Assembly (NCBI GenBank): GCA_049598575.1
Contig: JBMYNT010000001.1
Span: 8,758 to 72,757, forward strand
Reading direction: 5' to 3'
Length of the DNA stretch: 64,000 bases
Source: Candidatus Poseidoniaceae archaeon
Lineage (GTDB): Archaea > Thermoplasmatota > Poseidoniia > Poseidoniales > Poseidoniaceae
The translations under genes and the position numbers were made by a program. The notes under the pieces were generated by a model. The model was not told where the DNA came from and did not search any database. It saw nothing but the letters and a program-made list of their open reading frames with translations. Shown in pieces: positions 1 through 64,000 of the stretch. Numbering within the stretch: position 1 is the stretch's first letter; the number at the start of each line of letters is the position of its first letter.

Positions 1-50
1 CTTCAAAGGCGACGTTCGATTGTGTGGTCCACAAGGGATGGACTTGGGCA

Positions 51-677
51 TCAATGCTGACTTTTCTTACCAAGAATAGCCAACGTACCGGGTTTGTCTG
101 ATGAGGCATTAGCTCGCCATGCATGGACTTCGGTAAATCCGACATCCTTCCACATCTGAATCCATTCACCTTCTGAAAATGTGGACATGTGTACATCAAG
201 AGCTTCTGGCCAGCCCAGACTTTCTTCGTGTTCTGCATAATGGTCAATGCCGATAACTGCCCACCCGTCTTCCGATAACCATTCATCGTGAATCGACTGA
301 AGCATTTGTTTCGGGTCGTGCAGATAGTAGATGAATTCCATTGAATGGATCAGATCGTATTGTTGAGGAGGTTTTGTTTGTGGAAACAATGCAAGATGGT
401 ATCCGTTGGTAGAATCGACAGCCTTTGCCTTCTCTATCATATGTTCTGCACCATCAAACCCATCCGCTTTCTGACACTGTTCGTGTTGAGCGACCAAGCG
501 GACAACCCAACCGTTCCCGCATCCTAAATCTGCAAATGAAAAGGAATTGCCTTCTGATAGAACACGTTCGATAGCAGCATCCAGCATCTCTCTGACTGAA
601 GGTCCATGGCCGCGTTCCATACCCTCGTCCTTGCCTCGATGTGCCCAATCGTTGAAGACGTCCGTTGCTTGCTTCAT
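51..677 (-). CDS. Class I SAM-dependent methyltransferase (TehB/TPMT-like)
   Basis: ORF 51..878 contains a DLGCGNGW glycine-rich SAM motif. Start trimmed to MKQATDVF (nt 677) so that it does not overlap the divergent pip start at 748. Confidence 0.6.
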   Translation of the reverse strand: MKQATDVFNDWAHRGKDEGMERGHGPSVREMLDAAIERVLSEGNSFSFADLGCGNGWVVRLVAQHEQCQKADGFDGAEHMIEKAKAVDSTNGYHLALFPQTKPPQQYDLIHSMEFIYYLHDPKQMLQSIHDEWLSEDGWAVIGIDHYAEHEESLGWPEALDVHMSTFSEGEWIQMWKDVGFTEVHAWRANASSDKPGTLAILGKKSQH

Positions 678-747
678 GGGTCTGCGAGTCAATACGTCCA
701 AAAAAGGCATCGAAAGCAACATCATCCTCATTCGCATCGAACGACGC

Positions 748-1701
748 ATGGGGTCAGAATCCATCGATGATGTCTTGTATCCAAAAATTGAACCATATGC
801 CACTGGGATGCTGCCTGTATCAGAACGACATACCATTGCTTGGGAATGTGCAGGCAACCCCAACGGCACCCCTGTCATTGTGATTCATGGCGGACCCGGT
901 GGAGGCAGTCAACCCTCATATCGACAATATTTTGATCCACAGAAATGGAACATTATCCAATTTGATCAACGAGGCTGTGGCCAATCAACGCCATACGCAG
1001 ATCTTGAAGAAAACACAACCATGCATCTTGTTTCTGATATTGAAGCGCTTCGAAACCACTTCAATATCGAGACATGGCATGTTTTTGGCGGATCATGGGG
1101 ATCAACTCTCTCGCTCATTTACGGAATCTCTCATCCAGAACGCGTTCGTTCGTTCATCCTTCGAGGCATTTTCATGTGTAGGAAGTCAGAACTCCACTGG
1201 TTCTACCAAGATGGAGCAAGTCATGTCTTCCCTGATGCATTTGAACCGTATCAACAACACATTCCAAAAGATGAACAATCCGCACTCATTCCAGCCTACT
1301 ACAGTCGATTAACGAGCGACGATGTCAATGTCAGGCGCAATGCAGCAAAGGAATGGACGCGATGGGAAATGGCGACAAGCCGACTATTCCCTGATCCTGA
1401 ATATCTCGACAAAGCCGAGGACCTTGATTTCGCCGTCGCATTTGCGCGAATCGAATGCCATTATTTCATCAATGGAATCTTTGTTGAAGAAAGCTACATT
1501 CTCAACAATACGGATTCCATCCAACACATTCCTGCAGTCATTGTCCAAGGTCGATACGATATGGTTTGCCCGGTTAAGAGTGCATGGGAATTGCACAAGC
1601 AATTGCCTAACTCGGTCTTACACATCATCCCAGATGCAGGCCATTCGATGGGTGAGGTTTCGATTGCAAGATCGTTGGTTGAAGCAACAGATTCCGTTTG
1701 A
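748..1701 (+). CDS. pip: Proline iminopeptidase (S33 alpha/beta hydrolase)
   Basis: N-terminus LYPKIEPYATGMLPVSERHTIAWECAGNPNGTPVIVIHGGPGGG, nucleophile elbow GGSWGS and the C-terminal HxxPDAGHS segment are typical Pip. Start set at the internal ATG at 748 (MGSESIDD) inside ORF 547..1701. Confidence 0.8.
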   Translation: MGSESIDDVLYPKIEPYATGMLPVSERHTIAWECAGNPNGTPVIVIHGGPGGGSQPSYRQYFDPQKWNIIQFDQRGCGQSTPYADLEENTTMHLVSDIEALRNHFNIETWHVFGGSWGSTLSLIYGISHPERVRSFILRGIFMCRKSELHWFYQDGASHVFPDAFEPYQQHIPKDEQSALIPAYYSRLTSDDVNVRRNAAKEWTRWEMATSRLFPDPEYLDKAEDLDFAVAFARIECHYFINGIFVEESYILNNTDSIQHIPAVIVQGRYDMVCPVKSAWELHKQLPNSVLHIIPDAGHSMGEVSIARSLVEATDSV

Positions 1702-1821
1702 GTGGTCAATGCGAGCGTTTCAGTCTTGGAATGAGATGGTCATAATCATCCTCAAAGAGGCGTCGTCTTCATAGGGTAAAGGCGACTGGGTTGAAATGGA
1801 GGCATTCCTCCGGGTGAACAT

Positions 1822-2631
1822 ATGAGTGAAGAAGGAACCCTCACCCCTGAAGTTCGAATCGGTCAACTTGAAGAGGCCCTAGCCACTGAAACCGACCGTT
1901 TGAAGAAACTCTTCGCAGCCTATGAAACTCAAGAAAAGGAACTCGTCGATGCACGTGCAGAGATTGAAGTTCTTGAGAAAGAAATCATCGACAAGGAAAT
2001 TGAGCGAGAAGCACAAGAATCGTTGATCGCTGAGAAAGATTTCCGAATTCGCGAGCTGGAAATGAAAGCAACCAAGGCCGACAAGCGTGTTGAACACTTG
2101 GAACCAGCACTACAAACCATGGAAGAAAAATATTCACGTGAGAAGGACCGTCTTGGTAAGGTCTTCGGCATTGCAGAAGAACTCGATAACGATCTCAAAC
2201 TTGCTGTTTCTGAAATGAAAGCTCGAGACGACTGGTACGTTGCTCACATGACATTGTTCGAAGACCTCAACAAGGCCATCAAGGAACGATACGAGATGAT
2301 TGAGCGTGCAGTTGAAGCTGAGCGACAATCTCAGCATATGTCCCGTGCTTTCACCGATCGGATGGATGAGATGGTCGAGGCACGAGCAGCGGAAATGACC
2401 GTTGAAGAGGCCGAGGCGGTTATCGAAGAAGGAACTGGAGAAGAATCCGAGTTGGCCGAAGAAGCCCCTGTTGAAGAGGCTCCAGTTGAAGAAGCCCCGG
2501 CTGAAGAAACCGAAACACCTGATGAGGAAGAGGCTCCTGCTGAAGAGGCAGAAGCAACTGCTGAAGAAGAGACCGAGGCATCCTCTGCTGAAACATGGAA
2601 CTCGGATGTCGATCCTTGGGCTGACAACTGA
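1822..2631 (+). CDS. Acidic coiled-coil protein with (EEAPV/EEAPA)n C-terminal tail
   Basis: Heptad-like charged sequence over about 200 aa followed by a repetitive EEAPVEEAPVEEAPAEE tail; no recognisable catalytic motif. Confidence 0.55.
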   Translation: MSEEGTLTPEVRIGQLEEALATETDRLKKLFAAYETQEKELVDARAEIEVLEKEIIDKEIEREAQESLIAEKDFRIRELEMKATKADKRVEHLEPALQTMEEKYSREKDRLGKVFGIAEELDNDLKLAVSEMKARDDWYVAHMTLFEDLNKAIKERYEMIERAVEAERQSQHMSRAFTDRMDEMVEARAAEMTVEEAEAVIEEGTGEESELAEEAPVEEAPVEEAPAEETETPDEEEAPAEEAEATAEEETEASSAETWNSDVDPWADN

Positions 2632-2642
2632 GGTGAAACACC

Positions 2643-3497
2643 TTGGCAGGCCTCGCCCAAGGAGGGCATGCTCCTGTAGCGACCTTTACAATTGCCGGCA
2701 TTGCTATCCTTGTTGGCGGAATTTATCTTGATACGCTCAATGGATTGATGCCATTGCTAGGTGTCCTTTGCCTCATGATCGCCGTATTTTTTGCGAACTT
2801 CTGGAGGGATCCAGATCGACCCATCCCTCAGGATGCAGGCATACTCGTCTCACCGGCTGATGGACACGTTATGTTTGTTCGCCGTGAGCGGGCCAATGGA
2901 CGTCGTCCATCTCAAAAAGAACGCGAAGAAGGCAACATCGAGCATGATGAACACACTGGAGACTGGTATCCAAAACCTTGCCAGAAACCACTTTCTTTCG
3001 AGACAGAGCAACGCTTTGTTGCAGTAGAGGGTGCGCATCAAGAATCAGATGTTTGGCGAATTGCTATCTTTATGTCACCACTCGATGTTCACGTTAACCG
3101 TGCTCCACGAGCTGCACAAATTATTGCGATGGAACATCGAACTGGGAAAGGAAAACGACGAGGGCCGTTCGCTCCTGCCTACCGTAAGGAAAGCGAATTC
3201 AATGAACGTGTTCGCACGGTCTTTGAGACTGAAGATGGTGAACGAATCGAAGTCATGCAAATCTCAGGAGCACTTGCTCGGACCATCGTTCCTTGGAGAG
3301 GAATTGGTGATACATTGCGACGTGGAGAGCGTTATGGAATGATTCGCTTAGGAAGCCGGGTCGACGTTCGAGTTCCTGCGAACCTCTACGAACCACAAGT
3401 TGTTTCAGCAGAAGATCAAGATCCAACTCATCCAAAAGGACAATTCATCAAGGCCGGTTCGGATATCATTTTCAAACGAATCCTTGAAGAGGAATAG
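2643..3497 (+). CDS. Phosphatidylserine decarboxylase-related proenzyme (archaetidylserine decarboxylase-like)
   Basis: N-terminal TM segments, an FWRDPDRPIP...SPADG motif and an LGSRVD cleavage/pyruvoyl-type motif, as in the PSD family. Confidence 0.55.
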   Translation: MAGLAQGGHAPVATFTIAGIAILVGGIYLDTLNGLMPLLGVLCLMIAVFFANFWRDPDRPIPQDAGILVSPADGHVMFVRRERANGRRPSQKEREEGNIEHDEHTGDWYPKPCQKPLSFETEQRFVAVEGAHQESDVWRIAIFMSPLDVHVNRAPRAAQIIAMEHRTGKGKRRGPFAPAYRKESEFNERVRTVFETEDGERIEVMQISGALARTIVPWRGIGDTLRRGERYGMIRLGSRVDVRVPANLYEPQVVSAEDQDPTHPKGQFIKAGSDIIFKRILEEE

Positions 3498-3505
3498 GCT
3501 GAGGG

Positions 3506-4678
3506 ATGTTCATGTCATCTGGCAAGGGCCTTACCATGCTGGGCGACGATGCGAAGGGCCTCAAGATTCACGATCTTGTGAAGGCACCTGCGAACACGCC
3601 GTGGGCAAAGGAGCGCCAACAATCCTGGGATGCTTCCTACCCAGCAACGGTCTATTCAACACCTGAAATGACCACCGATGGCCAACCTTGCTCAGCAGTG
3701 ACGGTAATTCTGCGAACCAAAGGATGCCATTGGTGGTGGTCGTCAGGTTGTACATTTTGTGGATATTTCAACGACACCCGAGACGATGTCAACAGCGATG
3801 ATCTTCATGCTCAGTGGCAGCATGCAAAGGAGAAGTTCAACAATTTCGAAGGCCAAGCCATGGTGAAAGTATACACGTCAGGTTCTTTGCTCGAAGACCG
3901 AGAAATTCCAGTTGATTTCCAAGAAACTGTTCTACGCGACTGTTTCGAACTCGGTAAGGAACTTATTGTTGAAAGCAGAACTGAACAACTCACAGAAGAA
4001 AAGTTGGCTTGGGCAACTTCGATTAATCCAAACTTTACCGTTGCAATCGGCCTCGAAGCATACGATGATGAAGTGTTACGATTCCACGTGAACAAAGGAT
4101 TCTCTGCAGCATCCTGGGATAGAGCGGTTGAACGTCTTCAGAAATTTAATCTTCGAGTGAAGACATATCTCATGTTCAAGCCCCCATTCATGAGTGAGGC
4201 TGATGCGCTCGATCACTGTGTTAAGTGGATTGAAGCGGTTGCTGAACAGAGCGATGAGATTTCCATTAATCCAATGAACATTCAGCGTGGAACCGTCATC
4301 GACCGCCTTCATCGGCATAGAGAATATCGTCCACCATGGCTTTGGTCCTTGGTTGAACTAATCCAACAGAGCCACCACATCGTTCATCCAAACGGTGGCA
4401 TGAATGGAGATGATGACCAGATTTCACGGTTGATCATACACCCAACCGCCGGCGGAAAGATTCGAGGTTCCCACAACTGTGGTGAGTGCGATGTAGAAGT
4501 TGTCGCTGCTATCGAACGATACGCCGTATCGGGATCATTGAACGAGTTCGATGGATTGGATTGCGAGTGCAAAAAACGTTGGAATCAAGAGTTAACCAAT
4601 GACCGTTCTATTCCGGTTCCTTTGGGCACATCAATGCCACGACGGGGCTCACTCAGAGACATTCTGCGTTCCCCATGA
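3506..4678 (+). CDS. Radical-SAM-like protein (TIGR01210/RaSEA-like archaeosine-associated family, tentative)
   Basis: Cys cluster CHWWWSSGCTFCG (C-x8-C-x2-C) near the N-terminus in a 390-aa protein with the TIM-barrel-like length and composition typical of archaeal RaSEA-type proteins. The family assignment is from memory and needs HMM confirmation. Confidence 0.45.
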   Translation: MFMSSGKGLTMLGDDAKGLKIHDLVKAPANTPWAKERQQSWDASYPATVYSTPEMTTDGQPCSAVTVILRTKGCHWWWSSGCTFCGYFNDTRDDVNSDDLHAQWQHAKEKFNNFEGQAMVKVYTSGSLLEDREIPVDFQETVLRDCFELGKELIVESRTEQLTEEKLAWATSINPNFTVAIGLEAYDDEVLRFHVNKGFSAASWDRAVERLQKFNLRVKTYLMFKPPFMSEADALDHCVKWIEAVAEQSDEISINPMNIQRGTVIDRLHRHREYRPPWLWSLVELIQQSHHIVHPNGGMNGDDDQISRLIIHPTAGGKIRGSHNCGECDVEVVAAIERYAVSGSLNEFDGLDCECKKRWNQELTNDRSIPVPLGTSMPRRGSLRDILRSP

Positions 4679-4779
4679 GTAGAGCGATTTATTGTACACT
4701 CCAATGATGCTCTTGGTGAATGTTTATCACCGCGCTTCGAGTCGCAAGCATGTCCATCTAGGGCACCTGAGGGCACATC

Positions 4780-5052
4780 ATGTCGAACAGTACAGAAATC
4801 CCCGATGCAGTCATTGGAACTGCTGAACCGTCATCAAGCCGCGTCATTCTCGTTCTCCTTTCTGTGGTAACGGTTGGAATGTTTGGACTCTTTAGCACAA
4901 TCTTCGGATGGGACAACATCCCAGTTGTTGGTGACATTGTCCCACTGATGTCGAATCTAGGAGGCTCAGGAATCTGGTACTACTTGCTTGGGTTCATCAT
5001 CGGCCTCGGGGCGATTGTGTCCACACTTGCAGGCGAGGTCCTAGCAGATTGA
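4780..5052 (+). CDS. Small membrane protein (2 TM)
   Basis: 90 aa with two hydrophobic helices. Its stop sits 1 nt before the next gene start, and a GGTGAT sits upstream of that start. Confidence 0.5.
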   Translation: MSNSTEIPDAVIGTAEPSSSRVILVLLSVVTVGMFGLFSTIFGWDNIPVVGDIVPLMSNLGGSGIWYYLLGFIIGLGAIVSTLAGEVLAD

Positions 5053-5053
5053 G

Positions 5054-7024
5054 GTGATATGCATGATCGCAGTATTTTCCGCACTAATTTTCTTCTTTAC
5101 CGTCGTTGGTTTTGCTACCTTCTATGTCCAACGTGGAATCGGAAATATGTCCGCTCCAATGCGCCAATTCGGTCTCTTCCTTCTCAACAAAGCACCTGCC
5201 GGTATCGTTGACTTGTTCAATGACGACAAGGGTAGTGGATCCAAGACGTGGATGAACTTTGGAATGATTTGGCTGACCTTCGCTGCCATCGGAACCTTCC
5301 TCGGCCTTTGGCATGATTACGATGGAACAGCGCTTGACTCCCTCGCGAGTATTGGTTGGTCATACGACGATGGTAGTGCACTGAACACGTTCATCGATGT
5401 CACCCTCATGACAGGTCTTGTTTCCATTCTCATCGGTGGTGGACTTGTGGCTGCAGCACGAGCTGGAGCAGGACGTCTTGCAAGCGAGGCTAATGCAAGC
5501 CTCACCGCAATTTTGTTCTCAGTCCTGACCATCTCTTCGCTGCTCCTGCCAACCATCCTCGGTCTTCTCATCGATTTGACAGAAGCAAATGAGGCTCTTA
5601 TTCAGGACCTCTTCATGCATGCTCTCCGCTCCTTCATCATCATCGCCGTGATGATCAACGTTCTCTTGACCGTTGCACAACGCAAGGGAGAGATTGTCTC
5701 AGCAAGCAACTGGTTCTTGTTCATGGCTCTTGCATCCTTCATTTTCGGTTCCCAATTCCGATTCTTCGGTGAATTGGCTGGTTCGACCCAAACTGTTTGG
5801 CTCGGCGAGCGAATGTCACAATCGTGGACCCTTATCGCATTGATGTTTTCTGTAGCATATCACGTCGTACCTCGTGCAGCAAGCCGACCGATTTGGTCCG
5901 ACTCAATGACCAAGGCTAGCATGTTGCTCCTCTTCCTCACACTTCCACCGTTCTTGCTCACTTCAGCAGATGCAGGTACGTTCCTCGAGAACCTCGGGGC
6001 CATCGCAATGACCCTTGCTCTCTTGCCAATCATGGCAGGTTCAGTGAACATCATCATGACTTCCTTGAGCAACGCTACTGGTGTCGTCGCCCGACCAGGT
6101 GCACTCGCAGCAACCTTGGCCATGGTCTTCTTCCCCCTGTTTGCTCTTGGTGGATACTTCACTTCCCTTGACGTCTTTATTGGCCTTGGTGCTTTGAACG
6201 ACATGGCAGCCACTGTCGATATCGGCTTCATGTGGACTGTTGGAGGACTGATGGCGGTTGCTTGTGTCGCCGAATCGTACCCACTTGCAGGAAACAGGAA
6301 ACTTGCATCTCCATCTTCAGCGTCACTCTCAACGATGTTGATCGCCTTTGGTGGCGTCACCTCAACCGTTGCCAAACTCATGGGCGACTTCACAGAGAAA
6401 GCACTGCTCGACTCGGGAAGCGAAGATGTTGTTATGACCGATGGTGGATTCAGTCTCACTGCAGCAGTTCTGTTCTACTTTGGCTCGATTGGTGTTATTC
6501 TTCTGTTCCTCAACCTCATTCGAACATCGGTTGGCGGCATCAAGGTCGACACATCCGTCTCCACGGTTTCCGACATCTCCCGCTATTCCGTTCAGCGTGG
6601 TGAAACTTCCATTCGCAAGCTCCTGCAGCGAGGCGTTGGTGTTGACACCATTCTCGTGGTTGGCGCGGATGTCGAAGATGAAGGTGGCATGACCATCATC
6701 GATGTATCATCGACACTTCACAACGATGAAATCGATGAGTTCCCAGTTGAGAAGAACGAATTAGAAATGCTATCCGATTATCTTGCCAAGAAGGGTATGA
6801 GCATCTTCGAATTCTTCCGCTCCATTGATCTCGATGATTCAGGTCTCATTGATGGATACGAACTTCAGCAAGCTCTACGCAGTGCGGACATTGCAGATCT
6901 ACCTCCTTGGGACATTGCCAAGTTGATGGAATTCATCGATATTGATGGCGACGGCCGAGTCAACCTCCCTGAGCTTGACATCGCCATTGCTCGTGTTCGC
7001 TCCGGTGTCACCGAAGAAGAGTAA
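5054..7024 (+). CDS. Polytopic membrane protein (at least 10 TM) with C-terminal cytoplasmic EF-hand pair
   Basis: 656 aa with many hydrophobic helices. The C-terminal soluble region carries two canonical 12-residue EF-hand loops, DLDDSGLIDGYE and DIDGDGRVNLPE. Confidence 0.7.
   Translation: MICMIAVFSALIFFFTVVGFATFYVQRGIGNMSAPMRQFGLFLLNKAPAGIVDLFNDDKGSGSKTWMNFGMIWLTFAAIGTFLGLWHDYDGTALDSLASIGWSYDDGSALNTFIDVTLMTGLVSILIGGGLVAAARAGAGRLASEANASLTAILFSVLTISSLLLPTILGLLIDLTEANEALIQDLFMHALRSFIIIAVMINVLLTVAQRKGEIVSASNWFLFMALASFIFGSQFRFFGELAGSTQTVWLGERMSQSWTLIALMFSVAYHVVPRAASRPIWSDSMTKASMLLLFLTLPPFLLTSADAGTFLENLGAIAMTLALLPIMAGSVNIIMTSLSNATGVVARPGALAATLAMVFFPLFALGGYFTSLDVFIGLGALNDMAATVDIGFMWTVGGLMAVACVAESYPLAGNRKLASPSSASLSTMLIAFGGVTSTVAKLMGDFTEKALLDSGSEDVVMTDGGFSLTAAVLFYFGSIGVILLFLNLIRTSVGGIKVDTSVSTVSDISRYSVQRGETSIRKLLQRGVGVDTILVVGADVEDEGGMTIIDVSSTLHNDEIDEFPVEKNELEMLSDYLAKKGMSIFEFFRSIDLDDSGLIDGYELQQALRSADIADLPPWDIAKLMEFIDIDGDGRVNLPELDIAIARVRSGVTEEE
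6827..6973 (+). other. EF-hand pair (two canonical Ca2+-binding loops at 6827..6862 and 6938..6973)
   Basis: Both loops satisfy D-x-D-x-[DS]-G-x-[IV]-x-x-x-E, and each has helix-forming flanks. Confidence 0.7.
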
Positions 7025-7042
7025 TTTCAAGGCGGTCGAACC

Positions 7043-8317
7043 GTGCGGATTGGATTGGTTGGAAAACCAAATGTCGGCAAATCGACGTTTTTTGCTGCCT
7101 CAACATTGATTCCTGTCGATATTGCGAACTATCCATTCTGCACGATTGAACCAAATGTTGGATTCTCATTCATACCAAGTCGGCAACTCTGTCCATGCGG
7201 AACATTGCGTAAGCGTCTCGAGGAGGACGGACGGACCCAACTTAGCGATGAGCGTGGGGGGAGCATCTGTTCACCTCGAACAGGCTCCTGTGAGGGTCAT
7301 CAGCGCTATGTTCCATGCATGTTGGTCGATGTTGCAGGACTTGTTCCTGGAGCGAGCCAAGGGCGTGGACGTGGTAATGCATTTCTTTCCGATTTGGCTG
7401 AGTGTGATGCATTGATCCAAGTCATTGATGTTGCAGGATCCACAGATATTGAAGGAAATCCGATAGGTATCAAAGCAACAAAAGAACAAGCCATTGAACA
7501 GGCACTGGCTGAAGTGGAATTCCTTACTGGTGAACTTGATGCTTGGATTCTTGGCTTGGTCAAAGACGGCTGGTCGAGAGGGGCGCGTCGAATTCAAGCA
7601 GAAGGTGTCAAAGGATTCACTCAGTTTTTGCAAGAGCGACTTTCAGGATTGGGTGCAACCGATCAGATATGCCAACGTTCGTTTGACGCCTTTGCACAAC
7701 AGCATCAAGACATGACATCTCCATGGGATTGGTCGGATGATGTTCTCATGCTTCTTGCCTCTTCCATCCGCAAGCATCTATTTCCAATTTTCATTGCAGG
7801 AAACAAAGCGGATCTTGCACCTGAAGGTGTTCTCGAACACTTGCAAAGTGTCCTTCCTACGTTCACGCCATGTTCTGCTGAAACAGAACTTGCATTACGA
7901 CAAGCAGGGAAAGCGGGCTTCATCACATATGTTGCAGGCGATGCGACCTTCAAGTTAAACGAAAATCAGCCGATGAGTGAAGCTCAACAGAAAGGGCTCT
8001 CTGTACTGGCCGAGCGAGTCGAGAAATTGCAAGGAACTGGACTCATCAAGTTGCTTGATCAGGTTCTCTTCGATGAACTTCAACGCATTGTCGTGTATCC
8101 CGTTCAAGATGAAAGCCAATGGACAGATGGGGATGGTAACGTGCTTCCCGATGCCCTTGTTGTTCAAGATGGAATACAAGCGAAACAAGTCGCTTACAAA
8201 GTACATTCCGATCTCGGTGATGGTTTCATCAAAGGTGTTGACGGACGTACTCGTCGGATTGTTGGAGCCGATCACGAACTCTCCGATGGAGATGTTTTGA
8301 GAATCTACTCAAAGTAA
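7043..8317 (+). CDS. OBG-family GTPase (archaeal YchF/MJ1332-like) with C-terminal TGS domain
   Basis: G1 motif GKPNVGKST, a DVAGLV switch, the Cys-rich insertion (CPCG...C...C) seen in MJ1332-type proteins, and a TGS-like C-terminus. Confidence 0.8.
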
Positions 8318-8321
8318 GTAT

Positions 8322-8708
8322 TCAGTGCCCTTTTGGACGTTCATAGTCCGGCGTTAGTCGAGCAAGTGTGCTGGAATACTTTGCTGCACTCGTGAAAAAG
8401 AGAACAACAGAAGCGAGTGTGAGCAATGCCAACATGATCAACATGTACCATCCCCAGGGGTCGATACTGCGAACGGTTGTGATGTAAAGCCCCCACAGCA
8501 CGGTGAGGTAAAGGAAGGGGCGATATCGACGAGTAACGGTGCTCAGTCGAGCAGACTTCAACGTGTCATCGTAGAGGTTCGCAGCCTCATCTTTGCTGAC
8601 GTAACCATGCTCAACGCCACAGCGGGAACAAACCTGAGTGTTAGGGCCATTTCCATGGATGAAAAATTCACGAGGATATGTTCCAGAACAGAGTCGACAG
8701 ATAGGCAT
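8322..8708 (-). CDS. Zinc-ribbon membrane protein
   Basis: N-terminal CRLC...CSRC pair followed by two hydrophobic helices. Confidence 0.45.
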   Translation of the reverse strand: MPICRLCSGTYPREFFIHGNGPNTQVCSRCGVEHGYVSKDEAANLYDDTLKSARLSTVTRRYRPFLYLTVLWGLYITTVRSIDPWGWYMLIMLALLTLASVVLFFTSAAKYSSTLARLTPDYERPKGH

Positions 8709-8757
8709 CTTCTTCCCTCATTCCTCGCCAATGTATGCCGTCATTTCAACCATGCGC

Positions 8758-10953
8758 TCAATACTCCAGAAAATTCGAGAGGATTTTGATACCAGATGGA
8801 CTTCCAACTGATTCAGGATGGAATTGTACACCAAACACAGGTGCTTGGTTCGAGTGCAATCCTAGGACCAGCGATTTTGTATCATCTGTTGCATCAACGA
8901 CGATGGTTGGGTGTGAAAGAAGATCTGCCGTCAGCAATGTCAATGAATTGTACCTCGTCATCGAAACCTCGTTCATATCATCAAACAACCCTTTCTGATC
9001 ATGAATACACTTGACAGGCGTACCATGAACAGGCCCAATTGGACTTGGAACCAATTCGAATCCAGATGCTAACCCAATCGCTTGATGTCCTAAGCAGATG
9101 CCAAGCAGTGGCGGGGTTCGTCCTTGCAGCGATAACGATGCGAAATCCATGGTGAGTTCACTGTCTTGTGGCCAACCGGGACCTGGCCCGAGAATGATGT
9201 GTGATGGTTGCAATTCGTCAATGAGTTGTTGAGCAGATGATTCTAACCTACCCCGCCCAGAAACGATGTTCACATGATGTCCAAGACCACAAATACTGTG
9301 TGCAATGTTGTAAGTGAATGAATCAAGATTATCGATGAGAAGGACTGCATTTTTCTCAAACGTATGTGTGTGTATGGCCGCTTGGGTTGTGTTGTTGCTT
9401 TGATTGCTCTCGAGTGGAAGTGGATGAATGGCTAAACTCTTGACTGGATTGGATGGGGCGGCCTCATCCAACCATCCACACGATCGTAGCAGTGCGTTCG
9501 CTTTCCATTTCGCTTCAGCAACCTCGGATTTTGGATTGGATTCAATCGTAATCCCTCCTCCTGCTGTGACGCGTGAATACCATCCTTCTCCCTCTCTTCG
9601 TAGTTCAGCGGTTCGGATCAGAATGTTCCAAGATGAGCATCCAGTTGATGGGTCGAACCATCCCATCGACCCCGTCCAGAACGATCGTGGCCGTCGCTCC
9701 AATTCATCGATTGCAGCACATACCACTGTTCTTGGACAACCTGTAATCGAACCACCTGGGAACACATTTTCTATGCAATCGAAGACGTCCACATGGTCAT
9801 CCAAATTGCCTTTAATTCGAGAAACGAGATGCTGAACTTCAGCGTAGGCTTCGACATCAAATCGATCAACCCACACTTGGTTTGGTTTGGATATTCGACC
9901 AACATCGTTCCGCATCAAATCAACCAACATTCGATGTTCGGCGCGCTCCTTGCGATCCGAAATCATGTCTTCACGCAGGAGCGATTCTTCAGCATCCGAT
10001 GCTCCTCGAGGGGCTGTCCCTTTGATTGGTGCAGTTGTAATGATTCCTTCGTTCGTAGTAAGGAGTGATTCAGGTGATGCAGATACGAGTGAGAACCCCT
10101 CGTCTTTCATATGGACAAAACCAGAATACGGTGCAGGATTTGACGCAATGGAATGTGAGAAAACTGTCCAAGGTTCGGATTGTATTTCACCTTCCCAGGT
10201 ACGACCGAAGTTTAGCTGGTACAACTGACCATCGACGATTGCAGAATGGACTCTGCGTACAATCTCTTCATGCTCTTCATCCGTGCACGTCGAAGTGGGC
10301 TTTTGACCAAGACGAACAGTAGGAGAGGTATACTCCGGTTGGCCGTTATCGAGGCACACACGTACCTTTGCTTCCCAGCCAGAATCCGTTGAGAGAACAA
10401 TGAGGGAATCGGTGCTCTTCTGATGAACGATGCAGTGATGGATTTCCCATAACACACACAACAACTCACCTTCCTGTGGAAGATGTTGTAATCGAATGGG
10501 TTGGGTGAGTTGCAATAAATCGTAGGAGAGGGCTCCAGTCCAAAATGGACCAACAAAGGGAATCGATTCAGGAATGGTTCCTAGAAAGTCAGAATCGCTT
10601 TTCGAACACAGCTGTCTCAAACCATCTGCTAGGAATGTAGTTGTTGTTGAAGCATCCAACTGCCACTGTGTTCCGTCCCAAACCTCTCGCTCAAACAGGA
10701 ACGGAGCAGAATCAACCAATCTGGTTTCTCCAGAAAGAGGAGAATGTTCCGCCGCAGCCTCGACAACATCTCTTGAGGGTTGTCGGATGAGGACGCGCCG
10801 ACTCGCTGGTCCGCACAAAAAAGAAAATTGCGAAAGGTGGCTTGTTGGGCCTGCTGAGACCAACATGACTTCATCGGGGCCGCCATATTGACCTGCCCTT
10901 TCGCCGAGAAGGTCTTGTTCAATCAAGTGATGACGGATTGGTTCAAGCAACAT
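8758..10953 (-). CDS. Aminodeoxychorismate synthase, fused component I (PabB-like) and glutamine amidotransferase (PabA-like)
   Basis: N-terminal chorismate-binding region (PIKGT...MLVDLMRND...GGSITGCP) followed by a class I GATase (CLGHQ, FHPES). Adjacent pabC favours Pab over Trp. Start trimmed to MLLEPIRHHL (10953) to limit overlap with pabC. Confidence 0.75.
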   Translation of the reverse strand: MLLEPIRHHLIEQDLLGERAGQYGGPDEVMLVSAGPTSHLSQFSFLCGPASRRVLIRQPSRDVVEAAAEHSPLSGETRLVDSAPFLFEREVWDGTQWQLDASTTTTFLADGLRQLCSKSDSDFLGTIPESIPFVGPFWTGALSYDLLQLTQPIRLQHLPQEGELLCVLWEIHHCIVHQKSTDSLIVLSTDSGWEAKVRVCLDNGQPEYTSPTVRLGQKPTSTCTDEEHEEIVRRVHSAIVDGQLYQLNFGRTWEGEIQSEPWTVFSHSIASNPAPYSGFVHMKDEGFSLVSASPESLLTTNEGIITTAPIKGTAPRGASDAEESLLREDMISDRKERAEHRMLVDLMRNDVGRISKPNQVWVDRFDVEAYAEVQHLVSRIKGNLDDHVDVFDCIENVFPGGSITGCPRTVVCAAIDELERRPRSFWTGSMGWFDPSTGCSSWNILIRTAELRREGEGWYSRVTAGGGITIESNPKSEVAEAKWKANALLRSCGWLDEAAPSNPVKSLAIHPLPLESNQSNNTTQAAIHTHTFEKNAVLLIDNLDSFTYNIAHSICGLGHHVNIVSGRGRLESSAQQLIDELQPSHIILGPGPGWPQDSELTMDFASLSLQGRTPPLLGICLGHQAIGLASGFELVPSPIGPVHGTPVKCIHDQKGLFDDMNEVSMTRYNSLTLLTADLLSHPTIVVDATDDTKSLVLGLHSNQAPVFGVQFHPESVGSPSGIKILSNFLEY

Positions 10954-11728
10954 GACTCCAAACCTCCTCCCAATTGCTGGGATTGTTGTAGTTGTTGTCA
11001 AGGATTTTGACACACATATCGAACAAACGAGTACCTCCATCACCAATTGGTTCGTTGTCAATGGAATCAATCTTCAAAACACCAACACCGCTACCAACAG
11101 CAATTGCTTCAACACATCGTGCAACGAGTCGTTCGTTCAAGTTACCTTGTTGAATATGGAATCCTGCTTCAAGAATTGATTCATGCATTGCATTGAATGT
11201 AATCGATGAGACGGAACTGTTTGCATGACTCACCCAAACCACTCCATCCTCATCCAGAACAAGAGGTGTACATCGATCACCATCAACGATGGAGTAGTCG
11301 TGAACCATGAGCGCTAAATCAGCTCCTTTTTGTTCCGCATAATTCCGAGCTTCGGTGTACGCTCCCCATGCACCGTGCTTTGTTCCTGCAACACGTGGGG
11401 GCCAAATTGGGCTTGGAACCGTTATGGCATCGATTGCCTCGTCTTGTATTGTGAACGGCCGATATGCAACACTGAGTTCGGAGTTTTTTGTACATTCGAT
11501 GCGAACGAGACCTTCGGATATCTGAGGAGGATTCTTTTGAAGAAGTTCGAGGAACCCTTCTCGGTTGATATTGCTCTCATCAATCCTCAATTTTGCTGCA
11601 TGCTCAAGCATACGTGCAAGGTGAGATTGGAACAAGAACAGTCCACGCTCTTGAGAGAATCTCATGGTTGTGAACACAGAGGAGCGAGGACTCGGGTTCG
11701 CCTCGCTCATGGCCTGTCCTTGGCACAC
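10943..11728 (-). CDS. Class IV aminotransferase fold protein, probable 4-amino-4-deoxychorismate lyase (PabC)
   Basis: BCAT/PabC-like length and motifs; lies immediately upstream of pabAB on the same strand. Confidence 0.6.
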   Translation of the reverse strand: MCQGQAMSEANPSPRSSVFTTMRFSQERGLFLFQSHLARMLEHAAKLRIDESNINREGFLELLQKNPPQISEGLVRIECTKNSELSVAYRPFTIQDEAIDAITVPSPIWPPRVAGTKHGAWGAYTEARNYAEQKGADLALMVHDYSIVDGDRCTPLVLDEDGVVWVSHANSSVSSITFNAMHESILEAGFHIQQGNLNERLVARCVEAIAVGSGVGVLKIDSIDNEPIGDGGTRLFDMCVKILDNNYNNPSNWEEVWSHVA

Positions 11729-11749
11729 TATGCCTTGAGCATCACGGTA

Positions 11750-14700
11750 TCACAGCAAGTCATCAAGGAAGGATGTGTCAATACCAGATTTCGATGGTTG
11801 TTGAGGCGTTCCAATGTCGAGATCATTCAATAGATCGTTATCGATTGGTGCTCGCACAGGATTCATAACTGGCCTTGGAGCATTGTACTGTTCTCGCCCA
11901 ATGTTCTGCGAATCAATACGTTCTGCTGCTCTGAACAGCGAATCAGCCTGAACCGGCGCTGCAGGTGCAGGAGGGGGTGGAGGAACGTTCGATTGTGGAG
12001 GGGAGTTCCACGAGTCGTCGCTAATACCCCAGGTTGCTGTCTGCAGTTCCCATTCTTTCTCTTTCTGGCTTCGCTTGCCACGTCCACGAACGATGGCAAG
12101 GAGCAGGAACAATGAGACAACAACAAGCCCAGCAGCAAGGAGGTTCGGAGTTGTTAACAGCGATTCGAGGTCGTTTCCAGCATTCGTCTCATCGGTTACT
12201 TTGCCGGATGCATCGACAGCGTTGATCTTCTTGGCATCCACAGTCTTTCGAACCTCGTCATCGTCAAACGTTGTGACTGAGACGAACCAATCGGATGTGT
12301 TCACGAGGTCTGGGAATATTTGTGAGGAGATAACGAACGAGTTCGCAATGGTTTCATCGAGGAACATTGCATCTGAAATGTCCATGAAATCAGTGGAACT
12401 GATGTGGATTTGATACCCTTCAACACTCAAGTCGTTCGAATGGTTCCACGATACGAGAATGTCTCGCTCTTCAACCCAAGCGAGTGTTATACCCTCGATG
12501 CTTGGAAGGTAGTTGCCAGGATCTGTGACATTATCATCAACGGATTGCGCACGAACGACGGTCAAATCGGTCTTGATAGCATTGCCAGATGAATCAACAG
12601 GAACGACGGCTGCCCAAGTCTCTTGGCCTGGAAGAACAGGTAGGTCTCCAGCGAGAATTGTTATCTTGAACGGCAAATCAGGATTACGCTCAAGTGTTGC
12701 AATCGGAGCGTTTGGCCCATCTGCTCCAACACCGACACTCGTAAACGACCAGGAAGCAGCATACACATCGTACTGACTTACATCACCAGCCGAAGAGAGC
12801 TCAAAGTCAAGGAGCAATGCAGAACCGTCATCCATCGGTCGATCTGTGAGGCTCACATTTTCCAATCGAGGCGGAGGCGTTGTATCCTCGAAGTTGTTGA
12901 TTGGCACGACACTTGCAGAGAGCAAATCGTCAGTGTAGACGTTACCTTGCACGTCATGAACAGTGACGGTTACGAACAGTTCAACGCCTGGCTTGATCAG
13001 TTGTGGTGTATCACCTGGACCAAACGAGTCGCTGTTGCCTCCCAATCCGTACAATGCCGTATTCAACGTCAATTCAATCGGATTTTTATCTTCATCAATC
13101 CACTGTTTGTCGATGACGATGCATCCACAAAATGCCGAATCGTCACCGTACAAATTCCAAAGGTAACTGACATCATCCACAGGCTTGTCTGCGGCCCAAA
13201 CGACGTATTGACTGAAATCTCCAGCATCTGAAATCGACCAAACAACGTCGATTGCAGTCCCATCATCGTCTGGATGATCGTATGCTTGGATGCTCTCAAT
13301 TCGCTTTGGTGGCATCGCAACTCCATTTGAATTATCGATTGGTGTTGCAGTTACAATCTCAACATCGTTGAGGTTGCCATTGAGCCAAGTATCGAATGCA
13401 ACAACACCGATGTGGTACTCGAGGCCGTTCACCAACGGGAGATCGTCAAGTTCTGAGACGATGGTTGAATTGTCGTCACAATTGTTGACAACGGTTGATT
13501 CTGAGAAGCCAGCAACCGATGATGGGTCTGTTGTAAAGACGACACCTGTAATCATGTACACGACGTAGAATGCACAGTCATCGGCATCACTTGTATCCCA
13601 GCCAACTGTGATTCGACCACCTTCATCAGCGGGCGTGTCAATGGCCCAAACATTCTGCAATTTTGCCGGAGGAATACCGTCATCGACACCTCCAGTTGGA
13701 ACCACAGGACCAATGATTGTAGCATTCATCATGTCTTCCTGTCCTGTGAGATCAACACAAGTGAATCCAAGCCAATACGGTTTACCTGGTTCGAGATTCA
13801 GAATGGTTGTGTTCCCTTCTGTTGGAAGGACGGAAGCCTCGACAGAGAGGCCTAGAATGTCGGTCATCGATTGTGTCGATGCGTAGATTCTCGTCTCTTG
13901 CAAATCCAATGCGGTACAGCGTGCCCACTCGGTTTCCAAGTCGCCAGCTACACCACCGCTTAGTGGTTGAGCGGTTGCCCATTCTGGTGGCGTTGGGACT
14001 TCATTGCTTGTTGTTACAGGACCGAAGACTTGGCTCGGTAGACCATATCTTCCGTTGTTGTATTCAACAACAACAAGGGCATAGTATTCGACCCCATCGA
14101 CCAATGGAACGCCATTCGCAGTCGTGACATCGGCTTTTAATCGGCTGTGAATTGACTCAGATTTGTCGATGATTCGGCCAACAAGATCGATATCCGTTGG
14201 AAGTGCAGTCCATGGTTGGTCGCTTACGTAAACCAGGTATCGGCTGAAATCAGGATCATGGACCAGAGTCCATTCAACTGTAAGAGCGCCTCCACCGTCA
14301 TCCGGACGATCGTACATGTCCGCAATTTCAACAGGCGTATCCAATCGAACCCAATCGTACGTTAACCGAACCTCAATTGAACCGTTCGTTGGTGAAATCA
14401 ACTTGATTGGTACAAAGCGAGTACCGTTGATGAGTTGTCCATTGTTGATGGCGAGTTGAAGACCATCTTCGACGCCGGTAGTGTTGTCCAATTCAAGGAC
14501 AGTGTCGTACCGTAGTGTGGTCGACTTTGCCCAGACTGCAGCATTCGATACAGGAGAGGTCATAATGAGCGGTACCGTTTGGAATAGGAGCCCATGAACG
14601 CCTGGTTGTCCAATCGAGCTGTTCAAGGAAACAGGAGCGTCTGGAGTAACCAGATCGATGCTAAACCCGGGATGGGTCATGTTGGTGATATCCATGTATT

Positions 14701-17700
14701 CCGAATTGAAGCCAATGTTGAGTGGATTTGCATAACGAGAGGTTTGACTCTCCATCTCGTCGAAGGCGGTTGCCGGCGTCCATCCGCGTAGTCCGGCATC
14801 GCTGGTCGTTAGCCAGAACCCGTTTGAACCGACAGCAACGTTGGTTGGATTTTGTACAATAGCCGACTTGACACTTGAGTGGGATGCAGTGTGCGCTTCA
14901 ACGATGGTCATCGCGTTCAATCCCATCACCATGAGATGCATTCCATCGCTGCTCATCCTGTAAATCGGCCATGATGAGATTTGTGAACTCGACAAACCGT
15001 CTTCAAATTCGTTCGACAACCCATCGTAGTGAATCAATGGTCCAACATCGGTTGCAATGTGCAATCCTGCATAATCGGATGCGACGGCAGTGATGTAATT
15101 GGAGGGGAGTTGATCAAATCGGTGCGTTGAAACAACGCCGTTTGAAGATGAATCAACCATCGACACACCTGGGCGTTCTGAGCCAGCACCATCGTGTCCG
15201 AGGACAAGTTGCACAGCTTGGTTTGCGCTTGGAGGAGAATACGTTTCAATCGACCATACGGAGTTTCCAAGCAAACCATCAGCGCTTGTGTTTGTTGTGA
15301 TTGCCCCCGTGGTAGGGATGTATTGTGTCAGACCACTGCCAGATGCGATGTAGAGTGTGTTTGAAATGAACTTGATATCTTCAATGTTCGAAGATGGTAA
15401 GCCATCTGCAGTGGTAAGCGGGTTGTCCCAATCGTTTGCAGACATGTTCCAGCGACCAATTCCGTTTTGAGTAGCAACGTAGACGTGGTCATTTGACACA
15501 GCAAAACCTTGGATGTTATCGGAAGGGAGTCCGGAAAGCAACTGTCCTGCACCGAACTGCTGTGTAGCAACATCGAACGCTTGCACACCAGCGGCAGTGG
15601 AGAAGGTTCCCAGCAAACCGACGTAGAGGGTTGAAACCCCACTGACTTGATGCATAGCCAATCCTCCAAGACTGTTGTGAATGGATCCTGTTTGACGTTG
15701 GAGCGTTCCAGTCGTCGTATCCAAGACGTAGAGACCATTCCCTGATGTAGAGATGTAGATGGTTGTTCCATCCATGAGCATGTCACCAATGGTTGTTGAG
15801 AATGGGAACGACCAGCCTTCCTCCCAATCGATGCCACCGTTTGAGTTAAACGAACCTTGGAGAATGCCTGCTGTTCCTTGCCCTCCTCCGTTTCCACCGC
15901 CCCCAAAGGAGGATTCTGTACCAACCCAAATCTTCGAACCGTCCGAAACCAAGGAAGGAATGTTGCCACTGACAAGCGCTGGAAGTTCGAATGCAGTGTA
16001 CAGCCCAGATGTGCCCAATTTGTCGACGCGCGAGTAACCACTCGCCTCACCTGCTTGTCCAATCAACCATTCCGTTCCTGTATGCTTAACGGATGTAACC
16101 GGTGTGCCTACCCGCTGAACACTTGCCTGTCCTGTAATTGTTCCTCGAGTTGAAATGATGGCAAATCCGCCTGAATCATCGTACCCAATCATGAGTTTAC
16201 CATTTGAGAAATCCATTGCATCAAGCCAAACAGGATCTGTCGGAAGTCCATTGGATGCAGAGGTGATCTTTGCTAGCCACGTTCCGGATACAGTATCGTA
16301 CTTGGAAATACCTTGATTGTCCGCATCGTAACCAACGTAGAGCGTATCAACAGCATCACAAGCGACAGAGGCGACACGTCCACTGCTCAAGACAGACGTT
16401 GTGAATGAACCAATGACCGAAGAGGTGTTCAAATCCATGTACATGACACCACCATTGTTGTTGAACAATCCGATATAGAGATACGAGCCACATGTGCTCA
16501 TGGAGAGGGGGTATCCGTTTGGCACACCGTTTTGACCAGTGTTGAACGTTGACCATGTTCCACTCGAGCCATCAAGATGGCCGACAACTCCACGTTGGAA
16601 TCCGCCCCAACCTGCAAAGGTTGCAGATCCGACAACGAGGTGTGTTCCATCCGTCCAAAGCTCACCAACCCAATCGCCCATGTTGTTTGGTAATCCGTTT
16701 CCAGGTGTCCATGTCGATTCCCACGAGAAGGAGGTCTCGTTAAACCGCTCAACTCCATCTTCTGTCGCGAAAAGAATGAGTCCATCGTATTCGATGATCT
16801 CTCGAATTGGAAATTCAAGGTTATCCCAGGTTCCAAGTTTGGTTCCGCTCGAACTGTAGACTTCGAGTGCAATTTCGCCCCAAGAAATCCACGTGTTTCC
16901 GCTTGAAGATTCGAACGCAGTCACCCGATCGACTTGACCAGACGGCAGGACATTTGTGCCCCAAGTACTCGTCGATAGGTTGTATTGGGCAATCCCTCCG
17001 CTTCCATCTTGATTCCACCATTGGCCGGAAACGACGCTTGCAAGGAGCATGTCCCCAACGATGTTCAATCCAGCAATGTCGCCTCCATTTTCTCCGACAC
17101 GTTGGCCTGCATCGAGTGGTGTAATCGAGGTGAAGTTTGCCACATCGATTCCGTAAATGCTGTCGCTTGAGGTGCCTTGATGGTAGTACATGGTGAATCC
17201 ATACATTGTCAAGTCGAACGGATCGCCGTTCCCACTGTACAACGAATTTGATTTCTCAATATCGTAAAATTCCGTTCCATTGGCGGTTCCAATCAACTGG
17301 AAACCATCTTGTCCACCAACCCAAATGTAACCTGGTCGAATGTCAGCGATGAGGCTCGTGACAATCTCGTTTCCATTGTCGAGGACATTGTCCTCAGTCC
17401 ATGTTGTCAACCACTCGCTGTTTGTGATGTCCCAGCGAGCCACACCAATTCCAGTGAGTCCAATGTAAGCAACATCATCGATGACTTCGACGATAGCGTC
17501 CGAGGTCGATGCGGTCGCTTCCCATTCGTCATCAACAGTGAAACTGCTTTTGTCAATGAGGCCCACACCGCTGAAGGTTCCACCAAAGACCGTAGTGCTG
17601 TTCACGCCTACAACGTATGTTGCCCAGTTCGGCATGCCGTCGTAAACGTTGAGACAATCATCGATGGCTCCGTTGCTTGGTGAGTAACGACAAACACCGA

Positions 17701-20032
17701 TGTTTGTTCCGGAATACATCCAGTTACCATCGTACTCGAAGTCAAAGTGTTGCGAAGGGCGACGCGTCCAATCGCTTCCTGAAGTGGTGAGTTGGCTCAT
17801 CGAAGAACCGTCCCAGATATATCCACCGAGTTGCGTTCCAATCCAAAGATCGTTTCCGTTCACTTCCAATGCGTAAATGGTGTTGGACGTCATTATGCTG
17901 TTTTGGGATGTGATCGGTGTGAGAATCTCTCCAGTAGAGAGGTCCTTTCGAGCAACACCGTACCCGGCAAGACCCATGTGAAGAACGTCGCCAACGACGG
18001 CAACGGGGGCATTGTCGACACCATTGACGCCGGTTGATCCCCATGCTGCAAGGAACGTGTTGTTTGCAATATCGTAGCGAAGAAGGCCTTCATCGGACGA
18101 CCAGTATCCTACACCAGCGTAGGTTGCAACCTGTCCGGTTAGCAGGGTATTGGATGTGAGCTGGGTTGCTGAACCAACAGCGGTTGAATCTACATCGGCT
18201 CTGAACGCAGAGTATTCTTGAACAAAGAGGATTTGACAACCCGCTGTGGTCGTACAATCACCGACTGCTGCAATATCCACAATGTATTCTGAGCTCGCAT
18301 CTTGATTCGCTCCGGGAGGAATGTTGGTCCGAATCGAGCCGTTCTCGATAAGGAACAACCCGTCTTCAAGCGTACCTGCGATGATGGTGTCTCCAGTTGC
18401 TGCCAAGGATGTGACTGGATTGCCGATGTCAATTGGCGTGAGCCAAACAGAGGAAGCAATATCGAGGCGATCGACTGTTTCTGAGAAATACCCTGCTACG
18501 TAGAGGATACCGTTGTGTTCGAGTGCATCGGTGAGTGCAGCATCGGATGGGCCACTTGCGAGAACAATTTCCCGAGTTACGGTACTCTGCATACTCGCAT
18601 CAATCAGAACGATACGACCGCCATCTGTTGCAACATGCATCATCGATGAAGGTGCACGTTCCCCGTTAGCTTCCCAGGCGAACAAGGCATTGAACCCAGA
18701 TTCAGTGAGGTTGACGTTGTTGAGTGGGATGGATGATCCAAAGACACCCGTCGTGAGGTTGTAACGGAGCAGTTGATCACCGCTCATGATGTGAAGCGTG
18801 TCTTGATGCGATTGGATTCCCGAAACAACGTTGGATGGCAGCCAATTTGCATCGCTCCATGTTGCTAGCCAAAAACCAGAATTCCAGTTGTATCGTGCAA
18901 GTCCGCTGTCACTTGAAGCGAAGAGAAGTTGATTACCAGCGGATTCCATTTTCGTGACATCGTTGCTGTGGAGGACGTTGGCAGAACTCCAAGTGGAAAG
19001 AGGTTGATTGTTGTTCAAATCGTAGCGTCCAACACCGTTATCGGTTGCTGCATACAAGATTCCACTCTGTTCGTGCAGGTCGTTGACTCGTGTCGATAGA
19101 GGCCAGCTGTTCGAGGTCGCTGAAACAACCTGACTCCACGTGTTGGAAGCGTCAAGTTGGAGCAGTGTTCCATCACTTGTCATGACGTAGATGCCCGATG
19201 GAAGCACTTCAAACAGCCCAATTTCAAAGCCAGCATCTGGTAGGCCATCGCTTACTGTACCGTCGCTTTGCGAAATCAGTTTGAACATACCATCTGCGAA
19301 GGCAACGTGGATATTTCCACTCGGCCCAATAGCAATGCTTACAATCTCAGAATTGAGGTCGCTGAAGTCGTAAAGATCGATGATAGCAGCGTCGTTGTTC
19401 GCATCGAGAACGAGAATGGACGTGCTGCCCTGCAGGTAGAGTTGCCCATCGCTTGTATGTTGAACTGCATTGTAAAGAGGAATGCTCACAGGTGCGAACG
19501 ATGTAATTGGGTCTACTGGTGCTAGGGCTTCAAAGGCTAGTTCTGTGATGTCTGCATCCGAGGGCAAGGTCCAACCTGCGCCGGAGGCGCTGTTTGGAGA
19601 GAGTCGGTCTGAGTAAGGATTTGCTCCATCGAAAGAATCGGATGCGCCTAGGGTCCCAAGCCCTCTCCAATCGAAGAGATTGATGCCGATGTCGTTGGCG
19701 ACAAGAAGAGGCTCGTTGATCATGAGACCGTTGGAACCATTTACATGGATTTGGAGTGAAACGTTCGAAATCTCTGCACCTGGAGCGAATTCGAGAACCC
19801 AATCTGCTGTTGCTTGACTGGAGAGAATTGGGTCATTGCCCACGATTGCGTCCAACTGAATCCAACCAGTGTCGTTGGAACCAGAAAGAGGCCATGAGAC
19901 TACATCGTCCGTTTCGTGAGCAGATGCAATCGGTACACCTGCGAGCACAACAGACCATGATGCAAGAAGCATCAACAAGGTCAAAAAGAGGGCCTTTTTT
20001 GGTCCTCGACGGTCGGCATAGCGGTTGCTCAT
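11750..20032 (-). CDS. Giant type-I membrane surface protein (2760 aa): signal peptide, about 20 Reg_prop-like beta-propeller blades, 5-6 Fn3-like modules, TM anchor, Pro-rich cytoplasmic tail
   Basis: N-terminal KKALFLTLLMLLASWSVVLA...ASAHE signal peptide. Recurrent W[IV]G[TG]xxG[LVI]xR[YW][DN] blades. Repeated DxPxDDGxA[LI]xVxW...Y.V[YW] modules near the C-terminus. Hydrophobic LLAAGLVVVSLFLLLAIV anchor followed by RGRGKR and a PPPPPAPAAP tail. Confidence 0.85.
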   Translation of the reverse strand: MSNRYADRRGPKKALFLTLLMLLASWSVVLAGVPIASAHETDDVVSWPLSGSNDTGWIQLDAIVGNDPILSSQATADWVLEFAPGAEISNVSLQIHVNGSNGLMINEPLLVANDIGINLFDWRGLGTLGASDSFDGANPYSDRLSPNSASGAGWTLPSDADITELAFEALAPVDPITSFAPVSIPLYNAVQHTSDGQLYLQGSTSILVLDANNDAAIIDLYDFSDLNSEIVSIAIGPSGNIHVAFADGMFKLISQSDGTVSDGLPDAGFEIGLFEVLPSGIYVMTSDGTLLQLDASNTWSQVVSATSNSWPLSTRVNDLHEQSGILYAATDNGVGRYDLNNNQPLSTWSSANVLHSNDVTKMESAGNQLLFASSDSGLARYNWNSGFWLATWSDANWLPSNVVSGIQSHQDTLHIMSGDQLLRYNLTTGVFGSSIPLNNVNLTESGFNALFAWEANGERAPSSMMHVATDGGRIVLIDASMQSTVTREIVLASGPSDAALTDALEHNGILYVAGYFSETVDRLDIASSVWLTPIDIGNPVTSLAATGDTIIAGTLEDGLFLIENGSIRTNIPPGANQDASSEYIVDIAAVGDCTTTAGCQILFVQEYSAFRADVDSTAVGSATQLTSNTLLTGQVATYAGVGYWSSDEGLLRYDIANNTFLAAWGSTGVNGVDNAPVAVVGDVLHMGLAGYGVARKDLSTGEILTPITSQNSIMTSNTIYALEVNGNDLWIGTQLGGYIWDGSSMSQLTTSGSDWTRRPSQHFDFEYDGNWMYSGTNIGVCRYSPSNGAIDDCLNVYDGMPNWATYVVGVNSTTVFGGTFSGVGLIDKSSFTVDDEWEATASTSDAIVEVIDDVAYIGLTGIGVARWDITNSEWLTTWTEDNVLDNGNEIVTSLIADIRPGYIWVGGQDGFQLIGTANGTEFYDIEKSNSLYSGNGDPFDLTMYGFTMYYHQGTSSDSIYGIDVANFTSITPLDAGQRVGENGGDIAGLNIVGDMLLASVVSGQWWNQDGSGGIAQYNLSTSTWGTNVLPSGQVDRVTAFESSSGNTWISWGEIALEVYSSSGTKLGTWDNLEFPIREIIEYDGLILFATEDGVERFNETSFSWESTWTPGNGLPNNMGDWVGELWTDGTHLVVGSATFAGWGGFQRGVVGHLDGSSGTWSTFNTGQNGVPNGYPLSMSTCGSYLYIGLFNNNGGVMYMDLNTSSVIGSFTTSVLSSGRVASVACDAVDTLYVGYDADNQGISKYDTVSGTWLAKITSASNGLPTDPVWLDAMDFSNGKLMIGYDDSGGFAIISTRGTITGQASVQRVGTPVTSVKHTGTEWLIGQAGEASGYSRVDKLGTSGLYTAFELPALVSGNIPSLVSDGSKIWVGTESSFGGGGNGGGQGTAGILQGSFNSNGGIDWEEGWSFPFSTTIGDMLMDGTTIYISTSGNGLYVLDTTTGTLQRQTGSIHNSLGGLAMHQVSGVSTLYVGLLGTFSTAAGVQAFDVATQQFGAGQLLSGLPSDNIQGFAVSNDHVYVATQNGIGRWNMSANDWDNPLTTADGLPSSNIEDIKFISNTLYIASGSGLTQYIPTTGAITTNTSADGLLGNSVWSIETYSPPSANQAVQLVLGHDGAGSERPGVSMVDSSSNGVVSTHRFDQLPSNYITAVASDYAGLHIATDVGPLIHYDGLSNEFEDGLSSSQISSWPIYRMSSDGMHLMVMGLNAMTIVEAHTASHSSVKSAIVQNPTNVAVGSNGFWLTTSDAGLRGWTPATAFDEMESQTSRYANPLNIGFNSEYMDITNMTHPGFSIDLVTPDAPVSLNSSIGQPGVHGLLFQTVPLIMTSPVSNAAVWAKSTTLRYDTVLELDNTTGVEDGLQLAINNGQLINGTRFVPIKLISPTNGSIEVRLTYDWVRLDTPVEIADMYDRPDDGGGALTVEWTLVHDPDFSRYLVYVSDQPWTALPTDIDLVGRIIDKSESIHSRLKADVTTANGVPLVDGVEYYALVVVEYNNGRYGLPSQVFGPVTTSNEVPTPPEWATAQPLSGGVAGDLETEWARCTALDLQETRIYASTQSMTDILGLSVEASVLPTEGNTTILNLEPGKPYWLGFTCVDLTGQEDMMNATIIGPVVPTGGVDDGIPPAKLQNVWAIDTPADEGGRITVGWDTSDADDCAFYVVYMITGVVFTTDPSSVAGFSESTVVNNCDDNSTIVSELDDLPLVNGLEYHIGVVAFDTWLNGNLNDVEIVTATPIDNSNGVAMPPKRIESIQAYDHPDDDGTAIDVVWSISDAGDFSQYVVWAADKPVDDVSYLWNLYGDDSAFCGCIVIDKQWIDEDKNPIELTLNTALYGLGGNSDSFGPGDTPQLIKPGVELFVTVTVHDVQGNVYTDDLLSASVVPINNFEDTTPPPRLENVSLTDRPMDDGSALLLDFELSSAGDVSQYDVYAASWSFTSVGVGADGPNAPIATLERNPDLPFKITILAGDLPVLPGQETWAAVVPVDSSGNAIKTDLTVVRAQSVDDNVTDPGNYLPSIEGITLAWVEERDILVSWNHSNDLSVEGYQIHISSTDFMDISDAMFLDETIANSFVISSQIFPDLVNTSDWFVSVTTFDDDEVRKTVDAKKINAVDASGKVTDETNAGNDLESLLTTPNLLAAGLVVVSLFLLLAIVRGRGKRSQKEKEWELQTATWGISDDSWNSPPQSNVPPPPPAPAAPVQADSLFRAAERIDSQNIGREQYNAPRPVMNPVRAPIDNDLLNDLDIGTPQQPSKSGIDTSFLDDLL
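12143..14360 (-). repeat. Tandem Fn3-like modules (about 6 copies, each 110-145 aa) in the giant protein; boundaries approximate (+/-30 nt)
   Basis: Each module contains D-[RHT]-P-x-D-D-G-x-A-[LI]-x-[VL]-x-W and a downstream S/D...Y-x-V-[YW] element. Confidence 0.5.
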
Positions 20033-20056
20033 ATCGATGATGCAATCACTTCAGTA

Positions 20057-20062
20057 CATAAA
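20057..20062 (-). promoter_or_regulatory. TATA-like box (TTTATG) at -25..-30 of the giant gene ATG
   Basis: Spacing fits an archaeal leaderless promoter in the 58-bp spacer after pyk. Confidence 0.3.
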
Positions 20063-20090
20063 GGCCCTGTGTCGTTGATAGAACAAAGCA

Positions 20091-21560
20091 TCATTCCAAA
20101 TCGGACAATTCGCCTTGCTCATTGATGAAAAGCAGTCGAATGGTCGAGGTTCTTCCCGAGATAGCTTTGGGCGATCCTGAAATAGCAACAATCGTGTCAT
20201 GGGGGCGAATCTTCTTCATGTCATACAACTGCTTGACTGCTTCAGCAACGGTTGAACGAGCACGCGATTGTTCCTCAACAATGAGTGACTCGACTCCTGG
20301 AAGAATCGTTGTACGCCGAGCAGCGCGAATACGATTCGTCATTGCGTAGATGGGGATTCGAGGCCGGTGCGCCGCCATTAGTCGTGCTGCGTTACCATGT
20401 TCTGTACCAACGATGAGATGCTTTGCATCGGTTTCTCGTGCGATTTCGATCGCAGCACCGGCAATCACACGAGTGGATACATAGGCAGCCAATGCAGGGG
20501 GATCGGGCAATCCCTTGGTCGATTGTTCAACAGTTTCAGCAATACGAGCCATCGTTTCAACAGCTTTGACAGGATGCTGACCACTTGCAGTTTCACCGGA
20601 CAACATCACAGCGCTAACGTGCTGACGGATGGCTGTTGCAACGTCTGTAACCTCTGCTCGCGTGGGCCGGGCATGATTGACCATGCTTTCCAACATCTGC
20701 GTTGCAACAACAACAGGCGTTCCACGTTCGAGGCATGCAGAAACGATTCGTTCTTGTGCAGCAGGGACCTCTTCGAGTGGAATCTCAACGCCCAAATCTC
20801 CGCGAGCGACCATGACCACATCAGCAGATTCGACAATAGCAGTGAGATCCTCAAGCGCAGCTGGATGTTCGATTTTTGCTACAATCCACGTGTGGACGCC
20901 TGCGGCCTCAATGCGTTCACGGGCTGGAATCAAATCTGCAGCACTTCGAACATACGAAACGGCAACAAAATCAACGTTCTGCGAGAGCGCATGGTCGAGA
21001 CAATCCAAGTCGTGTGGACCTACTGCAGGTAGTTTCACCAGTGTCCGTGGGACATTGATGCCTTTTCGTTCGGTGAGAATGCCACCGTCTTCAACTCGAC
21101 ATCGAACGATTTCACCCTCAAAATCTGGTGCAGTGAGGACTTCTAGACGAATCAGCCCATCCGAGAGCAGGACAGGATCTCCTTTTTGCAAATCCTTTGA
21201 CAATCCCTCCCATTCGACGGGTAGGGTTTTGACCATCTCGCCCAGTATGGTGGTGCTTTGAGGAGGCAAACCTTGAGCATAGCCACAGTGAAGGTCAACG
21301 AGTTCTCCCCGCAACAATTCGACTTCACCTTCGAAACGCCCCAAGCGGAGTTTTGGACCAGGCAAATCTGCGAGCAATCCGATGTATGTGCCTGATTTTG
21401 TCTCTGCTTCTCGAATGTTCTGAATCGTTCGTTCTTTACCTTCGAAATCGCCATGAGAGTAGTTGAGTCGTGCAATGTTCATTCCCGCATTCATCATTTC
21501 TGCGAGCGTTTCAATATGATCGCTGGCTGGACCAATTGTGGCAATAATTCGAGAGCGCAT
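20091..21560 (-). CDS. pyk: Pyruvate kinase
   Basis: MRSRIIATIGPAS...NIARLNYSHG N-terminus and full-length barrel, lid and C-terminal domains. Confidence 0.9.
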   Translation of the reverse strand: MRSRIIATIGPASDHIETLAEMMNAGMNIARLNYSHGDFEGKERTIQNIREAETKSGTYIGLLADLPGPKLRLGRFEGEVELLRGELVDLHCGYAQGLPPQSTTILGEMVKTLPVEWEGLSKDLQKGDPVLLSDGLIRLEVLTAPDFEGEIVRCRVEDGGILTERKGINVPRTLVKLPAVGPHDLDCLDHALSQNVDFVAVSYVRSAADLIPARERIEAAGVHTWIVAKIEHPAALEDLTAIVESADVVMVARGDLGVEIPLEEVPAAQERIVSACLERGTPVVVATQMLESMVNHARPTRAEVTDVATAIRQHVSAVMLSGETASGQHPVKAVETMARIAETVEQSTKGLPDPPALAAYVSTRVIAGAAIEIARETDAKHLIVGTEHGNAARLMAAHRPRIPIYAMTNRIRAARRTTILPGVESLIVEEQSRARSTVAEAVKQLYDMKKIRPHDTIVAISGSPKAISGRTSTIRLLFINEQGELSDLE

Positions 21561-21708
21561 ACGTTCTCCTCACGCTAGGTTAGATTGTCATATTCCATAG
21601 TCCTTCCATAGATTATGGTTGTAATTTCCGACAATCTGAACCCTTCAAAACAAACTTATCAAGTGAATTTGCGTTCGTTTTGCGACATACGCCGGTAGAA
21701 ATAGAGCA

Positions 21709-22695
21709 TCAATCCGGCGAGTCATCTTTGACGAACTCGCGCAGGAACTCCCACGCAATGGCTGTGATGTCCAAGCCCGTTGGGTTGCCTTTCAGAGTGG
21801 CCTCATTGAAGGGGCCGTCGGCACCTTCGTAGTCGTTGAGGTAGGGGTTATGCTGAGCGAGATTCAATGTGTACAACACGGCTTGTGAACCGTCCTCGCA
21901 CTCTGTGAATTTCTTGATTGAGTGGTCTGATTCCACCGTCTCAAAGTCGGGCACCAGCCCAGAGCATCCGTTGGCGTCAGCCCAATAGTAGAGGTTCTGG
22001 ATGGCGCCCTCGTCCCCTTCTAATGTACCTGCGACTTGAAAAGATGCGGTTGAAGAATGGCCGTAGAGCACGCCTGGATCCAAAAATCCATGGAATTCCA
22101 TGACGGGAATGGGTGAGTAGTCGCCCGACTTCGGCTCTACGGTGTAGCCGGCCATGCATGCGATAGCGGTGATTTTGTGGCTGGCCACCATCGCCATTTC
22201 TTGGCTCATAAAACAGCCGTTGCTCCATCCGCTCAAGTACACGCGACTCGCATCAGCCGATCTGTTTTCGACCATGAAATCGATTAAGGTGAGCAGGAAG
22301 CCGACGTCGTTTTCCTCACCACAGCACCAGCCAAAATTCCATCCAAGATCGATACCTTCAGGGTGCACGAGAATCGTATGGTCCACATCTGTGACGCGGG
22401 CAAAATCTGAGAGGTTGTTCTGCAGTTCGGCGGTCACGTGCCGCCCGTGCATGTCGATGAGCAGGGGGCACGAATGTTCCTTGCAAAACTCGAGGGAAGT
22501 GTTTGCAGGAACATGGACGAACCAGCATCGTTCAATGTCATCAAACTCGAAACACTCTCGCGCGTCCTCGGGTTCGGAGGCAAACATCTCATCATCTGCT
22601 GCCGGTGCAACTTCCACCGATTCAGAAAGACAACCGCTCATGGCGGCCATGAGCAACAAGAGTGGGCACAACGCAGCAAGAATCTGTGTCCTCAT
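21709..22695 (-). CDS. Secreted lipoprotein, esterase/PHB-depolymerase-like alpha/beta hydrolase
   Basis: Signal peptide with an AMSGC lipobox-like site and a GWSNG nucleophile elbow. Confidence 0.55.
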   Translation of the reverse strand: MRTQILAALCPLLLLMAAMSGCLSESVEVAPAADDEMFASEPEDARECFEFDDIERCWFVHVPANTSLEFCKEHSCPLLIDMHGRHVTAELQNNLSDFARVTDVDHTILVHPEGIDLGWNFGWCCGEENDVGFLLTLIDFMVENRSADASRVYLSGWSNGCFMSQEMAMVASHKITAIACMAGYTVEPKSGDYSPIPVMEFHGFLDPGVLYGHSSTASFQVAGTLEGDEGAIQNLYYWADANGCSGLVPDFETVESDHSIKKFTECEDGSQAVLYTLNLAQHNPYLNDYEGADGPFNEATLKGNPTGLDITAIAWEFLREFVKDDSPD

Positions 22696-22729
22696 GTTCC
22701 CCCTCTGGATGTAGACAATCGGGCATCTT

Positions 22730-22746
22730 CAATAGTTCTTCTATTG
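22730..22746. promoter_or_regulatory. Inverted repeat CAATAG-N5-CTATTG in the divergent esterase/maeB intergenic region
   Basis: Perfect 6-bp arms read directly from the sequence; candidate operator. Confidence 0.25.
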
Positions 22747-22848
22747 TCAATGGTGGTTTCAATCACCATTCAGAACCCTGCAAAAGATGGGAATAACGAG
22801 CGAAGACTCAAACCATTGATGCGTTCAAGTCGAAATTAGGGGAACGAA

Positions 22849-25167
22849 ATGGACGACAAGAAAGACCAACTTCTTCGAAAAGAAGCCCTCGACTACCATG
22901 AGGAAGCGCCTCAAGGAAAAATCAAGGTTGTACCTACAAAACCACATTCTACAGCACACGAACTTTCTCTCGCATATTCGCCAGGGGTTGCATACCCTTG
23001 TCTTGAAATCGCTGAGCGTCCAGAAGATGCGTATCGATACACATCAAAAGGAAATCTGGTCGCTGTTATTTCCAACGGCACAGCCGTTCTCGGCCTTGGT
23101 AACATTGGAGCACTAGCGAGCAAACCAGTCATGGAAGGAAAGGGATTGTTGCTCAAAACGTTTGCAGATATTGATGTGTTTGATATCGAAATCGATGTGA
23201 CCGACCCTGAGGAGTTCATTCAGACTGTGGTCAACATTTCCAAGACGTTTGGAGGTATCAATCTTGAAGATATCAAAGCCCCGGAATGCTTCGAGATTGA
23301 GCGCAGAATTGCAGAAGCAACGGACATTCCTGTTATGCACGACGATCAACATGGTACTGCCATCATTTCAGGTGCAGCATTGTTGAATGCTGTTGAACTT
23401 CAAGAAAAGAAACTGGATGAGATTTCGGTTGTTGTCGTAGGTGCAGGTGCATCTGCGTTTGCATGTGCAGAACACTACGTAGCACTTGGCGTTCAGCGAT
23501 CGAACATCAAGATGGTCGACTCCCAAGGCATCATCACAAAGGGACGTCTTGATCGAGGCGAACTGAATCAATACAAGGCAAAGTTTGCAGCTGATTGCGA
23601 TGATGGACAACTTCTCGATGCGATGAAAGGAGCCGATGTGCTCCTTGGTTTATCCAAAGGCGGGCTCGTCACGCAAGAGATGGTTGCGGCAATGGCGGAC
23701 AAACCAATCGTGTTTGCTCTTGCAAACCCAACACCAGAAATCATGCCCGAGGAGATTCTTGAGGTAAGGAACGATGCCATCATTGCAACAGGACGCTCCG
23801 ATTATCCGAATCAAGTCAACAACGTTCTCGGATTCCCTTATATCTTCCGTGGAGCACTCGATGTTCGAGCCCGCGATATTACACAGAACATGAAAATGGC
23901 AGCGACACGTTCTCTTGCAGAACTTGCCAAAGAACCTGTTCCAGATTACATCTCTGCAGCCTACGATGGCGCCACGATGGAATACGGGCCTGAGTACATC
24001 ATCCCGAAACCGTTTGATCGTCGAGTTCTCATCTGGGAGGCTTCTGCCGTTGCTCAGGCTGCTGTCGAAGAAGGAATCGCATCGGTGGCACCCGAAGAAT
24101 TCTCACTTCAATCGTATCGAGAGGATCTTGAAGCGCGTTTGGGCATGACCTATTCGATCATGCGAAGCATCATCAATCAAGTTCGTCGTCGAAACAAGCG
24201 CATTGTGTTCCCAGAAGGTGACAATGAGAAGGTTATTCGCGCAGCGGCTCAATTGGCTGAACAGAAAATCTGCAAACCAATCTTGCTCGGTCCAATCGAC
24301 CGAATTGCTCGAATGATGGAAGAGATGCATTTCAACTTCGATTACGAATGCTATGACCCTCGTTTCGATGAACGCCGTAAAGGTGCTTACACGGATGCAT
24401 TGTTTAATCGACGAAAGCGAAAAGGTGTGACAAAGGTCGATGCTGCACGATTGCTCAAAAGCCGACCTTATTTCGCAAGTCAAATGGTTGAAGCAGGAGA
24501 TGCAGACGGATTCGTTGGCGGTGTGAGTCGAAATTACAGCGATGTACTTCGCCCAGTGTTGGAAACCATCGGCGCCTCGGATGATGCTCATTGCCTCATT
24601 GGCTGTTACATGGTCACCATCAAAGGAAAGATTCTGTTCCTTGCTGATGCAACCGTGAATGTGTACCCGGACAGCAGAACACTTGCTGAAATCGCCGTTC
24701 AAACGGCCAAGGTTGCTCGTCGATTCGGCGTTGATCCAAAGGTTGCCATGCTTTCGTTTTCCAATTTCGGAAGCACCCGTGCGCAGCGGAGTGACCGAAT
24801 TGAAGAAGCGGTTGAAATGGCTCGTATTCTCGATCCAACACTGGTCATTGATGGCCCGATGCAAGCGGATACTGCGCTCGATTCAAACGTTCAGAAGGAA
24901 TACCCATTCATGGAATTTACAGGTCCTGCTAACGTTTTGGTCCTACCAAACTTAGCGTCAGCGAACATCGTGTACAAGATGCTTGAACAACTTGCAGATG
25001 CTGAAATGACAGGCCCGATTCTCGAGGGAATGAAACACCCAGTTCAACTCGTAGCTCGCCAAGATGGTGTACGACACATCGTCAACATGGCAGCGATTTG
25101 CGTCGCAGATTCGATGCGAAAAGACTCCTATTGGGAAACGTTGGCAAGCAACCCATCCGATTCTTGA
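22849..25167 (+). CDS. maeB: NADP-dependent malic enzyme with C-terminal phosphotransacetylase-like domain (MaeB type)
   Basis: Malic enzyme core (YSPGVA..., VVVGAGASA Rossmann) plus a PTA-like C-terminal half; 772 aa. Confidence 0.85.
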   Translation: MDDKKDQLLRKEALDYHEEAPQGKIKVVPTKPHSTAHELSLAYSPGVAYPCLEIAERPEDAYRYTSKGNLVAVISNGTAVLGLGNIGALASKPVMEGKGLLLKTFADIDVFDIEIDVTDPEEFIQTVVNISKTFGGINLEDIKAPECFEIERRIAEATDIPVMHDDQHGTAIISGAALLNAVELQEKKLDEISVVVVGAGASAFACAEHYVALGVQRSNIKMVDSQGIITKGRLDRGELNQYKAKFAADCDDGQLLDAMKGADVLLGLSKGGLVTQEMVAAMADKPIVFALANPTPEIMPEEILEVRNDAIIATGRSDYPNQVNNVLGFPYIFRGALDVRARDITQNMKMAATRSLAELAKEPVPDYISAAYDGATMEYGPEYIIPKPFDRRVLIWEASAVAQAAVEEGIASVAPEEFSLQSYREDLEARLGMTYSIMRSIINQVRRRNKRIVFPEGDNEKVIRAAAQLAEQKICKPILLGPIDRIARMMEEMHFNFDYECYDPRFDERRKGAYTDALFNRRKRKGVTKVDAARLLKSRPYFASQMVEAGDADGFVGGVSRNYSDVLRPVLETIGASDDAHCLIGCYMVTIKGKILFLADATVNVYPDSRTLAEIAVQTAKVARRFGVDPKVAMLSFSNFGSTRAQRSDRIEEAVEMARILDPTLVIDGPMQADTALDSNVQKEYPFMEFTGPANVLVLPNLASANIVYKMLEQLADAEMTGPILEGMKHPVQLVARQDGVRHIVNMAAICVADSMRKDSYWETLASNPSDS

Positions 25168-25991
25168 ACACCATCTTCGTATGGGATTGATGGTCGTCGT
25201 GGACGCCAGATGGCGCCTGTAACAAACCCAGCAACAAGTCCTCCGAACAAGAGATTGGCCCAACCGTCGAGGGCATACGATCCGAAACCGCGCAGGACTG
25301 GAATGAGGAAGGAAGGAATGATTCCAAGCAATGTTGTCCAGATGATTTCAGTGCGGAGGTTGCCGAGGACATCAGCACTCATTGGAACACGACGCGCAGG
25401 TTCGACTCGAGGCGGAGAGAGGACGAATCGAATCACGGTGTTTGGGAGCGGGCGGTCCACTGGAATGTTCGATGTTGCATGCGTTCCTGTTTTTCGAGGA
25501 TGCATCTCCACTGCAAGTCGGTGATGTTGGAGCGGGCCATCGGTTTCAACGGGACGTGGTCGTCCGTCCATCATTCCTCCACGATGACTCGTTGCAGCAG
25601 CATCGCTGAGAATTTCGACAACACCAGGTTCAAGTTCAATGTTAGAAAATGCGTGACTCCACTCAGGGAACGATGGTAATCGTGCTTCCAATGATTGTTC
25701 CCGTTCAATCGAATCGAGGGTTGACTGGACTGTTGCTTGCAGAGATTCGATTTCGTTGATTGTGAGGCCAGTCATCGGTTCGCTAGCACCTTCCGGTGTC
25801 TCCGACTCTCCCAACAGTTGGGCAACTTGTCCGCGCGTCAATGGATGCTTAAGGATGTAAAAAGAGGGCAATCGAACCTCATATCGAGGCCGTTGACTTG
25901 CGTAAATCCAGCCTCCACGATCGCTTCCAAGCCATGAACTCCCTGAGGCGATGGGGATGAAATCAAGACCATTGAGATTGATGTTTTCCAC
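25128..25991 (-). CDS. FGE/SUMF1-like domain protein with C-terminal TM region (degenerate)
   Basis: N-terminal GSDRGGW...RYEVRLPSFYILKHPLTRGQ matches the start of the FGE-sulfatase domain; the remainder is diverged and the C-terminus is hydrophobic. Confidence 0.4.
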   Translation of the reverse strand: MENINLNGLDFIPIASGSSWLGSDRGGWIYASQRPRYEVRLPSFYILKHPLTRGQVAQLLGESETPEGASEPMTGLTINEIESLQATVQSTLDSIEREQSLEARLPSFPEWSHAFSNIELEPGVVEILSDAAATSHRGGMMDGRPRPVETDGPLQHHRLAVEMHPRKTGTHATSNIPVDRPLPNTVIRFVLSPPRVEPARRVPMSADVLGNLRTEIIWTTLLGIIPSFLIPVLRGFGSYALDGWANLLFGGLVAGFVTGAIWRPRRPSIPYEDGVQESDGLLANVSQ

Positions 25992-25995
25992 AAAA

Positions 25996-26685
25996 TCACT
26001 TCAGCTGCTGTTCCATCAATCTGTACCACTTCATGCCCATCTCATGTTCTTCGAGAAGTTTGAACTGCTTGAATGGAGAAATCGATCGCATGTAACCGAA
26101 GGCAGCAAAATCAACGAGATTAGGGTTTTCTCCTCCAAAGTAGGATTGCCCATCGAAGGAAGCGGTGTACTCCGTGAGTAAATCGTGCCAGAGTTTCTTC
26201 GGCGTTCGTCCATCTTTCTTGACACGCTTTCGAGCAATGATTCCCCACATGATGGGGAAACCTGCCCATGCGTACAGCCTCCTGGAAATGAATCCAAACT
26301 TTTCCAATTTTGATACACGTCGAGTTGTGCTCAGAGCAGCCCCCAGTGAACCGTAGAGGATTGGTATCGTGGCTCGTTTCCAGGCTTCATCAACATGGGC
26401 GAGCATTGTATCGTATCGTTCGTTACCCTGTTCGCTTGAGAGCGTCGATTTGTTGTATTTCTCATCGATGTAGTTCATGATCGGGGTCGAATCAACGACA
26501 ACTTCTCCGTCACCGTCAGTGAAGACGGGGACCTTATTCCACCCATCTGTGAACGAAAGTTCCTTTTTGGTACGCATTGCGTTGACTTGGATTTCTTCCA
26601 CATCGAGCCCAAGATGTTCGATGAGTCCGCGCACCTTCCACGAGAACGGACATGTTTGCAACACGTGCAACGTCGCTTGGCTCAT
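25996..26685 (-). CDS. Glutathione S-transferase / glutaredoxin-2-like thioredoxin-fold protein
   Basis: CPFS active-site-like motif near the N-terminus with a GST-like helical C-terminus. Start trimmed to MSQATLHV. Confidence 0.5.
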   Translation of the reverse strand: MSQATLHVLQTCPFSWKVRGLIEHLGLDVEEIQVNAMRTKKELSFTDGWNKVPVFTDGDGEVVVDSTPIMNYIDEKYNKSTLSSEQGNERYDTMLAHVDEAWKRATIPILYGSLGAALSTTRRVSKLEKFGFISRRLYAWAGFPIMWGIIARKRVKKDGRTPKKLWHDLLTEYTASFDGQSYFGGENPNLVDFAAFGYMRSISPFKQFKLLEEHEMGMKWYRLMEQQLK

Positions 26686-26711
26686 GGTAAACTCCACCTG
26701 AGCGTCCTTCT

Positions 26712-27047
26712 TCAATCCTCGTTATGGTCTTGGTCAGGACGCCAACCAGGTTTCCAAAACTCTTCGTTGTCCAACCATTCCATCCATTCATCGTCTGCGC
26801 AGGCAAGTAAGCGATAGGCTCGACTTTCAAGCCCTTCTCTGTTGTACTCTGGTAGTGTGCCTTCAGCATAGGCTTGATGCCAATTAACTTGCATTTGACG
26901 AATTTCTCTGCGAGCCCCTTCCGGATTGTCAAAATTCATCTCGCAAACATCCCGAAGTTCTGAGAGCCATTGTCGCGTGTCTTTGCGAAGAGGATCATCG
27001 ATTCGATGTCTGGTTGATGATTTCTTACCGAACGGCCACCAACCCAT
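26712..27047 (-). CDS. Hypothetical acidic Trp-rich protein
   Basis: ORF 26712..27164 with start trimmed to MGWWPF to avoid overlapping rlmH. No motif recognised. Confidence 0.3.
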   Translation of the reverse strand: MGWWPFGKKSSTRHRIDDPLRKDTRQWLSELRDVCEMNFDNPEGARREIRQMQVNWHQAYAEGTLPEYNREGLESRAYRLLACADDEWMEWLDNEEFWKPGWRPDQDHNED

Positions 27048-27118
27048 GAGTTCTGTTTTCGCACCTACGTTTTCATCTTTCGCATGAAGATGAAAAACAA
27101 GAAGGCATTCGACCAACC

Positions 27119-27541
27119 ATGGGACGAATCCATCTCCACCTCCACGGCAAGCTGAAGGATTCATCGCTCAAAACTCTCGCAGAATCCTATCAGGCACGGT
27201 TGCAGAACACTGGAATTAGCGTTCATGTCCACAATGATGCGTTGCCAAAATACATCACGAAACTTGAGTCGATGGGCGGACAGTTGTTCCTTCTCGATGA
27301 ACGGGGCACAACCTTCACCTCGGTTGATTTTTCCAAAAAGGTTCAGTCTTGGACCCTTCAGGCATCAGACACACACGTTGCTATTGGTCCTGCGGAAGGC
27401 TGGAATAATCTCGGAGAACATCTGCCTCGAATCTCACTGTCAGAAATGACGTTCCCACATGAGTTTGCTGCGGTCCTATTCCTTGAGCAATTGTACCGGG
27501 CATTTCAGATTATCAAAGGAACATCGTATCATAAGGCTTGA
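27119..27541 (+). CDS. rlmH: 23S rRNA (pseudouridine-N3)-methyltransferase RlmH (SPOUT, YbeA family)
   Basis: Whole-length collinearity with RlmH, including the C-terminal HVAIGPAEGW...LSEMTFPHE...EQLYRA...YHK motifs. Confidence 0.7.
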   Translation: MGRIHLHLHGKLKDSSLKTLAESYQARLQNTGISVHVHNDALPKYITKLESMGGQLFLLDERGTTFTSVDFSKKVQSWTLQASDTHVAIGPAEGWNNLGEHLPRISLSEMTFPHEFAAVLFLEQLYRAFQIIKGTSYHKA

Positions 27542-27571
27542 GCGAATCCTAATCAACACAAAGATGGAGCA

Positions 27572-28354
27572 ATGGCCATGGCGGTCCCATTCAGCGATGA
27601 GGCAAGTCTGCGATGGATTCTCATCGCATTCGAGTTTTTCATCGGACTGGCTCTTGTCTACAACAGCAAGAATCAACCGTTTCCTCGTCCAAGTGCTCGC
27701 TTTGGTTGGCTTGTTCTTATGCTTGCAACCCTGGTTTTAATCGGTCAAGCAGCACCAAAGCCGATGACCATTTTTGCCCATTTCGTCATGTTGTCTGGAC
27801 TTGGGGGCTTTGGTTTGGTTGCAGGTGTTTACCAACTTGCTCAAACCCAACGAGACGTTCTCGTAGCACCTTATTCAGGAATGATGTTCTGTGTCGGTGT
27901 TGTAGGCCTCATGGTTTCAACGTGGGATGAACTTTCAACTGTTGAACAATGGGCAGGTTTCCTCACCATCGTTGTATTGGGCGGTGGTGAAACGTGGCTC
28001 ATTTTCCGCGGTTTACTGATCGGCAAACTTCCCAGAGCATGGTCCCAAGCAGGGATGGTTGCACTCATGCAAGGGCGATTGACGGGACGAAATGGAGCTA
28101 TCGAATGTTTCGAAAAAGGATGGGATGCGGATGAAGAGCACCTGAATCCTATGGCATACGTTGCTTTGCATCGAATACACACGTTCCTCGGTCAAGATGA
28201 GGAAGCTCAGAACTGGAAGACGTACCTAGAACGGGAGGGTGGAGAATCTGCCGTTGCTCGCGAATACGTTCAAGCCATCCACGATGCATTGACCAACTTG
28301 GATTCACAAGCTGCGGAACGTCTCCCCGTCCTCAAGGACGAAGAGTCCGAGTAG
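27572..28354 (+). CDS. Membrane protein (about 5 TM) with acidic C-terminal helical domain
   Basis: Hydropathy pattern only. Confidence 0.45.
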   Translation: MAMAVPFSDEASLRWILIAFEFFIGLALVYNSKNQPFPRPSARFGWLVLMLATLVLIGQAAPKPMTIFAHFVMLSGLGGFGLVAGVYQLAQTQRDVLVAPYSGMMFCVGVVGLMVSTWDELSTVEQWAGFLTIVVLGGGETWLIFRGLLIGKLPRAWSQAGMVALMQGRLTGRNGAIECFEKGWDADEEHLNPMAYVALHRIHTFLGQDEEAQNWKTYLEREGGESAVAREYVQAIHDALTNLDSQAAERLPVLKDEESE

Positions 28355-28425
28355 AGGTTCTTTTTCCGGATTCTTTCAAAATCTACGCAAAAACGAGATA
28401 ATTTAAAGAACGTAGACGTCGATTT

Positions 28426-28689
28426 ATGTATATGAACAAGCAAATTCCGGTCAAAGTATTCCTTTGGATGGTGATGTCCTGGTCTGCTGCAAACCTCTTC
28501 GCTCAGGCCATTTACATGGGCTTTCATGGTGTTCCATTTGACGGCATTGCAATGATTGACTCCCTTGGTAACTGGTACTATTTACTCGTCATTGTGGAAG
28601 TTGCGGTCTGGATGTACGTAGCTTTGTATTTTGGTAAGCGCTTCTTGTCGAAGATGAACCCGCCGACGCAAATTCAAGTGAACCATTGA
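28426..28689 (+). CDS. Small membrane protein (2-3 TM)
   Basis: 87 aa, hydrophobic. Confidence 0.35.
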   Translation: MYMNKQIPVKVFLWMVMSWSAANLFAQAIYMGFHGVPFDGIAMIDSLGNWYYLLVIVEVAVWMYVALYFGKRFLSKMNPPTQIQVNH

Positions 28690-28704
28690 AATCGATGTCA
28701 CGCA

Positions 28705-29235
28705 TTGAATACTTGCGATGAGATTAAGTGGTGCCACGAAGAACATGCCCACATGTTCAATCTTGACAGAGAACCATTGTTTTCTGGACAACCCATGCTT
28801 TTGGAAGATTTGAACGAGGAAGAAGTCCAGCGATTGGATGTCGAAAATCTCAGTGTCCTCAGCATCGATCAGGTCCGCGAAACACTTCCTGATGTCGAAC
28901 GCCAGCTGTCAACACTCCAAGCGATTGTTGACGAAGCGCATGATATGACGGAAGAGATTGAAATTCTCCTTGAATCCTTACCACCAGAACATCCTCACGT
29001 CGTTGAGATGTCAGAATTACTCGGCGGACTTGTCGCCCACTGGCAACAAACCATTGCGAAAATTGAACGGCACGGTGCACGCGTAGCAGGACTCGATCCG
29101 GGCCGAATCGAATGGTATGGTGTCGTCGACAATCATCTGATGCTCTATTCATGGACATGTGGCGAATCCGATATTGAGTGGTACTATGGTCTTGATGAAG
29201 GCTTCTCGTCCCGAAAACCACTCATAGAAGCATAA
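28705..29235 (+). CDS. Hypothetical acidic protein
   Basis: 176 aa; no motif recognised. Confidence 0.45.
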   Translation: MNTCDEIKWCHEEHAHMFNLDREPLFSGQPMLLEDLNEEEVQRLDVENLSVLSIDQVRETLPDVERQLSTLQAIVDEAHDMTEEIEILLESLPPEHPHVVEMSELLGGLVAHWQQTIAKIERHGARVAGLDPGRIEWYGVVDNHLMLYSWTCGESDIEWYYGLDEGFSSRKPLIEA

Positions 29236-29262
29236 CTTCCCAAAAGCATAGGGGAGCAGCAC

Positions 29263-29961
29263 ATGGTTCGAATTGACCGAGTTCACACTGGTGGCGGAGA
29301 CAAAGGCGAATCCTCCCTCGTCGACGGTAGTCGACGTCTCAAATCCGATGTGCGATTTTCTGTCGTTGGAGACTGCGACGAATTGAATTCGATTATTGGT
29401 CTTGTACGGATGGAATGTTCACGACTACCATTGCATCACCAAGATGGTGGAGACAGAAAAAATGCTGGACGCGTTCACTTCATCTGCGATACTGCTCTCT
29501 CACGCATTCAACACGAATTGTTTGATCTTGGTGCAGAATTGGCATGTCCGCCCGACAACCTTCCCGATTACATGGTCCTCATCAATGAAAACCAAGCTGA
29601 CACCTTGGTCTCCGACATGGATGCATGGTTAACGCAGACTGAGCCACTCACGTCGTTTATTCTCCCTGCCGGCGGCCCGCCTCAAGCGGTGCTTCACCAT
29701 GCTCGAACGGTTGCTCGGCGCCTCGAGAGAGGGATCGTTCAATTGCGTGAACATGAGGGGGAGCAATCGGTCCGTCCGTTGGTTCTCACGTATGTCAATC
29801 GTCTTTCAGACTGGCTTTTTGTCTTGAGCCGATGGATTACTGCTGTACTTGGAGAAGAAGAAATGCTCTGGCAACCTCTTGGAAAGCGAGGAAAGGAAGA
29901 CGGGATTGCAAATTCGATTTTGAGGCAAGCAGAACACGATGCTGATTTTGACAACATCTAA
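29263..29961 (+). CDS. ATP:cob(I)alamin adenosyltransferase, PduO/MMAB type
   Basis: N-terminal TGGGDKGESSL motif (counterpart of TGDxGxT) and family-typical length. Confidence 0.7.
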   Translation: MVRIDRVHTGGGDKGESSLVDGSRRLKSDVRFSVVGDCDELNSIIGLVRMECSRLPLHHQDGGDRKNAGRVHFICDTALSRIQHELFDLGAELACPPDNLPDYMVLINENQADTLVSDMDAWLTQTEPLTSFILPAGGPPQAVLHHARTVARRLERGIVQLREHEGEQSVRPLVLTYVNRLSDWLFVLSRWITAVLGEEEMLWQPLGKRGKEDGIANSILRQAEHDADFDNI

Positions 29962-30362
29962 TTGGTCGATTTTGCCTTCTCCCAGGCTTTGCGAACAACA
30001 CCACGCGTTTCGTCGTGTGTCAACTGGGCAAGCGCTTGTTCCCAATCCAACCACAGGTGGTCGCGATGTTCATGCGAGAGCGTAACATCAAGGGTATCTG
30101 TTTCTGCTAGAAACCAGAAGACTTCTTTCTCTCGCTTTCGCCCTTTGTGTCGGTACGTGTATGCCGTGCGCTCGACAAAGTCTTGATCAAACGTCAGTTC
30201 GGTGATTCCTGTTTCCTCTGCTAATTCTCGACGGACAGTAGCAACATGATCGACATCTGTGTCTTCGACGTGACCTTTTGGCAAATCCCAATGACCTTGC
30301 GGGTATTGCAACAGCAGAATGCTGTCGATGTTGACCAAAACAACGCCGCAAGAAGTCTCCAT
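29958..30362 (-). CDS. NUDIX hydrolase
   Basis: Nudix box GHWDLPKGHVEDTDVDHVATVRRELAEETGI. Start trimmed to METSCGVV. Confidence 0.75.
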   Translation of the reverse strand: METSCGVVLVNIDSILLLQYPQGHWDLPKGHVEDTDVDHVATVRRELAEETGITELTFDQDFVERTAYTYRHKGRKREKEVFWFLAETDTLDVTLSHEHRDHLWLDWEQALAQLTHDETRGVVRKAWEKAKSTN

Positions 30363-30463
30363 CTCATCCCCTCTGAATGGCCCTGTTAGGATTATCGTTT
30401 GATATCTTCGCGTCTTGTATCTGCCCAATAGGTTCAATATACGTCGAATTTGAGGTCCTGAAT

Positions 30464-31447
30464 ATGACAAGTGCGTCTTCGTTTCCGGACGTCCATCGAA
30501 TCGTTGCCGATTCGGACATGGATGGAATGTGCGCTGCGGTTGTCTTGAAGAAAGCCTACCCTGAAGCAGAGGTTCACTTTGCTCACGCAGCTCTCATTCG
30601 CTCAGGTATCATCGATCATCTCATCGATAAACACACGGTTACGGTCGATCTTCCGTTTCATCCAAACAGTGGCTGGTATCTTGATCATCACTTAACGAAC
30701 AAACCAACAGAAAAAGAACATGATGTTTTCACATCAAAGGGAGGTATTGTTCACTGGGATCACGCTCCTTCAGCAGCCCGCCTTGCCTTCGAATTGTTTC
30801 GAAAGCAGTACGCATTCCCTCATCTTGAAACAATTATGCCGCTCGTTGATGACCTCGATTCTGGTGGTATTCCCCTTGAAACATTTCGTGAGGATGGGCC
30901 ATTGCTGCAGTTGTCTCGAACGTTGAGTTACAACGATGCAGAGTACATGCATCATTTGCTCAATCTCTTCCTTTCATGCACTTCAATGGAACAAATCTAC
31001 AACGATGAAGTTGTTCAAGAACGCATGGAATTTGCAAGGACGTCGCGCAAAGAACTCATGGCTTTGGTTCAAGAAAAAACCACGATCGTGAATCGTTTGG
31101 CGATATGTCGCCTCGAGGATACAGGCCATCGTTCGAATGGGTATCTCATTACGGCTCATGCCGGCGAGGATGCAGATGCTTGTTGCATCATTCATGGATA
31201 CTCGGATGGTGAAATCGGAAACAAAACACGGCCACCTCTCTCTGCGAGTTTCTACGCGAATTCATTCCTCCCCCAAGGACAAAATCGCTACGACCTTTCT
31301 CGATTAGCAACGGAATTTGATCAGCATGGTGGCGGCCATGCAAATGCATGTGGTTGCCGTATCCAACCTCCAGGAATTGAATCCAATCTCGAGCGATGGA
31401 TGGAGATGTGGAACAATCGTGATGTTGATCTCAAATATCAACATTAG
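30464..31447 (+). CDS. DHH/DHHA1 phosphoesterase (NrnA-like)
   Basis: DSDMDG, DHH (LDHH) and C-terminal GGGH motifs. Start set at ATG 30464. Confidence 0.7.
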   Translation: MTSASSFPDVHRIVADSDMDGMCAAVVLKKAYPEAEVHFAHAALIRSGIIDHLIDKHTVTVDLPFHPNSGWYLDHHLTNKPTEKEHDVFTSKGGIVHWDHAPSAARLAFELFRKQYAFPHLETIMPLVDDLDSGGIPLETFREDGPLLQLSRTLSYNDAEYMHHLLNLFLSCTSMEQIYNDEVVQERMEFARTSRKELMALVQEKTTIVNRLAICRLEDTGHRSNGYLITAHAGEDADACCIIHGYSDGEIGNKTRPPLSASFYANSFLPQGQNRYDLSRLATEFDQHGGGHANACGCRIQPPGIESNLERWMEMWNNRDVDLKYQH

Positions 31448-31902
31448 ATGACTTGGAATGTGTAGATGAGCCCAAGGAATGCGTGAATCATCACCAAGGC
31501 CATCATCATATCCGATGCACGCCCATGCTTTGTCCGTTCAACCGTGAACGATTCATTTTGTTCTTTCAATTCAGCAGTTTTGCGGCCATGACGTACAACC
31601 AACCAGAGCAGGACCAAACCGACAGGGCCAGTGAAACCATGCAGATTCTGCGGAAGGAGATCGGATGTCCAATCATCGTTGACGATTTTTCCGGAGATGG
31701 CACGAGCTAAAAAAGCGATGATTGCTAAGCAGATTCCAGTCCAAAGTAACCACTCGCCATGCCGCTGATGACGAGCAATTGCCTGCTTGCGCTCATCACC
31801 TCGGAGCGTCATTCCTTTTTTTCTCCAGCCGTATTGTCGAATGAGCCACAATACGAAGATGGTTGCAAGAATTGGATGGATAAGCATGATGACCGTACGC
31901 AT
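31444..31902 (-). CDS. Membrane protein (4 TM)
   Basis: ORF 31444..32025 with start trimmed to MRTVIMLIHP; the upstream 41 codons are Pro/Ser-rich and would share a CATG start with the divergent gene. Confidence 0.4.
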   Translation of the reverse strand: MRTVIMLIHPILATIFVLWLIRQYGWRKKGMTLRGDERKQAIARHQRHGEWLLWTGICLAIIAFLARAISGKIVNDDWTSDLLPQNLHGFTGPVGLVLLWLVVRHGRKTAELKEQNESFTVERTKHGRASDMMMALVMIHAFLGLIYTFQVI

Positions 31903-32023
31903 TACCACATCCACTCCTCCGCTGTTTCCTGCGAGGCTTGACTTCCTTGAATTGGTTTCTCTTGTGCTTGTGACCCTAGCGGTGAGTTCAAAGGTTGGAT
32001 GACGAGGGAAAGGCGGGGGCGCC

Positions 32024-35000
32024 ATGCAAGAATCTTATCTTGAGGCATGTCTTGAAGCAGGATTCAAGACGATTAAGAATCGACGGCTAAATGCTGTCGG
32101 TAAATGCCCTGAGTATACATTAATGGATAAACCATGGAAAGAACTGGTCAAACTTGCCGTTCTTGAGACCGAAATTCCAGGCCAAGATGAAGATGGTGAA
32201 ACCATTGCTCCGTCGCCACGTTTCCGTCGCGGTCGTCGTCGTGGTCGCCAACAATCGACCATCCCATCTCCAACGGATATTCAATCAATGACCGAGGAAA
32301 CTCCAGCGCTGCGGTTTGCTCTCCTTTTGGTCAATAAGTTCCTTCACGCTGAACAATGGGAAGAAGGCGATTATGCATCTCTTGAAACCGAATTGCGTGA
32401 GGCTTGTCTCGCTCAAGGCGTGCATTCGGTTTGGCATGAAATGGCAAAGAGAAGCGATCTATTTGGTCAATTTTCTGCGTGTCCAATCGCAGAATCCAAA
32501 TCTACTTCGAAGAAAAAGACGCTGGATTTGTCCGAAATTGCCATCGATCCGTTTGATGCCACATCTTGTCTTGATGTGTTCAAATCGATTCCGGATGAAC
32601 AGTACAGTGCCGAAGACCTCGTGTCAATGAAGCGTTTAATCAAGCGACTCTCCTCAGGAAAGTGGCCAAGCGTTGAATCAAATCTGTTGGAATTTGAAGG
32701 AAATCTTTCATTGGTTTCTCTGTTAATTGCTTTGAACACCCATAGTGCAACCGACGTGATTCTTGGACGACTACGGAAGGCGAACAAATCACTCGCAGAA
32801 CGATACGAGCTTGCTATGATCCTGACCAGCGATTCGATTGAGTGGAGTGATGCTTATCTTACACAGAACGATGATGATCTAGGCAAGGCACTTCTCGAAT
32901 TGGCGTGGTTGAATGGTCCGTTGGATCGCATGAGTCCGAAAACATCCCAGTTGGAAATTGGCCTCGAAATCCTCATCAATGCTCAAGCACCAACAAATCG
33001 AGTTGATGTTGTACGATGGAAGATGCTTCAGCACTACGTGGAAGAAGCTCGAAGTGACGATGCTTTGGAAATCATACAATCCATCTCCCTTGAACACGAT
33101 TCTGATGCATCAGAACTGCTGCCGCTCTTGATTCAACTGAACCATCCCGATGCTTATACCTGGCTCGAGGCCAACATGAACAACATCGATGAAGGAGGTC
33201 TGGTCTCCATTGCTCAAGAAGGTGCATTACCGACGTCGCTTCGAGCCAAGGGTTTGGTTTTACTCCGAAATCAAAACGGTGAAGGCTGGACAGAGGTCCA
33301 ATCTCTTGCCGTTCATATCTTTGTCCAGACTCTCAACTTGGATGAGTTGGCTACCATTTTGCTTGAGGATGAACTTGCTATTCCTACGCATCCATTCGAG
33401 ACACTCATCGTTGCCCACCTTTTGAGTGCAAGTCATGATGAGGCGAACTGGAAATTGGCTCGAAGTGCACGAAAGAAAGCGCTGCAAGTGGTTCAATCGA
33501 CGGATGTACCTACTTCAATCAATGAAGATGAATACAAGTTGTTGCTCTTGCTTGAGGGGCGCATAGAGGAATCTGTTAGCAAACTTGAGTTGACCGATAC
33601 GTTACCAAAGAAGGGAATCCTAGCAGTCAATCAAATCGTCAACGCCCTCTCGTCGGGTGGTTCTCATCTCGTTGATGAGAAACACCTCAGCAACGTCATT
33701 GAATCCTTGGAAGAGGGCGAAATGACCGATATGGGAGAAGCACTCATGCGAACAATCGTCTCGAAACTTCGATTGAACAATGTTCGTCTTTCTCTCGAAC
33801 GGGGAGATAATACGACCCAAGTCATTTCCTTGCTTGAGACCGTTTTGACGCAGCCGTCAATTCCTTATCCCATCGTTGATGGCGTTCGTGAGTTGATGTA
33901 TGAGTTCGATCTGGGAATCGAATCGCTCGTTCAATGGTACCAATCCCATCATCCACGTTCGATTTGGGCCCTGCTTGCACAAGCGACGCTCGATGCATCA
34001 AGAGGCAAGAATCTATCTGCCGCACGACTGTTCAAACGCTCAGCAGATTCTGGAGAGTTTGCTTACGATGAAGAAATGATGCTCTACCGAAAGGCGTTGA
34101 TTCACTTCGCATTCGACAAGAAATGGGGAGAGGCGAAGCAACTGCTGTCCGAGCATCCGAACCTGCGTGCAGCGATTACGAAGCGATTCCAATTGTATCT
34201 CGACGTGTCACACAAAGCATCGATTCAAGAGACTGCTCAGGCAACATCGATGTTGAAGAATTTCGTCAAGCGACAAGAAACCATTGTCGAAGAGACAGAA
34301 GAAGGCGAGAAAACGAGAACAAAAACCATCTTCAAAGAAGATGAACTTGACCTTCTCCACACCTATCCAGATGAGCACCCGAAACCATTGCCGAAAGAAC
34401 CGTTTACGGGTCGTCTACTTGCTGCTACGAATGCTTTGCAGCGTGACTACAGAACACAAAGTTCGAAGTCGTTTGATCGTCGATACCGTGACATCATGTT
34501 GATGCGCAATCCCGATGCGATGGAAGTCCATACACTTGCTCAACAAGCGAGTGAAACGTCGCCTCTGGATGCTCTTCGCATCCTTGAGCGTGCACAATTG
34601 TCTGGTCGTTTCAAAGACCGAAACAAATCCTTTGCGAACTTAGAATTGGTATTGTTCCGCCGACATCAATCCGATATACGCACATCGGATCGAAGGTACC
34701 TCAGACATCTTCCACTCAAGCCGCTTGTTTTGGTGGATACAAACATCGTCATCGATGCTTTGTATCAACGTATTCAAGAAAAGCTCAATCGTTCAAATCA
34801 CTTTGAAGATTCAACCAATCAGCGGTCCCATTTTGCAGGCTATCTTCTCTACTTAGCAGCGAACGACAAGGTCGACCTCTGGTTGCCGAAGGTTGTTCGA
34901 AGTGAAGTTGAGAACATCGCTCGTTCCATCGATGATATACGTTCGAGGTTCGAAAATGCACTCGTTGACAGCGAGGTTTTGGAATCAACCATGTCTCCCG

Positions 35001-35413
35001 AAAACATGAAATCAATCGTAGATGAGATTATCTTCGATTTCAGCACGTGGGCTGGTAATTCAGATGAAATCGAAGCCGAGGCTGTAAGCGATGAAGTGAA
35101 GTCTTCGATGGATGCGTTCCTTACGCAACACAATGAAATCTACGACGAATTAACAAAAATGCGTCAGCATTACGAGGGCAAGAACATTCGAACCGAAATT
35201 GATGGCAAGAAGATCTATCCTCAACACCCCGATCGAAAGATTATGCAATACGCTTCGGTACTCTCCAACCGCCCAATTGACAACGTTGGGTCAATTGTTG
35301 TAGCGACCCATGATGGTGATTTCACCGTTGTTGCTCGAGCATTCGAAGAGCGCTTTGGCTTCGGTATTGCAAAGAACAGTCGCACGCTAAAGCAATGGCT
35401 TCGAGAGTCATGA
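32024..35413 (+). CDS. Large (1129 aa) alpha-helical-repeat protein with C-terminal split PIN-domain nuclease
   Basis: About 870 aa predicted helical (TPR/HEAT-like) followed by VLVDTNIVID (Asp1), PKVVRSEVENI (Glu) and VVATHDGDF (Asp3/4), the PIN catalytic tetrad, with an insertion of about 100 aa between the Glu and the DGD. Confidence 0.65.
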   Translation: MQESYLEACLEAGFKTIKNRRLNAVGKCPEYTLMDKPWKELVKLAVLETEIPGQDEDGETIAPSPRFRRGRRRGRQQSTIPSPTDIQSMTEETPALRFALLLVNKFLHAEQWEEGDYASLETELREACLAQGVHSVWHEMAKRSDLFGQFSACPIAESKSTSKKKTLDLSEIAIDPFDATSCLDVFKSIPDEQYSAEDLVSMKRLIKRLSSGKWPSVESNLLEFEGNLSLVSLLIALNTHSATDVILGRLRKANKSLAERYELAMILTSDSIEWSDAYLTQNDDDLGKALLELAWLNGPLDRMSPKTSQLEIGLEILINAQAPTNRVDVVRWKMLQHYVEEARSDDALEIIQSISLEHDSDASELLPLLIQLNHPDAYTWLEANMNNIDEGGLVSIAQEGALPTSLRAKGLVLLRNQNGEGWTEVQSLAVHIFVQTLNLDELATILLEDELAIPTHPFETLIVAHLLSASHDEANWKLARSARKKALQVVQSTDVPTSINEDEYKLLLLLEGRIEESVSKLELTDTLPKKGILAVNQIVNALSSGGSHLVDEKHLSNVIESLEEGEMTDMGEALMRTIVSKLRLNNVRLSLERGDNTTQVISLLETVLTQPSIPYPIVDGVRELMYEFDLGIESLVQWYQSHHPRSIWALLAQATLDASRGKNLSAARLFKRSADSGEFAYDEEMMLYRKALIHFAFDKKWGEAKQLLSEHPNLRAAITKRFQLYLDVSHKASIQETAQATSMLKNFVKRQETIVEETEEGEKTRTKTIFKEDELDLLHTYPDEHPKPLPKEPFTGRLLAATNALQRDYRTQSSKSFDRRYRDIMLMRNPDAMEVHTLAQQASETSPLDALRILERAQLSGRFKDRNKSFANLELVLFRRHQSDIRTSDRRYLRHLPLKPLVLVDTNIVIDALYQRIQEKLNRSNHFEDSTNQRSHFAGYLLYLAANDKVDLWLPKVVRSEVENIARSIDDIRSRFENALVDSEVLESTMSPENMKSIVDEIIFDFSTWAGNSDEIEAEAVSDEVKSSMDAFLTQHNEIYDELTKMRQHYEGKNIRTEIDGKKIYPQHPDRKIMQYASVLSNRPIDNVGSIVVATHDGDFTVVARAFEERFGFGIAKNSRTLKQWLRES
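34721..35410 (+). other. PIN-like domain (split by insertion)
   Basis: Catalytic-residue motifs as described for the parent CDS; coordinates computed from residue positions. Confidence 0.55.
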
Positions 35414-36064
35414 CCGTTGCCAAACTGCCCTGTAGCGTAGATGTTCTTCATCCTCGTACTGGATGGAATAGAAGTCAATCGGATTGAGTTCACTTCCAAT
35501 GGATTCGATAAACGAACGGTCCAGTGGCCAAGGAGGGCCATCGACTTCCAATGGCGTTGCAGGATTCATCCGCCCAATGCATATCAGGACTCCTTTTTGA
35601 CGGACGAGCGGGGCTAAGTTCACCGAGGCAGGAATACGGAATGATTCAGGAATTGCCTGCAGAATATGTACTTCCAAAACTAGGTCAAATGCTCCAATCC
35701 AAGCAGGATGGGGATCGAGTAAGTCACCTACTTCCCAAGATATAGATGGATGAGGATGGATTTCTTTGACCCAATCGATGGCAGATGCTGACAAATCGAA
35801 TGCAGTTACGGTCCAACCTCGTTCTGCTAGGTACACTGCGTCCTCACCTAGGCCACAGCCGACAACCAAAGCCGAGCCAACCTTCTGTTCTGAATGGTTG
35901 TCCAACCAATTGACGAGGAATGGATGAGGTTCACCTTTTGACCATGGGATGAAATTGCGATCTTTTTCTGCGACTTCGTACAAATCTTCGAACCAGTCCA
36001 ATGGAGCGCCGCGTTCCTTAGCTGCATCCGAAAGATTCCGTAGCATCTTCCGAACGTCGTCCAT
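35408..36064 (-). CDS. SAM-dependent methyltransferase (TPMT/TehB-like)
   Basis: ALVVGCGLGEDAVYLAERGWTVTAFDLS motif. Start trimmed to MDDVRKM to avoid overlapping icd. Confidence 0.6.
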   Translation of the reverse strand: MDDVRKMLRNLSDAAKERGAPLDWFEDLYEVAEKDRNFIPWSKGEPHPFLVNWLDNHSEQKVGSALVVGCGLGEDAVYLAERGWTVTAFDLSASAIDWVKEIHPHPSISWEVGDLLDPHPAWIGAFDLVLEVHILQAIPESFRIPASVNLAPLVRQKGVLICIGRMNPATPLEVDGPPWPLDRSFIESIGSELNPIDFYSIQYEDEEHLRYRAVWQRS

Positions 36065-36074
36065 GTCAACCCCT

Positions 36075-37310
36075 TCACATGTGTGCGATGAGTGCTTCAC
36101 CAAAGGCAGAACATGAGAGCAAGGTAGCATCACCCATCAGACGTTCAAAGTCGTATGTGACCGTCTTTGCACTGATTGCACCTTCCATTCCCTTGACAAT
36201 CAAATCTGCAGCTTCGATCCAACCCATGTGACGTAGCATCATTTCTGCAGAGAGAATAAGCGATCCTGGATTGACCTTGTCTTTTCCTGCATATTTTGGT
36301 GCAGTTCCGTGGGTTGCTTCGAAAATTGAAATTCCCGTATCGTAGTTGATGTTCGCACCAGGGGCAATACCAATGCCACCAACTTGAGCAGCGAGTGCAT
36401 CTGAGATGTAGTCGCCGTTCAAATTCATGGTTGCAAGAACACTGTATTCTGCAGGACGTGTGATAATTTGTTGAAGCATGGCATCCGCGATAACGTCCTT
36501 GATGACGATCTCGTTTCCAGTGATTGGGTTTTTCATGGTACACCAAGGTCCACCATCAAGTTCAACTGCACCAAATTCTTCCTTAGCAAGCTGATAGCCC
36601 CAGTCACGGAATCCACCCTCTGTGAACTTCATGATGTTCCCTTTGTGAACAAGCGTGACACTATCCTTGTCGTTGTCGATGGCGTATTGAAGTGCTGCTC
36701 GAACAATTCGGTTCGTTCCTTCTTGACTGATTGGTTTGATGCCAATACCTGATGTATCTGGGAATCGAATTTTATCAACACCCATTTCATTGGTTAAGAA
36801 ATCAATCAATTTCTTGACGCCTTCGGAACCAGCTTCCCATTCAATTCCAGCGTAAACGTCCTCACTGTTTTCACGGAAGATGATCATGTCAACATCACCT
36901 GGTGTTTTGACTGGAGATGGCGTACCATCGTACCAACGAACTGGACGAACACAAGCGAAGAGGTCCAGCTTTTGTCGAAGAGCCACGTTGAGTGAACGGA
37001 TTCCACCACCAACTGGGGTGGTGAGTGGACCCTTGATAGAAACAAGACCAGATCGCATTGCATCGAGTGTTGCTTCAGGAAGCCACTCTCCAGTTGCATT
37101 GAATGCTTTCTCGCCAGCGAGAACTTCGTTCCAAGCGATTTGCTTTTCACCGTTGTAGGCTTTTGAGACAGCTGCATCGACAACGGAAATCATGACTGGG
37201 CTGATATCAACACCAATTCCATCCCCTTCGATGTAGTGGATAATTGGATTGTTTGGGATGTGAAGTTTTCCATTTTGCATAACAACAGGTTCGCCGCTCA
37301 TAGTTCTCAT
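36075..37310 (-). CDS. icd: Isocitrate dehydrogenase (NADP)
   Basis: [10 protein letters not shown]..., [21 protein letters not shown] motifs. Confidence 0.9.
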
Positions 37311-37359
37311 ACCGTCCCACCAATAACCACTTCAAGAACCAACCGATGCGATTGTTTCT

Positions 37360-37746
37360 ATGAGAGCAAAGGTAACATGGACTGGCGGGACACAACTCGA
37401 CTGCGAAAACGAGCAAGGTCAATCCATCGATGTTGATTGGGAGGACGGCCCATCGCCCATGCAAATCTTCTTGCAGATGATAGGAGCATGTTCCATCGTC
37501 GACGTCGTTGTAGGGTTGAAAAACCGTGAATTTGGACAAGTCTGGGTCGATTTGGATGCCGATCGTAGGGAGGAGTATCCTCGTTCCTTCACGAAGGTCA
37601 ACATGACCTATCATGTCGAGGGCGATGTTCCAGAGAAACTCGTTCGAAGAACGATCGAAAAGTCCCATGAAAAGTACTGTTCCGTTTCAAACTCACTTGA
37701 CAGGAACATCGAGATTGTGTGGGATCTTGTACTTCATCAGAAGTAA
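37360..37746 (+). CDS. OsmC/Ohr family protein
   Basis: 128 aa; GACS active-site-like Cys and a second Cys (YCSVSNS) with OsmC-like spacing. Confidence 0.55.
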   Translation: MRAKVTWTGGTQLDCENEQGQSIDVDWEDGPSPMQIFLQMIGACSIVDVVVGLKNREFGQVWVDLDADRREEYPRSFTKVNMTYHVEGDVPEKLVRRTIEKSHEKYCSVSNSLDRNIEIVWDLVLHQK

Positions 37747-38282
37747 GTGCTGGATTTCAAGGATTGAATCGCCTGTTTGAAGGCGTTTTCCAACAAATCA
37801 TACAATGGTTTCCAAACGGAGGGGATGTTGTTCTCTTCAACGAAATCAAAATCTCCAGCACTGTGTTGAACACGGACACATGGTCGAATCTGCTGATTAC
37901 CTTGAAGTTCGACGAGCAGAGAAAGACGGTACTCATCGTCTGAGAGCGTGACTCTGGCTGAGTTCAAATCAATGTTTTGTGCACTCTCAGGAAGCGCATC
38001 AAATCCATCTTCGGATTGTTGACGAATGTTGTGTTGGGCGAGAACTTGGAGCAATTCTGCGACGAGAACAGGATCAACTTCCGGTGTTTCATGTTCTTCC
38101 TCCTCAAGCAAAATGTTGTGAAGTGGGTTCGAAGAAGTGGGCTGTACCGATGAAGGGGCTCCCAGTTCTGCAAAAATATCGACATCATCAGCGTTGAAAT
38201 CCGGCGTCATTGGTTGTTCAAAATCCATGCTATCAACGTAAAATCCCAGTGGTTCACTTTTGAAGTATTGTTCCTTCTGCAT
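37737..38282 (-). CDS. Hypothetical acidic protein
   Basis: 181 aa; no motif recognised. Confidence 0.4.
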   Translation of the reverse strand: MQKEQYFKSEPLGFYVDSMDFEQPMTPDFNADDVDIFAELGAPSSVQPTSSNPLHNILLEEEEHETPEVDPVLVAELLQVLAQHNIRQQSEDGFDALPESAQNIDLNSARVTLSDDEYRLSLLVELQGNQQIRPCVRVQHSAGDFDFVEENNIPSVWKPLYDLLENAFKQAIQSLKSSTYF

Positions 38283-38312
38283 CGAACATGAAGATTCAAA
38301 TGGAGGATATTT

Positions 38313-38939
38313 TTGGTTGAATTGAGGATTGGGATGCGAGCGGTTGTTGTTGTGCTTGTTCTTGCACTCCTTTCGCAGGTCGCTGTTTCTGCACCATCTG
38401 GTATTGGTAAATCTGCGAATGAGGGATGCCTATGTCACGGAGATAGGGATCAATCTACGACTGTGTGGGTTGAAGGATTGCCTGAATCCTATGAATCGAA
38501 TACAATGTACAACTTTTCCATAACCGTCGAGTCTGAAACAGTTGCAGTGAATCCCAATGGTTCTATCGGAGGGTTCAGAATCTTGGTCGTTGGGGGGTCA
38601 ATCATCTTTGATGAATCAGCAGGTTTGATTCAAGAATTGGACGGCGGATGGACACACACTGAATCAGGCAACAAGCTTCGCAGTTGGAACTTCTCACTCC
38701 TAAGTCCTGAAGACAATGCATCGTATGTTGATTTCACGGTATACGGTAACGCAGTGAATGGCAATCAAGCAAGTTCTGAAGATGCGTGGAACAGCCTCAG
38801 TCTCCGATTGCCTGGTGTAGAGTACGATGGTGAAATTTTTTCGGACCGAGCAGATGGGTTCAGCCCGATGGACTACACCGTTGGTCTGGTTTCGATGATT
38901 GCACTTGTAGGGTTGCTCATCATCACATTGCGTGACTAA
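38313..38939 (+). CDS. Secreted protein with C-terminal TM anchor
   Basis: Signal peptide, a GCLCHGD cysteine motif, and a C-terminal hydrophobic segment followed by LRD. Confidence 0.5.
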   Translation: MVELRIGMRAVVVVLVLALLSQVAVSAPSGIGKSANEGCLCHGDRDQSTTVWVEGLPESYESNTMYNFSITVESETVAVNPNGSIGGFRILVVGGSIIFDESAGLIQELDGGWTHTESGNKLRSWNFSLLSPEDNASYVDFTVYGNAVNGNQASSEDAWNSLSLRLPGVEYDGEIFSDRADGFSPMDYTVGLVSMIALVGLLIITLRD

Positions 38940-40073
38940 TCAATTGACAAATTCAATTGTACTGCTGCGCAAAGCCTTGAGCTGACGACGCTCAGAAGAT
39001 CCGTGAATTTGTTCGCTCTTGACTCCTGTAAGCACGAGCATGACGCGAATCTCATCATCCAGTGTTTCATCAACAGCAGTTCCCCAGATGATTTTTGCAT
39101 GAGGCGAGATACGCTCTGTGATGATCTGTGCACAACGTTCCGCTTCTCCTAAGGTGAGGTTGTTGCCTCCGACGACATTGATGAGCGCACCGCGAGCATC
39201 GCTGAAATCAAGGTCGAGTAGAGGTGAATGCAGGGCTTCCAATGTGGCTTCCTCAGCTCGTCCGGGTCCAGAACCTGCACCAAGACCAATCATCGCGACC
39301 CCTGCTCCGGAATGAATGACGGCTTTGAGATCTTCAAAGTCAAGGTTCACCATTCCATCACGCGTGAGCAATTCAGTAACACCGATAATGGAACGAACGA
39401 GAAGTTCATCGCCAACCCGGAATGCACTTGCGAGTGGAAGATCCTTCACGCCTTCGATTTCGAGGAGGCGCTCGTTCGGAATCACGAGAATCGTATCGCA
39501 GTGTTCGCGAAGTCGCTCAAGACCCCACTCTGCGTTTTCTTTACGCGTCGCTCCTTCGGATTTGAATGGATAAGTGACGACGGCGATGGTCATAGCACCC
39601 TGTTCTTTTGCCAATCGTGCGATATGGCCTGCTGCTCCAGTACCGGAACCACCTCCCATACCTGCGGCAATAATTGCAAGTTGTGTATCGGTGGTGATGC
39701 CTCGAAGCGCCATTTCGGATTCAAGAGCTGCAGCCTCACCTTTTGTTGGATCGCCTCCTGCCCCTCTTCCTCGTGCAGTTCGTCCAATCAACACTTTGTG
39801 TTCCAGAGGAGACATAAGGAGCGCTTGGGCATCTGTATTGATGGCGTAGCCCGTAACGAATGAGTTCTCAAACAGACCTTCAGCATCAAGCCGACCGACT
39901 GCGTTGCAACCGGCACCGCCGACTCCGTACACACGGATTCGAGGCTGAAGCGATTCAAGCAATGCTCGAAGTTCCTCGTCAGTCCCTTGGCCGTTGGGCT
40001 GGGGATCGAGTTGAGGTACAATTTCCTCATCAGATAGTTCCAAAACTCGCTCAATCAAATGGCGCATGGCCAT
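38940..40073 (-). CDS. ftsZ: Cell division GTPase FtsZ
   Basis: GVGGAGCNAV, NTDAQAL, GMGGGSGTGAAG tubulin/FtsZ signature motifs. Confidence 0.85.
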   Translation of the reverse strand: MAMRHLIERVLELSDEEIVPQLDPQPNGQGTDEELRALLESLQPRIRVYGVGGAGCNAVGRLDAEGLFENSFVTGYAINTDAQALLMSPLEHKVLIGRTARGRGAGGDPTKGEAAALESEMALRGITTDTQLAIIAAGMGGGSGTGAAGHIARLAKEQGAMTIAVVTYPFKSEGATRKENAEWGLERLREHCDTILVIPNERLLEIEGVKDLPLASAFRVGDELLVRSIIGVTELLTRDGMVNLDFEDLKAVIHSGAGVAMIGLGAGSGPGRAEEATLEALHSPLLDLDFSDARGALINVVGGNNLTLGEAERCAQIITERISPHAKIIWGTAVDETLDDEIRVMLVLTGVKSEQIHGSSERRQLKALRSSTIEFVN

Positions 40074-40144
40074 TATCTTGATTCATCCTAACTTGAATGT
40101 ATTGCACCAAACTTCCATCATGGAAGCGATTTCAGCACACCGAA

Positions 40145-41191
40145 TCAGTCACGGAGACCTTCTTGTGTCACCTGGTAGACGCACTCGCCGTCCGGTAGGT
40201 TTGGAGAGTCAACGAGTCGTGCAATTCGTCGGCCACCCTTGGCCTTTCGAAGATAAAGTCGGAAGGTAGAGGCGTGAGCGAGAACGTGGCCACCGATTGG
40301 CTTAGTTGGGTCTCCCCACATAGCATCAGGCTTGGAGTGGACTTGATTTGTTACTAGAACAAGTGCATTGTTGACGTCAGCGAGTTGCTTGAGATCTTTG
40401 AGGTGACGGTTCAGTTTTTGTTGTCGGTTTGCAAGCATGCCGCGACCGATAAATTCTGCACGGAAGTGGCTTGTGAGCGAATCGACGATGATCATCTTGA
40501 CATTGAGTCCCTTGCTCATTCGCTTGATTTCTTCAGCAAGGAGCATTTGATGCGCGGAGTTGTATGCACGGGCGACGTGGATTCGACTTAAGACCATGTC
40601 CGGATCAAGCCCATGTCCACGGGCCATCTGTGTAATTCGTTCTGGACGGAATGTGTCCTCAGTATCGATGTAGAAGACATCGCCATCAAAGCCACCTTCT
40701 TCGATTGGCATGGTGCAGTTGACAGCGAGTTGGTGCCCAATTTGGGTCTTCCCGGAACCGAATGCACCGTACACTTCGACGAGTGCTTGTGTTTCGAATC
40801 CTCCTCCAAGGAGGTCGTCAATCGACTGAACTTTGGACGAAAGCTTCTGAACTTCTCGACGACGATCGAGGAGAGCTACACCGGAAACGAAACCACCGAT
40901 GTTCGCCATTTTCTTGGCTGCGTTGATGATTTTGCCAGCCACTGCTTCACCAAGTTCGGCTTGTTCTGCAAGGTCTGCTGGCGACATGACAGCAAGGGAG
41001 AGGAGTTCGTCAAATCCAGCTTCTCGGAGTTTTTCAGCTGTTGCTGGTCCAACTCCGGGTAGGTCCTCGATTTTGACTTCAGGAATCTCTTCATCCACGA
41101 CTTCCATTGGTATCACTTCGTCTTCAGTAGGGACTTCATTCTTCTTACTTGTTGTTTTCTTCTTTGTTTTTGTGCTCATTGTATCACTCAT
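40145..41191 (-). CDS. radA: DNA repair and recombination protein RadA
   Basis: HhH N-domain ([12 protein letters not shown]) and Walker [10 protein letters not shown]. Has a Lys-rich extension of about 40 aa at the N-terminus. Confidence 0.9.
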
Positions 41192-41211
41192 GCCAAACCA
41201 ACGGCTGAGGG

Positions 41212-41219
41212 TATATCAA
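41212..41219 (-). promoter_or_regulatory. TATA-like box (TTGATATA) at -21..-28 of the radA ATG
   Basis: The spacing supports a leaderless transcript starting at the long-form radA start. Confidence 0.35.
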
Positions 41220-41295
41220 GCGAAGAATGGGACAAATGCTCAACGAAATCTGAACGATGGCCGGTTCATCGCCGCCCGATACTGATTTTCACTTT

Positions 41296-42111
41296 TCATT
41301 CACTTTCAGAATTCTCTTCTTCAGATTCATTCCCTTGTTGGAATGGATTTGGAACAGTTTCTTGTTGTTCATACACAATGTCAACGACATGATTGATGTT
41401 GATTCGATCTTGTCCCTGATCGATGGATAAGGTGAGATCGTGCATGCCACTGATTGGGAAATTGAGATCGATGGACCATAGTGCATTTTCACCGTCCTGA
41501 ATCTGAGCTGTTTTGGTACCCTTGCTGGCCGAGTTTGGATCAGTCAATTCCCATGTCACGCTTACGGGACTCCCTAGAGGAGTCTCTGGATTCTCAACAA
41601 CAGATTCAACGATAACTTGCTTTGGATTGGAATCCTCGTTCCCTGGAGTTGTGTTGATTTCCATCGTGTCTGGATCTGCTGAATTTGCTTCGCTCCATTC
41701 AATCGAATGTTCGACTCGGAGTACAACGGTCATGTTCACAGTATTGTCGTTGATGTCCGTTGCTGCTAGGATGACAGTATACATCCCGTGAATTTGGTAT
41801 TCGACGTCGATGCTTGCTGACTCAGATGCATCGATACTGATGATTGATCGACCATCGCCTGGATCGAGCGTGAAGGTCTTCAGGCCATAGTCGGATGTTG
41901 TTCGAGCAAAATCAAAACTGAAGGTAACACCAGTAAACGAGATTTGGGACCCGCCGATGAACGATTGTTGGATTGTTCCATTGGTTTCATCGTAATGCAC
42001 AACCAAGTCAATGAGTTCTTTCTGGTCTGAATCGTTGTCTCCAAAACAGCCAGCGAGCATCGAGAACATCAAGAGCGTCGATAACAAGACAACCCCTGCT
42101 TGCCCGCCCAT
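41296..42111 (-). CDS. Secreted lipoprotein with Ig/PKD-like beta domain and acidic C-terminal tail
   Basis: Signal peptide ending in a LAGC lipobox, beta-rich body, C-terminal ESEEENSESE. Confidence 0.5.
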   Translation of the reverse strand: MGGQAGVVLLSTLLMFSMLAGCFGDNDSDQKELIDLVVHYDETNGTIQQSFIGGSQISFTGVTFSFDFARTTSDYGLKTFTLDPGDGRSIISIDASESASIDVEYQIHGMYTVILAATDINDNTVNMTVVLRVEHSIEWSEANSADPDTMEINTTPGNEDSNPKQVIVESVVENPETPLGSPVSVTWELTDPNSASKGTKTAQIQDGENALWSIDLNFPISGMHDLTLSIDQGQDRININHVVDIVYEQQETVPNPFQQGNESEEENSESE

Positions 42112-42211
42112 GGCACGACTTGTAGGTCATCCTTGAAGAAGACAGTGCCGAAAGGAGATGAAAAAATACCACATCGGTGGTTTCAAAGGGAAGGACTGTG
42201 GCGTTTGAATC

Positions 42212-42289
42212 AGCGAGGTGGGGTAGTCTGGATATCCCGTCGGGCTCATAACCCGGAGATCGATGGTTCAAATCCATCCCTCGCTACCA
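42212..42289 (+). tRNA. Initiator tRNA-Met (anticodon CAT), CCA encoded
   Basis: A1:U72 pair, acceptor AGCGAGG/CCTCGCT, anticodon arm UCGGG-CUCAUAA-CCCGG with three G-C pairs typical of initiators, T-arm GAUGG-UUCAAAU-CCAUC, genomic ACCA 3' end. Confidence 0.8.
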
Positions 42290-42290
42290 C

Positions 42291-43031
42291 TCAAGAATAC
42301 TGATAGTAGTCGTGTTTTGGTTGCAAGGAATCCATGGCAGATTGCAGCCGTTCATTTGCAGCCTGGATCCCATTGGCAATCTCATCGCATTCTTTGCGGA
42401 TTCGTCGGGCTTGTTCTCCACACTCTGTATGTCCATGTGAACATGTTTCGAGAGTGGCCAACACTGGGTCAATTTGACTTCCCGGTGCATGTTCTGGTTT
42501 CAGATGGTACGCTCCATTGTCCAAGATAACAGGGCCTGCGGCTTGAACTGCGTTTGCGAGTGTCTTGCAGAGTTTGGTCTTCCCTCCATCGACTTGACAG
42601 GCTGCAACGAGGGCAGCGATGTTCCCTTGCGTCTCCTTATGTGCTCTCAAATAGAATTTCTTCGCCTTGGACGCTTTTCCGGCTTTCGCAAACACGCTTC
42701 CAATGGTACGATAGTCCTGCTCAATTGGCGTCAGCTTGGAAAGGAGTGTTGGTGCCGTTTGCGTGAGGATTTTTTCCAATTTCTTTCGTTCGCGAAGGAG
42801 AACAGACGTTGCTTGAATGGCCAGTTTGCTCTTGCTGCGTATCGATAGGACTTCTGCCAAGATTCGAACGCCTTTAACGAGCAAGGTTTGTGTTGCTCCA
42901 TCTCGCTGTTTGTTGGCGAGCAACATGGACGTGAATTCACTCGCCATGACCTCGACCATTTCATATCGCTCTTCTTCGAAGTATCGAATCATCTGAGCGA
43001 GCGTCTGATTCGGATCGGACATACCAAACAT
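42291..43031 (-). CDS. Hypothetical protein
   Basis: 246 aa, helical; a C-terminal CSHGHTECGE patch suggests a metal site. Confidence 0.4.
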   Translation of the reverse strand: MFGMSDPNQTLAQMIRYFEEERYEMVEVMASEFTSMLLANKQRDGATQTLLVKGVRILAEVLSIRSKSKLAIQATSVLLRERKKLEKILTQTAPTLLSKLTPIEQDYRTIGSVFAKAGKASKAKKFYLRAHKETQGNIAALVAACQVDGGKTKLCKTLANAVQAAGPVILDNGAYHLKPEHAPGSQIDPVLATLETCSHGHTECGEQARRIRKECDEIANGIQAANERLQSAMDSLQPKHDYYQYS

Positions 43032-43040
43032 GAAAAAACC

Positions 43041-43283
43041 TCATTGTCCATGGTTTGCTGCCGTCAAAGTCGTTGTTTCAACAACACCAGATAGGGTCCG
43101 AACGTTTCGCAAGACCAGATCCGACAATTGTGAAAAATCTCCGACGACCACCTTGCAATACACGTCGTATTCGCCGAACAGCACCATGGCTTCCTCGATT
43201 TCAGACATCTCGCTGAGTTCGTTGACAACGTCTTGCTCTCGGCCGGGCTCCGTCGTGAGTAGGACAAGAGCGATTGCGGCCAT
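43041..43283 (-). CDS. Stand-alone Lrp/AsnC C-terminal (RAM) ligand-binding domain protein
   Basis: 80 aa, beta-alpha-beta-beta-alpha-beta pattern (VLLTTEPG...VVGDFSQLSDLV...). Confidence 0.5.
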   Translation of the reverse strand: MAAIALVLLTTEPGREQDVVNELSEMSEIEEAMVLFGEYDVYCKVVVGDFSQLSDLVLRNVRTLSGVVETTTLTAANHGQ

Positions 43284-43342
43284 AGCGTACCATTCGTAAC
43301 CTCATGTTTAATTCTTCACGTCGTTTGGTTGTACCGATGAGC

Positions 43343-43888
43343 ATGCAGTCTCGCGTCATTGCCCTTACCGGCTCGCCAGGAACCGGTAAATCGACGCTTG
43401 CATCACGCTTACGAAAGGAAGGTTTGACAATCATCACACTCGAAGAAGCAGCGGAAAGTGTTGATGCCCTTTCGGAATTTGAGGCGTTACGCGAGGTCGA
43501 GATATCGAAACTTGCCGAGTGGAAATGGGAAGGAGACACTCACTGCGTAATTGATGGTCATCTTTCCCATCACTGCCCGATCGATGCCGTAATTGTACTT
43601 CGGTGCAACCCAATTGAATTACGGCATCGGCTTGAGCAACGAACGGGTTACGGGCCAGATAAAATTGAATCGAACGTAGAATGGGAACTCATTTCCGGCG
43701 TATGGGCCGATCTCATAGCAGAGCATCCACATGCAAACGTGTTAGAAATTGATACAACAGAAGAAGAGGTTTCAATCGACCGTGTCCTTGATTTTATTTT
43801 GAACGACACACCTTCGAGTTCCGTCGAAGAATTCATCTCGGATTCAATTGACTGGATTGCAACTGGAATTGATGCCGAAAGCATATGA
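43343..43888 (+). CDS. Fap7/adenylate-kinase-isoenzyme-6-like nucleotide kinase
   Basis: P-loop ALTGSPGTGKST at the N-terminus and kinase-typical length. Start set at MQSRVIAL. Confidence 0.55.
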   Translation: MQSRVIALTGSPGTGKSTLASRLRKEGLTIITLEEAAESVDALSEFEALREVEISKLAEWKWEGDTHCVIDGHLSHHCPIDAVIVLRCNPIELRHRLEQRTGYGPDKIESNVEWELISGVWADLIAEHPHANVLEIDTTEEEVSIDRVLDFILNDTPSSSVEEFISDSIDWIATGIDAESI

Positions 43889-43917
43889 CCTTTCTTCGCT
43901 AGGTTACAACGATTGAG

Positions 43918-44625
43918 ATGGCACTTGAACAACTCAGAAAACGGTGGGAAGCCGTTGCCTCACCTCTTGTTTCCGGATTAGGCAAGACCAATCCTGCCGT
44001 ATTGACGTGGCTCGCGCTTCCCGTTGGAATTGCTGCGAGTGCGCTTGTTTTCCTTGCTCCAAAAAGCGATACAGGAGCATTCATGCTCATCGGCTCGGCC
44101 TCGCTGATTGCGTTTTCGATGATTCTCGATGGCCTTGATGGGCAACTCGCTCGGCAAACAGGTCAAGTGTCTCGATGGGGCGATTATCTCGATCACACGC
44201 TCGATCGTCTCCTTGATGCGATGTGGGTTATCGCCATCGCCTCAAGTCCAGCTTGGGTCGATGATCCTGCGATGGGCTGGGCAGCAGCATGGTTCACCAT
44301 CCTAGGCTCCTACATGGGGACGCAAGCCCAAGCCGTCAGTGGTGGTCGAAATTATCGAGGATTCTCACGAGCAGATCGAACGATCTTGACAATTGCTGCG
44401 CTTGCATTGACAGGCATCTTTTGGCTTGTTGGAGTTCAAGATTATTCAGCAGCTTTCGCCCCATTTGAGCATCTTGAACTGAATCCGCTTACCGCCGTTG
44501 TGATTCTTTCCGGTCTCGGTGGAATCTACACGTTTTGTGTTCGATTTTCGCAAGCGAGAAAAGAAATCATTGCGCTCGACAAGGAGCAACCTCTACCTCA
44601 ACCAAATCACGATGAATCGGAGTAA
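43918..44625 (+). CDS. CDP-alcohol phosphatidyltransferase family protein
   Basis: DGxDGQLARxTGQVSRWGDYLDHTLDRLLD signature in a membrane context. Confidence 0.75.
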   Translation: MALEQLRKRWEAVASPLVSGLGKTNPAVLTWLALPVGIAASALVFLAPKSDTGAFMLIGSASLIAFSMILDGLDGQLARQTGQVSRWGDYLDHTLDRLLDAMWVIAIASSPAWVDDPAMGWAAAWFTILGSYMGTQAQAVSGGRNYRGFSRADRTILTIAALALTGIFWLVGVQDYSAAFAPFEHLELNPLTAVVILSGLGGIYTFCVRFSQARKEIIALDKEQPLPQPNHDESE

Positions 44626-44701
44626 ATCTCTGACAAACAAATACGTCGGTTGTTCACGTTATTTATCGGCATACTCTTAACGGGCGGCGGCGACGTATTG
44701 T

Positions 44702-47700
44702 GTGATGGGTGCGAACGCGCTGAACCGTAGTCTCCAACCGAAGGCCGTCATCATGGTCTTGCTCATGATGTTGATGCTTGTTCCACTAACACCCGTTTCC
44801 ACTGCTGCGGATACGAATCCGGACAACCTGCAAGCACAGCACATTGCTGCAACGTTCGATCCTGTTTCAGAGACAACAACTGTGACATGGCAAAACATCG
44901 ACACGTACAATGGAAACGTCCCTTACTACCATTCCGCGACCTACATCGTACATCGTCACACAGAACCGATCACACAATCGAACATCGATGTTGCGCAAAC
45001 GATTGACTCCGTTGCTGCTTGCGAAGCAAACGTCTACGTTCAGTACGCTTGGTGTCTCAGTTCTGCCGGAGGGAACGGAGGACAGCATCCGGGACACAGC
45101 GTTTCTTATCTTGTCGATGCTGGTACCAATGGCACGTTTTACTACGCAGTCACCATCGAATGGGATGACCAAGGAACCACCGTCTCTTACGAGGAACTCG
45201 ACCCGGACGTTTCGACACTTACCATCGGTGTTGAAGAAATCACATCTCCAATCGAAACACCGTTGTACTTCCAAGCCTCTTATTCGCTCGCTGACAGTGA
45301 AACAACACTGACTTGGATCAACTACCACTCGCCACTCTTACCGAACACAGAACCTGCACTCGAGAACACAAGCATCTTGATTTGGCGCTCCACGACACAG
45401 ATTTCTCGTAGCAATGGTGGCCAAGTGTACCAGCAACTGACACCAATTGCAAACCTGTCTTCGGATCAGGAATCGTACGTTCACACCGTTCCTCCAAACA
45501 CGAACGAGGAAGCATACTACGCCATTACCTACTACATTCCAAACAAAACAGGTCCAGGAGAAGATTTCATCGATTTGCGCTTCCTTTCAGGCAATGCATT
45601 GACACAACCAATCCTCGAGGACAACCGTCCACCGAGCCATGTAACCGTTTTCTCCGTGAGTACGAGTTCCGAAGATGATGGAACTGGTGAAACAGAATTG
45701 ACATGGTTTGGCGTTCCTGGCGAATCCGGTGAACGATACGACTTGTATGTCTCTGGTGTTGCTTTCACGTCCATCTATGATACGGGTGTGACCTTCCTTG
45801 CTTCGCTGTATGAAGACCAAGCTCTTGAGGATTCAAACAGTCCTTACCAATACACTCGAGAGTTGCCCATCGGCACCCTTGGTATGGCATACTATTGCGT
45901 TGTAACCGTTGATGCCATTGGACTCTTCAACAATGAAACAAGCGGTGGCTCATGCGACTCTATCGAAGAAGATGCCTTCAGCAATTGGCAAAAAGAGCCA
46001 ACAAACGTGTATGCTGAATTCATTGGCGATCGTACTGTTCGTGTGACTTGGACCGACCAACTCGGTGTCGAGGGTGAGCGATACCACATTTACACGTCCA
46101 ACGGCGTGCCAACCAACCCTCAACAATTTGCCACGCAAACGACGTACCACGGGTTTGTGAACGACAACACGCAAGTGTTCGATATCGTGATGGGGCCAGA
46201 CATTATCTCGGAAACAGGTGCTGTCCTCAATTGGTACGTGTATGTCACAAGTGAGGCACAATACGTTCATGCAAATGGGTCGTATGAGTACATTGGTCTC
46301 GACCAGAATTACTTTGGCCCTGTCGAGATTGATATCACTCCACCAACATGGCCACAGATATCCATTTCTGAAAGCCGTGGAGATCTCGGCTTCGTTGCCA
46401 TGGAGTGGGGGAACCTACAGGAACTGAGTGAGTCGTACCAGATTTGGCGACACAGTGGCGACCCATTTGCGGAATCATCGAGCAGCAGCAGCGATGAAGA
46501 TGGTTGGGAGTTGGCAATGGATGACATCGATGTAGGTTTGCAAAACTCCGCTACGATTATTCGAAATGTACCGATTACGGCTGGCTCAGAACAGGACGCT
46601 TGGTACGCTGTAACAGTCTGCGATCAATTCAAAAATTGCAACAACGAAATCTTGGAAGGATTGAATGCAAATCTCCTTCGAGAAGATGCTCGACCTCCGA
46701 TGGTTGATATGGAATTGGTCAACGAAGAAGGTGTTCCTTACACAAGTCCATCGCTTGTCCCTGGTTTGTACACGGTCAAGATTGAAGTGAGTGAATATCT
46801 CAAGACGACGCCAACCATTGAAGTCTTCTCAGAGGATGGATACAATGAAACAGCTGGCGGAGTGGTCATGACACAGACAGCAGACAATTCCCTTAACCCA
46901 GACAAGGGACCAGAGTACAGTTTCGAGTTCAGAATTTCAGGTAATGAGAAAGCGAGCGATTTGACCATTCGGATGACGCTTGTTGATTTGGCAGACAACG
47001 AAGGTATCATTACCAACACATCGTACAAGATTGATGCTCAATCGCCAACCGTTGCTGTCTACGCTCCATCACCGTCCTCTGAAGGCTCGAAATACCTTTA
47101 CGGGAACAAAATCAACCTGATGTTTGCTGCAGAAGACGATGTACAAATCGGTAGCCTGCAATACCGTTTCACCTTCAACTACGGAGGTTTGACGGGATCA
47201 ACGAGCACCTCTCCTTGGGCCAATGCCGAAGGAATTACCGACATCAACGGCGATGCAACCTCACTCGTCAGTGACATGGAATTCTCTGCAGGAACCTTCG
47301 ATGCAGGCCAACACGCCATCACTGTACGTGCTCTTGATACAGCAGGAAACCAACGAACGGCACAGGTTGTTTTTGTCGTCGACTTCTGTCGAAACAATCT
47401 CGAAGGTGAGACGGTCTGTACCTTCGAGGAAGATCTGAAACCTGAACCAGAACCTGAGATTGTCACGCCTTCGATGAGCGAACCACCGTATGTACTGGTT
47501 TGGATTGCAGTTGCAGTCAATGTGGTAATCTTCATTGTCGCTATGTTGATTGTTCAAGTGAGCTTGTCCGGTCCGAAAAAGAAGAAGAAGGGCGGAGACG
47601 ATGATGAAGACGATGATTGGATGTCTGAATTCATTGGAACTACGCAAGACTTGGATATGGATTCCATCACAGGAACAGGTTCTGCTGCTGAAGAAAAGAA

Positions 47701-48007
47701 GGAAGAGGAAAAGAAATCCGAACCTGCTGAGCCTGAAGACGAAGATGATCCATTCGCTGTCAATGTTGTTCAACGCAAGACGCGACGCAAGAAGAAGGCC
47801 GAGGAAGAGGAGGAAGACGACGATGACGACGACGACGACCTCTCATGGGCTGGTCTTGATGACGACGATGACGATGATGATGATGATGACGAGGATGACG
47901 AGGATGAGAATCCGAAGCCTCGCAAGCGTCCTGTTCGTAAGCGACCTGCTCGAAAGGCAGCACCGACCCGTAAGCGCCCCGTTCGACGCAAGAAGAGCGA
48001 GGATTGA
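44702..48007 (+). CDS. Large type-I membrane surface protein (1101 aa): signal peptide, Fn3-like modules, TM anchor, poly-Asp/poly-basic cytoplasmic tail
   Basis: GTG/ATG start, signal peptide (...VIMVLLMMLMLVPLTPVSTAAD), beta-rich ectodomain with TVxVxW...Y.[IL]Y modules, anchor VWIAVAVNVVIFIVAMLIV, and a tail with D8 and D11/E runs followed by (RKRPxRK)n. Confidence 0.8.
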   Translation: MMGANALNRSLQPKAVIMVLLMMLMLVPLTPVSTAADTNPDNLQAQHIAATFDPVSETTTVTWQNIDTYNGNVPYYHSATYIVHRHTEPITQSNIDVAQTIDSVAACEANVYVQYAWCLSSAGGNGGQHPGHSVSYLVDAGTNGTFYYAVTIEWDDQGTTVSYEELDPDVSTLTIGVEEITSPIETPLYFQASYSLADSETTLTWINYHSPLLPNTEPALENTSILIWRSTTQISRSNGGQVYQQLTPIANLSSDQESYVHTVPPNTNEEAYYAITYYIPNKTGPGEDFIDLRFLSGNALTQPILEDNRPPSHVTVFSVSTSSEDDGTGETELTWFGVPGESGERYDLYVSGVAFTSIYDTGVTFLASLYEDQALEDSNSPYQYTRELPIGTLGMAYYCVVTVDAIGLFNNETSGGSCDSIEEDAFSNWQKEPTNVYAEFIGDRTVRVTWTDQLGVEGERYHIYTSNGVPTNPQQFATQTTYHGFVNDNTQVFDIVMGPDIISETGAVLNWYVYVTSEAQYVHANGSYEYIGLDQNYFGPVEIDITPPTWPQISISESRGDLGFVAMEWGNLQELSESYQIWRHSGDPFAESSSSSSDEDGWELAMDDIDVGLQNSATIIRNVPITAGSEQDAWYAVTVCDQFKNCNNEILEGLNANLLREDARPPMVDMELVNEEGVPYTSPSLVPGLYTVKIEVSEYLKTTPTIEVFSEDGYNETAGGVVMTQTADNSLNPDKGPEYSFEFRISGNEKASDLTIRMTLVDLADNEGIITNTSYKIDAQSPTVAVYAPSPSSEGSKYLYGNKINLMFAAEDDVQIGSLQYRFTFNYGGLTGSTSTSPWANAEGITDINGDATSLVSDMEFSAGTFDAGQHAITVRALDTAGNQRTAQVVFVVDFCRNNLEGETVCTFEEDLKPEPEPEIVTPSMSEPPYVLVWIAVAVNVVIFIVAMLIVQVSLSGPKKKKKGGDDDEDDDWMSEFIGTTQDLDMDSITGTGSAAEEKKEEEKKSEPAEPEDEDDPFAVNVVQRKTRRKKKAEEEEEDDDDDDDDLSWAGLDDDDDDDDDDDEDDEDENPKPRKRPVRKRPARKAAPTRKRPVRRKKSED
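47816..47908 (+). repeat. Coding low-complexity tract (GAY/GAR)n encoding poly-Asp/Glu
   Basis: Runs of gatgac/gacgac codons within the cytoplasmic tail. Confidence 0.8.
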
Positions 48008-48024
48008 ATCGTTGATGTGGTCGA

Positions 48025-49146
48025 ATGGCTGAACACATTGAACACCATCACCACTCCGTCCTCGATGCATTCAATCCAATGCACAATCGATTGAACTGGT
48101 TGCTTGCAGCCGTTCCCATTACGCTGTTTTTTGAGTTTCAGCACAATGTGGAAATGACGTTTCTTTTCTCAATGATAGCCATCATGCCTCTTGCCTTCCT
48201 CATGGGGCATGCGACCGAAGAAATCGCATTACGGGCGGGAGAAAACCTTGGTGGCCTGCTCAATGCAACGTTTGGAAATGCCGTTGAAATCATCATTGCA
48301 GGGCTTGCTCTCTGGACGGCTGCTCAACATGCTGATCAAGCGGAAGTCATGATCCAGTTGGTGCAAGCGAGTTTGATTGGAAGCATTCTAGGAAACCTGC
48401 TCTTGGTGCTTGGTTTGGCACTTCTTTGGGGAGGCTACAAGCATCGAACACAAACCTTCAATCAAGAAGCTCTCTCGATGAACGGAAGCTTGCTGCTTCT
48501 GGCCGTTCTCGCATTGATTATTCCTGCTGCTGCATCGCATACTGGTGCAGATTCCAACATACTCAATCTCTCACGATATGCTTCTCTTGTCCTCCTTCTG
48601 ATGTATGGCTTGTCTCTGTTTTTCCAATTCAAGACACATTCGCATTTGTTTGATGTGACATCGGAAACAGAAGAGAAAGAAGAGCCGAAAATGACGACAA
48701 AGGATGCTTGGATTCTCCTTATTCTTGCGACCGTTTTGGTCGGATGGATGGCGGAAGTTTTGGTCCACAGCGTTGATGCGGCGGCTGAAGGATGGGGCTT
48801 GCCGACTCTGTTTATCGGTGTCATTCTTCTGCCATTCTTTGGTAATGCAGCAGAGCATTTCACGGCTGTGTTGGTCGCTGGAAAAGACAAGATGGATCTA
48901 TCACTTGCAATCGCTATTGGTTCGAGTGTTCAAATTGCTGTGTTCGTTGCCCCACTCATGGTTCTCTTTGCCTGGGCGTTGGGTGTCAACCTTTCACTCG
49001 AATTTGGTATCCTCGAAACGGCTGCAACGTTCATGTCCGTTCTTGTAGCGAATTTCATTCTCAACGATGGGAAAACCAATTGGCTCGAAGGTGTGATGTT
49101 GCTTGCATGTTACACCATCCTCGCTCTTTCGTTCTTTGAGGTGTGA
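48025..49146 (+). CDS. Ca2+/H+ antiporter (CaCA/CAX family)
   Basis: Two alpha-repeat GNA[AV]E motifs (FGNAVEIIIAG and FGNAAEHFTAVLVAG) and about 11 TM. Confidence 0.8.
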   Translation: MAEHIEHHHHSVLDAFNPMHNRLNWLLAAVPITLFFEFQHNVEMTFLFSMIAIMPLAFLMGHATEEIALRAGENLGGLLNATFGNAVEIIIAGLALWTAAQHADQAEVMIQLVQASLIGSILGNLLLVLGLALLWGGYKHRTQTFNQEALSMNGSLLLLAVLALIIPAAASHTGADSNILNLSRYASLVLLLMYGLSLFFQFKTHSHLFDVTSETEEKEEPKMTTKDAWILLILATVLVGWMAEVLVHSVDAAAEGWGLPTLFIGVILLPFFGNAAEHFTAVLVAGKDKMDLSLAIAIGSSVQIAVFVAPLMVLFAWALGVNLSLEFGILETAATFMSVLVANFILNDGKTNWLEGVMLLACYTILALSFFEV

Positions 49147-49703
49147 ACATGTTGGATTCGTTTACATCGAGAGGAAAAGCTGGCGCCGTTCTGATTGCCG
49201 TTGGCATTCTTCTCCTTCTAGCAGGGATGATTGGTTACACACTGACTGGAGAAGTGGAGGATGTACCAACACCAAATACACCCAATCAGGCCTTCTTTGC
49301 AGACGATCCTTTGCCCGAAAACGTTCTCTCACCGCTATTTGCTGCAGAACTCACCATCACGTGGGACCGTGATGATGTCTGGATGGGTCTCGTCGATGCT
49401 GATGAAAAGAAGCGATGTGAAGACGTGCCTAGCAACTTCTTCACGCCAGGTCTGGGATGCGATGGAACGTCAACAAACTTCGTTGCCGGTGATTCCGGTG
49501 CGATCGCTAGCGAAGGATTCAGTTGGGACATGGAGTCTGGAACATACTTCGTAGCTCTCGGCGCAAAAGATGGTGCCCTACCTGCTGGAACAGAAGTGGT
49601 CGTGTCGTATGAAGTGCATATCGGCCATTCGTTGCTGAGCATCTTGCTCTCGTTCGCTGGCATGTTTGCTGGGGGCGTTTTGATGTATTACGGTCGAACG
49701 TAA
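49143..49703 (+). CDS. Membrane-anchored (N- and C-terminal TM) extracytoplasmic protein
   Basis: Hydropathy only; overlaps the CAX stop by 4 nt, suggesting coupling. Confidence 0.4.
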   Translation: MNMLDSFTSRGKAGAVLIAVGILLLLAGMIGYTLTGEVEDVPTPNTPNQAFFADDPLPENVLSPLFAAELTITWDRDDVWMGLVDADEKKRCEDVPSNFFTPGLGCDGTSTNFVAGDSGAIASEGFSWDMESGTYFVALGAKDGALPAGTEVVVSYEVHIGHSLLSILLSFAGMFAGGVLMYYGRT

Positions 49704-50963
49704 TCATTCAACGCCTTCGTAATAGGATTCAACGGCATGGTCCAATTCTGCAATGATGTTCCTCTCATCGAGCGATAAAGTGACGCCATCCTTTCGTAAT
49801 GCGCGTCCATTCACCCATACATCGAGACATTCGCCACCATTGTAGATGAGGTTCGCAAGGTGTCGGTTGTTGGAACGACCTAGAGGTCGCATACGAATGT
49901 CATCCAAATCCCAAGCGACCCAATCTTGACTTCCCTTTGTTGCCATCTTGAAGATGTCCTGTGCTGGAAGAAGCGTTGAATCCCAATGATCGTGACGCTG
50001 AACAAGACTTGCAAGACGAGCTTCATGCAAAAGATTCAGTCCGTTTCCACTTGATGCTGCTCCATCGGTTCCGATGCGGACATCAACGCCCGCATCGCGA
50101 TACGGTGGGAACGAAAGCGTACCACCGCATGCGAGTTTCATGTTGGATGAAGGGCAGTGTACAGCAGTCACATTCTGTTCGGCCATCATACGAATCTCGT
50201 TCTTTTTCACCCATGATGCGTGGGCAAAAATGGTACCAGGTTGAATGAAGTCGATTGAATCAAGATATTCAACTGGGTACAATCCATTGGCTTCTTTGCA
50301 ATCTGCGACTTCTTTCCGCGTTTCACTGACGTGAATGTGCAAACGACCGTTTCTGCGTTGTGCAAGGTCGCTTGCACGTTGCAACGTTTCCTGCGAACAG
50401 AGATAGACGGAGTGGGTTGCAATGGCATATTGCACCAAATCTTCCTGTTTGTTTTGTGCTAGAAGCTGGTCAAGTTCCGTCAAAGCAGATTCTGCATCGT
50501 CATGCGAAGGGAGCGCAGCATCGCTAACAGGTCCACCAATAAGGCCACGAAGTCCTGCGTTGGTTAGCACCTCTCCTGTAACTGCAGGGAAGAAATACAT
50601 GTCTGCTGCAAAGGTCGAACCGGTACGAATCAATTCTGCAGCAGCAGCATTGGTACCTACGCGAACGTATTCCGGCGTGATGCGTGCCTCAGTTGGAAAG
50701 ATTGCTTCATTCAACCATCGATGCAATGGATAACCATCGCTGAAATCTCGAGCATTCAACTGCATGGCGAGATGGGTATGCCAATTCTGCAACGAACGGG
50801 TGAGGACACGTTGTGAGCCGTCGATCACTTCGATAACGTCCTCATCGCCTTTCGATTCCGACCAAGATCCATCTTGGTGAAGGAGGACGTCTCCTACAAT
50901 CTTGTTGAAGTCATCGTCGTACAGGACGGTGTTGGTATAGCGTACTGCTGTATCATCGCCCAT
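49704..50963 (-). CDS. Amidohydrolase (MTA/SAH deaminase or guanine-deaminase-like)
   Basis: HTHLAM metal-ligand motif, HxHVSET..., and a C-terminal GTDGAAS metal-binding Asp motif. Confidence 0.65.
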   Translation of the reverse strand: MGDDTAVRYTNTVLYDDDFNKIVGDVLLHQDGSWSESKGDEDVIEVIDGSQRVLTRSLQNWHTHLAMQLNARDFSDGYPLHRWLNEAIFPTEARITPEYVRVGTNAAAAELIRTGSTFAADMYFFPAVTGEVLTNAGLRGLIGGPVSDAALPSHDDAESALTELDQLLAQNKQEDLVQYAIATHSVYLCSQETLQRASDLAQRRNGRLHIHVSETRKEVADCKEANGLYPVEYLDSIDFIQPGTIFAHASWVKKNEIRMMAEQNVTAVHCPSSNMKLACGGTLSFPPYRDAGVDVRIGTDGAASSGNGLNLLHEARLASLVQRHDHWDSTLLPAQDIFKMATKGSQDWVAWDLDDIRMRPLGRSNNRHLANLIYNGGECLDVWVNGRALRKDGVTLSLDERNIIAELDHAVESYYEGVE

Positions 50964-51045
50964 GTTGATGCCTACCTCTGCTTCTTCATGAGCCTAGTGT
51001 TTGAATCGGTGGGATTATGACCACACGTTCATGCCCTCGGTCAGC

Positions 51046-51118
51046 GCCACTGTGGCTTAGTTGGTAGAGCGTCTGATTCGTAATCAGAAGGTCGGGAGTT
51101 CGAGTCTCCCCTGTGGCT
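51046..51118 (+). tRNA. tRNA-Thr (anticodon CGT)
   Basis: Acceptor GCCACUG/CUGUGGC (one U-U at 6:67), D-arm GCUU-AGUUGGUA-GAGC, anticodon arm UCUGA-UUCGUAA-UCAGA, T-arm GGGAG-UUCGAGU-CUCCC, discriminator U. Confidence 0.8.
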
Positions 51119-51120
51119 CC

Positions 51121-52428
51121 TTATTCCTCGTGAAGAACAGGTGTAATTTCCAGTTGATATCGTTGTGCACTAAGCTCTAGAGCATGAATGCCGGGAAGGG
51201 TTCGGCCTGCAATGTAGTCCAAACATGCGCCACCACCTGTGGACACGTGTCCCATCTTGTCACTCATGCCACGTTGACTGACCAATGTTGCAGTATGACC
51301 ACCGCCCATCAGTGCATATCCATTGGTTTCTGCACAGGCACTCAGCATTTCGATGGTTCCGAGTGCAAAGTCAGGGATTTCAAACACCCCTGCAGGACCA
51401 TTGAGAATGACGGTTCCCGCCTCTTTGATGCGTGTTGACAATGCACGAATCGATTCGAGACCGAGGTCGAACAGTGGAGCATGAATTGGTAACTCTTCGA
51501 GTTTGAGATCAATTCGATTACCTTCCACGTTTGCCGCAACATCGACTGGAAGGACAATTCTGTCAGCGTACGTGGCCAAGAGAGATTTCGCAGAATCTAC
51601 GGTTGGCCCCCAAGCATCCTTCAATTCATTCTGAAGGAATTCGACGTTGCCATCACCGATATCATGGCCAGAAAGGTGAATCGCTAGATTAGCAACGCCT
51701 CCGGTGAGCCACACCTCATCTGCGATGGAATTGTTCAGCATGTTCAGTGCAACTTCGATGCTATCGTCAACTTTGATTCCTCCGAGAACAGCGATGCAAG
51801 GACGTGCAGGTGCATCGAGTGCAAGGTCGAGTTGACGAATTTCGTGAGCCATCAATTCACCTGCAACACAGGGTAGGTGATGTGCGAATCCAACGATGCT
51901 TGGCGAATTTCGATGTGCACAGGCAAAGGCATCGTTGACAAAAACATCAGCAACGCTGGCCAAGTCCTGAACCAGTGATGTTTCAGAAAGAGCGAGTGCA
52001 TCACCTTTCGATCCGACTTCTTCTGGATCCATTCGAATGTTGTTGAGCATGAGGATGTCTCCATCGTTCATAGCTTCAATCGCTTTCATGGCTTTCTCGC
52101 CGTGAATGTCTTGCACCCACTTGATCGTTCGACCAAGCAGACGCCCCAACTCACGGGCATGACCCAGCGTACTGGTGAAATCGTTCTTTCCAGGTCGTGA
52201 TTGATGTGCAATCAAAACGGTCTTTGCCTTGGATAAACGGTTGATGGTTGGAAGAATGGCACGAATACGTGTATCATCGAGAAACGCACGTGTCGATGGG
52301 TCCAATGGACTGTTGATGTCAACGCGAACCAAGACGGTCTTGCCCTCGACGTTGATGTTGTCCAAGGTGAGGACGTTCGCCATTGATTCTCCGACGAGCA
52401 GGGAGTTTTTGATTGCTCTTGTTTTCAT
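51121..52428 (-). CDS. pgk: Phosphoglycerate kinase (archaeal type)
   Basis: VLVRVDINSP, GGGHTATLVSQ and STGGGACLDYIAG motifs. The true start may be the internal MANVLTLD (52383). Confidence 0.85.
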   Translation of the reverse strand: MKTRAIKNSLLVGESMANVLTLDNINVEGKTVLVRVDINSPLDPSTRAFLDDTRIRAILPTINRLSKAKTVLIAHQSRPGKNDFTSTLGHARELGRLLGRTIKWVQDIHGEKAMKAIEAMNDGDILMLNNIRMDPEEVGSKGDALALSETSLVQDLASVADVFVNDAFACAHRNSPSIVGFAHHLPCVAGELMAHEIRQLDLALDAPARPCIAVLGGIKVDDSIEVALNMLNNSIADEVWLTGGVANLAIHLSGHDIGDGNVEFLQNELKDAWGPTVDSAKSLLATYADRIVLPVDVAANVEGNRIDLKLEELPIHAPLFDLGLESIRALSTRIKEAGTVILNGPAGVFEIPDFALGTIEMLSACAETNGYALMGGGHTATLVSQRGMSDKMGHVSTGGGACLDYIAGRTLPGIHALELSAQRYQLEITPVLHEE

Positions 52429-52548
52429 TAGGTTCTGTATTTTTGAATACGTTCAATCTGTTGAAGAGTGATTACCTCCCTTGATTTCGCTCCAAATGCG
52501 ACCTAAGGGTCAAAAACGCGCGTCAGAAGCAGAACAAAGGCGCGAAAG

Positions 52549-53538
52549 GTGATAAGGCAACCAACGTTGTTGTGCTCTATGGCAAAGCGTTCCGAGGATG
52601 ATTCCTCACTCGGAGGTGCTCGACAACGTGCGAGTACTGCAACATCTGCCTTCGGTGTCTCGAAGCGAGAGAGCCATGATTCGTCCACGTATTACAACAG
52701 TCGGATGAATGCGAATCTTGCATCGAGTCGTGATGTTGGTTCACCTCAGAACTTGCCAGAGCAGTTTGAGAATGTCGTCCTCGAACAGGACGCTCGCTCT
52801 TTACCAATGCCAGACAACTGTGTTCAATTGGTGGTCACATCACCACCGTACAACGCTTCGAAGGTGTACGATGATGATCTCTCCTTGCAAGAATATCTTC
52901 GATTGCTCGAGGAGGTGTTTTCGGAATGCTATCGCGTCCTTTCTCCTGGTGGGCGCATGGTCGTGAACGTTGCCAATCTTGGACGAAAACCGTACATCCC
53001 ACTCTCGACATACATCAACAACATCATGCTTAATCTTGGATTCTTGATGCGTGGTGAAATCATCTGGGATAAATCAGCGAGTGCTGGGTCATCGTGCGCC
53101 TGGGGTTCCTTCCAGAGTGCATCAAATCCTTGCTTGCGAGACATTCACGAATACTTGCTCGTGTTCTCAAAAGGTGATTACAAGATGCCACGTTCGAAGA
53201 AAGAGCGTGAAAACGGTCGAATAGATACCATCGAAAAACAGGAATTCATCGATCACACAAAATCGATTTGGAGATTTGCAACGGAACGGGCGAGCCGTGT
53301 CAATCATCCTGCACCATTCCCCGTCGAGCTACCACGACGTTGCATTGAGTTGTACACGTTTGCGGGTGATGTTGTTCTCGATCCGTTCAATGGTTCTGGA
53401 ACAACCTGTGTTGCAGCCAAACAAACAGGAAGAACCTACATCGGCGTTGATCTGTCATCCGAGTACTGCCAGATAGCAGAGGAACGACTCAAACAAACGC
53501 CTGAATTCGAGATGCCCGAATCAAAACCCGTGGCCTAA
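52549..53538 (+). CDS. DNA methyltransferase (N4-cytosine/N6-adenine, beta class; DNA_methylase_N-4/N-6 domain)
   Basis: (S/D)PPY-type motif VVTSPPYN followed by a C-terminal FxGSGTT SAM motif (LDPFNGSGTT). An extra N-terminal region of about 50-60 aa lies upstream of the core; the start is uncertain (52549, 52579 or 52705). Confidence 0.7.
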   Translation: MIRQPTLLCSMAKRSEDDSSLGGARQRASTATSAFGVSKRESHDSSTYYNSRMNANLASSRDVGSPQNLPEQFENVVLEQDARSLPMPDNCVQLVVTSPPYNASKVYDDDLSLQEYLRLLEEVFSECYRVLSPGGRMVVNVANLGRKPYIPLSTYINNIMLNLGFLMRGEIIWDKSASAGSSCAWGSFQSASNPCLRDIHEYLLVFSKGDYKMPRSKKERENGRIDTIEKQEFIDHTKSIWRFATERASRVNHPAPFPVELPRRCIELYTFAGDVVLDPFNGSGTTCVAAKQTGRTYIGVDLSSEYCQIAEERLKQTPEFEMPESKPVA

Positions 53539-53587
53539 TGTCTGTCACATGCGCAGTGATTTTCAATAACGATGCAGGAGGTTAAGC

Positions 53588-54844
53588 ATGGGCGATTGGG
53601 ATACGACCGTTCTCTCTGGGCCTGAGGGCGAGGATTGGCGCGTTCCAGTTTCCGAACTTGAGAACCGTCTCGAACGCCTTGCACGAGCCCTCCGTGTTGC
53701 TGCCTTACCAGGTGCGTTGATTCAACATCCTGTTGATTTGTATTATTTCGCTGGAGGTCGTCAGGACGGTTCGTTGTTCGTTCCGGCTGAAGGTACGGAA
53801 GGCGATGGTCCGGTTTTCTTTGTACGCCGATCTCTAGAACGTGCCCGGTTTGAGGCAGGCGGAGACAACGCACCGTTCAAACTTGAATCATTTCCACGGC
53901 TCAGCCAATTCGCAGATGTTTTGAAATCACGAGGTGTTTCAGGAGCACCAGGATTACAGTTTGGTGAACTCCCTTCTTCCTTTGCTCAACGGTTTGCTTC
54001 AGCACTTTCTTCACTAGGAGAATGCAAAGATGTGACGGGAATTGTCCATCGACTCCGAGAGGTCAAATCAGCCTGGGAACAAGAACAAATGGCCCATGGT
54101 GCTGAAATTCAAACTCGAATGTTCGAGGCTGTTGCCCAACTTGGACGCGAAGGCATATCGGAGCTTGACCTTGTTGCAGCAGCGGAATCTGTTAGTCGGA
54201 GCGAGGGCTTCGGTGGCCAAGTTCAGATGCGTCGTTTCCCATTGGAATGCAATCGTGGTGTCATCGTTTCTGGACGAGCCGGAGGTGTACCCTCGTTCTT
54301 TGATTCTGCAGTAGGAGGTTCAGGACCACATCCTCTTGCAGGCATGGGTTCCGGATTCAACAAAATTAAGCCGAATGAACCGGTTTTGGTCGATCTTGTC
54401 CACGTTCATCGTGGTTATGTTGTTGATATGACGCGTATGTTCTCGCTTGGTTCTCTCTCTGAAGAATGGCATCAGCGACTTGATGATATGATTGCTGTCA
54501 AGGATGCTGTGGTCAACGTCCTCGACAAGGGAGGGCTTTGCAGTCAAGCGTGGGTTGAAGGACAAGCTCTCGCTCATGAACTCGGACATGAGCAGCACCT
54601 CATGGGAATGCAACCAGATCAATCGAAATTCCTCGGCCATTCGGTAGGATTGCAACTCGATGAGTCACCTGTTGTTGCTGCAGGTTTTGACCGCCCGCTT
54701 CCCGTTGGTGGTGCTATGGCGATTGAACCGAAACTGGTGTATGCCGAGGGAAGCATTGGTTCAGAAGATACGTGGATTCGAAGTGAAGAGGGTATGCGTG
54801 CTGTTACTGCCCACGATGCTTGGCCATGGTTGACTGAATGGTAG
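53588..54844 (+). CDS. M24 family metallopeptidase (Xaa-Pro aminopeptidase/prolidase-like)
   Basis: Creatinase-like N-domain plus pita-bread catalytic domain (HVHRGYVVDMTR..., GHSVGL...H, AIEP). Confidence 0.65.
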   Translation: MGDWDTTVLSGPEGEDWRVPVSELENRLERLARALRVAALPGALIQHPVDLYYFAGGRQDGSLFVPAEGTEGDGPVFFVRRSLERARFEAGGDNAPFKLESFPRLSQFADVLKSRGVSGAPGLQFGELPSSFAQRFASALSSLGECKDVTGIVHRLREVKSAWEQEQMAHGAEIQTRMFEAVAQLGREGISELDLVAAAESVSRSEGFGGQVQMRRFPLECNRGVIVSGRAGGVPSFFDSAVGGSGPHPLAGMGSGFNKIKPNEPVLVDLVHVHRGYVVDMTRMFSLGSLSEEWHQRLDDMIAVKDAVVNVLDKGGLCSQAWVEGQALAHELGHEQHLMGMQPDQSKFLGHSVGLQLDESPVVAAGFDRPLPVGGAMAIEPKLVYAEGSIGSEDTWIRSEEGMRAVTAHDAWPWLTEW

Positions 54845-54893
54845 GAACCATGCATCACGGTGCGTTCAAAGAGGTGGAATGTGAGCGTGCTCT

Positions 54894-55682
54894 ATGCCGG
54901 CTAAGCCATATGCTCCAAGTCACATTGGTTCCGTAGCGTCTACGTACACATCGATGAGGATTGCAGGAGCAGTCAAGGATTCACTCGTTGATTTGGTCTG
55001 TGAAGAATTGGACCGTCTTGTACCTTTGATGGAGGCTGCTACGCTCGATAACGATGCGGAGCGTAAGACACTCGATGATGCACAACGAACCCGGTTGAAT
55101 TACAATCGTACACGTGAACTCATGATCGATCGCATCAAACATGTCGAATCAGTAGGATCTGCTGCAGTCCAAGGTGGAATTGAACATCTTGAGAAATTCC
55201 TTGGCCGATTGATGCGACATTGTGAGGAAGCTGCGAGTCGTGATCGAGTTTCGACCATCAAGCCTCGCCATCTTGAAATCGCGCTCCATTCTATGGGTAA
55301 AGGGACCTCTTCCACAGAAGATGAGGAAGAAGAACATCAGGAGGAAGAAGGTGTTGAAGTTCAGGGAGGTGGTATCATCACCATCACCCATGTCAAATCA
55401 ATGTCTCGAACCCATGCGAAAATGGCCATCACAGATGATGCTGCTGAAGACCTTCTTCTAACGTACGGAGACATGGTTTCCGAACTTGAGAGCGACATTC
55501 GCAAGCATGCGAATCTTGGGCGAGATCCAATGTACTTCATCGATTCCGTTAATCGCCTAAGTGCCTTGATGGCTTTTGGTTGGATTCGACGCATGCTGAT
55601 GAAGGCTGCCGACAATGCTCGAGAACGAGGTTACTCTCGTATCGACATTGAACAAATTGTTCACATCGATCCGTTTGAGTGA
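54894..55682 (+). CDS. Putative tandem histone-fold (doublet) protein
   Basis: Two segments fit helix-loop-long helix-loop-helix with the R-x-T/S-I-K-x-x-[HD]-[LI]-E-[IL]A motif of archaeal histones (RVSTIKPRHLEIAL and YSRIDIEQIVHI), separated by an acidic EDEEEEHQEEEG linker. By-eye assignment only. Confidence 0.4.
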   Translation: MPAKPYAPSHIGSVASTYTSMRIAGAVKDSLVDLVCEELDRLVPLMEAATLDNDAERKTLDDAQRTRLNYNRTRELMIDRIKHVESVGSAAVQGGIEHLEKFLGRLMRHCEEAASRDRVSTIKPRHLEIALHSMGKGTSSTEDEEEEHQEEEGVEVQGGGIITITHVKSMSRTHAKMAITDDAAEDLLLTYGDMVSELESDIRKHANLGRDPMYFIDSVNRLSALMAFGWIRRMLMKAADNARERGYSRIDIEQIVHIDPFE

Positions 55683-56545
55683 CCATGTTGCTTACGTCGA
55701 TTCTTCTCTCTGCATTGTTTGCAGGAATCGTTGCGACATTGGTCACGATTGCAATCGAGAAGTTTGGTGGTCGAACAGGGGGCGTTCTAGCAACCATTCC
55801 AACAACCATCGTACCTGCAGCGCTTGGAATGTACAGCATTTCCGGAGAGACTGAATTTGCTCAATCGATGTCGATTGTTCCTCTCGGTATGATGGTGAAT
55901 GCAATTTTTCTTTTGGTATGGATTCATGCACCTCAGAGATTTGGTTTGTCCCTTGTTGGAACAACGATTCTCTCTCTGATTGTTTGGACATTGATTGGAA
56001 GTCTAGGGCTTCTTGTTTCGAGTGAATTGCAAGCATCCGGTGTTGATGCATTGACCTATGCAGTTTCTGGATTAGGGCTGCTTATTCTCCTTGGTGTTTG
56101 GACGACGTGGACTTCTCGTCCAGCTCCGAAAGGAAGTCGTTCGGTCCGTCCATCGGTGCTTGTTTTGCGTGGTTCTGCCGCTGCAACAGCCATTGGTATC
56201 GCAGTGTGGTTCTCAAGCCTCTCGTATCCATTTGTATCTGGATTGGTCAGCACGTTCCCAGCAATCTTTCTGACCTCGATGATTGCGTTGTGGCTCGCAC
56301 AAGGCCAAGATGTACCTCAAGGTGCAGCTGGACCAATGATGCTCGGTGGGGCGAGTGTAGGCGTCTATGCCGTGGTTGCTATTGTTCTCTTTCCAATGCT
56401 CGGGCCGGTTATGGGTTCGATTGTCACCTGGTTGATTTCGATCGTTGCGTGGACCATTCCGGCCTACATCTATCTTCAATGGCGTCAATCGTTGACAAGC
56501 CTTGACCAACGTTCCGAAGCAGGAACGTCAACGATCTCGAGTTGA
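55679..56545 (+). CDS. Membrane protein (about 8 TM)
   Basis: Hydropathy only. Confidence 0.5.
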   Translation: MTMLLTSILLSALFAGIVATLVTIAIEKFGGRTGGVLATIPTTIVPAALGMYSISGETEFAQSMSIVPLGMMVNAIFLLVWIHAPQRFGLSLVGTTILSLIVWTLIGSLGLLVSSELQASGVDALTYAVSGLGLLILLGVWTTWTSRPAPKGSRSVRPSVLVLRGSAAATAIGIAVWFSSLSYPFVSGLVSTFPAIFLTSMIALWLAQGQDVPQGAAGPMMLGGASVGVYAVVAIVLFPMLGPVMGSIVTWLISIVAWTIPAYIYLQWRQSLTSLDQRSEAGTSTISS

Positions 56546-56781
56546 AGAGATTCAACGCCTTTGATTTCAGAGAGGTGACGACGTAAGGCTCGTGCATCGA
56601 TGAGACAGCACGGACAATGCGGCCGTGAGGGTTGAAAGCGAATACGAACATTGCCTTCTTCAGAGATGTTGACCGCTTGGACATAGGTTGACTCTGTGAG
56701 TGGCTTGTCCATGTGTGGATCTTGCCAATTTCCCATCGCTTTAACCAAGCGACGCTGAAGCTTTTTCTGCAGACGATTCAT
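56485..56781 (-). CDS. DUF59/MIP18-like Fe-S cluster assembly domain protein
   Basis: 98 aa with a P(H)CPC motif; ATGA overlap with xseB suggests coupling. Confidence 0.5.
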   Translation of the reverse strand: MNRLQKKLQRRLVKAMGNWQDPHMDKPLTESTYVQAVNISEEGNVRIRFQPSRPHCPCCLIDARALRRHLSEIKGVESLQLEIVDVPASERWSRLVND

Positions 56782-56999
56782 TCCTTCTTCGCCTCTTCAA
56801 TCATCGCTTCCGCTTCAGGCAAACGCAGGTTTTCGAGACGTCCCTCAGCTTCTTTCAATTCGGCTTGACATCGTTCAAGCAATTTCGAACCTTCTTCGAA
56901 TCGTTCGAGTGTGGCTTCCAAATCCATTCCGCCTCGTTCAAGTTCTGCTACGATGGCTTCCAGTCGTCGTAATGCATCGGAATAGGTCTCTTCGGTCAT
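56778..56999 (-). CDS. xseB: Exodeoxyribonuclease VII small subunit
   Basis: 73-aa helical hairpin (ALRRLEAIVAELERG...LE..LE.FEEG..L); overlaps xseA by 4 nt. Confidence 0.7.
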   Translation of the reverse strand: MTEETYSDALRRLEAIVAELERGGMDLEATLERFEEGSKLLERCQAELKEAEGRLENLRLPEAEAMIEEAKKE

Positions 57000-58243
57000 G
57001 TTTCTTCCTCGTGTTGTCGTATGTTGTCAATGTTTGCGTCGGCTTCACCGTCCGCAAATTGAAGTGAAACAGTCTGTCCTTTGCTGAGTTTCGAAACGCT
57101 GGAGATGACGTTCCCATCACCATCAACACCCATCATGTAACCTCGTTCAAGGACGCGTTTTGGATGAGAGATTTGCAAAGCATTTCCAAGGACAGCGAGC
57201 CGCTGCTTGTGATATTGGAGTGCGGATGTGGTGCGCTGTTGAAGATCGTTCCCGAGTCGTTCGAGATGACGCACTGCTTGAGAGAGGCCTTTGCTTGGAG
57301 CGAGTTGCAATCGAAGTTTGAGTTGTTCAAGTTGTTGACGTGCATCGTTGAATTGGCGAAGTGAACCCTGCAACATTCTGTCTTCGCAATCCATGAGATA
57401 GGCCAAATGGTCGTCAACCAACGGTATGCAACGTTCAACAGCATGACTTGGTGTTGAAGCTCGAACATCAGCGACAAGGTCGCTGACGAGGATGTCCGAT
57501 TCGTGTCCAACTGCAGAGATCACAGGCATGGGCATGGCAGCAATAGCACGGGCTACAGGTTCAAGGTTGAAGGCCCACAAGTCCTCTGGAGAACCGCCGC
57601 CGCGACCAACGATGACAACGTCGCATGGAGGGACTGCGATGGCATCAGCGATGTTGTTTCGGCTGAGTTCTCGTGCAACGGCGAGTCCTCGAACAATTTC
57701 CTCAGCAGCACGGTCACCTTGCACAGTGACGCCTACCACAGTCGTTCGGATTCCCGGCCATCTGGATTGCGACAGTTGCAACATATCCGCCAAGGCTGCA
57801 GAACCTTTTCCTGTCACAATCACGAGATGTTTTGGGAACGATGGGAGTGATTTGCGTGGTCGATCAAGAACGCCTTCTTGACGGAGTTGAAGCAGAAGTT
57901 TTTGCTTCTGTTGTTCCAATGCCCCAATCTTCTGGATGAGCTCGATACGTTCGACTACAATCTGCAGTTGCCCTCGGGCCGGATAGAGGTCAACACTCCC
58001 AATGACGAGAACTTCCTGTCCGTCTTTGATTCCATCTGGGATTCGGCAGCGTCCTTTCCAAATGACTGCACTAATTTGACCACCATCGTCTCGTAGACTA
58101 AAGTAGGTGTGGCCTGAAGGATATGGCTTCCACTGACTGATTTCACCTTTGAGTAAACAATGCTGATTGCGATCATCAGAGCGTAATCGTGCTCGTAATG
58201 CTTGGACAAACTTGCCAACAGGGGTTGGTTCAATTTCGTCCAT
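56996..58243 (-). CDS. xseA: Exodeoxyribonuclease VII large subunit
   Basis: N-terminal OB fold (VWKGRCRIPDGIKDGQEVLVIGSVDLYPARGQLQIVVERIE), catalytic region (VVIVGRGGGSPEDLWAFN) and a C-terminal coiled coil. Confidence 0.8.
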   Translation of the reverse strand: MDEIEPTPVGKFVQALRARLRSDDRNQHCLLKGEISQWKPYPSGHTYFSLRDDGGQISAVIWKGRCRIPDGIKDGQEVLVIGSVDLYPARGQLQIVVERIELIQKIGALEQQKQKLLLQLRQEGVLDRPRKSLPSFPKHLVIVTGKGSAALADMLQLSQSRWPGIRTTVVGVTVQGDRAAEEIVRGLAVARELSRNNIADAIAVPPCDVVIVGRGGGSPEDLWAFNLEPVARAIAAMPMPVISAVGHESDILVSDLVADVRASTPSHAVERCIPLVDDHLAYLMDCEDRMLQGSLRQFNDARQQLEQLKLRLQLAPSKGLSQAVRHLERLGNDLQQRTTSALQYHKQRLAVLGNALQISHPKRVLERGYMMGVDGDGNVISSVSKLSKGQTVSLQFADGEADANIDNIRQHEEET

Positions 58244-58283
58244 GTTCTCTCTTGGTGTCTAAGGTTCTTGAACTCAACTCAAG

Positions 58284-58436
58284 GGTCGTTCATGCGTCGG
58301 TGAAAGGCTTGACGCTTCTCAACTTCTTCGAATTTCTTCTTGAGTTTTCGAACCAGAAATCGACCTGCAATGTACAATGCGATCGAATTGATAACAAGAA
58401 GGACCCATTCGATACCTCCCCATTCCTCAAACATCC
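58284..58436 (-). CDS. Small single-TM protein (51 aa; below the threshold of the ORF track)
   Basis: Translation by hand gives MFEEWGGIEWVLLVINSIALYIAGRFLVRKLKKKFEEVEKRQAFHRRMNDP. Fits the gap between xseA and the ferredoxin. Confidence 0.3.
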
Positions 58437-58443
58437 ATTCACC

Positions 58444-58725
58444 TCAGAGCGGGGGTCTCACATCGATGTCAACGTCTCCTGATGGACAACCAATGCATCC
58501 AAGACGCGCTTGTTCCTCAACCATCTCCTCATCAAGACCTGGTGGAAGTTCCTCAGGGAGTGGAACATCGCCTTTGAGAAGCGTAATCATGCAAGTTCCA
58601 CACGTTCCTGATGTACAATTTGTAGGTATCACAACACCTGCTGTTTCAGCCAATTCAGCAAGTGGTACATCTGGCTCAACAATGGCTTGACCGAGGAGTT
58701 GAACGCCACGGAAAAATCGAACCAC
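58444..58725 (-). CDS. 2Fe-2S ferredoxin (plant-type fold)
   Basis: CTSGTCGTC...C Cys spacing in 93 aa. Confidence 0.6.
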   Translation of the reverse strand: MVRFFRGVQLLGQAIVEPDVPLAELAETAGVVIPTNCTSGTCGTCMITLLKGDVPLPEELPPGLDEEMVEEQARLGCIGCPSGDVDIDVRPPL

Positions 58726-58749
58726 GGCAGGCTGAGTGATGGTTCCACC

Positions 58750-59841
58750 TCAACGGCCTGGCTTGTTACGGGTCCAACGTCCCGTTTGCTTGTTGAAGAA
58801 CAATCCTGCCTTCTTCATCCACTTGTTGAACTTGGTTGCACCCGCACCCGTACGGAGAATGAAGTCTTCTCGGTCTTCTTGTGCTTGGATGTAGCCCTTC
58901 ACCGCAAGGGTTTGGTCAATCCAATCGTTGATGTCCATCAGACCGCCACTGAGACCAGTGGATTCGATTTCAGCACTGATGAGATCGGCTGTTGCTCCAG
59001 TTGCTTCGAGATCCTTACGGAGTTGCTCGTTCACATCGGCAAAGCCCATGTTCGCTGGTTTCGGAGGAACAGGATTTCGTGGAGGCTTGTCGACATCGAT
59101 TGTGATTCGAGAACCGTTTTCGAGGCGAGTGTTGACCATATCGCTGAGTGATGGCGTGAAACTGGTTTCACATTCCCAGCAGATGAGAGCGAAGTCTTCG
59201 CTTCGGTCCATGTCTCGAGATTGACGAGGATCCATCTCATCTCCACATTCTGGGCAAGCGTGGAAAATCAAGGCAGGAACGTGCTTGCGACGGAAGTCGA
59301 CAATGTCTTGCGGCGTACCTTCAAGCTCGAGCATTTCGTGGTCACGAGCGGCTTCCAAGCCACGGGTTTCGAGTTGGTCTCGAATCTTGACCTTCTGGTC
59401 GTCCTTGCCTTCATCATCAAGACTGTTCTCGAGTTTAACAATGAGCTCAACGGTTTTACCGAGTCGGTTCATGATGAGTTTCTTGTCTTTGAATGCAGTG
59501 ACTTTGGCGAGTTTGATGCGCTCTTTCTGCTCTGCAAGTTCGCTGAGAACGTCCTTCTGCTTGCGCTTGAAACGCATTTCTTCGATACGACTTTCTTGCT
59601 TGCGATCAGGTGCGAGAACCTTGGCCAAGAATCGTTCTTTTCCGTGGCTTTGTGGTCCTTCTGCAATAATGCTGATGACACCTTCAGCGATGTCTTGCTT
59701 GAGGCCATAGTTTTCGACGAGCTTTTCAGCATCGATCTTTTTCAAATCGCCAATTTTCAAACCTGCATCAGCGAGCAGTTGTGCGGTTGAGTCGTCGATA
59801 CCTCGACGAAGTAGTGCAAGATAGGTGTCTTTCTTTGCCAT
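58750..59841 (-). CDS. Hypothetical HhH plus C4 zinc-ribbon nucleic-acid-binding protein
   Basis: Two N-terminal helix-hairpin-helix-like motifs (LLADAGLKIGDL), a central CPECG...CWEC ribbon and a basic C-terminus. Confidence 0.5.
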   Translation of the reverse strand: MAKKDTYLALLRRGIDDSTAQLLADAGLKIGDLKKIDAEKLVENYGLKQDIAEGVISIIAEGPQSHGKERFLAKVLAPDRKQESRIEEMRFKRKQKDVLSELAEQKERIKLAKVTAFKDKKLIMNRLGKTVELIVKLENSLDDEGKDDQKVKIRDQLETRGLEAARDHEMLELEGTPQDIVDFRRKHVPALIFHACPECGDEMDPRQSRDMDRSEDFALICWECETSFTPSLSDMVNTRLENGSRITIDVDKPPRNPVPPKPANMGFADVNEQLRKDLEATGATADLISAEIESTGLSGGLMDINDWIDQTLAVKGYIQAQEDREDFILRTGAGATKFNKWMKKAGLFFNKQTGRWTRNKPGR

Positions 59842-59917
59842 ATCATCCCCTCCGACAATGTCAGCCGAGGGGACCTTCCTAAGAAAACCCTCCCCCGCTA
59901 TTGTTTACTCTTAATCA

Positions 59918-60784
59918 TCACATCGAGCCTTTTTCAACCTTCTCTGCAAGTTGAATCCAATCGTCCAACGTCAACTCTTCAGGACGTGCATCCATTATCT
60001 CCAATTCCTGGAGTGATTGCATGGCATCCTTCCATCGCTGAGCATGCCACCCTTTAATTCGCGAAATACGCTTAGGCGCCCTCTTGAGGGTTGAACGAAT
60101 CTTCTTTCTTCGTTGTTCAAATGCAAGATGAATCGTTTGCCGTACGAGTCGCTTATCGACTGAGAACGCTTTGTTGTGCGGGCGCAACTCAATCACTTGG
60201 GATTGGACGGCAGGCTGAGGGCTGAAATGGTGTGGAGCCACCATATGATGTTCGGTGACATCCCAATCCAGTGCAACGGTCATACCGAGTGAACCAACGT
60301 CGGCAGGGTGGTTCATTGACAAGCGCTGGCCAAATTCATGTTGGACCATAAGAACGACGCGTTGCAATACGCCTTCGTGCTCTTTGAGGTGTCGAGTGAG
60401 TTTTTCGATCAATGGCGATGAGATTTGGTAAGGAATGTTTGCAACGACTTTGGTGATGTTCGGTGGCCATGCAGCGTTCAATGCATCATCATGATGAAGG
60501 ATGAGTTGCTTCGAATTCTGTTCTTCACGAAATGCTTCATCGAGGTGCAAAACGGGAGCATCATCGATTTCGATGGCTGTAACGTTTGCACCAGTCTTGA
60601 GTAGGTATTGGGTGAGAGTCCCGGGCCCTGGACCGATTTCGAGAATGTGGTCGTCATTGTTCACTTCAGCAATTGCAACCATGCGTTCAAGCATCGCATC
60701 ATCGATGAGGAAATGTTGGCCCAAATCGGTGTTTGGTGGTTGATAGGCCCGTAGACGGTCAACCAATTCACGTGCAGATTTCAT
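59918..60784 (-). CDS. ksgA: 16S rRNA (adenine1518/1519-N6)-dimethyltransferase KsgA/Dim1
   Basis: GQHFL, LEIGPGPGTLT, NIPY motifs. Confidence 0.85.
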   Translation of the reverse strand: MKSARELVDRLRAYQPPNTDLGQHFLIDDAMLERMVAIAEVNNDDHILEIGPGPGTLTQYLLKTGANVTAIEIDDAPVLHLDEAFREEQNSKQLILHHDDALNAAWPPNITKVVANIPYQISSPLIEKLTRHLKEHEGVLQRVVLMVQHEFGQRLSMNHPADVGSLGMTVALDWDVTEHHMVAPHHFSPQPAVQSQVIELRPHNKAFSVDKRLVRQTIHLAFEQRRKKIRSTLKRAPKRISRIKGWHAQRWKDAMQSLQELEIMDARPEELTLDDWIQLAEKVEKGSM

Positions 60785-61551
60785 GCATTCACCGGGAACA
60801 GGTGGTCGATGAGGCGAGGTTGAAGCGTCCGATCTTCCACTTCAGAAAAGAATCGACGTGCCAGAAGTTCAGCAGAATCAATGCCACATTTTTCGTTCAA
60901 CTCTTGCATCGATGAGAAGCCAGAGGAGCCTCGCAACTCAGCCATTTGCAACGCCTTCTTGTTGCCAATACCTGCGAGAAGTTCGAAGGCGTGTTGTTTC
61001 AAAGAGAGATTTCCTGCTTTGTTGAAGAAGGCATCCACGAAGTGTTTTCCATGCTCCTCGACAAACAACTGGAGAATGAGTGGAAAATCCATCTTCGCTG
61101 AGTTGGACATCTTGTCCATGCGAGCTCCTCCGAGGATGGATCCTGAAGGCGATTCTTTGCCATCGCCTCCGACGTAGATACGCATGCTTGGGAGCAATGC
61201 TTCACTCGATTCGATCGCAATTCGGCAAGGAATGACGGTGTCTTCAGTGAATCCAGTCACAACGCCTTCGGACATATCGTGTTCAACAATTCGGACCCAC
61301 TTTGCATCGTAGAGGGGTTGCCCATCTCGACGGCGTTGTTGCGGTCGTTGGTTGCCTCTGTTGTTGCGACGCTGGTTTGAGCGTTGTTGAGGGCGTTGCT
61401 GACGTTGCGGTTGTTGCTCAGGTTTCTTCTGAGGCTTTGGAATCTCTTTGCGACCGGTAGCAGGAGGAGGCATGGAGGTGTCAACAGTTGGCTTTGCCTT
61501 GTTGAATTTACGAGGTGTGTAATCACGGCCAGGGCGGCTCATGCCAATCAC
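60781..61551 (-). CDS. DUF655 family protein with Q/R/P-rich N-terminus
   Basis: Conserved position between rpoF and ksgA; C-terminal HhH-like fold. Confidence 0.55.
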   Translation of the reverse strand: MIGMSRPGRDYTPRKFNKAKPTVDTSMPPPATGRKEIPKPQKKPEQQPQRQQRPQQRSNQRRNNRGNQRPQQRRRDGQPLYDAKWVRIVEHDMSEGVVTGFTEDTVIPCRIAIESSEALLPSMRIYVGGDGKESPSGSILGGARMDKMSNSAKMDFPLILQLFVEEHGKHFVDAFFNKAGNLSLKQHAFELLAGIGNKKALQMAELRGSSGFSSMQELNEKCGIDSAELLARRFFSEVEDRTLQPRLIDHLFPVNA

Positions 61552-61566
61552 TTCCGGTTATGTTGT

Positions 61567-61938
61567 TCATTCAATGCCAACGTGTTGTCGAACGAGTTCG
61601 ATAACAGCGTTGATGTCTCCATCGTCGATGGATGCTCGACGGCTGGCCATAACGGCCTTGATTTCAATTTCACTGAGCGGCATAAGTTCAGCAAGCTTTG
61701 CAGCGAGTTCTGGGTACTTCTCGAACGCTGGAAGTTCAGCGATGGCGTTCTTGAGCGCTTCGAAGACAGCAGCATCGGTTGGGTATCCGTTGCGGTTGTC
61801 GCTTGCTGCCCACTCAGCGTGGAACAAAGCAGCACGCTGCTCGTAGGTCAAATCTCTTCGACGCTCTTGAGCACCCATCAAAAGGTCTCGAACGGTAGCA
61901 AAATCGACGATTTTCTCTTCTTTAGTCATGGTGATCAC
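61567..61938 (-). CDS. rpoF: DNA-directed RNA polymerase subunit F (Rpo4)
   Basis: 123 aa; follows L21e as in most archaea; Rpb4-like helical pattern. Confidence 0.65.
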   Translation of the reverse strand: MITMTKEEKIVDFATVRDLLMGAQERRRDLTYEQRAALFHAEWAASDNRNGYPTDAAVFEALKNAIAELPAFEKYPELAAKLAELMPLSEIEIKAVMASRRASIDDGDINAVIELVRQHVGIE

Positions 61939-62240
61939 TCAAGAGGGCGGAGGTGTTCTGGGCGGGCGATGACAGTCTTCTGCATGTTTCCGTCCTTCAC
62001 GGAGACAACCCAAGCGACACCTTGTCGCTTCTGGATGAATCCTGTTCGGCCGTGGAATCGGCGGTGAGGCATGCCCATTTGTTGACTACCGTCCAATACG
62101 ATTGCAACTCGGTCACCCTCTTCGTAGTTGTGCATAATGCGGTTGATGTACGTTCGAGAACGGTCTTTTCGTCGTCGACGAAGGATGCTTCGTGTCCCTA
62201 CTCGTTGTCCCTTGGATCGCTTCATTTTAGTGACCTCCAT
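61935..62240 (-). CDS. rpl21e: 50S ribosomal protein L21e
   Basis: KMKRSKGQRVGTRSILRRRRKDR... strongly basic N-terminus and SH3-like core. Confidence 0.85.
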   Translation of the reverse strand: MEVTKMKRSKGQRVGTRSILRRRRKDRSRTYINRIMHNYEEGDRVAIVLDGSQQMGMPHRRFHGRTGFIQKRQGVAWVVSVKDGNMQKTVIARPEHLRPLE

Positions 62241-62291
62241 GGTTCGAAACTTGCATTACGCTGATTCGAGGCATCTCTGCGACCTACCCAC

Positions 62292-62299
62292 TGCATATA
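62292..62299 (-). promoter_or_regulatory. TATA-like box (CTTATATG) about 54-61 nt upstream of the L21e ATG
   Basis: A/T-rich octamer in the 83-bp spacer; would imply a leader of about 30 nt. Confidence 0.2.
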
Positions 62300-62323
62300 A
62301 GCACCGCGATGAATCAAGTCCAC

Positions 62324-63994
62324 TCAATCAGCGTGGATATCTCCGACATCGAGCCATTCAACCGTGCATTTTGCCTTAATGAGCGAGGCGATGGACGGTT
62401 GTGTTCGACCATCATCACCGTGAACGGTTTCCTTGACGTACGTTCCTGACTCACAACGGAGCGTGAATTCGACAGAGATGTTGCCTTCGTCACTGATTTC
62501 GACGCTTGCATCACGTGTTTCGATGACTTTCCGACGTCGCACAAGATCAGCTCTACGGTGTGCCACACGTTCGGGTGTTCGTTGAGCAAGATTCACGCCT
62601 TCGAGCTTCTCAATGATGTCAAGGATGGTCGTTTCATTTGGTAGAGGAAGCATTTCAACTGGCTCTGGATTGGTTGCAAGTAGGTTGGCAATCAGTTCAG
62701 CCTTCACACCCTTCTCTGAGCACTTACGCTCGATGCACAATTCGACAAGTTCCGCTTTCTTCAATTTCTTGAGGTCGTCCTCATCGAGAATCGTAATTTC
62801 GACTCGCTCGAGTGGTTTCTTTGGGTTGTCTTTCTTGTCCCCTCTACGACGATGTTTGCGACGACCTCGTCCGCGTTGTTGGACGTCTTCTTTTGTCAAA
62901 TCCAGCGGTGCAGTAAGCACGTCAAGTTCTGGTTTGGAGAGTGGTTCAACAAGGAAACGAATCGTGTAGGATTTCTCAGCCGGCGTATCCTTGACGCGCA
63001 CAACTTCGCTACGATTGGATCGGCGTACATCGGTGATTTCAATCGAGCCTTTGGCACGTTCATTGACGGCCTTCATCGCTGACTCGTAATCGATGTCCCA
63101 TCGCTTTGGTTCTTTAATTTCTAGAACGAAGGGTCGTCCTCTACCAAGGCATCGAACGTCGATGTCTTCTCGGCCCATTCCGTGGAAGGCATGTTCACGA
63201 CCTTCGAACAATTCGATGATTGGGTTGCCGATGAGATCTTGAACGCTTGAAGGGTATTGTTGCCCAGTATCGTTGCACTTGGCACAACCCCGTCCCTTGC
63301 AAGCACGACAAGGCCAGCGTGTTTGTGGAATGCCGCGTTCGTGTTTCTTGTAACGCCCATAGATGTAAGCACTGCGAACATCGAGTGTAACGGTGAGGGT
63401 CAGAACATCAATCAGCGCCAAGATATCGGGTTTGTCGTTGACGATCGACACGCCCTCGAGTCGTTCGTTCAATCTCTCAGAGATTAAACCAACAAGGGAC
63501 GGTTTCAATCCATCGGAACCACCGGCAGCGTATTGCTTTCGAATCCCCTCCTCATGCTCAATTTGATCCTTTGGAAATCGAGCACCGATTTGCAACTTCT
63601 GGATATTGTATCCTGCTAAGGCGTCTTCGATAACATCTGCAAGGAGGTCGACTTCTTCAAACAAGTTCTCACAGAATGGACACAATGGAATCTCTTGACG
63701 AATGTTCAAGAGACGCTGATTTCCTTCGCTGATCGATTCTCGAATCTGTTGACCCGATGCCTCGTTGCTTTGTTGGAAGGAGCGCTTACCACCCAATCGA
63801 CCAAGACATGGGTCACAGGTTCCCATTCGAAGCAAGTGCTTCAGTCCAGCAGGCGATGGTGCACGTGGGATTTCCTCGGTATGCTCTTCCAACTGTTCAG
63901 GTTCTTCCAGCTGTTCAGGTTCTTCCTTCGTTTCTTCAACATCGTCCCAAAGGGAGTAATCGGTTGAACCGAAGCCAGAATTAGCGTACTTCAT
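62324..63994 (-). CDS. pus10: tRNA pseudouridine synthase Pus10 with acidic N-terminal extension and internal SAP-like motif
   Basis: Zn ribbon (CDPC...CPFC, CRACKGRGCAKC) and catalytic motif GREDIDVRCLGRGRPFVLEI. An extra basic segment plus SAP-like motif (about residues 372-445) brings the length to 556 aa. The N-terminus abuts the window edge. Confidence 0.8.
   Translation of the reverse strand: MKYANSGFGSTDYSLWDDVEETKEEPEQLEEPEQLEEHTEEIPRAPSPAGLKHLLRMGTCDPCLGRLGGKRSFQQSNEASGQQIRESISEGNQRLLNIRQEIPLCPFCENLFEEVDLLADVIEDALAGYNIQKLQIGARFPKDQIEHEEGIRKQYAAGGSDGLKPSLVGLISERLNERLEGVSIVNDKPDILALIDVLTLTVTLDVRSAYIYGRYKKHERGIPQTRWPCRACKGRGCAKCNDTGQQYPSSVQDLIGNPIIELFEGREHAFHGMGREDIDVRCLGRGRPFVLEIKEPKRWDIDYESAMKAVNERAKGSIEITDVRRSNRSEVVRVKDTPAEKSYTIRFLVEPLSKPELDVLTAPLDLTKEDVQQRGRGRRKHRRRGDKKDNPKKPLERVEITILDEDDLKKLKKAELVELCIERKCSEKGVKAELIANLLATNPEPVEMLPLPNETTILDIIEKLEGVNLAQRTPERVAHRRADLVRRRKVIETRDASVEISDEGNISVEFTLRCESGTYVKETVHGDDGRTQPSIASLIKAKCTVEWLDVGDIHAD
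62678..62773 (-). other. SAP-like helix-turn-helix motif inside Pus10
   Basis: LKKLKKAELVELCIERKCSEKGVKAELIANLL matches the SAP consensus L..L.V.EL...L..RGL...G.K..LI.RL. Confidence 0.5.
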
Positions 63995-64000
63995 CCAATC

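What the first reader, a model, noticed from the sequence alone, without database searches (positions are those of the whole stretch)
11750..20032. 2760-aa beta-propeller/Fn3 type-I surface protein with a Pro-rich cytoplasmic tail, in line with pyk and pab genes
This single ORF takes up 8.3 kb. It has a signal peptide, about 20 repeats of the two-component-regulator-propeller type (W[IV]G[TG]xxG[LVI]xR[YW][DN]), then about six Fn3-like modules each carrying DxPxDDGxA[LI]xVxW, one TM helix and a 112-aa cytoplasmic tail with a PPPPPAPAAP tract. Unlike S-layer glycoproteins or halomucin-type secreted giants, it is a true type-I membrane protein with a structured intracellular tail, which suggests outside-in coupling (adhesion or sensing). 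It lies on the same strand, with 58-, 21- and overlapping spacers, as pyk upstream and pabC-pabAB downstream. That is an unusual operonic context for a surface giant. A TATA-like box at -25..-30 indicates it also has its own promoter.
Basis: partly seen in the sequence, partly recalled or inferred. Interest (0 to 1): 0.6.

Follow-up and report, generated by a model that had tools for sequence, protein, structure and literature searches.

The report
Conserved giant surface protein, MGII archaea
The 8.3-kb gene is real and encodes a 294-kDa membrane-anchored surface protein (tandem beta-propellers on a stalk of six fibronectin-like modules) that is kept, at almost constant length, in both families of the abundant but uncultured Marine Group II archaea, and whose function nobody has yet described.

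Summary
The ORF (window 11750..20032, minus strand, 2760 aa) is intact. It has a signal peptide, one TM helix and a 112-aa cytoplasmic tail. AlphaFold2 and fold and profile searches show about 34 beta-propeller blades (roughly five seven-bladed propellers). By sequence profile these are closest to Bacteroides hybrid-two-component sensor propellers. Six Fn3 modules follow.

Only 4 of the 6 Fn3 modules carry the DxPxDDG motif. The tail is predicted disordered, not structured.

New here: the protein is an ortholog family spanning the order Poseidoniales, found in 273 species-representative genomes. Identity falls to 27% in Thalassarchaeaceae while length stays at 2726-2863 aa. It is under purifying selection (dN/dS about 0.04), and a C-terminal peptide (I-D-T-S-F-L-D-D-L-L) is kept even where the rest of the tail is unalignable.

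A TATA-like box at -30..-23 is conserved whatever gene lies upstream, so the gene has its own promoter. pabC follows at 9 nt, with a GAGG formed by the stop codon, across most Poseidoniaceae, so co-transcription is likely. That linkage is absent in MGIIb, so a functional tie to pab is unlikely.

Best reading: a constitutive stalked ligand-binding envelope protein, docked inside the cell by its C-terminal peptide. An S-layer role remains a serious rival. No paper describing it was found.

The parts
20055..20062 (-). TATA-like box TTTATGTA, -30..-23 from the start codon. It implies a dedicated promoter and a leaderless or near-leaderless mRNA.
   Evidence: Sequence read. The same position holds TTTATGTA in the loci at about 80% identity or more, and TTCAAATA in the 72% clade. 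TTCAAATA also appears in clades where the divergent malic-enzyme gene lies upstream (L002, L083, L086, L068). The transcription start itself was not mapped.
11750..20032 (-). Complete coding sequence of the giant protein: 2760 aa plus stop, 294 kDa, pI about 4.05.
   Evidence: Full-length orthologs of 2726-2863 aa.
19919..20032 (-). Signal peptide region (aa 1-38): basic n-region RRGPKK, h-region, then ...PIASA|HE.
   Evidence: Hydropathy scan. The cleavage site is inferred from the sequence, not predicted with a dedicated tool.
19487..19918 (-). Conserved N-terminal domain of unknown fold (aa 39-182). This is the most constrained part of the protein.
   Evidence: Column conservation 0.64-0.77. 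dN/dS 0.02. The invariant sequon N90 lies here. AF2 pLDDT is below 50 for most of it. No Pfam or PDB-profile hit.
14768..19486 (-). Tandem beta-propeller region (aa 183-1755): about 34 four-stranded blades, enough for about five seven-bladed propellers.
14333..14767 (-). Linker or unknown domain between the propellers and the stalk (aa 1756-1900).
   Evidence: AF2 pLDDT 40-68, with one helix. Conserved sequons at N1869 and N1883. No family hit.
12218..14332 (-). Six tandem Fn3-type beta-sandwich modules (approx. aa 1901-2010, 2015-2112, 2125-2232, 2243-2378, 2390-2500, 2513-2605). Modules 1, 3, 4 and 5 start with DxPxD[DEG]G.
   Evidence: AF2 pLDDT 80-92. Foldseek matches leptin receptor, gp130, fibronectin and contactin at E 5e-17 to 1e-9. 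Motif positions. PF00041 passes its cut-off in ortholog P0017 at the sixth module and in bacterial proteins sharing the motif-bearing modules.
12089..12145 (-). Single transmembrane helix (aa 2630-2648), preceded by the conserved SLLTTPNL and followed by RGRGKR (positive-inside).
   Evidence: AF2 predicts one long helix, aa 2628-2667.
11753..12088 (-). 112-aa cytoplasmic tail. It runs: juxtamembrane W-E-L-Q-x-A-T-W-G, a Pro-rich variable linker, Y-x-x-x-x-P-V-x-x-P, then the C-terminal peptide.
   Evidence: AF2 pLDDT 30-40. Conservation pattern.
11753..11782 (-). C-terminal peptide I-D-T-S-F-L-D-D-L-L-COOH (aa 2751-2760), a putative docking motif for a cytoplasmic partner.
   Evidence: Invariant or nearly so in 121 Poseidoniaceae orthologs. 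Recognisable as D[TMV][SG]F[LI]DD[LV][LF] in most orthologs at 27-40% identity, and degenerate in P0127 (SLIDDLL) and P0130 (GLVDDLF), while the rest of the tail is unalignable. No other ORF in the window ends this way.
11728..11749 (-). Invariant 22-nt non-coding element TACCGTGATGCTCAAGGCATAG between the giant gene's stop and pabC. Function unknown.
   Evidence: Identical, or with one or two substitutions, in 18 loci of 72-98% identity, although neighbouring synonymous sites are saturated. Unique in the window. No significant RNA fold.
10943..11710 (-). pabC-like class-IV aminotransferase, probably co-transcribed. The start is revised to the conserved ATG at 11710.
   Evidence: PF01063. Start revision. 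Its position immediately downstream of the giant gene is conserved across Poseidoniaceae.
8758..11070 (-). pabAB-like fusion (chorismate-binding plus GATase). This is the maximal ORF; the true start is probably further downstream.
   Evidence: PF00425 + PF00117. The best NCBIfam hits are PabB models, all below their cut-offs. Orthologs are 679-734 aa.
20091..21560 (-). Pyruvate kinase upstream. An adjacent neighbour, probably a separate transcript.
   Evidence: PF00224 + PF02887. Adjacency is present in the clade at 72% identity or more, in L068, and in a 30%-identity ortholog (L092). It is absent from most Poseidoniaceae and from MGIIb.

Best explanation
This is the Poseidoniales-wide (Marine Group II) ortholog of a roughly 290-kDa, acidic, probably N-glycosylated type-I membrane protein of the cell envelope.

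Shown:
- A signal peptide.
- A conserved N-terminal cap domain of unknown fold.
- About 34 propeller blades (about five seven-bladed propellers) whose only significant sequence relatives among solved structures are the glycan-sensing periplasmic propellers of Bacteroides hybrid two-component systems.
- Six Fn3 modules, one TM helix, and a disordered 112-aa tail ending in a conserved acidic-hydrophobic peptide.

Inferred mechanism:
- The six Fn3 modules form a stalk about 20 nm long (at roughly 3.5 nm per module) that holds the propeller head above the membrane.
- The head binds a conserved, probably carbohydrate-type ligand. This could be environmental polymer or particle material, or the cell's own surface glycans.
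- The tail docks the molecule to an unidentified cytoplasmic partner through short linear motifs, above all the C-terminal ...DTSFLDDLL peptide. The coupling across the membrane would then be mechanical or positional rather than enzymatic signalling.
- The gene is expressed from its own TATA-box promoter as a leaderless mRNA.
- In Poseidoniaceae the transcript probably continues into pabC-pabAB. This reflects inherited gene order, not shared function.
For: - Intact ORF and topology.
- Fn3 stalk.
- Order-wide orthology with fixed length. 273 species-representative genomes carry it. There are 13 full-length cluster representatives at 50% identity. The Thalassarchaeaceae ortholog aligns over nearly the whole length (query aa 12-2700) at 27% identity.
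- Few indels.
- Purifying selection everywhere: dN/dS about 0.04 overall and 0.02 in the N-terminal cap, against 0.02 for pyk and 0.01 for the malic enzyme. This argues for a conserved ligand or partner, not an arms-race surface.
- Twelve sequon positions are conserved in at least 60% of orthologs, and two are invariant.
- The tail is disordered but keeps its motifs, including the C-terminal peptide at 27-40% identity.
- Promoter footprint.
- Stop-GG-N7-ATG junction with pabC.
- Both characterised relatives of this propeller type (HTCS sensors, PorZ) bind glycans. This is established knowledge of PDB 4A2L/4A2M and 5M11, not tested here.
Against: - No ligand, partner, abundance or localisation data exist. 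The organisms are uncultured, and I found no paper on this protein.
- Fold alone does not separate these propellers from WD40 propellers. The window protein itself fails the Reg_prop and fn3 Pfam cut-offs.
- The N-terminal cap, which is the likeliest binding or contact surface, could not be modelled.
- Universal presence, constant length and uniform constraint fit a structural lattice protein at least as well as a receptor or adhesin.
- The propeller count rests on strand counting, and 322 aa were not modelled.
Confidence: 0.45

Rival explanations
1. It is the S-layer (or main glycocalyx) protein of Marine Group II archaea. The Fn3 stalk would be the pillar that sets a pseudo-periplasmic space, and the propeller head plus N-terminal cap would form the lattice canopy.
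For: - It is present in 273 species-representative genomes and in both families, usually as one locus per genome (one MAG, SI072_bin89, has two), at nearly constant length with very few indels. This is what a geometry-constrained lattice subunit would show.
- Purifying selection is uniform, and the distal cap is the most conserved part.
- The protein is acidic, with positionally conserved sequons.
- It has its own TATA promoter.
- No S-layer protein has been reported for this order in the literature I could search.
- From memory, not tested: wall-less Thermoplasma carries a major large membrane glycoprotein.
Against: - Codon usage is unexceptional (ENC 50.2 against 40.0 for icd in the same window).
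- Sequons are not enriched overall (27 against 29 +/- 5 expected).
- Tight linkage, and probably translational coupling, to the low-demand pab genes is odd for a very highly expressed gene.
- The 112-aa tail with a conserved C-terminal peptide has no counterpart in known S-layer anchors. There is no PGF-CTERM or archaeosortase-type end.
- There is no evidence of self-assembly.
Confidence: 0.27
2. It is a true outside-in sensor. It would be an archaeal analogue of hybrid two-component sensors in which ligand binding to the propellers changes the oligomeric state, and the tail motifs then recruit a soluble kinase, regulator or GTPase.
For: - The ectodomain order (propellers, then beta-sandwich, then TM) mirrors HTCS periplasmic domains (4A2L, 3OTT, 3VA6, 3V9F).
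- The conserved juxtamembrane helix and C-terminal peptide suggest a cytoplasmic binding partner.
Against: - There is no kinase, receiver, HTH or any other Pfam domain in the tail.
- No signalling gene is conserved next to it. The neighbours are malic enzyme, pyk and pab genes in MGIIa, and beta-oxidation genes in MGIIb.
- A head of about five propellers and a 20-nm stalk is far larger than any known sensor domain.
- Sensors are rarely universal and fixed in length across an order.
Confidence: 0.13
3. The giant protein is functionally tied to its neighbours, with pyk, pabC and pabAB forming a metabolic or envelope operon (for example surface capture feeding central or folate metabolism).
For: - All lie on the same strand with short spacers.
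- The giant-pabC-pabAB order is conserved across Poseidoniaceae, with a 9-nt coupled junction.
- pyk-giant adjacency is also seen in a 30%-identity ortholog.
Against: - The MGIIb ortholog has neither pyk nor pab beside it.
- The 30%-identity ortholog lacks pabC.
- Most Poseidoniaceae lack pyk there.
- A conserved promoter element separates pyk from the giant gene.
- No biochemical logic links folate-precursor synthesis to a surface protein.
Confidence: 0.03
4. It is an assembly or annotation artefact, or a decaying pseudogene built from repeats.
For: None found. It is considered only because the ORF is very long and repetitive.
Against: - The ORF is uninterrupted.
- Collinear orthologs of the same length occur on hundreds of independent contigs.
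- dN/dS is about 0.04.
- The AF2 domains are confident.
Confidence: 0.01

Closest known systems
Periplasmic sensor domains of Bacteroides hybrid two-component systems (BT4663, PDB 4A2L/4A2M; BT4673, 3OTT/3VA6; BT3049, 3V9F): Reg_prop propellers plus a Y_Y_Y beta-sandwich
   Same: - They are the only solved structures that family sequence profiles hit significantly, in two separate regions (E=1e-8 and 8e-8).
- Same order of parts: tandem seven-bladed propellers, then a beta-sandwich, then a TM helix.
   Different: - About five propellers rather than two.
- Six Fn3 modules rather than one Y_Y_Y domain.
- No histidine kinase, receiver or AraC output; only a 112-aa disordered tail.
- Archaeal rather than Bacteroidota.
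- Identity is only 10-13%.
PorZ of the Porphyromonas type IX secretion system (PDB 5M11)
   Same: A surface protein with two Reg_prop-type propellers. There are sub-threshold PF21544 hits and a Foldseek E of 2e-19. It is a glycan-binding surface component.
   Different: PorZ is a bacterial outer-membrane-associated protein with a T9SS C-terminal domain. It has no TM helix, no Fn3 stalk and no cytoplasmic tail.
Eukaryotic stalked propeller receptors (ROS1/Sevenless; LRP2/megalin)
   Same: The overall design matches: several beta-propellers plus Fn3 (or EGF) modules, a single TM helix, and a cytoplasmic part that works through short motifs or a domain. They are among the top Foldseek hits (9CWM, 9OZI, 9BFP).
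   Different: There is no detectable sequence relationship. The propellers are YWTD six-bladed in LRP2, and ROS1 carries a kinase domain. This is an analogy of architecture, not membership.
Archaeal S-layer glycoproteins with C-terminal anchors (e.g. the Haloferax volcanii PGF-CTERM type)
   Same: Sec signal peptide, acidic ectodomain built of beta-sandwich modules, conserved sequons, and a C-terminal membrane anchor.
   Different: - No PGF-CTERM or archaeosortase signal.
- The TM helix is followed by a 112-aa tail.
- A propeller head of about 1570 aa.
- Sequons are not enriched.
- Lattice formation is unknown.
Bacterial giant repeat proteins carrying the same DxPxDDG-type Fn3 modules (e.g. 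Nitrospirota MDH5527574.1, 3882 aa; an 'Ig-like domain-containing protein' of 5960 aa)
   Same: They match profile positions about 400-730 (the motif-bearing Fn3 modules) in up to 19 stretches per protein, with E down to 1e-74. Pfam calls these modules fn3.
   Different: They share only the module type. Length and repeat number vary, and they lack the propeller head, the collinearity and the tail peptide.

Membership tests
Reg_prop (PF07494) two-component-regulator propeller repeats | A repeat HMM match at or above the Pfam gathering score (20.4 bits). | tested here: inconclusive
   The window protein scores 17.7 and 17.0 bits in two segments, below the cut-off, and nothing in the whole-protein scan. 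Ortholog P0003 scores 24.8 bits, above the cut-off. The MGIIb ortholog has a 'faint' Reg_prop hit.
Reg_prop / HTCS-type propeller domain | Seven-bladed propeller fold with specific sequence similarity to solved HTCS sensor domains. | tested here: met
Hybrid two-component system sensors (HTCS) | Cytoplasmic histidine kinase, receiver and AraC-type output domains after the TM helix. | tested here: not met
   The tail is 112 aa with no Pfam or NCBIfam domain, and is predicted disordered.
Fibronectin type III (PF00041) | An HMM match at or above the gathering score (25 bits), and the Fn3 beta-sandwich fold. | tested here: inconclusive
   The window protein has no fn3 hit at E<=1. Ortholog P0017 scores 29.6 bits at the sixth module. 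Fold: six modules at pLDDT 80-92 matching tandem Fn3 structures, E 5e-17. The profile hits contactin Fn3 at E=0.024. So the fold criterion is met, and the sequence criterion is met only in orthologs.
Archaeal S-layer glycoprotein, archaeosortase (PGF-CTERM) type | A PGF (or related) motif, a TM helix and a short basic stretch at the extreme C-terminus. | tested here: not met
   There is no NCBIfam sorting-signal hit. The sequence before the TM is SLLTTPNL, and the TM is followed by 112 residues.
Archaeal S-layer proteins in general | Self-assembly into a 2-D lattice covering the cell, and very high abundance. | not testable with these tools
   Only indirect evidence is available. Codon usage is ordinary. 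Against that stand universal presence and fixed length.
Secreted giant mucin-like proteins (halomucin type) | No membrane anchor, and a highly repetitive, length-variable sequence. | tested here: not met
   There is one TM helix plus a tail. Length stays at 2726-2863 aa with few indels over 27-98% identity.
T9SS PorZ family (PF21544) | An HMM match at or above 27 bits, and a T9SS C-terminal sorting domain. | tested here: not met
   The scores are 19, 16.2 and 21.7 bits, all below the cut-off. The host is an archaeon, and the C-terminus is a TM helix plus tail.

The most novel reading that the evidence does not exclude
The conserved tail makes this an integrin-like transmembrane link in a wall-less archaeon. 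The C-terminal peptide (G)IDTSF-LDDLL resembles, in composition, the archaeal FtsZ C-terminal peptide that docks into SepF (LDDFI plus a GID motif; PMC8178401). The envelope giant could therefore be tethered to the division or cytoskeletal machinery (SepF, or another reader of FtsZ- or CetZ-type tails). That would position or pattern the surface coat from inside, or report surface attachment to the cytoskeleton. This rests only on a compositional resemblance. The order of the two elements is reversed, and no Poseidoniales FtsZ or SepF was examined.
Probability: 0.06. Interest if true: 0.85.

Novelty: new variant of a known kind. Interest (0 to 1): 0.55.

Why it matters
Marine Group II archaea are among the most abundant archaea in the surface ocean and have never been cultured, so nothing is known about their cell envelope. 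A 290-kDa surface protein that is present in both families and evolves under strong constraint is a prime candidate for several roles:
- the main envelope or coat component;
- the contact point with particles, phytoplankton and viruses;
- a conserved extracellular epitope for antibody-based sorting or enrichment of these cells.

The conserved C-terminal cytoplasmic peptide gives a concrete handle (a 10-residue bait) for finding the first known inside-outside link in this lineage.

The result also corrects public annotation. The family is labelled 'hypothetical protein' almost everywhere, is mislabelled once as a pseudopilin, and is present on contigs binned into bacterial MAGs.

Tried and rejected
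I replaced it with a relaxed regex and a self-trained blade HMM. That HMM is derived from the family, so it shows internal repetition, not membership.
- Whole-protein and segment scans against Pfam and NCBIfam gave essentially nothing above cut-off.
- The sigma-70 promoter and intrinsic-terminator scan does not apply to archaea and was at background level.
I solved this by putting the window segment first, followed by 12-13 exact locus segments and 21-22 full-length database proteins.
- The afdb50 fold library was unavailable.
- Codon-usage test for very high expression: the giant gene is not an outlier.
- Overall N-glycosylation sequon enrichment: none. Positional conservation of sequons does exist.
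- Search for other ORFs ending in the tail peptide, or for an ftsZ gene, in the window and all fetched loci: none.
- Relatives on IMG/VR viral contigs: none.
- RNA structure in the giant-pabC spacer: not significant (z=0.38).
- My dN/dS figures for pabAB are a reading-frame artefact of the coordinates I chose and must be ignored.
- dS is near or beyond saturation for all but the closest pair, so the omega values are rough.
- Literature: four MGII genome or ecology papers, plus three full-text searches for MGII/Poseidoniales with S-layer, adhesion or surface-protein terms. None describes this protein. Iverson et al. 2012, whose genome (CM001443.1) carries an ortholog (L079), could not be read here.
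Full report
**1. The observation**

The ORF listing gives a single ATG-to-stop ORF at 11750..20032 on the minus strand, 2760 aa, with no interruption. A Kyte-Doolittle scan finds only two hydrophobic segments.
- The first is aa 12-38, behind a basic RRGPKK. This is the signal peptide.
- The second is NLLAAGLVVVSLFLLLAIV, aa 2630-2648, followed by RGRGKRSQKEKE.
- That leaves a 112-aa tail (aa 2649-2760) containing PPPPPAPAAP.

The protein is 294 kDa and acidic, with 330 D+E against 102 K+R and a pI of about 4.05.
- pyk lies at 20091..21560, 58 nt upstream.
- A class-IV aminotransferase (pabC-like) and a chorismate-binding + GATase fusion (pabAB-like) lie downstream on the same strand.

Three details in the finding are wrong.
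- The literal consensus W[IV]G[TG]xxG[LVI]xR[YW][DN] matches nowhere. A relaxed core, G[LVIA]x[RK][YWF][DN], matches 7 times.
- Only four Fn3 modules carry DxPxD[DEG]G (aa 1908, 2132, 2252, 2397).
- The '21-nt' spacer depends on a GTG that relatives close with in-frame stops. The conserved pabC start is the ATG at 11710, which makes the spacer 39 nt.

**2. What the domains are**

Pfam and NCBIfam say almost nothing about the window protein. The only hits are PorZ_N at 19 bits and two Reg_prop hits at 17.7 and 17.0 bits, below the 20.4 cut-off. I therefore used structure prediction on two 1200-aa windows with 34-row alignments.

Model 1 covers aa 39-1238 and has a mean pLDDT of 75.5.
- aa 39-182 are not predictable (pLDDT below 50).
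- From aa 188 onwards the chain is all-beta at pLDDT 80-90. It has about 93 strands, which is about 23 four-stranded blades.

Model 2 covers aa 1561-2760 and has a mean pLDDT of 72.4.
- It starts with about 4.5 further blades (to aa 1755).
- A low-confidence stretch follows (aa 1756-1900).
- Then come six beta-sandwich modules at pLDDT 80-92 (aa 1901-2605).
- One long helix spans aa 2628-2667, covering the TM segment and the juxtamembrane region.
- The tail follows at pLDDT 30-40.

Fold searches confirm the propellers.
- Foldseek places model 1 on multi-propeller proteins: LRP2/megalin, the BT4663/BT4673/BT3049 sensor domains, PorZ, ROS1 and DDB1, at E 1e-22 to 1e-17.

Fold alone therefore says 'seven-bladed propeller'. 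Sequence profiles are more specific.
- A family profile of aa 39-1238 hits only BT4663 (4A2L) convincingly (E=1e-8), plus weak WD40 hits.
- A profile of the unmodelled aa 1239-1560 hits 4A2L again (E=8e-8), and BT4673 at E=0.006.
- Ortholog P0003 passes the Reg_prop cut-off.

Counting the unmodelled 322 aa at about 45 aa per blade gives about 34 blades, enough for five seven-bladed propellers. The number of propellers is an inference, because I could not inspect coordinates.

Model 2 matches chains of Fn3 domains: leptin receptor, gp130, fibronectin and contactin, at E 5e-17 and weaker.
- PF00041 passes its cut-off in ortholog P0017 at the sixth module.
- It also passes in bacterial giant proteins that share the motif-bearing modules.

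**3. The family**

The search for homologous proteins returned 194 relatives. The 120 listed are all full length (2739-2831 aa, 45-98% identity). Where they are named, they come from Poseidoniaceae/'Poseidonia', and nearly all are labelled hypothetical.
- A scan of one genome per GTDB species found relatives in 273 genomes. These include the original MG-II assembly CM001443.1.
- The 121-sequence alignment has very few indels.
- A profile search of 1.84 billion cluster representatives found 13 full-length representatives of 2726-2863 aa.
- One of them belongs to Candidatus Thalassarchaeaceae (MGIIb), accession MDP6906489.1.
- BLASTP aligns the window protein to these over nearly its whole length at 27-41% identity.

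So this is an order-wide family, usually one locus per genome, with a fixed architecture.

Selection is purifying throughout (Nei-Gojobori, my script). dS is near saturation, so the values are rough.
- Overall dN/dS is about 0.04, against 0.02 for pyk and 0.01 for the malic enzyme in the same genome pairs.
- It is 0.02 in the N-terminal cap and 0.06-0.10 in the tail.
- No region looks like an arms-race surface.

Other observations on the family:
- Twelve N-x-S/T positions are conserved in at least 60% of orthologs, and N90 and N2074 in all 121. The total number of sequons is not above chance.
- No relative occurs on IMG/VR viral contigs.

**4. The tail**

The tail is not 'structured'. It is a disordered, proline-rich, length-variable linker carrying short conserved motifs.
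- SLLTTPNL lies just outside the membrane.
- W-E-L-Q-E-A-T-W-G-I follows the basic stop-transfer residues and is part of the long predicted helix.
- Y-x-x-x-Q-P-V-x-x-P lies further along.
- The extreme C-terminus is I-D-T-S-F-L-D-D-L-L.

At 27-40% overall identity the rest of the tail can no longer be aligned. Most orthologs still end in VDTSFLDDLF, LDMSFLDDLL, LDMGFLDDLL, ADTSFIDDLL or IDVSFLDDVL, and two keep only a degenerate version (P0127 ...SLIDDLL, P0130 ...GLVDDLF). No other ORF in the window or in the fetched loci ends this way.

A terminal acidic-hydrophobic peptide kept for this long on a disordered tail is the signature of a docking motif for a cytoplasmic partner. The partner is unknown.

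**5. Genomic context and expression signals**

In nearly all fetched Poseidoniaceae loci that extend far enough (the MG-II assembly locus L079 is one exception), the order is malic enzyme (divergent), then the giant gene, pabC-like and pabAB-like.

pyk sits between the malic enzyme gene and the giant gene in three places only, so that adjacency is old but patchy.
- The clade at 72% identity or more.
- Locus L068.
- A 30%-identity ortholog, L092.

The MGIIb ortholog lies among beta-oxidation genes with neither neighbour.

Promoter evidence:
- In every clade whose start is unambiguous, an octamer sits at -32..-23 from the ATG.
- It reads TTTATGTA in the window's close relatives and TTCAAATA elsewhere.
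- It is there whether pyk or the divergent malic-enzyme gene lies upstream.
- This phylogenetic footprint supports a dedicated archaeal TATA-box promoter and a leaderless mRNA. The inference rests on the usual spacing of about 26 nt between TATA box and start.

Downstream junction:
- Six Poseidoniaceae loci outside the window's clade read TGA-GG-N7-ATG at the giant-pabC junction. The stop codon plus GG forms a GAGG Shine-Dalgarno-like motif 9 nt before pabC. That is typical of a translationally coupled internal operon gene.
- In the window's clade the spacer is 39 nt. It holds an invariant 22-nt element (TACCGTGATGCTCAAGGCATAG, 11728..11749), then AAGGA and the ATG.
- That element is unique in the window and has no significant fold. 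I cannot explain it.

Co-transcription of the giant gene with pabC-pabAB is therefore likely in Poseidoniaceae. Because the linkage is absent in MGIIb, it does not indicate shared function.

**6. Mechanism**

Shown: topology, domain types and order, conservation pattern, promoter footprint.

Inferred:
- The six Fn3 modules act as a stalk of about 20 nm holding a head of about five propellers plus a conserved cap.
- Both characterised relatives of this propeller type (HTCS sensors, PorZ) bind glycans, so the head most likely binds a carbohydrate-type ligand or the cell's own surface glycans.
- The tail peptide docks a cytoplasmic partner.

I rate this 'stalked ligand-binding envelope protein with inside docking' at 0.45.

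The main rival, at 0.27, is an S-layer or coat protein.
- For it: presence across the order, constant length and uniform constraint fit a lattice subunit, and no S-layer protein is known for the order.
- Against it: ordinary codon usage (ENC 50.2, against 40.0 for icd in the same window), no sequon enrichment, coupling to low-demand pab genes, and a long tail that no known S-layer anchor has.

A signalling sensor (0.13) lacks any output domain or conserved signalling neighbour. A functional operon with pyk and pab (0.03) and an artefact (0.01) are effectively excluded.

**7. Comparison with known families**

By sequence and fold, the nearest relative is the periplasmic domain of Bacteroides hybrid two-component systems. 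Membership of that family fails on the defining cytoplasmic kinase, receiver and AraC modules.

By design it resembles eukaryotic stalked propeller receptors (ROS1/Sevenless, LRP2), with no sequence relationship.

It is not a PGF-CTERM S-layer glycoprotein, not a halomucin-type secreted giant, and not a T9SS PorZ. Its motif-bearing Fn3 modules recur in bacterial giant proteins, such as a 3882-aa Nitrospirota protein.

**8. Novelty and verdict**

The parts are known folds. Four things appear to be undescribed, since I found no paper on them.
- The fixed, order-wide architecture.
- The N-terminal cap of unknown fold.
- The conserved C-terminal cytoplasmic peptide.
- The tight promoter and operon signals.

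I class it as a new variant of a known kind and score interest at 0.55. That is higher than an ordinary adhesin, because the host lineage is globally abundant and uncultured and nothing is known of its envelope. It stays limited because function remains inferred.

The most novel reading not excluded is that the LDDLL-type C-terminal peptide mimics the FtsZ C-terminal peptide read by archaeal SepF (LDDFI/GID; PMC8178401). That would tie the surface coat to the division machinery. I put this at about 6%.

Noticed in passing
window 21709..22695 (- strand): A 328-aa ORF with a lipoprotein-type signal (LLLMAAMSGC) and a PHB-depolymerase-family esterase domain (NCBIfam NF050058 E=4e-22, below cut-off; TIGR01840). 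Its GC3 is 0.64, against 0.38-0.54 in neighbouring genes. It is absent from the closest relatives (L006, L019, L020), where the malic-pyk gap is about 155 nt. It looks like a strain-specific insertion of about 1.1 kb.
   Followed up: partly
window 11728..11749 (- strand): An invariant 22-nt non-coding element, TACCGTGATGCTCAAGGCATAG, directly after the giant gene's stop codon. It is conserved across loci of 72-98% identity although nearby synonymous sites are saturated. It is unique in the window and has no significant RNA fold. Function unknown.
   Followed up: partly
window 11708..11728 (- strand): The GTG start that the ORF listing gives for the pabC-like gene (11728) is closed by in-frame stop codons in relatives. 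The conserved start is ATGAGCGAGG at 11710, preceded by an AAGGA Shine-Dalgarno-like motif.
   Followed up: yes
window 32024..35413 (+) and 44702..48007 (+): Two further large ORFs (1129 and 1101 aa) with no Pfam or NCBIfam hit at E<=0.001.
   Followed up: no
window 20075..20086 (- strand); same position in L003-L090: A conserved T-rich motif, TTGTTCTATCAA, starts a few nt after the pyk stop codon in all loci of the pyk clade. It may be an archaeal oligo-T terminator or a regulatory site just upstream of the giant gene's TATA box.
   Followed up: no
L010 and L024, about 3727..6000: These two close relatives (92-94% identity) carry about 2.3 kb of extra DNA between pyk and the giant gene, where the window has 58 nt.
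   Followed up: no
L005 (CALDQY010000302.1) and L029 (CAXQWT010000040.1): Contigs deposited in MAGs named 'Rhodobiaceae bacterium' and 'Salipiger bermudensis' carry this archaeal gene together with the archaeal pab (and, in L029, malic and pyk) neighbours. These look like binning contaminants in public MAGs.
   Followed up: partly
L025 and L032 (both from MAG SI072_bin89): One MAG has two full-length copies on two contigs (48-49% identity to the query). This is either a mixed bin or a rare duplication.
   Followed up: no
window 5054..7024 (+) and 7043..8317 (+); L001 and L002 downstream regions: A protein of about 656 aa with C-terminal EF-hands and a YchF/OLA1-type GTPase lie convergent to pabAB. 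The same pair is found at the same place in relatives at 46-49% identity.
   Followed up: no
P0099: One source (JGI) names an ortholog 'type II secretory pathway pseudopilin PulG'. This is probably an annotation error triggered by the hydrophobic N-terminus.
   Followed up: no
window 36075..37310 (- strand): The isocitrate/isopropylmalate dehydrogenase gene has much stronger codon bias (ENC 40.0) than all other long genes in the window (46-56). Translational selection therefore does act in this genome.
   Followed up: no

Follow-up and report, generated by a model that had tools for sequence, protein, structure and literature searches.

The gene at positions 54894..55682 (+ strand) of the window, a 64,000-nucleotide stretch of a Candidatus Poseidoniaceae genome, encodes a histone-fold protein and is almost certainly an ordinary ortholog of the single-chain multi-histone-fold protein specific to Poseidoniales/Poseidoniia. 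This family has already been catalogued in two surveys (2024 and 2026), and the present analysis independently gives the same picture, with two refinements over the published description: histone fold 1 (HF1) is without alpha3, and the C-terminal part is ~1.5 folds long. The value of the work is mainly corrective, in that the map of the protein becomes an N-terminal pseudodimer, an acidic linker and a reduced C-terminal histone-like module. The original prediction, of a divergent histone-fold doublet, was right in calling this a histone-fold protein, but its domain map differs from the one described here. Taken as a whole (identity, anatomy and mechanism), we hold the account below to be the best explanation with moderate confidence.

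The gene and its family

The gene is complete (a 789-nt ORF, 262 amino acids plus stop), its start being the earliest ATG that follows an in-frame TGA, and the family alignment (60 sequences) opens at the same M(P/A)AKPY as the window protein; overlapping antisense or out-of-frame ORFs at 54894..55682 were without support. Among 5.8 billion proteins searched, 369 relatives were found at E ≤ 1e-3, the full-length ones being mostly ~260-280 amino acids long. Across the 60-sequence alignment, 57 columns were invariant and mean column identity was 60%; the gene is under clear selection. Homologues came from Poseidoniaceae and MGII MAGs, with named taxa usually given as Poseidoniaceae, Poseidonia or “Euryarchaeota archaeon”, and one close homologue labelled Crocinitomicaceae. 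Several had been named “histone H3/H4” by JGI.

Pfam models pointed the same way, with a match to PF00125 over residues 68-132 of the window protein (E = 4.5e-4, 20.9 bits) that fell below the gathering cut-off of 26.4 for the single sequence but was consistent across the family, being found at E ≤ 0.01 in 56 of 60 members. PF00808 scored lower (E = 0.12, 13.1 bits; cut-off 21.4) and reached E ≤ 0.01 in 21 of 60, and precomputed matches to one or other of the two models were present on several orthologs. NCBIfam models matched nothing in the window protein, and the single sequence returned only noise from the PDB. The family profile, searched against all PDB sequences, returned histones only and no confident match to an unrelated helical family. 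DUF1931, which had been named among the families to check, showed no detectable sequence relationship, and the bacterial DUF1931 pseudodimers (TTHA1479, 1wwi; AQ_328, 1r4v) are single-module proteins from other taxa.

The window protein (262 aa, pI 5.35, GRAVY −0.44, instability 44.2) closely resembles the “acidic quadruplet” histones defined as cluster 5 by Laursen et al. (Nat Commun 2026, PMC13260811; bioRxiv 2025), a group of 130 sequences with medians of 262 aa, pI 5.2, GRAVY −0.35 and instability 46. It is identical without gaps at 242 of 262 residues (92%) to PBET01000012.1_36 (MGIIa-L2 sp002719815), an entry labelled “Single 5” in the source data of that paper, and its assignment as a cluster-5 ortholog follows from this identity to a listed member together with the matching length, pI and taxon. 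The source of the window is therefore probably a Poseidoniaceae genome belonging to, or close to, the genus MGIIa-L2. Cluster 5 is restricted to Poseidoniales plus one related genome, and its members are always the sole histone gene (PMC13260811). In Supplementary Table 4 of the same paper, cluster 5 is treated as equivalent to the “Poseidoniia double” category of Schwab et al. 2024 (Nat Commun, supplement), described there as a double histone with a C-terminal domain that was formerly a double fold. The window protein shares with this family its length, pI, taxon, N-terminal intrachain histone pair and degenerate C-terminal histone-like part, and nothing substantive sets it apart. Cluster 5 proteins were reported to have “four predicted histone fold motifs”, the N terminus forming an intra-chain histone-fold dimer and the C terminus an inter-chain one (PMC13260811). 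The term “quadruplet” is, however, generous, since the C-terminal part amounts by sequence to one archaeal histone fold plus ~39 extra residues.

The family is narrow: when 1.84 billion cluster representatives were searched exhaustively with a profile, only 98 clusters were recovered, many of them fragments. A distant clade of full-length relatives at ~20% identity (P0167, P0173, P0174, P0182 and others; loci L001, 9074-9859; L006, 2766-3518; L007, 3001-3771; L008, 3001-3768; L009, 3001-3786) nevertheless has the same three-part layout. The MAGs that carry this clade are named “Thermoplasmatota archaeon” or “uncultured archaeon”, one of them from the Eastern Tropical North Pacific (ETNP), and the proteins bear precomputed PF00808 matches. 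The family may be older than Poseidoniales. MGIII genomes, where they are entered in the source table of PMC13260811, are marked “No histones”.

An N-terminal histone pseudodimer

Residues 8-133 are predicted to form one intramolecular histone pseudodimer, consisting of HF1 without alpha3 and a complete histone fold 2 (HF2). HF1 (residues 8-60; 54915..55073, + strand) was delimited by the AlphaFold2 (AF2) model and by conservation, with alpha1 at 8-18, L1 at 22-23, alpha2 at 25-53 and L2 at 59-60. Its L1 reads M-R22-I-A, for which the counterpart in HMfB is E-R19-V-S, and its L2 reads E-R57-K58-T59-L, a classic RKT loop; R22, K58 and T59 were invariant in the 60 sequences. In the original prediction this part of the chain had been set aside as ~75 residues of unknown function, but it is itself a histone fold. 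The distant clade bears on the same point, its HF1 aligning with HMfB residues 1-55 (hhalign E about 1e-3), and its folds in general look closer to canonical HMfB.

In place of HF1 alpha3 stands a conserved, basic junction, DDAQRTRLN (residues 61-69; 55074..55100, + strand), which runs straight into HF2 alpha1. AF2 modelled it as coil with low pLDDT (<50 at 63-65); R67 and L68 were invariant in the 60 sequences and R65 and N69 nearly so, and the family profile aligned the junction with the RAGLQF region of H2A.Z. HF2 (residues 70-133; 55101..55292, + strand), identified from PF00125, PDB profile matches and AF2, was modelled as a complete fold, with alpha1 at 70-78, L1 at 86-87, alpha2 at 89-116, L2 at 121-122 and alpha3 at 124-133, its L2/alpha3 motif being RVSTIKPRHLEIAL. 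The fold originally placed at residues 76-134 is thus real, being covered by the PF00125 match and by the AF2 helices of 70-133, and the string quoted for it, RVSTIKPRHLEIALHS, lies at residues 118-133.

HF1 and HF2 together superposed on solved histone doublets in the AF2 model. An intramolecular histone pair, a possibility raised in the original prediction, is predicted, although its partners are HF1 and HF2 and not 76-134 and 190-258. That earlier arrangement, in which the latter two segments shake hands across the linker and a separate N-terminal domain of unknown function precedes them, draws on the L2/alpha3-like motifs that both segments contain; it is already disfavored, and we consider it hardly tenable. 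The window protein also departs from the known doublets in overall form. HMk of Methanopyrus kandleri (PDB 1f1e; 154 aa; 17% identical to the window protein) and the halobacterial doublets consist of two complete folds with a short linker (~140-155 aa) and nothing further, whereas the window protein lacks alpha3 in HF1 and continues into an acidic linker and a 100-residue second module.

The acidic linker and a short hairpin

The N-terminal pair is followed by a disordered acidic tether that joins the two modules (residues 134-153; 55293..55352, + strand), as judged from pLDDT (<50 over 137-151 in AF2) and from family composition. Family-wide, the linker is 42% D/E and 2% K/R over 17-26 residues, with low positional conservation (0.40). 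The original prediction of a strongly acidic linker is borne out, and the stretch quoted for it, EDEEEEHQEEEG, occupies residues 142-153. Between the linker and the C-terminal module lies a short beta-hairpin, VEVQGGGIIT (residues 154-163; 55353..55382, + strand), with strands assigned by DSSP to 154-156 and 160-162 in the full-length model and likewise paired in a model of the C-terminal half. Within the hairpin, Q157 and G159 were nearly invariant and T163 was invariant in the 60 sequences. The full-length AF2 model reached a pTM of only 0.51, and the mutual placement of the two modules is not defined by it.

A reduced C-terminal histone-like module

Residues 164-258 are predicted to be a reduced histone-derived module, folded into a closed bundle with similarities to a truncated doublet as well as to an AAA+ lid. 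When residues 153-262 were modelled alone, using a 31-sequence alignment with distant relatives, a compact unit resulted (pLDDT 83.6, pTM 0.75). The module opens with a helix-strand-helix (residues 164-208; 55383..55517, + strand; AF2 and profile alignment to HmvA) comprising alpha1 at 164-174, L1 at 178-179 and a 28-residue alpha2 at 181-208. In the AF2 model two return helices follow (212-226 and 229-245; 55527..55628, + strand), kinked at the invariant G228-W229, and the module closes with L2 and alpha3 (residues 246-258, GYSRIDIEQIVHI; 55629..55667, + strand; AF2 and profile alignment to HmvA), where AF2 placed a strand at 249-250 and a short helix at 253-256. The second fold of the original prediction, at 190-258, is therefore not one helix-loop-long helix-loop-helix unit in the model: the segment spans the end of helix 181-208, both return helices, L2 and the short alpha3. 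The string cited for it, RGYSRIDIEQIVHI, is nonetheless in place at 245-258.

The C-half profile found its best match in the archaeal histone HmvA (8bdk; E = 6e-5), with the alignment split into two colinear segments: residues ~161-195 aligned with HmvA 2-36 (alpha1, L1 and the start of alpha2) and residues ~235-258 with HmvA 40-63 (the end of alpha2, L2 and alpha3). The intervening ~39 residues (~196-234) had no HmvA counterpart and so go beyond what one histone fold contains. Next in rank, with weak E-values, came TAF12, CENP-X and archaeal histone A. With 95 residues against 126 in the N-terminal pair, the module holds ~1.5 folds of helix. It may have arisen from one fold with an insertion or from a doublet with an internal deletion. 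Comparison of the N-half with the C-half and of unit with unit in the Poseidoniales alignment (hhalign) gave nothing significant for internal duplication, and in the distant clade the start of the module weakly resembled HF1 and its end HF2 (E about 3e-4 to 6e-4), hints too weak to choose between the two origins.

An alternative is that the C-half does not derive from histones at all, a histone doublet having been joined to an AAA+-lid-type four-helix bundle or to some other helical domain without kinship to histones. The monomer model, in which the C-terminal L1 and L2 strands appear paired within the chain in a lid-like manner, resembles such an arrangement, and Cdc6_lid (Pfam) was touched by 5 of the 60 family members. 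However, an AAA+ lid follows an ATPase core, and Pfam, NCBIfam and PDB sequence searches detected no P-loop ATPase core in the window protein; its helices are also longer than those of a lid, with one extra. Histone doublets aligned to the C-half over more residues (96-102) than lids did, and the archaeal histone ranked best in the profile search, so that the resemblance to a lid is structural only and the sequence of the module is closer to histones. In the distant clade, moreover, the C-terminal L2 is a canonical loop of the RKT type, with the sequence ERNRKTISIEDI or ERGKKSIDVVEI (ERNRKTISIEDI being the textbook form). The helix-strand-helix unit is in any case common to lids and histone folds, and the histone fold has been proposed to derive from such a lid arrangement via domain swapping (Alva et al., PMC1847821). 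On balance, an origin outside the histones appears improbable.

Resemblance of HF2 to H2A

Among solved proteins, H2A and H2A.Z gave the best sequence matches to HF2, and the best 60 PDB matches of the family profile were all H2A or H2A.Z (best E = 4e-4). Alignment of HF2 with human H2A by hhalign gave a probability of 86% (E = 4.7e-6), whereas H2B, H3, H4 and HMfB all remained below 6%. The two share the string (I/T)PRHL(Q/E)(L/I)A, the alpha2-L2-alpha3 region reading RIIPRHLQLAI in eukaryotic H2A/H2A.Z and TIKPRHLEIAL in HF2, and giant-virus H2B-H2A doublets ranked first in a viral structure library. Together these matches could suggest a specific kinship of HF2 with the H2A of eukaryotes or giant viruses, and that the N-half is an H2B-H2A-type doublet bearing on the origin of H2A. 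Against this, all E-values were marginal, and the AGLQFPV signature of H2A, its docking domain and its separate H2B partner chain are all absent; S86 of HF2 takes the place of its L1 arginine, and RTRLNYNRT stands where H2A has RAGLQFPVG. In the distant clade, HF2 preferred HMfB (E = 3.6e-4) and H3 over H2A (4.3e-3). Because the H2A preference is missing from that clade, the resemblance is confined to one lineage; a specific H2A ancestry was rejected and seems to us very improbable. The H2A flavor is most likely a lineage-specific convergence, not ancestral, and gives no clue to the origin of H2A.

DNA-contact positions and possible function

Conservation in the family is highest at, among others, the positions through which nucleosomal histones contact DNA, and R65 and R67 of the junction belong to this set. 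R22, K58, T59, R72, R74, T121, K123 and R125 were invariant in the 60 sequences and R65 and R118 nearly so, and the KT(L/I) and (R/K)TIKxRH motifs persist in the clade at ~20% identity. HMfB-type histones carry an L1 arginine and an L2 R-K-T in each fold, of which HF1 has both. HF2 keeps T121, K123 and R125 but has S86 where nucleosomal histones, H2A included, have the L1 arginine, and the C-terminal module has Y-S/K-R instead of R-K-T. Without the linker, pI is neutral for the N-terminal half (7.0), with HF2 itself basic (9.1). Acidity is further weakened as an argument against DNA binding by the acid-shifted proteome in the window (median pI 5.15 over 49 ORFs of ≥120 aa), which also makes the “acidic” label a matter of organism background and not special to this histone.

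From these features we tentatively favor a DNA-binding architectural protein, an activity that we infer. The N-terminal pseudodimer would be the DNA-binding unit, binding and bending one short stretch of DNA, with the HF1 L1 residue R22 placed opposite T121/K123/R125 of HF2 L2-alpha3, and with further contacts from R57-K58-T59 of HF1 L2 and from R72/R74 where HF2 alpha1 begins. No HMfB-type tetramers or hypernucleosomes would be built. The C-terminal module would serve self-association, in a closed form or by swapping between chains, and may offer a second, weaker L1/L2-type site, making bridging possible. The acidic linker would be a flexible tether and perhaps also an electrostatic competitor for the basic ridge.

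Several points count against DNA binding. Within the family, these are S86 in HF2 L1 and the loss of R22 from the distant clade. For cluster 5, AlphaFold3 (AF3) and molecular dynamics (MD) gave no nucleosome-like complex and no four-helix-bundle tetramer, and the authors suggested that the proteins “might not bind DNA” (PMC13260811). These negative AF3/MD results weigh against the proposed mechanism, and published homo-oligomer or inter-chain ipTM values for the family are only ~0.55-0.61. In this respect cluster 5 is unlike the giant-virus doublets H2B-H2A and H4-H3 (Melbournevirus 7n8n; miniH2B-H2A 9cvt; 11-18% identity), which assemble into nucleosome-like octamers. It has also been reported that most MG-II genomes encode the chromatin protein MC1 (PMC7613761), so that no histone is required for the leading role in their chromatin.

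The folds might instead have been co-opted for protein-protein interaction, giving a scaffold that does not organize DNA, as in the Sos histone domain, TAFs and SPT3. We regard this main rival as less likely than DNA binding, since the invariant residues occupy the loop positions of canonical DNA contact (R22, R57-K58-T59, T121/K123/R125 and R72/R74), no conserved neighboring gene offers a possible partner, and the low pI is shared with the proteome background. A more elaborate form of the favored DNA-binding reading would make the C-terminal module switchable, a lid-like closed monomer that opens and swaps into an inter-chain histone dimer on DNA or at high concentration; combined with a DNA-binding N-terminal pseudodimer, it would polymerize or bridge DNA into a non-nucleosomal chromatin fiber. 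This elaboration strikes us as decidedly unlikely.

Poseidoniales rank with the most abundant archaea of the plankton and of the surface ocean and, to our knowledge, have no cultured representative. Whether or not the window protein packages DNA would reveal how Poseidoniales chromatin works alongside MC1, and would show whether single-chain multi-fold histones can work without nucleosome-like oligomers.

Genomic neighborhood

The histone-fold gene is set among housekeeping genes. On its upstream side are those for an amidohydrolase, PGK, a DNA methylase and an M24 peptidase, with 49 nt separating the peptidase gene from it; the downstream side holds genes for a DUF3147-like membrane protein, an Fe-S assembly protein, XseB and XseA, then a ferredoxin-like ORF, a conserved unknown gene and the KsgA gene. 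In relatives at 62% protein identity this order is retained, save for the methylase and a peroxiredoxin, and synteny around the histone-fold gene was common to TARA marine contigs. The arrangement of amidohydrolase, PGK, M24 peptidase, histone-fold gene, DUF3147, XseAB and KsgA is nevertheless found within Poseidoniaceae only, and gene order is kept neither in an MGIIb-type genome nor in the distant clade. The neighborhood is therefore uninformative on function and, as no operon partner is conserved across the order, the histone-fold gene acts alone. HMfB, MC1, Alba, H2A and the family profile, run against all ORFs, detected no other histone, MC1 or Alba-like ORF in the 64-kb window.

The DNA methyltransferase gene (52549-53538, + strand; PF01555 N6_N4_Mtase, E = 1.6e-51) separates the PGK gene from that of the M24 peptidase, at a spot where syntenic relatives L003-L005 have just a 115-nt gap, and for that reason is a strain-variable insertion, possibly an orphan methylase. 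In relatives at 62% identity, a peroxiredoxin (AhpC-TSA) gene (L003, 6845-7306) lies between the histone-fold and DUF3147-like genes; in the window, the membrane-protein gene starts directly at the histone-fold stop codon (55683-55690), without the peroxiredoxin. Further downstream, a bacterial-type exonuclease VII pair (56778-58243, − strand), conserved in L003-L005, consists of XseA (56996-58243; PF02601, PF13742) and an XseB-like 73-aa ORF (56778-56999). A 363-aa ORF (58750-59841, − strand) without a Pfam match carries a CPECG...CWECE zinc-ribbon-like pair, and L003-L005 have a syntenic 384-aa gene, also without a Pfam match, at the same position, indicating a conserved protein. In the MGIIb-type genome (L010, a 1.59-Mb contig; 4960-5020), the ortholog is isolated from other genes by an AT-rich spacer, in which a TATAAATA box precedes the start by about 35-50 nt. 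The start called for this ortholog (MVLRLN-MAKPW) probably precedes the MAKPW start conserved in the family by 6 codons.
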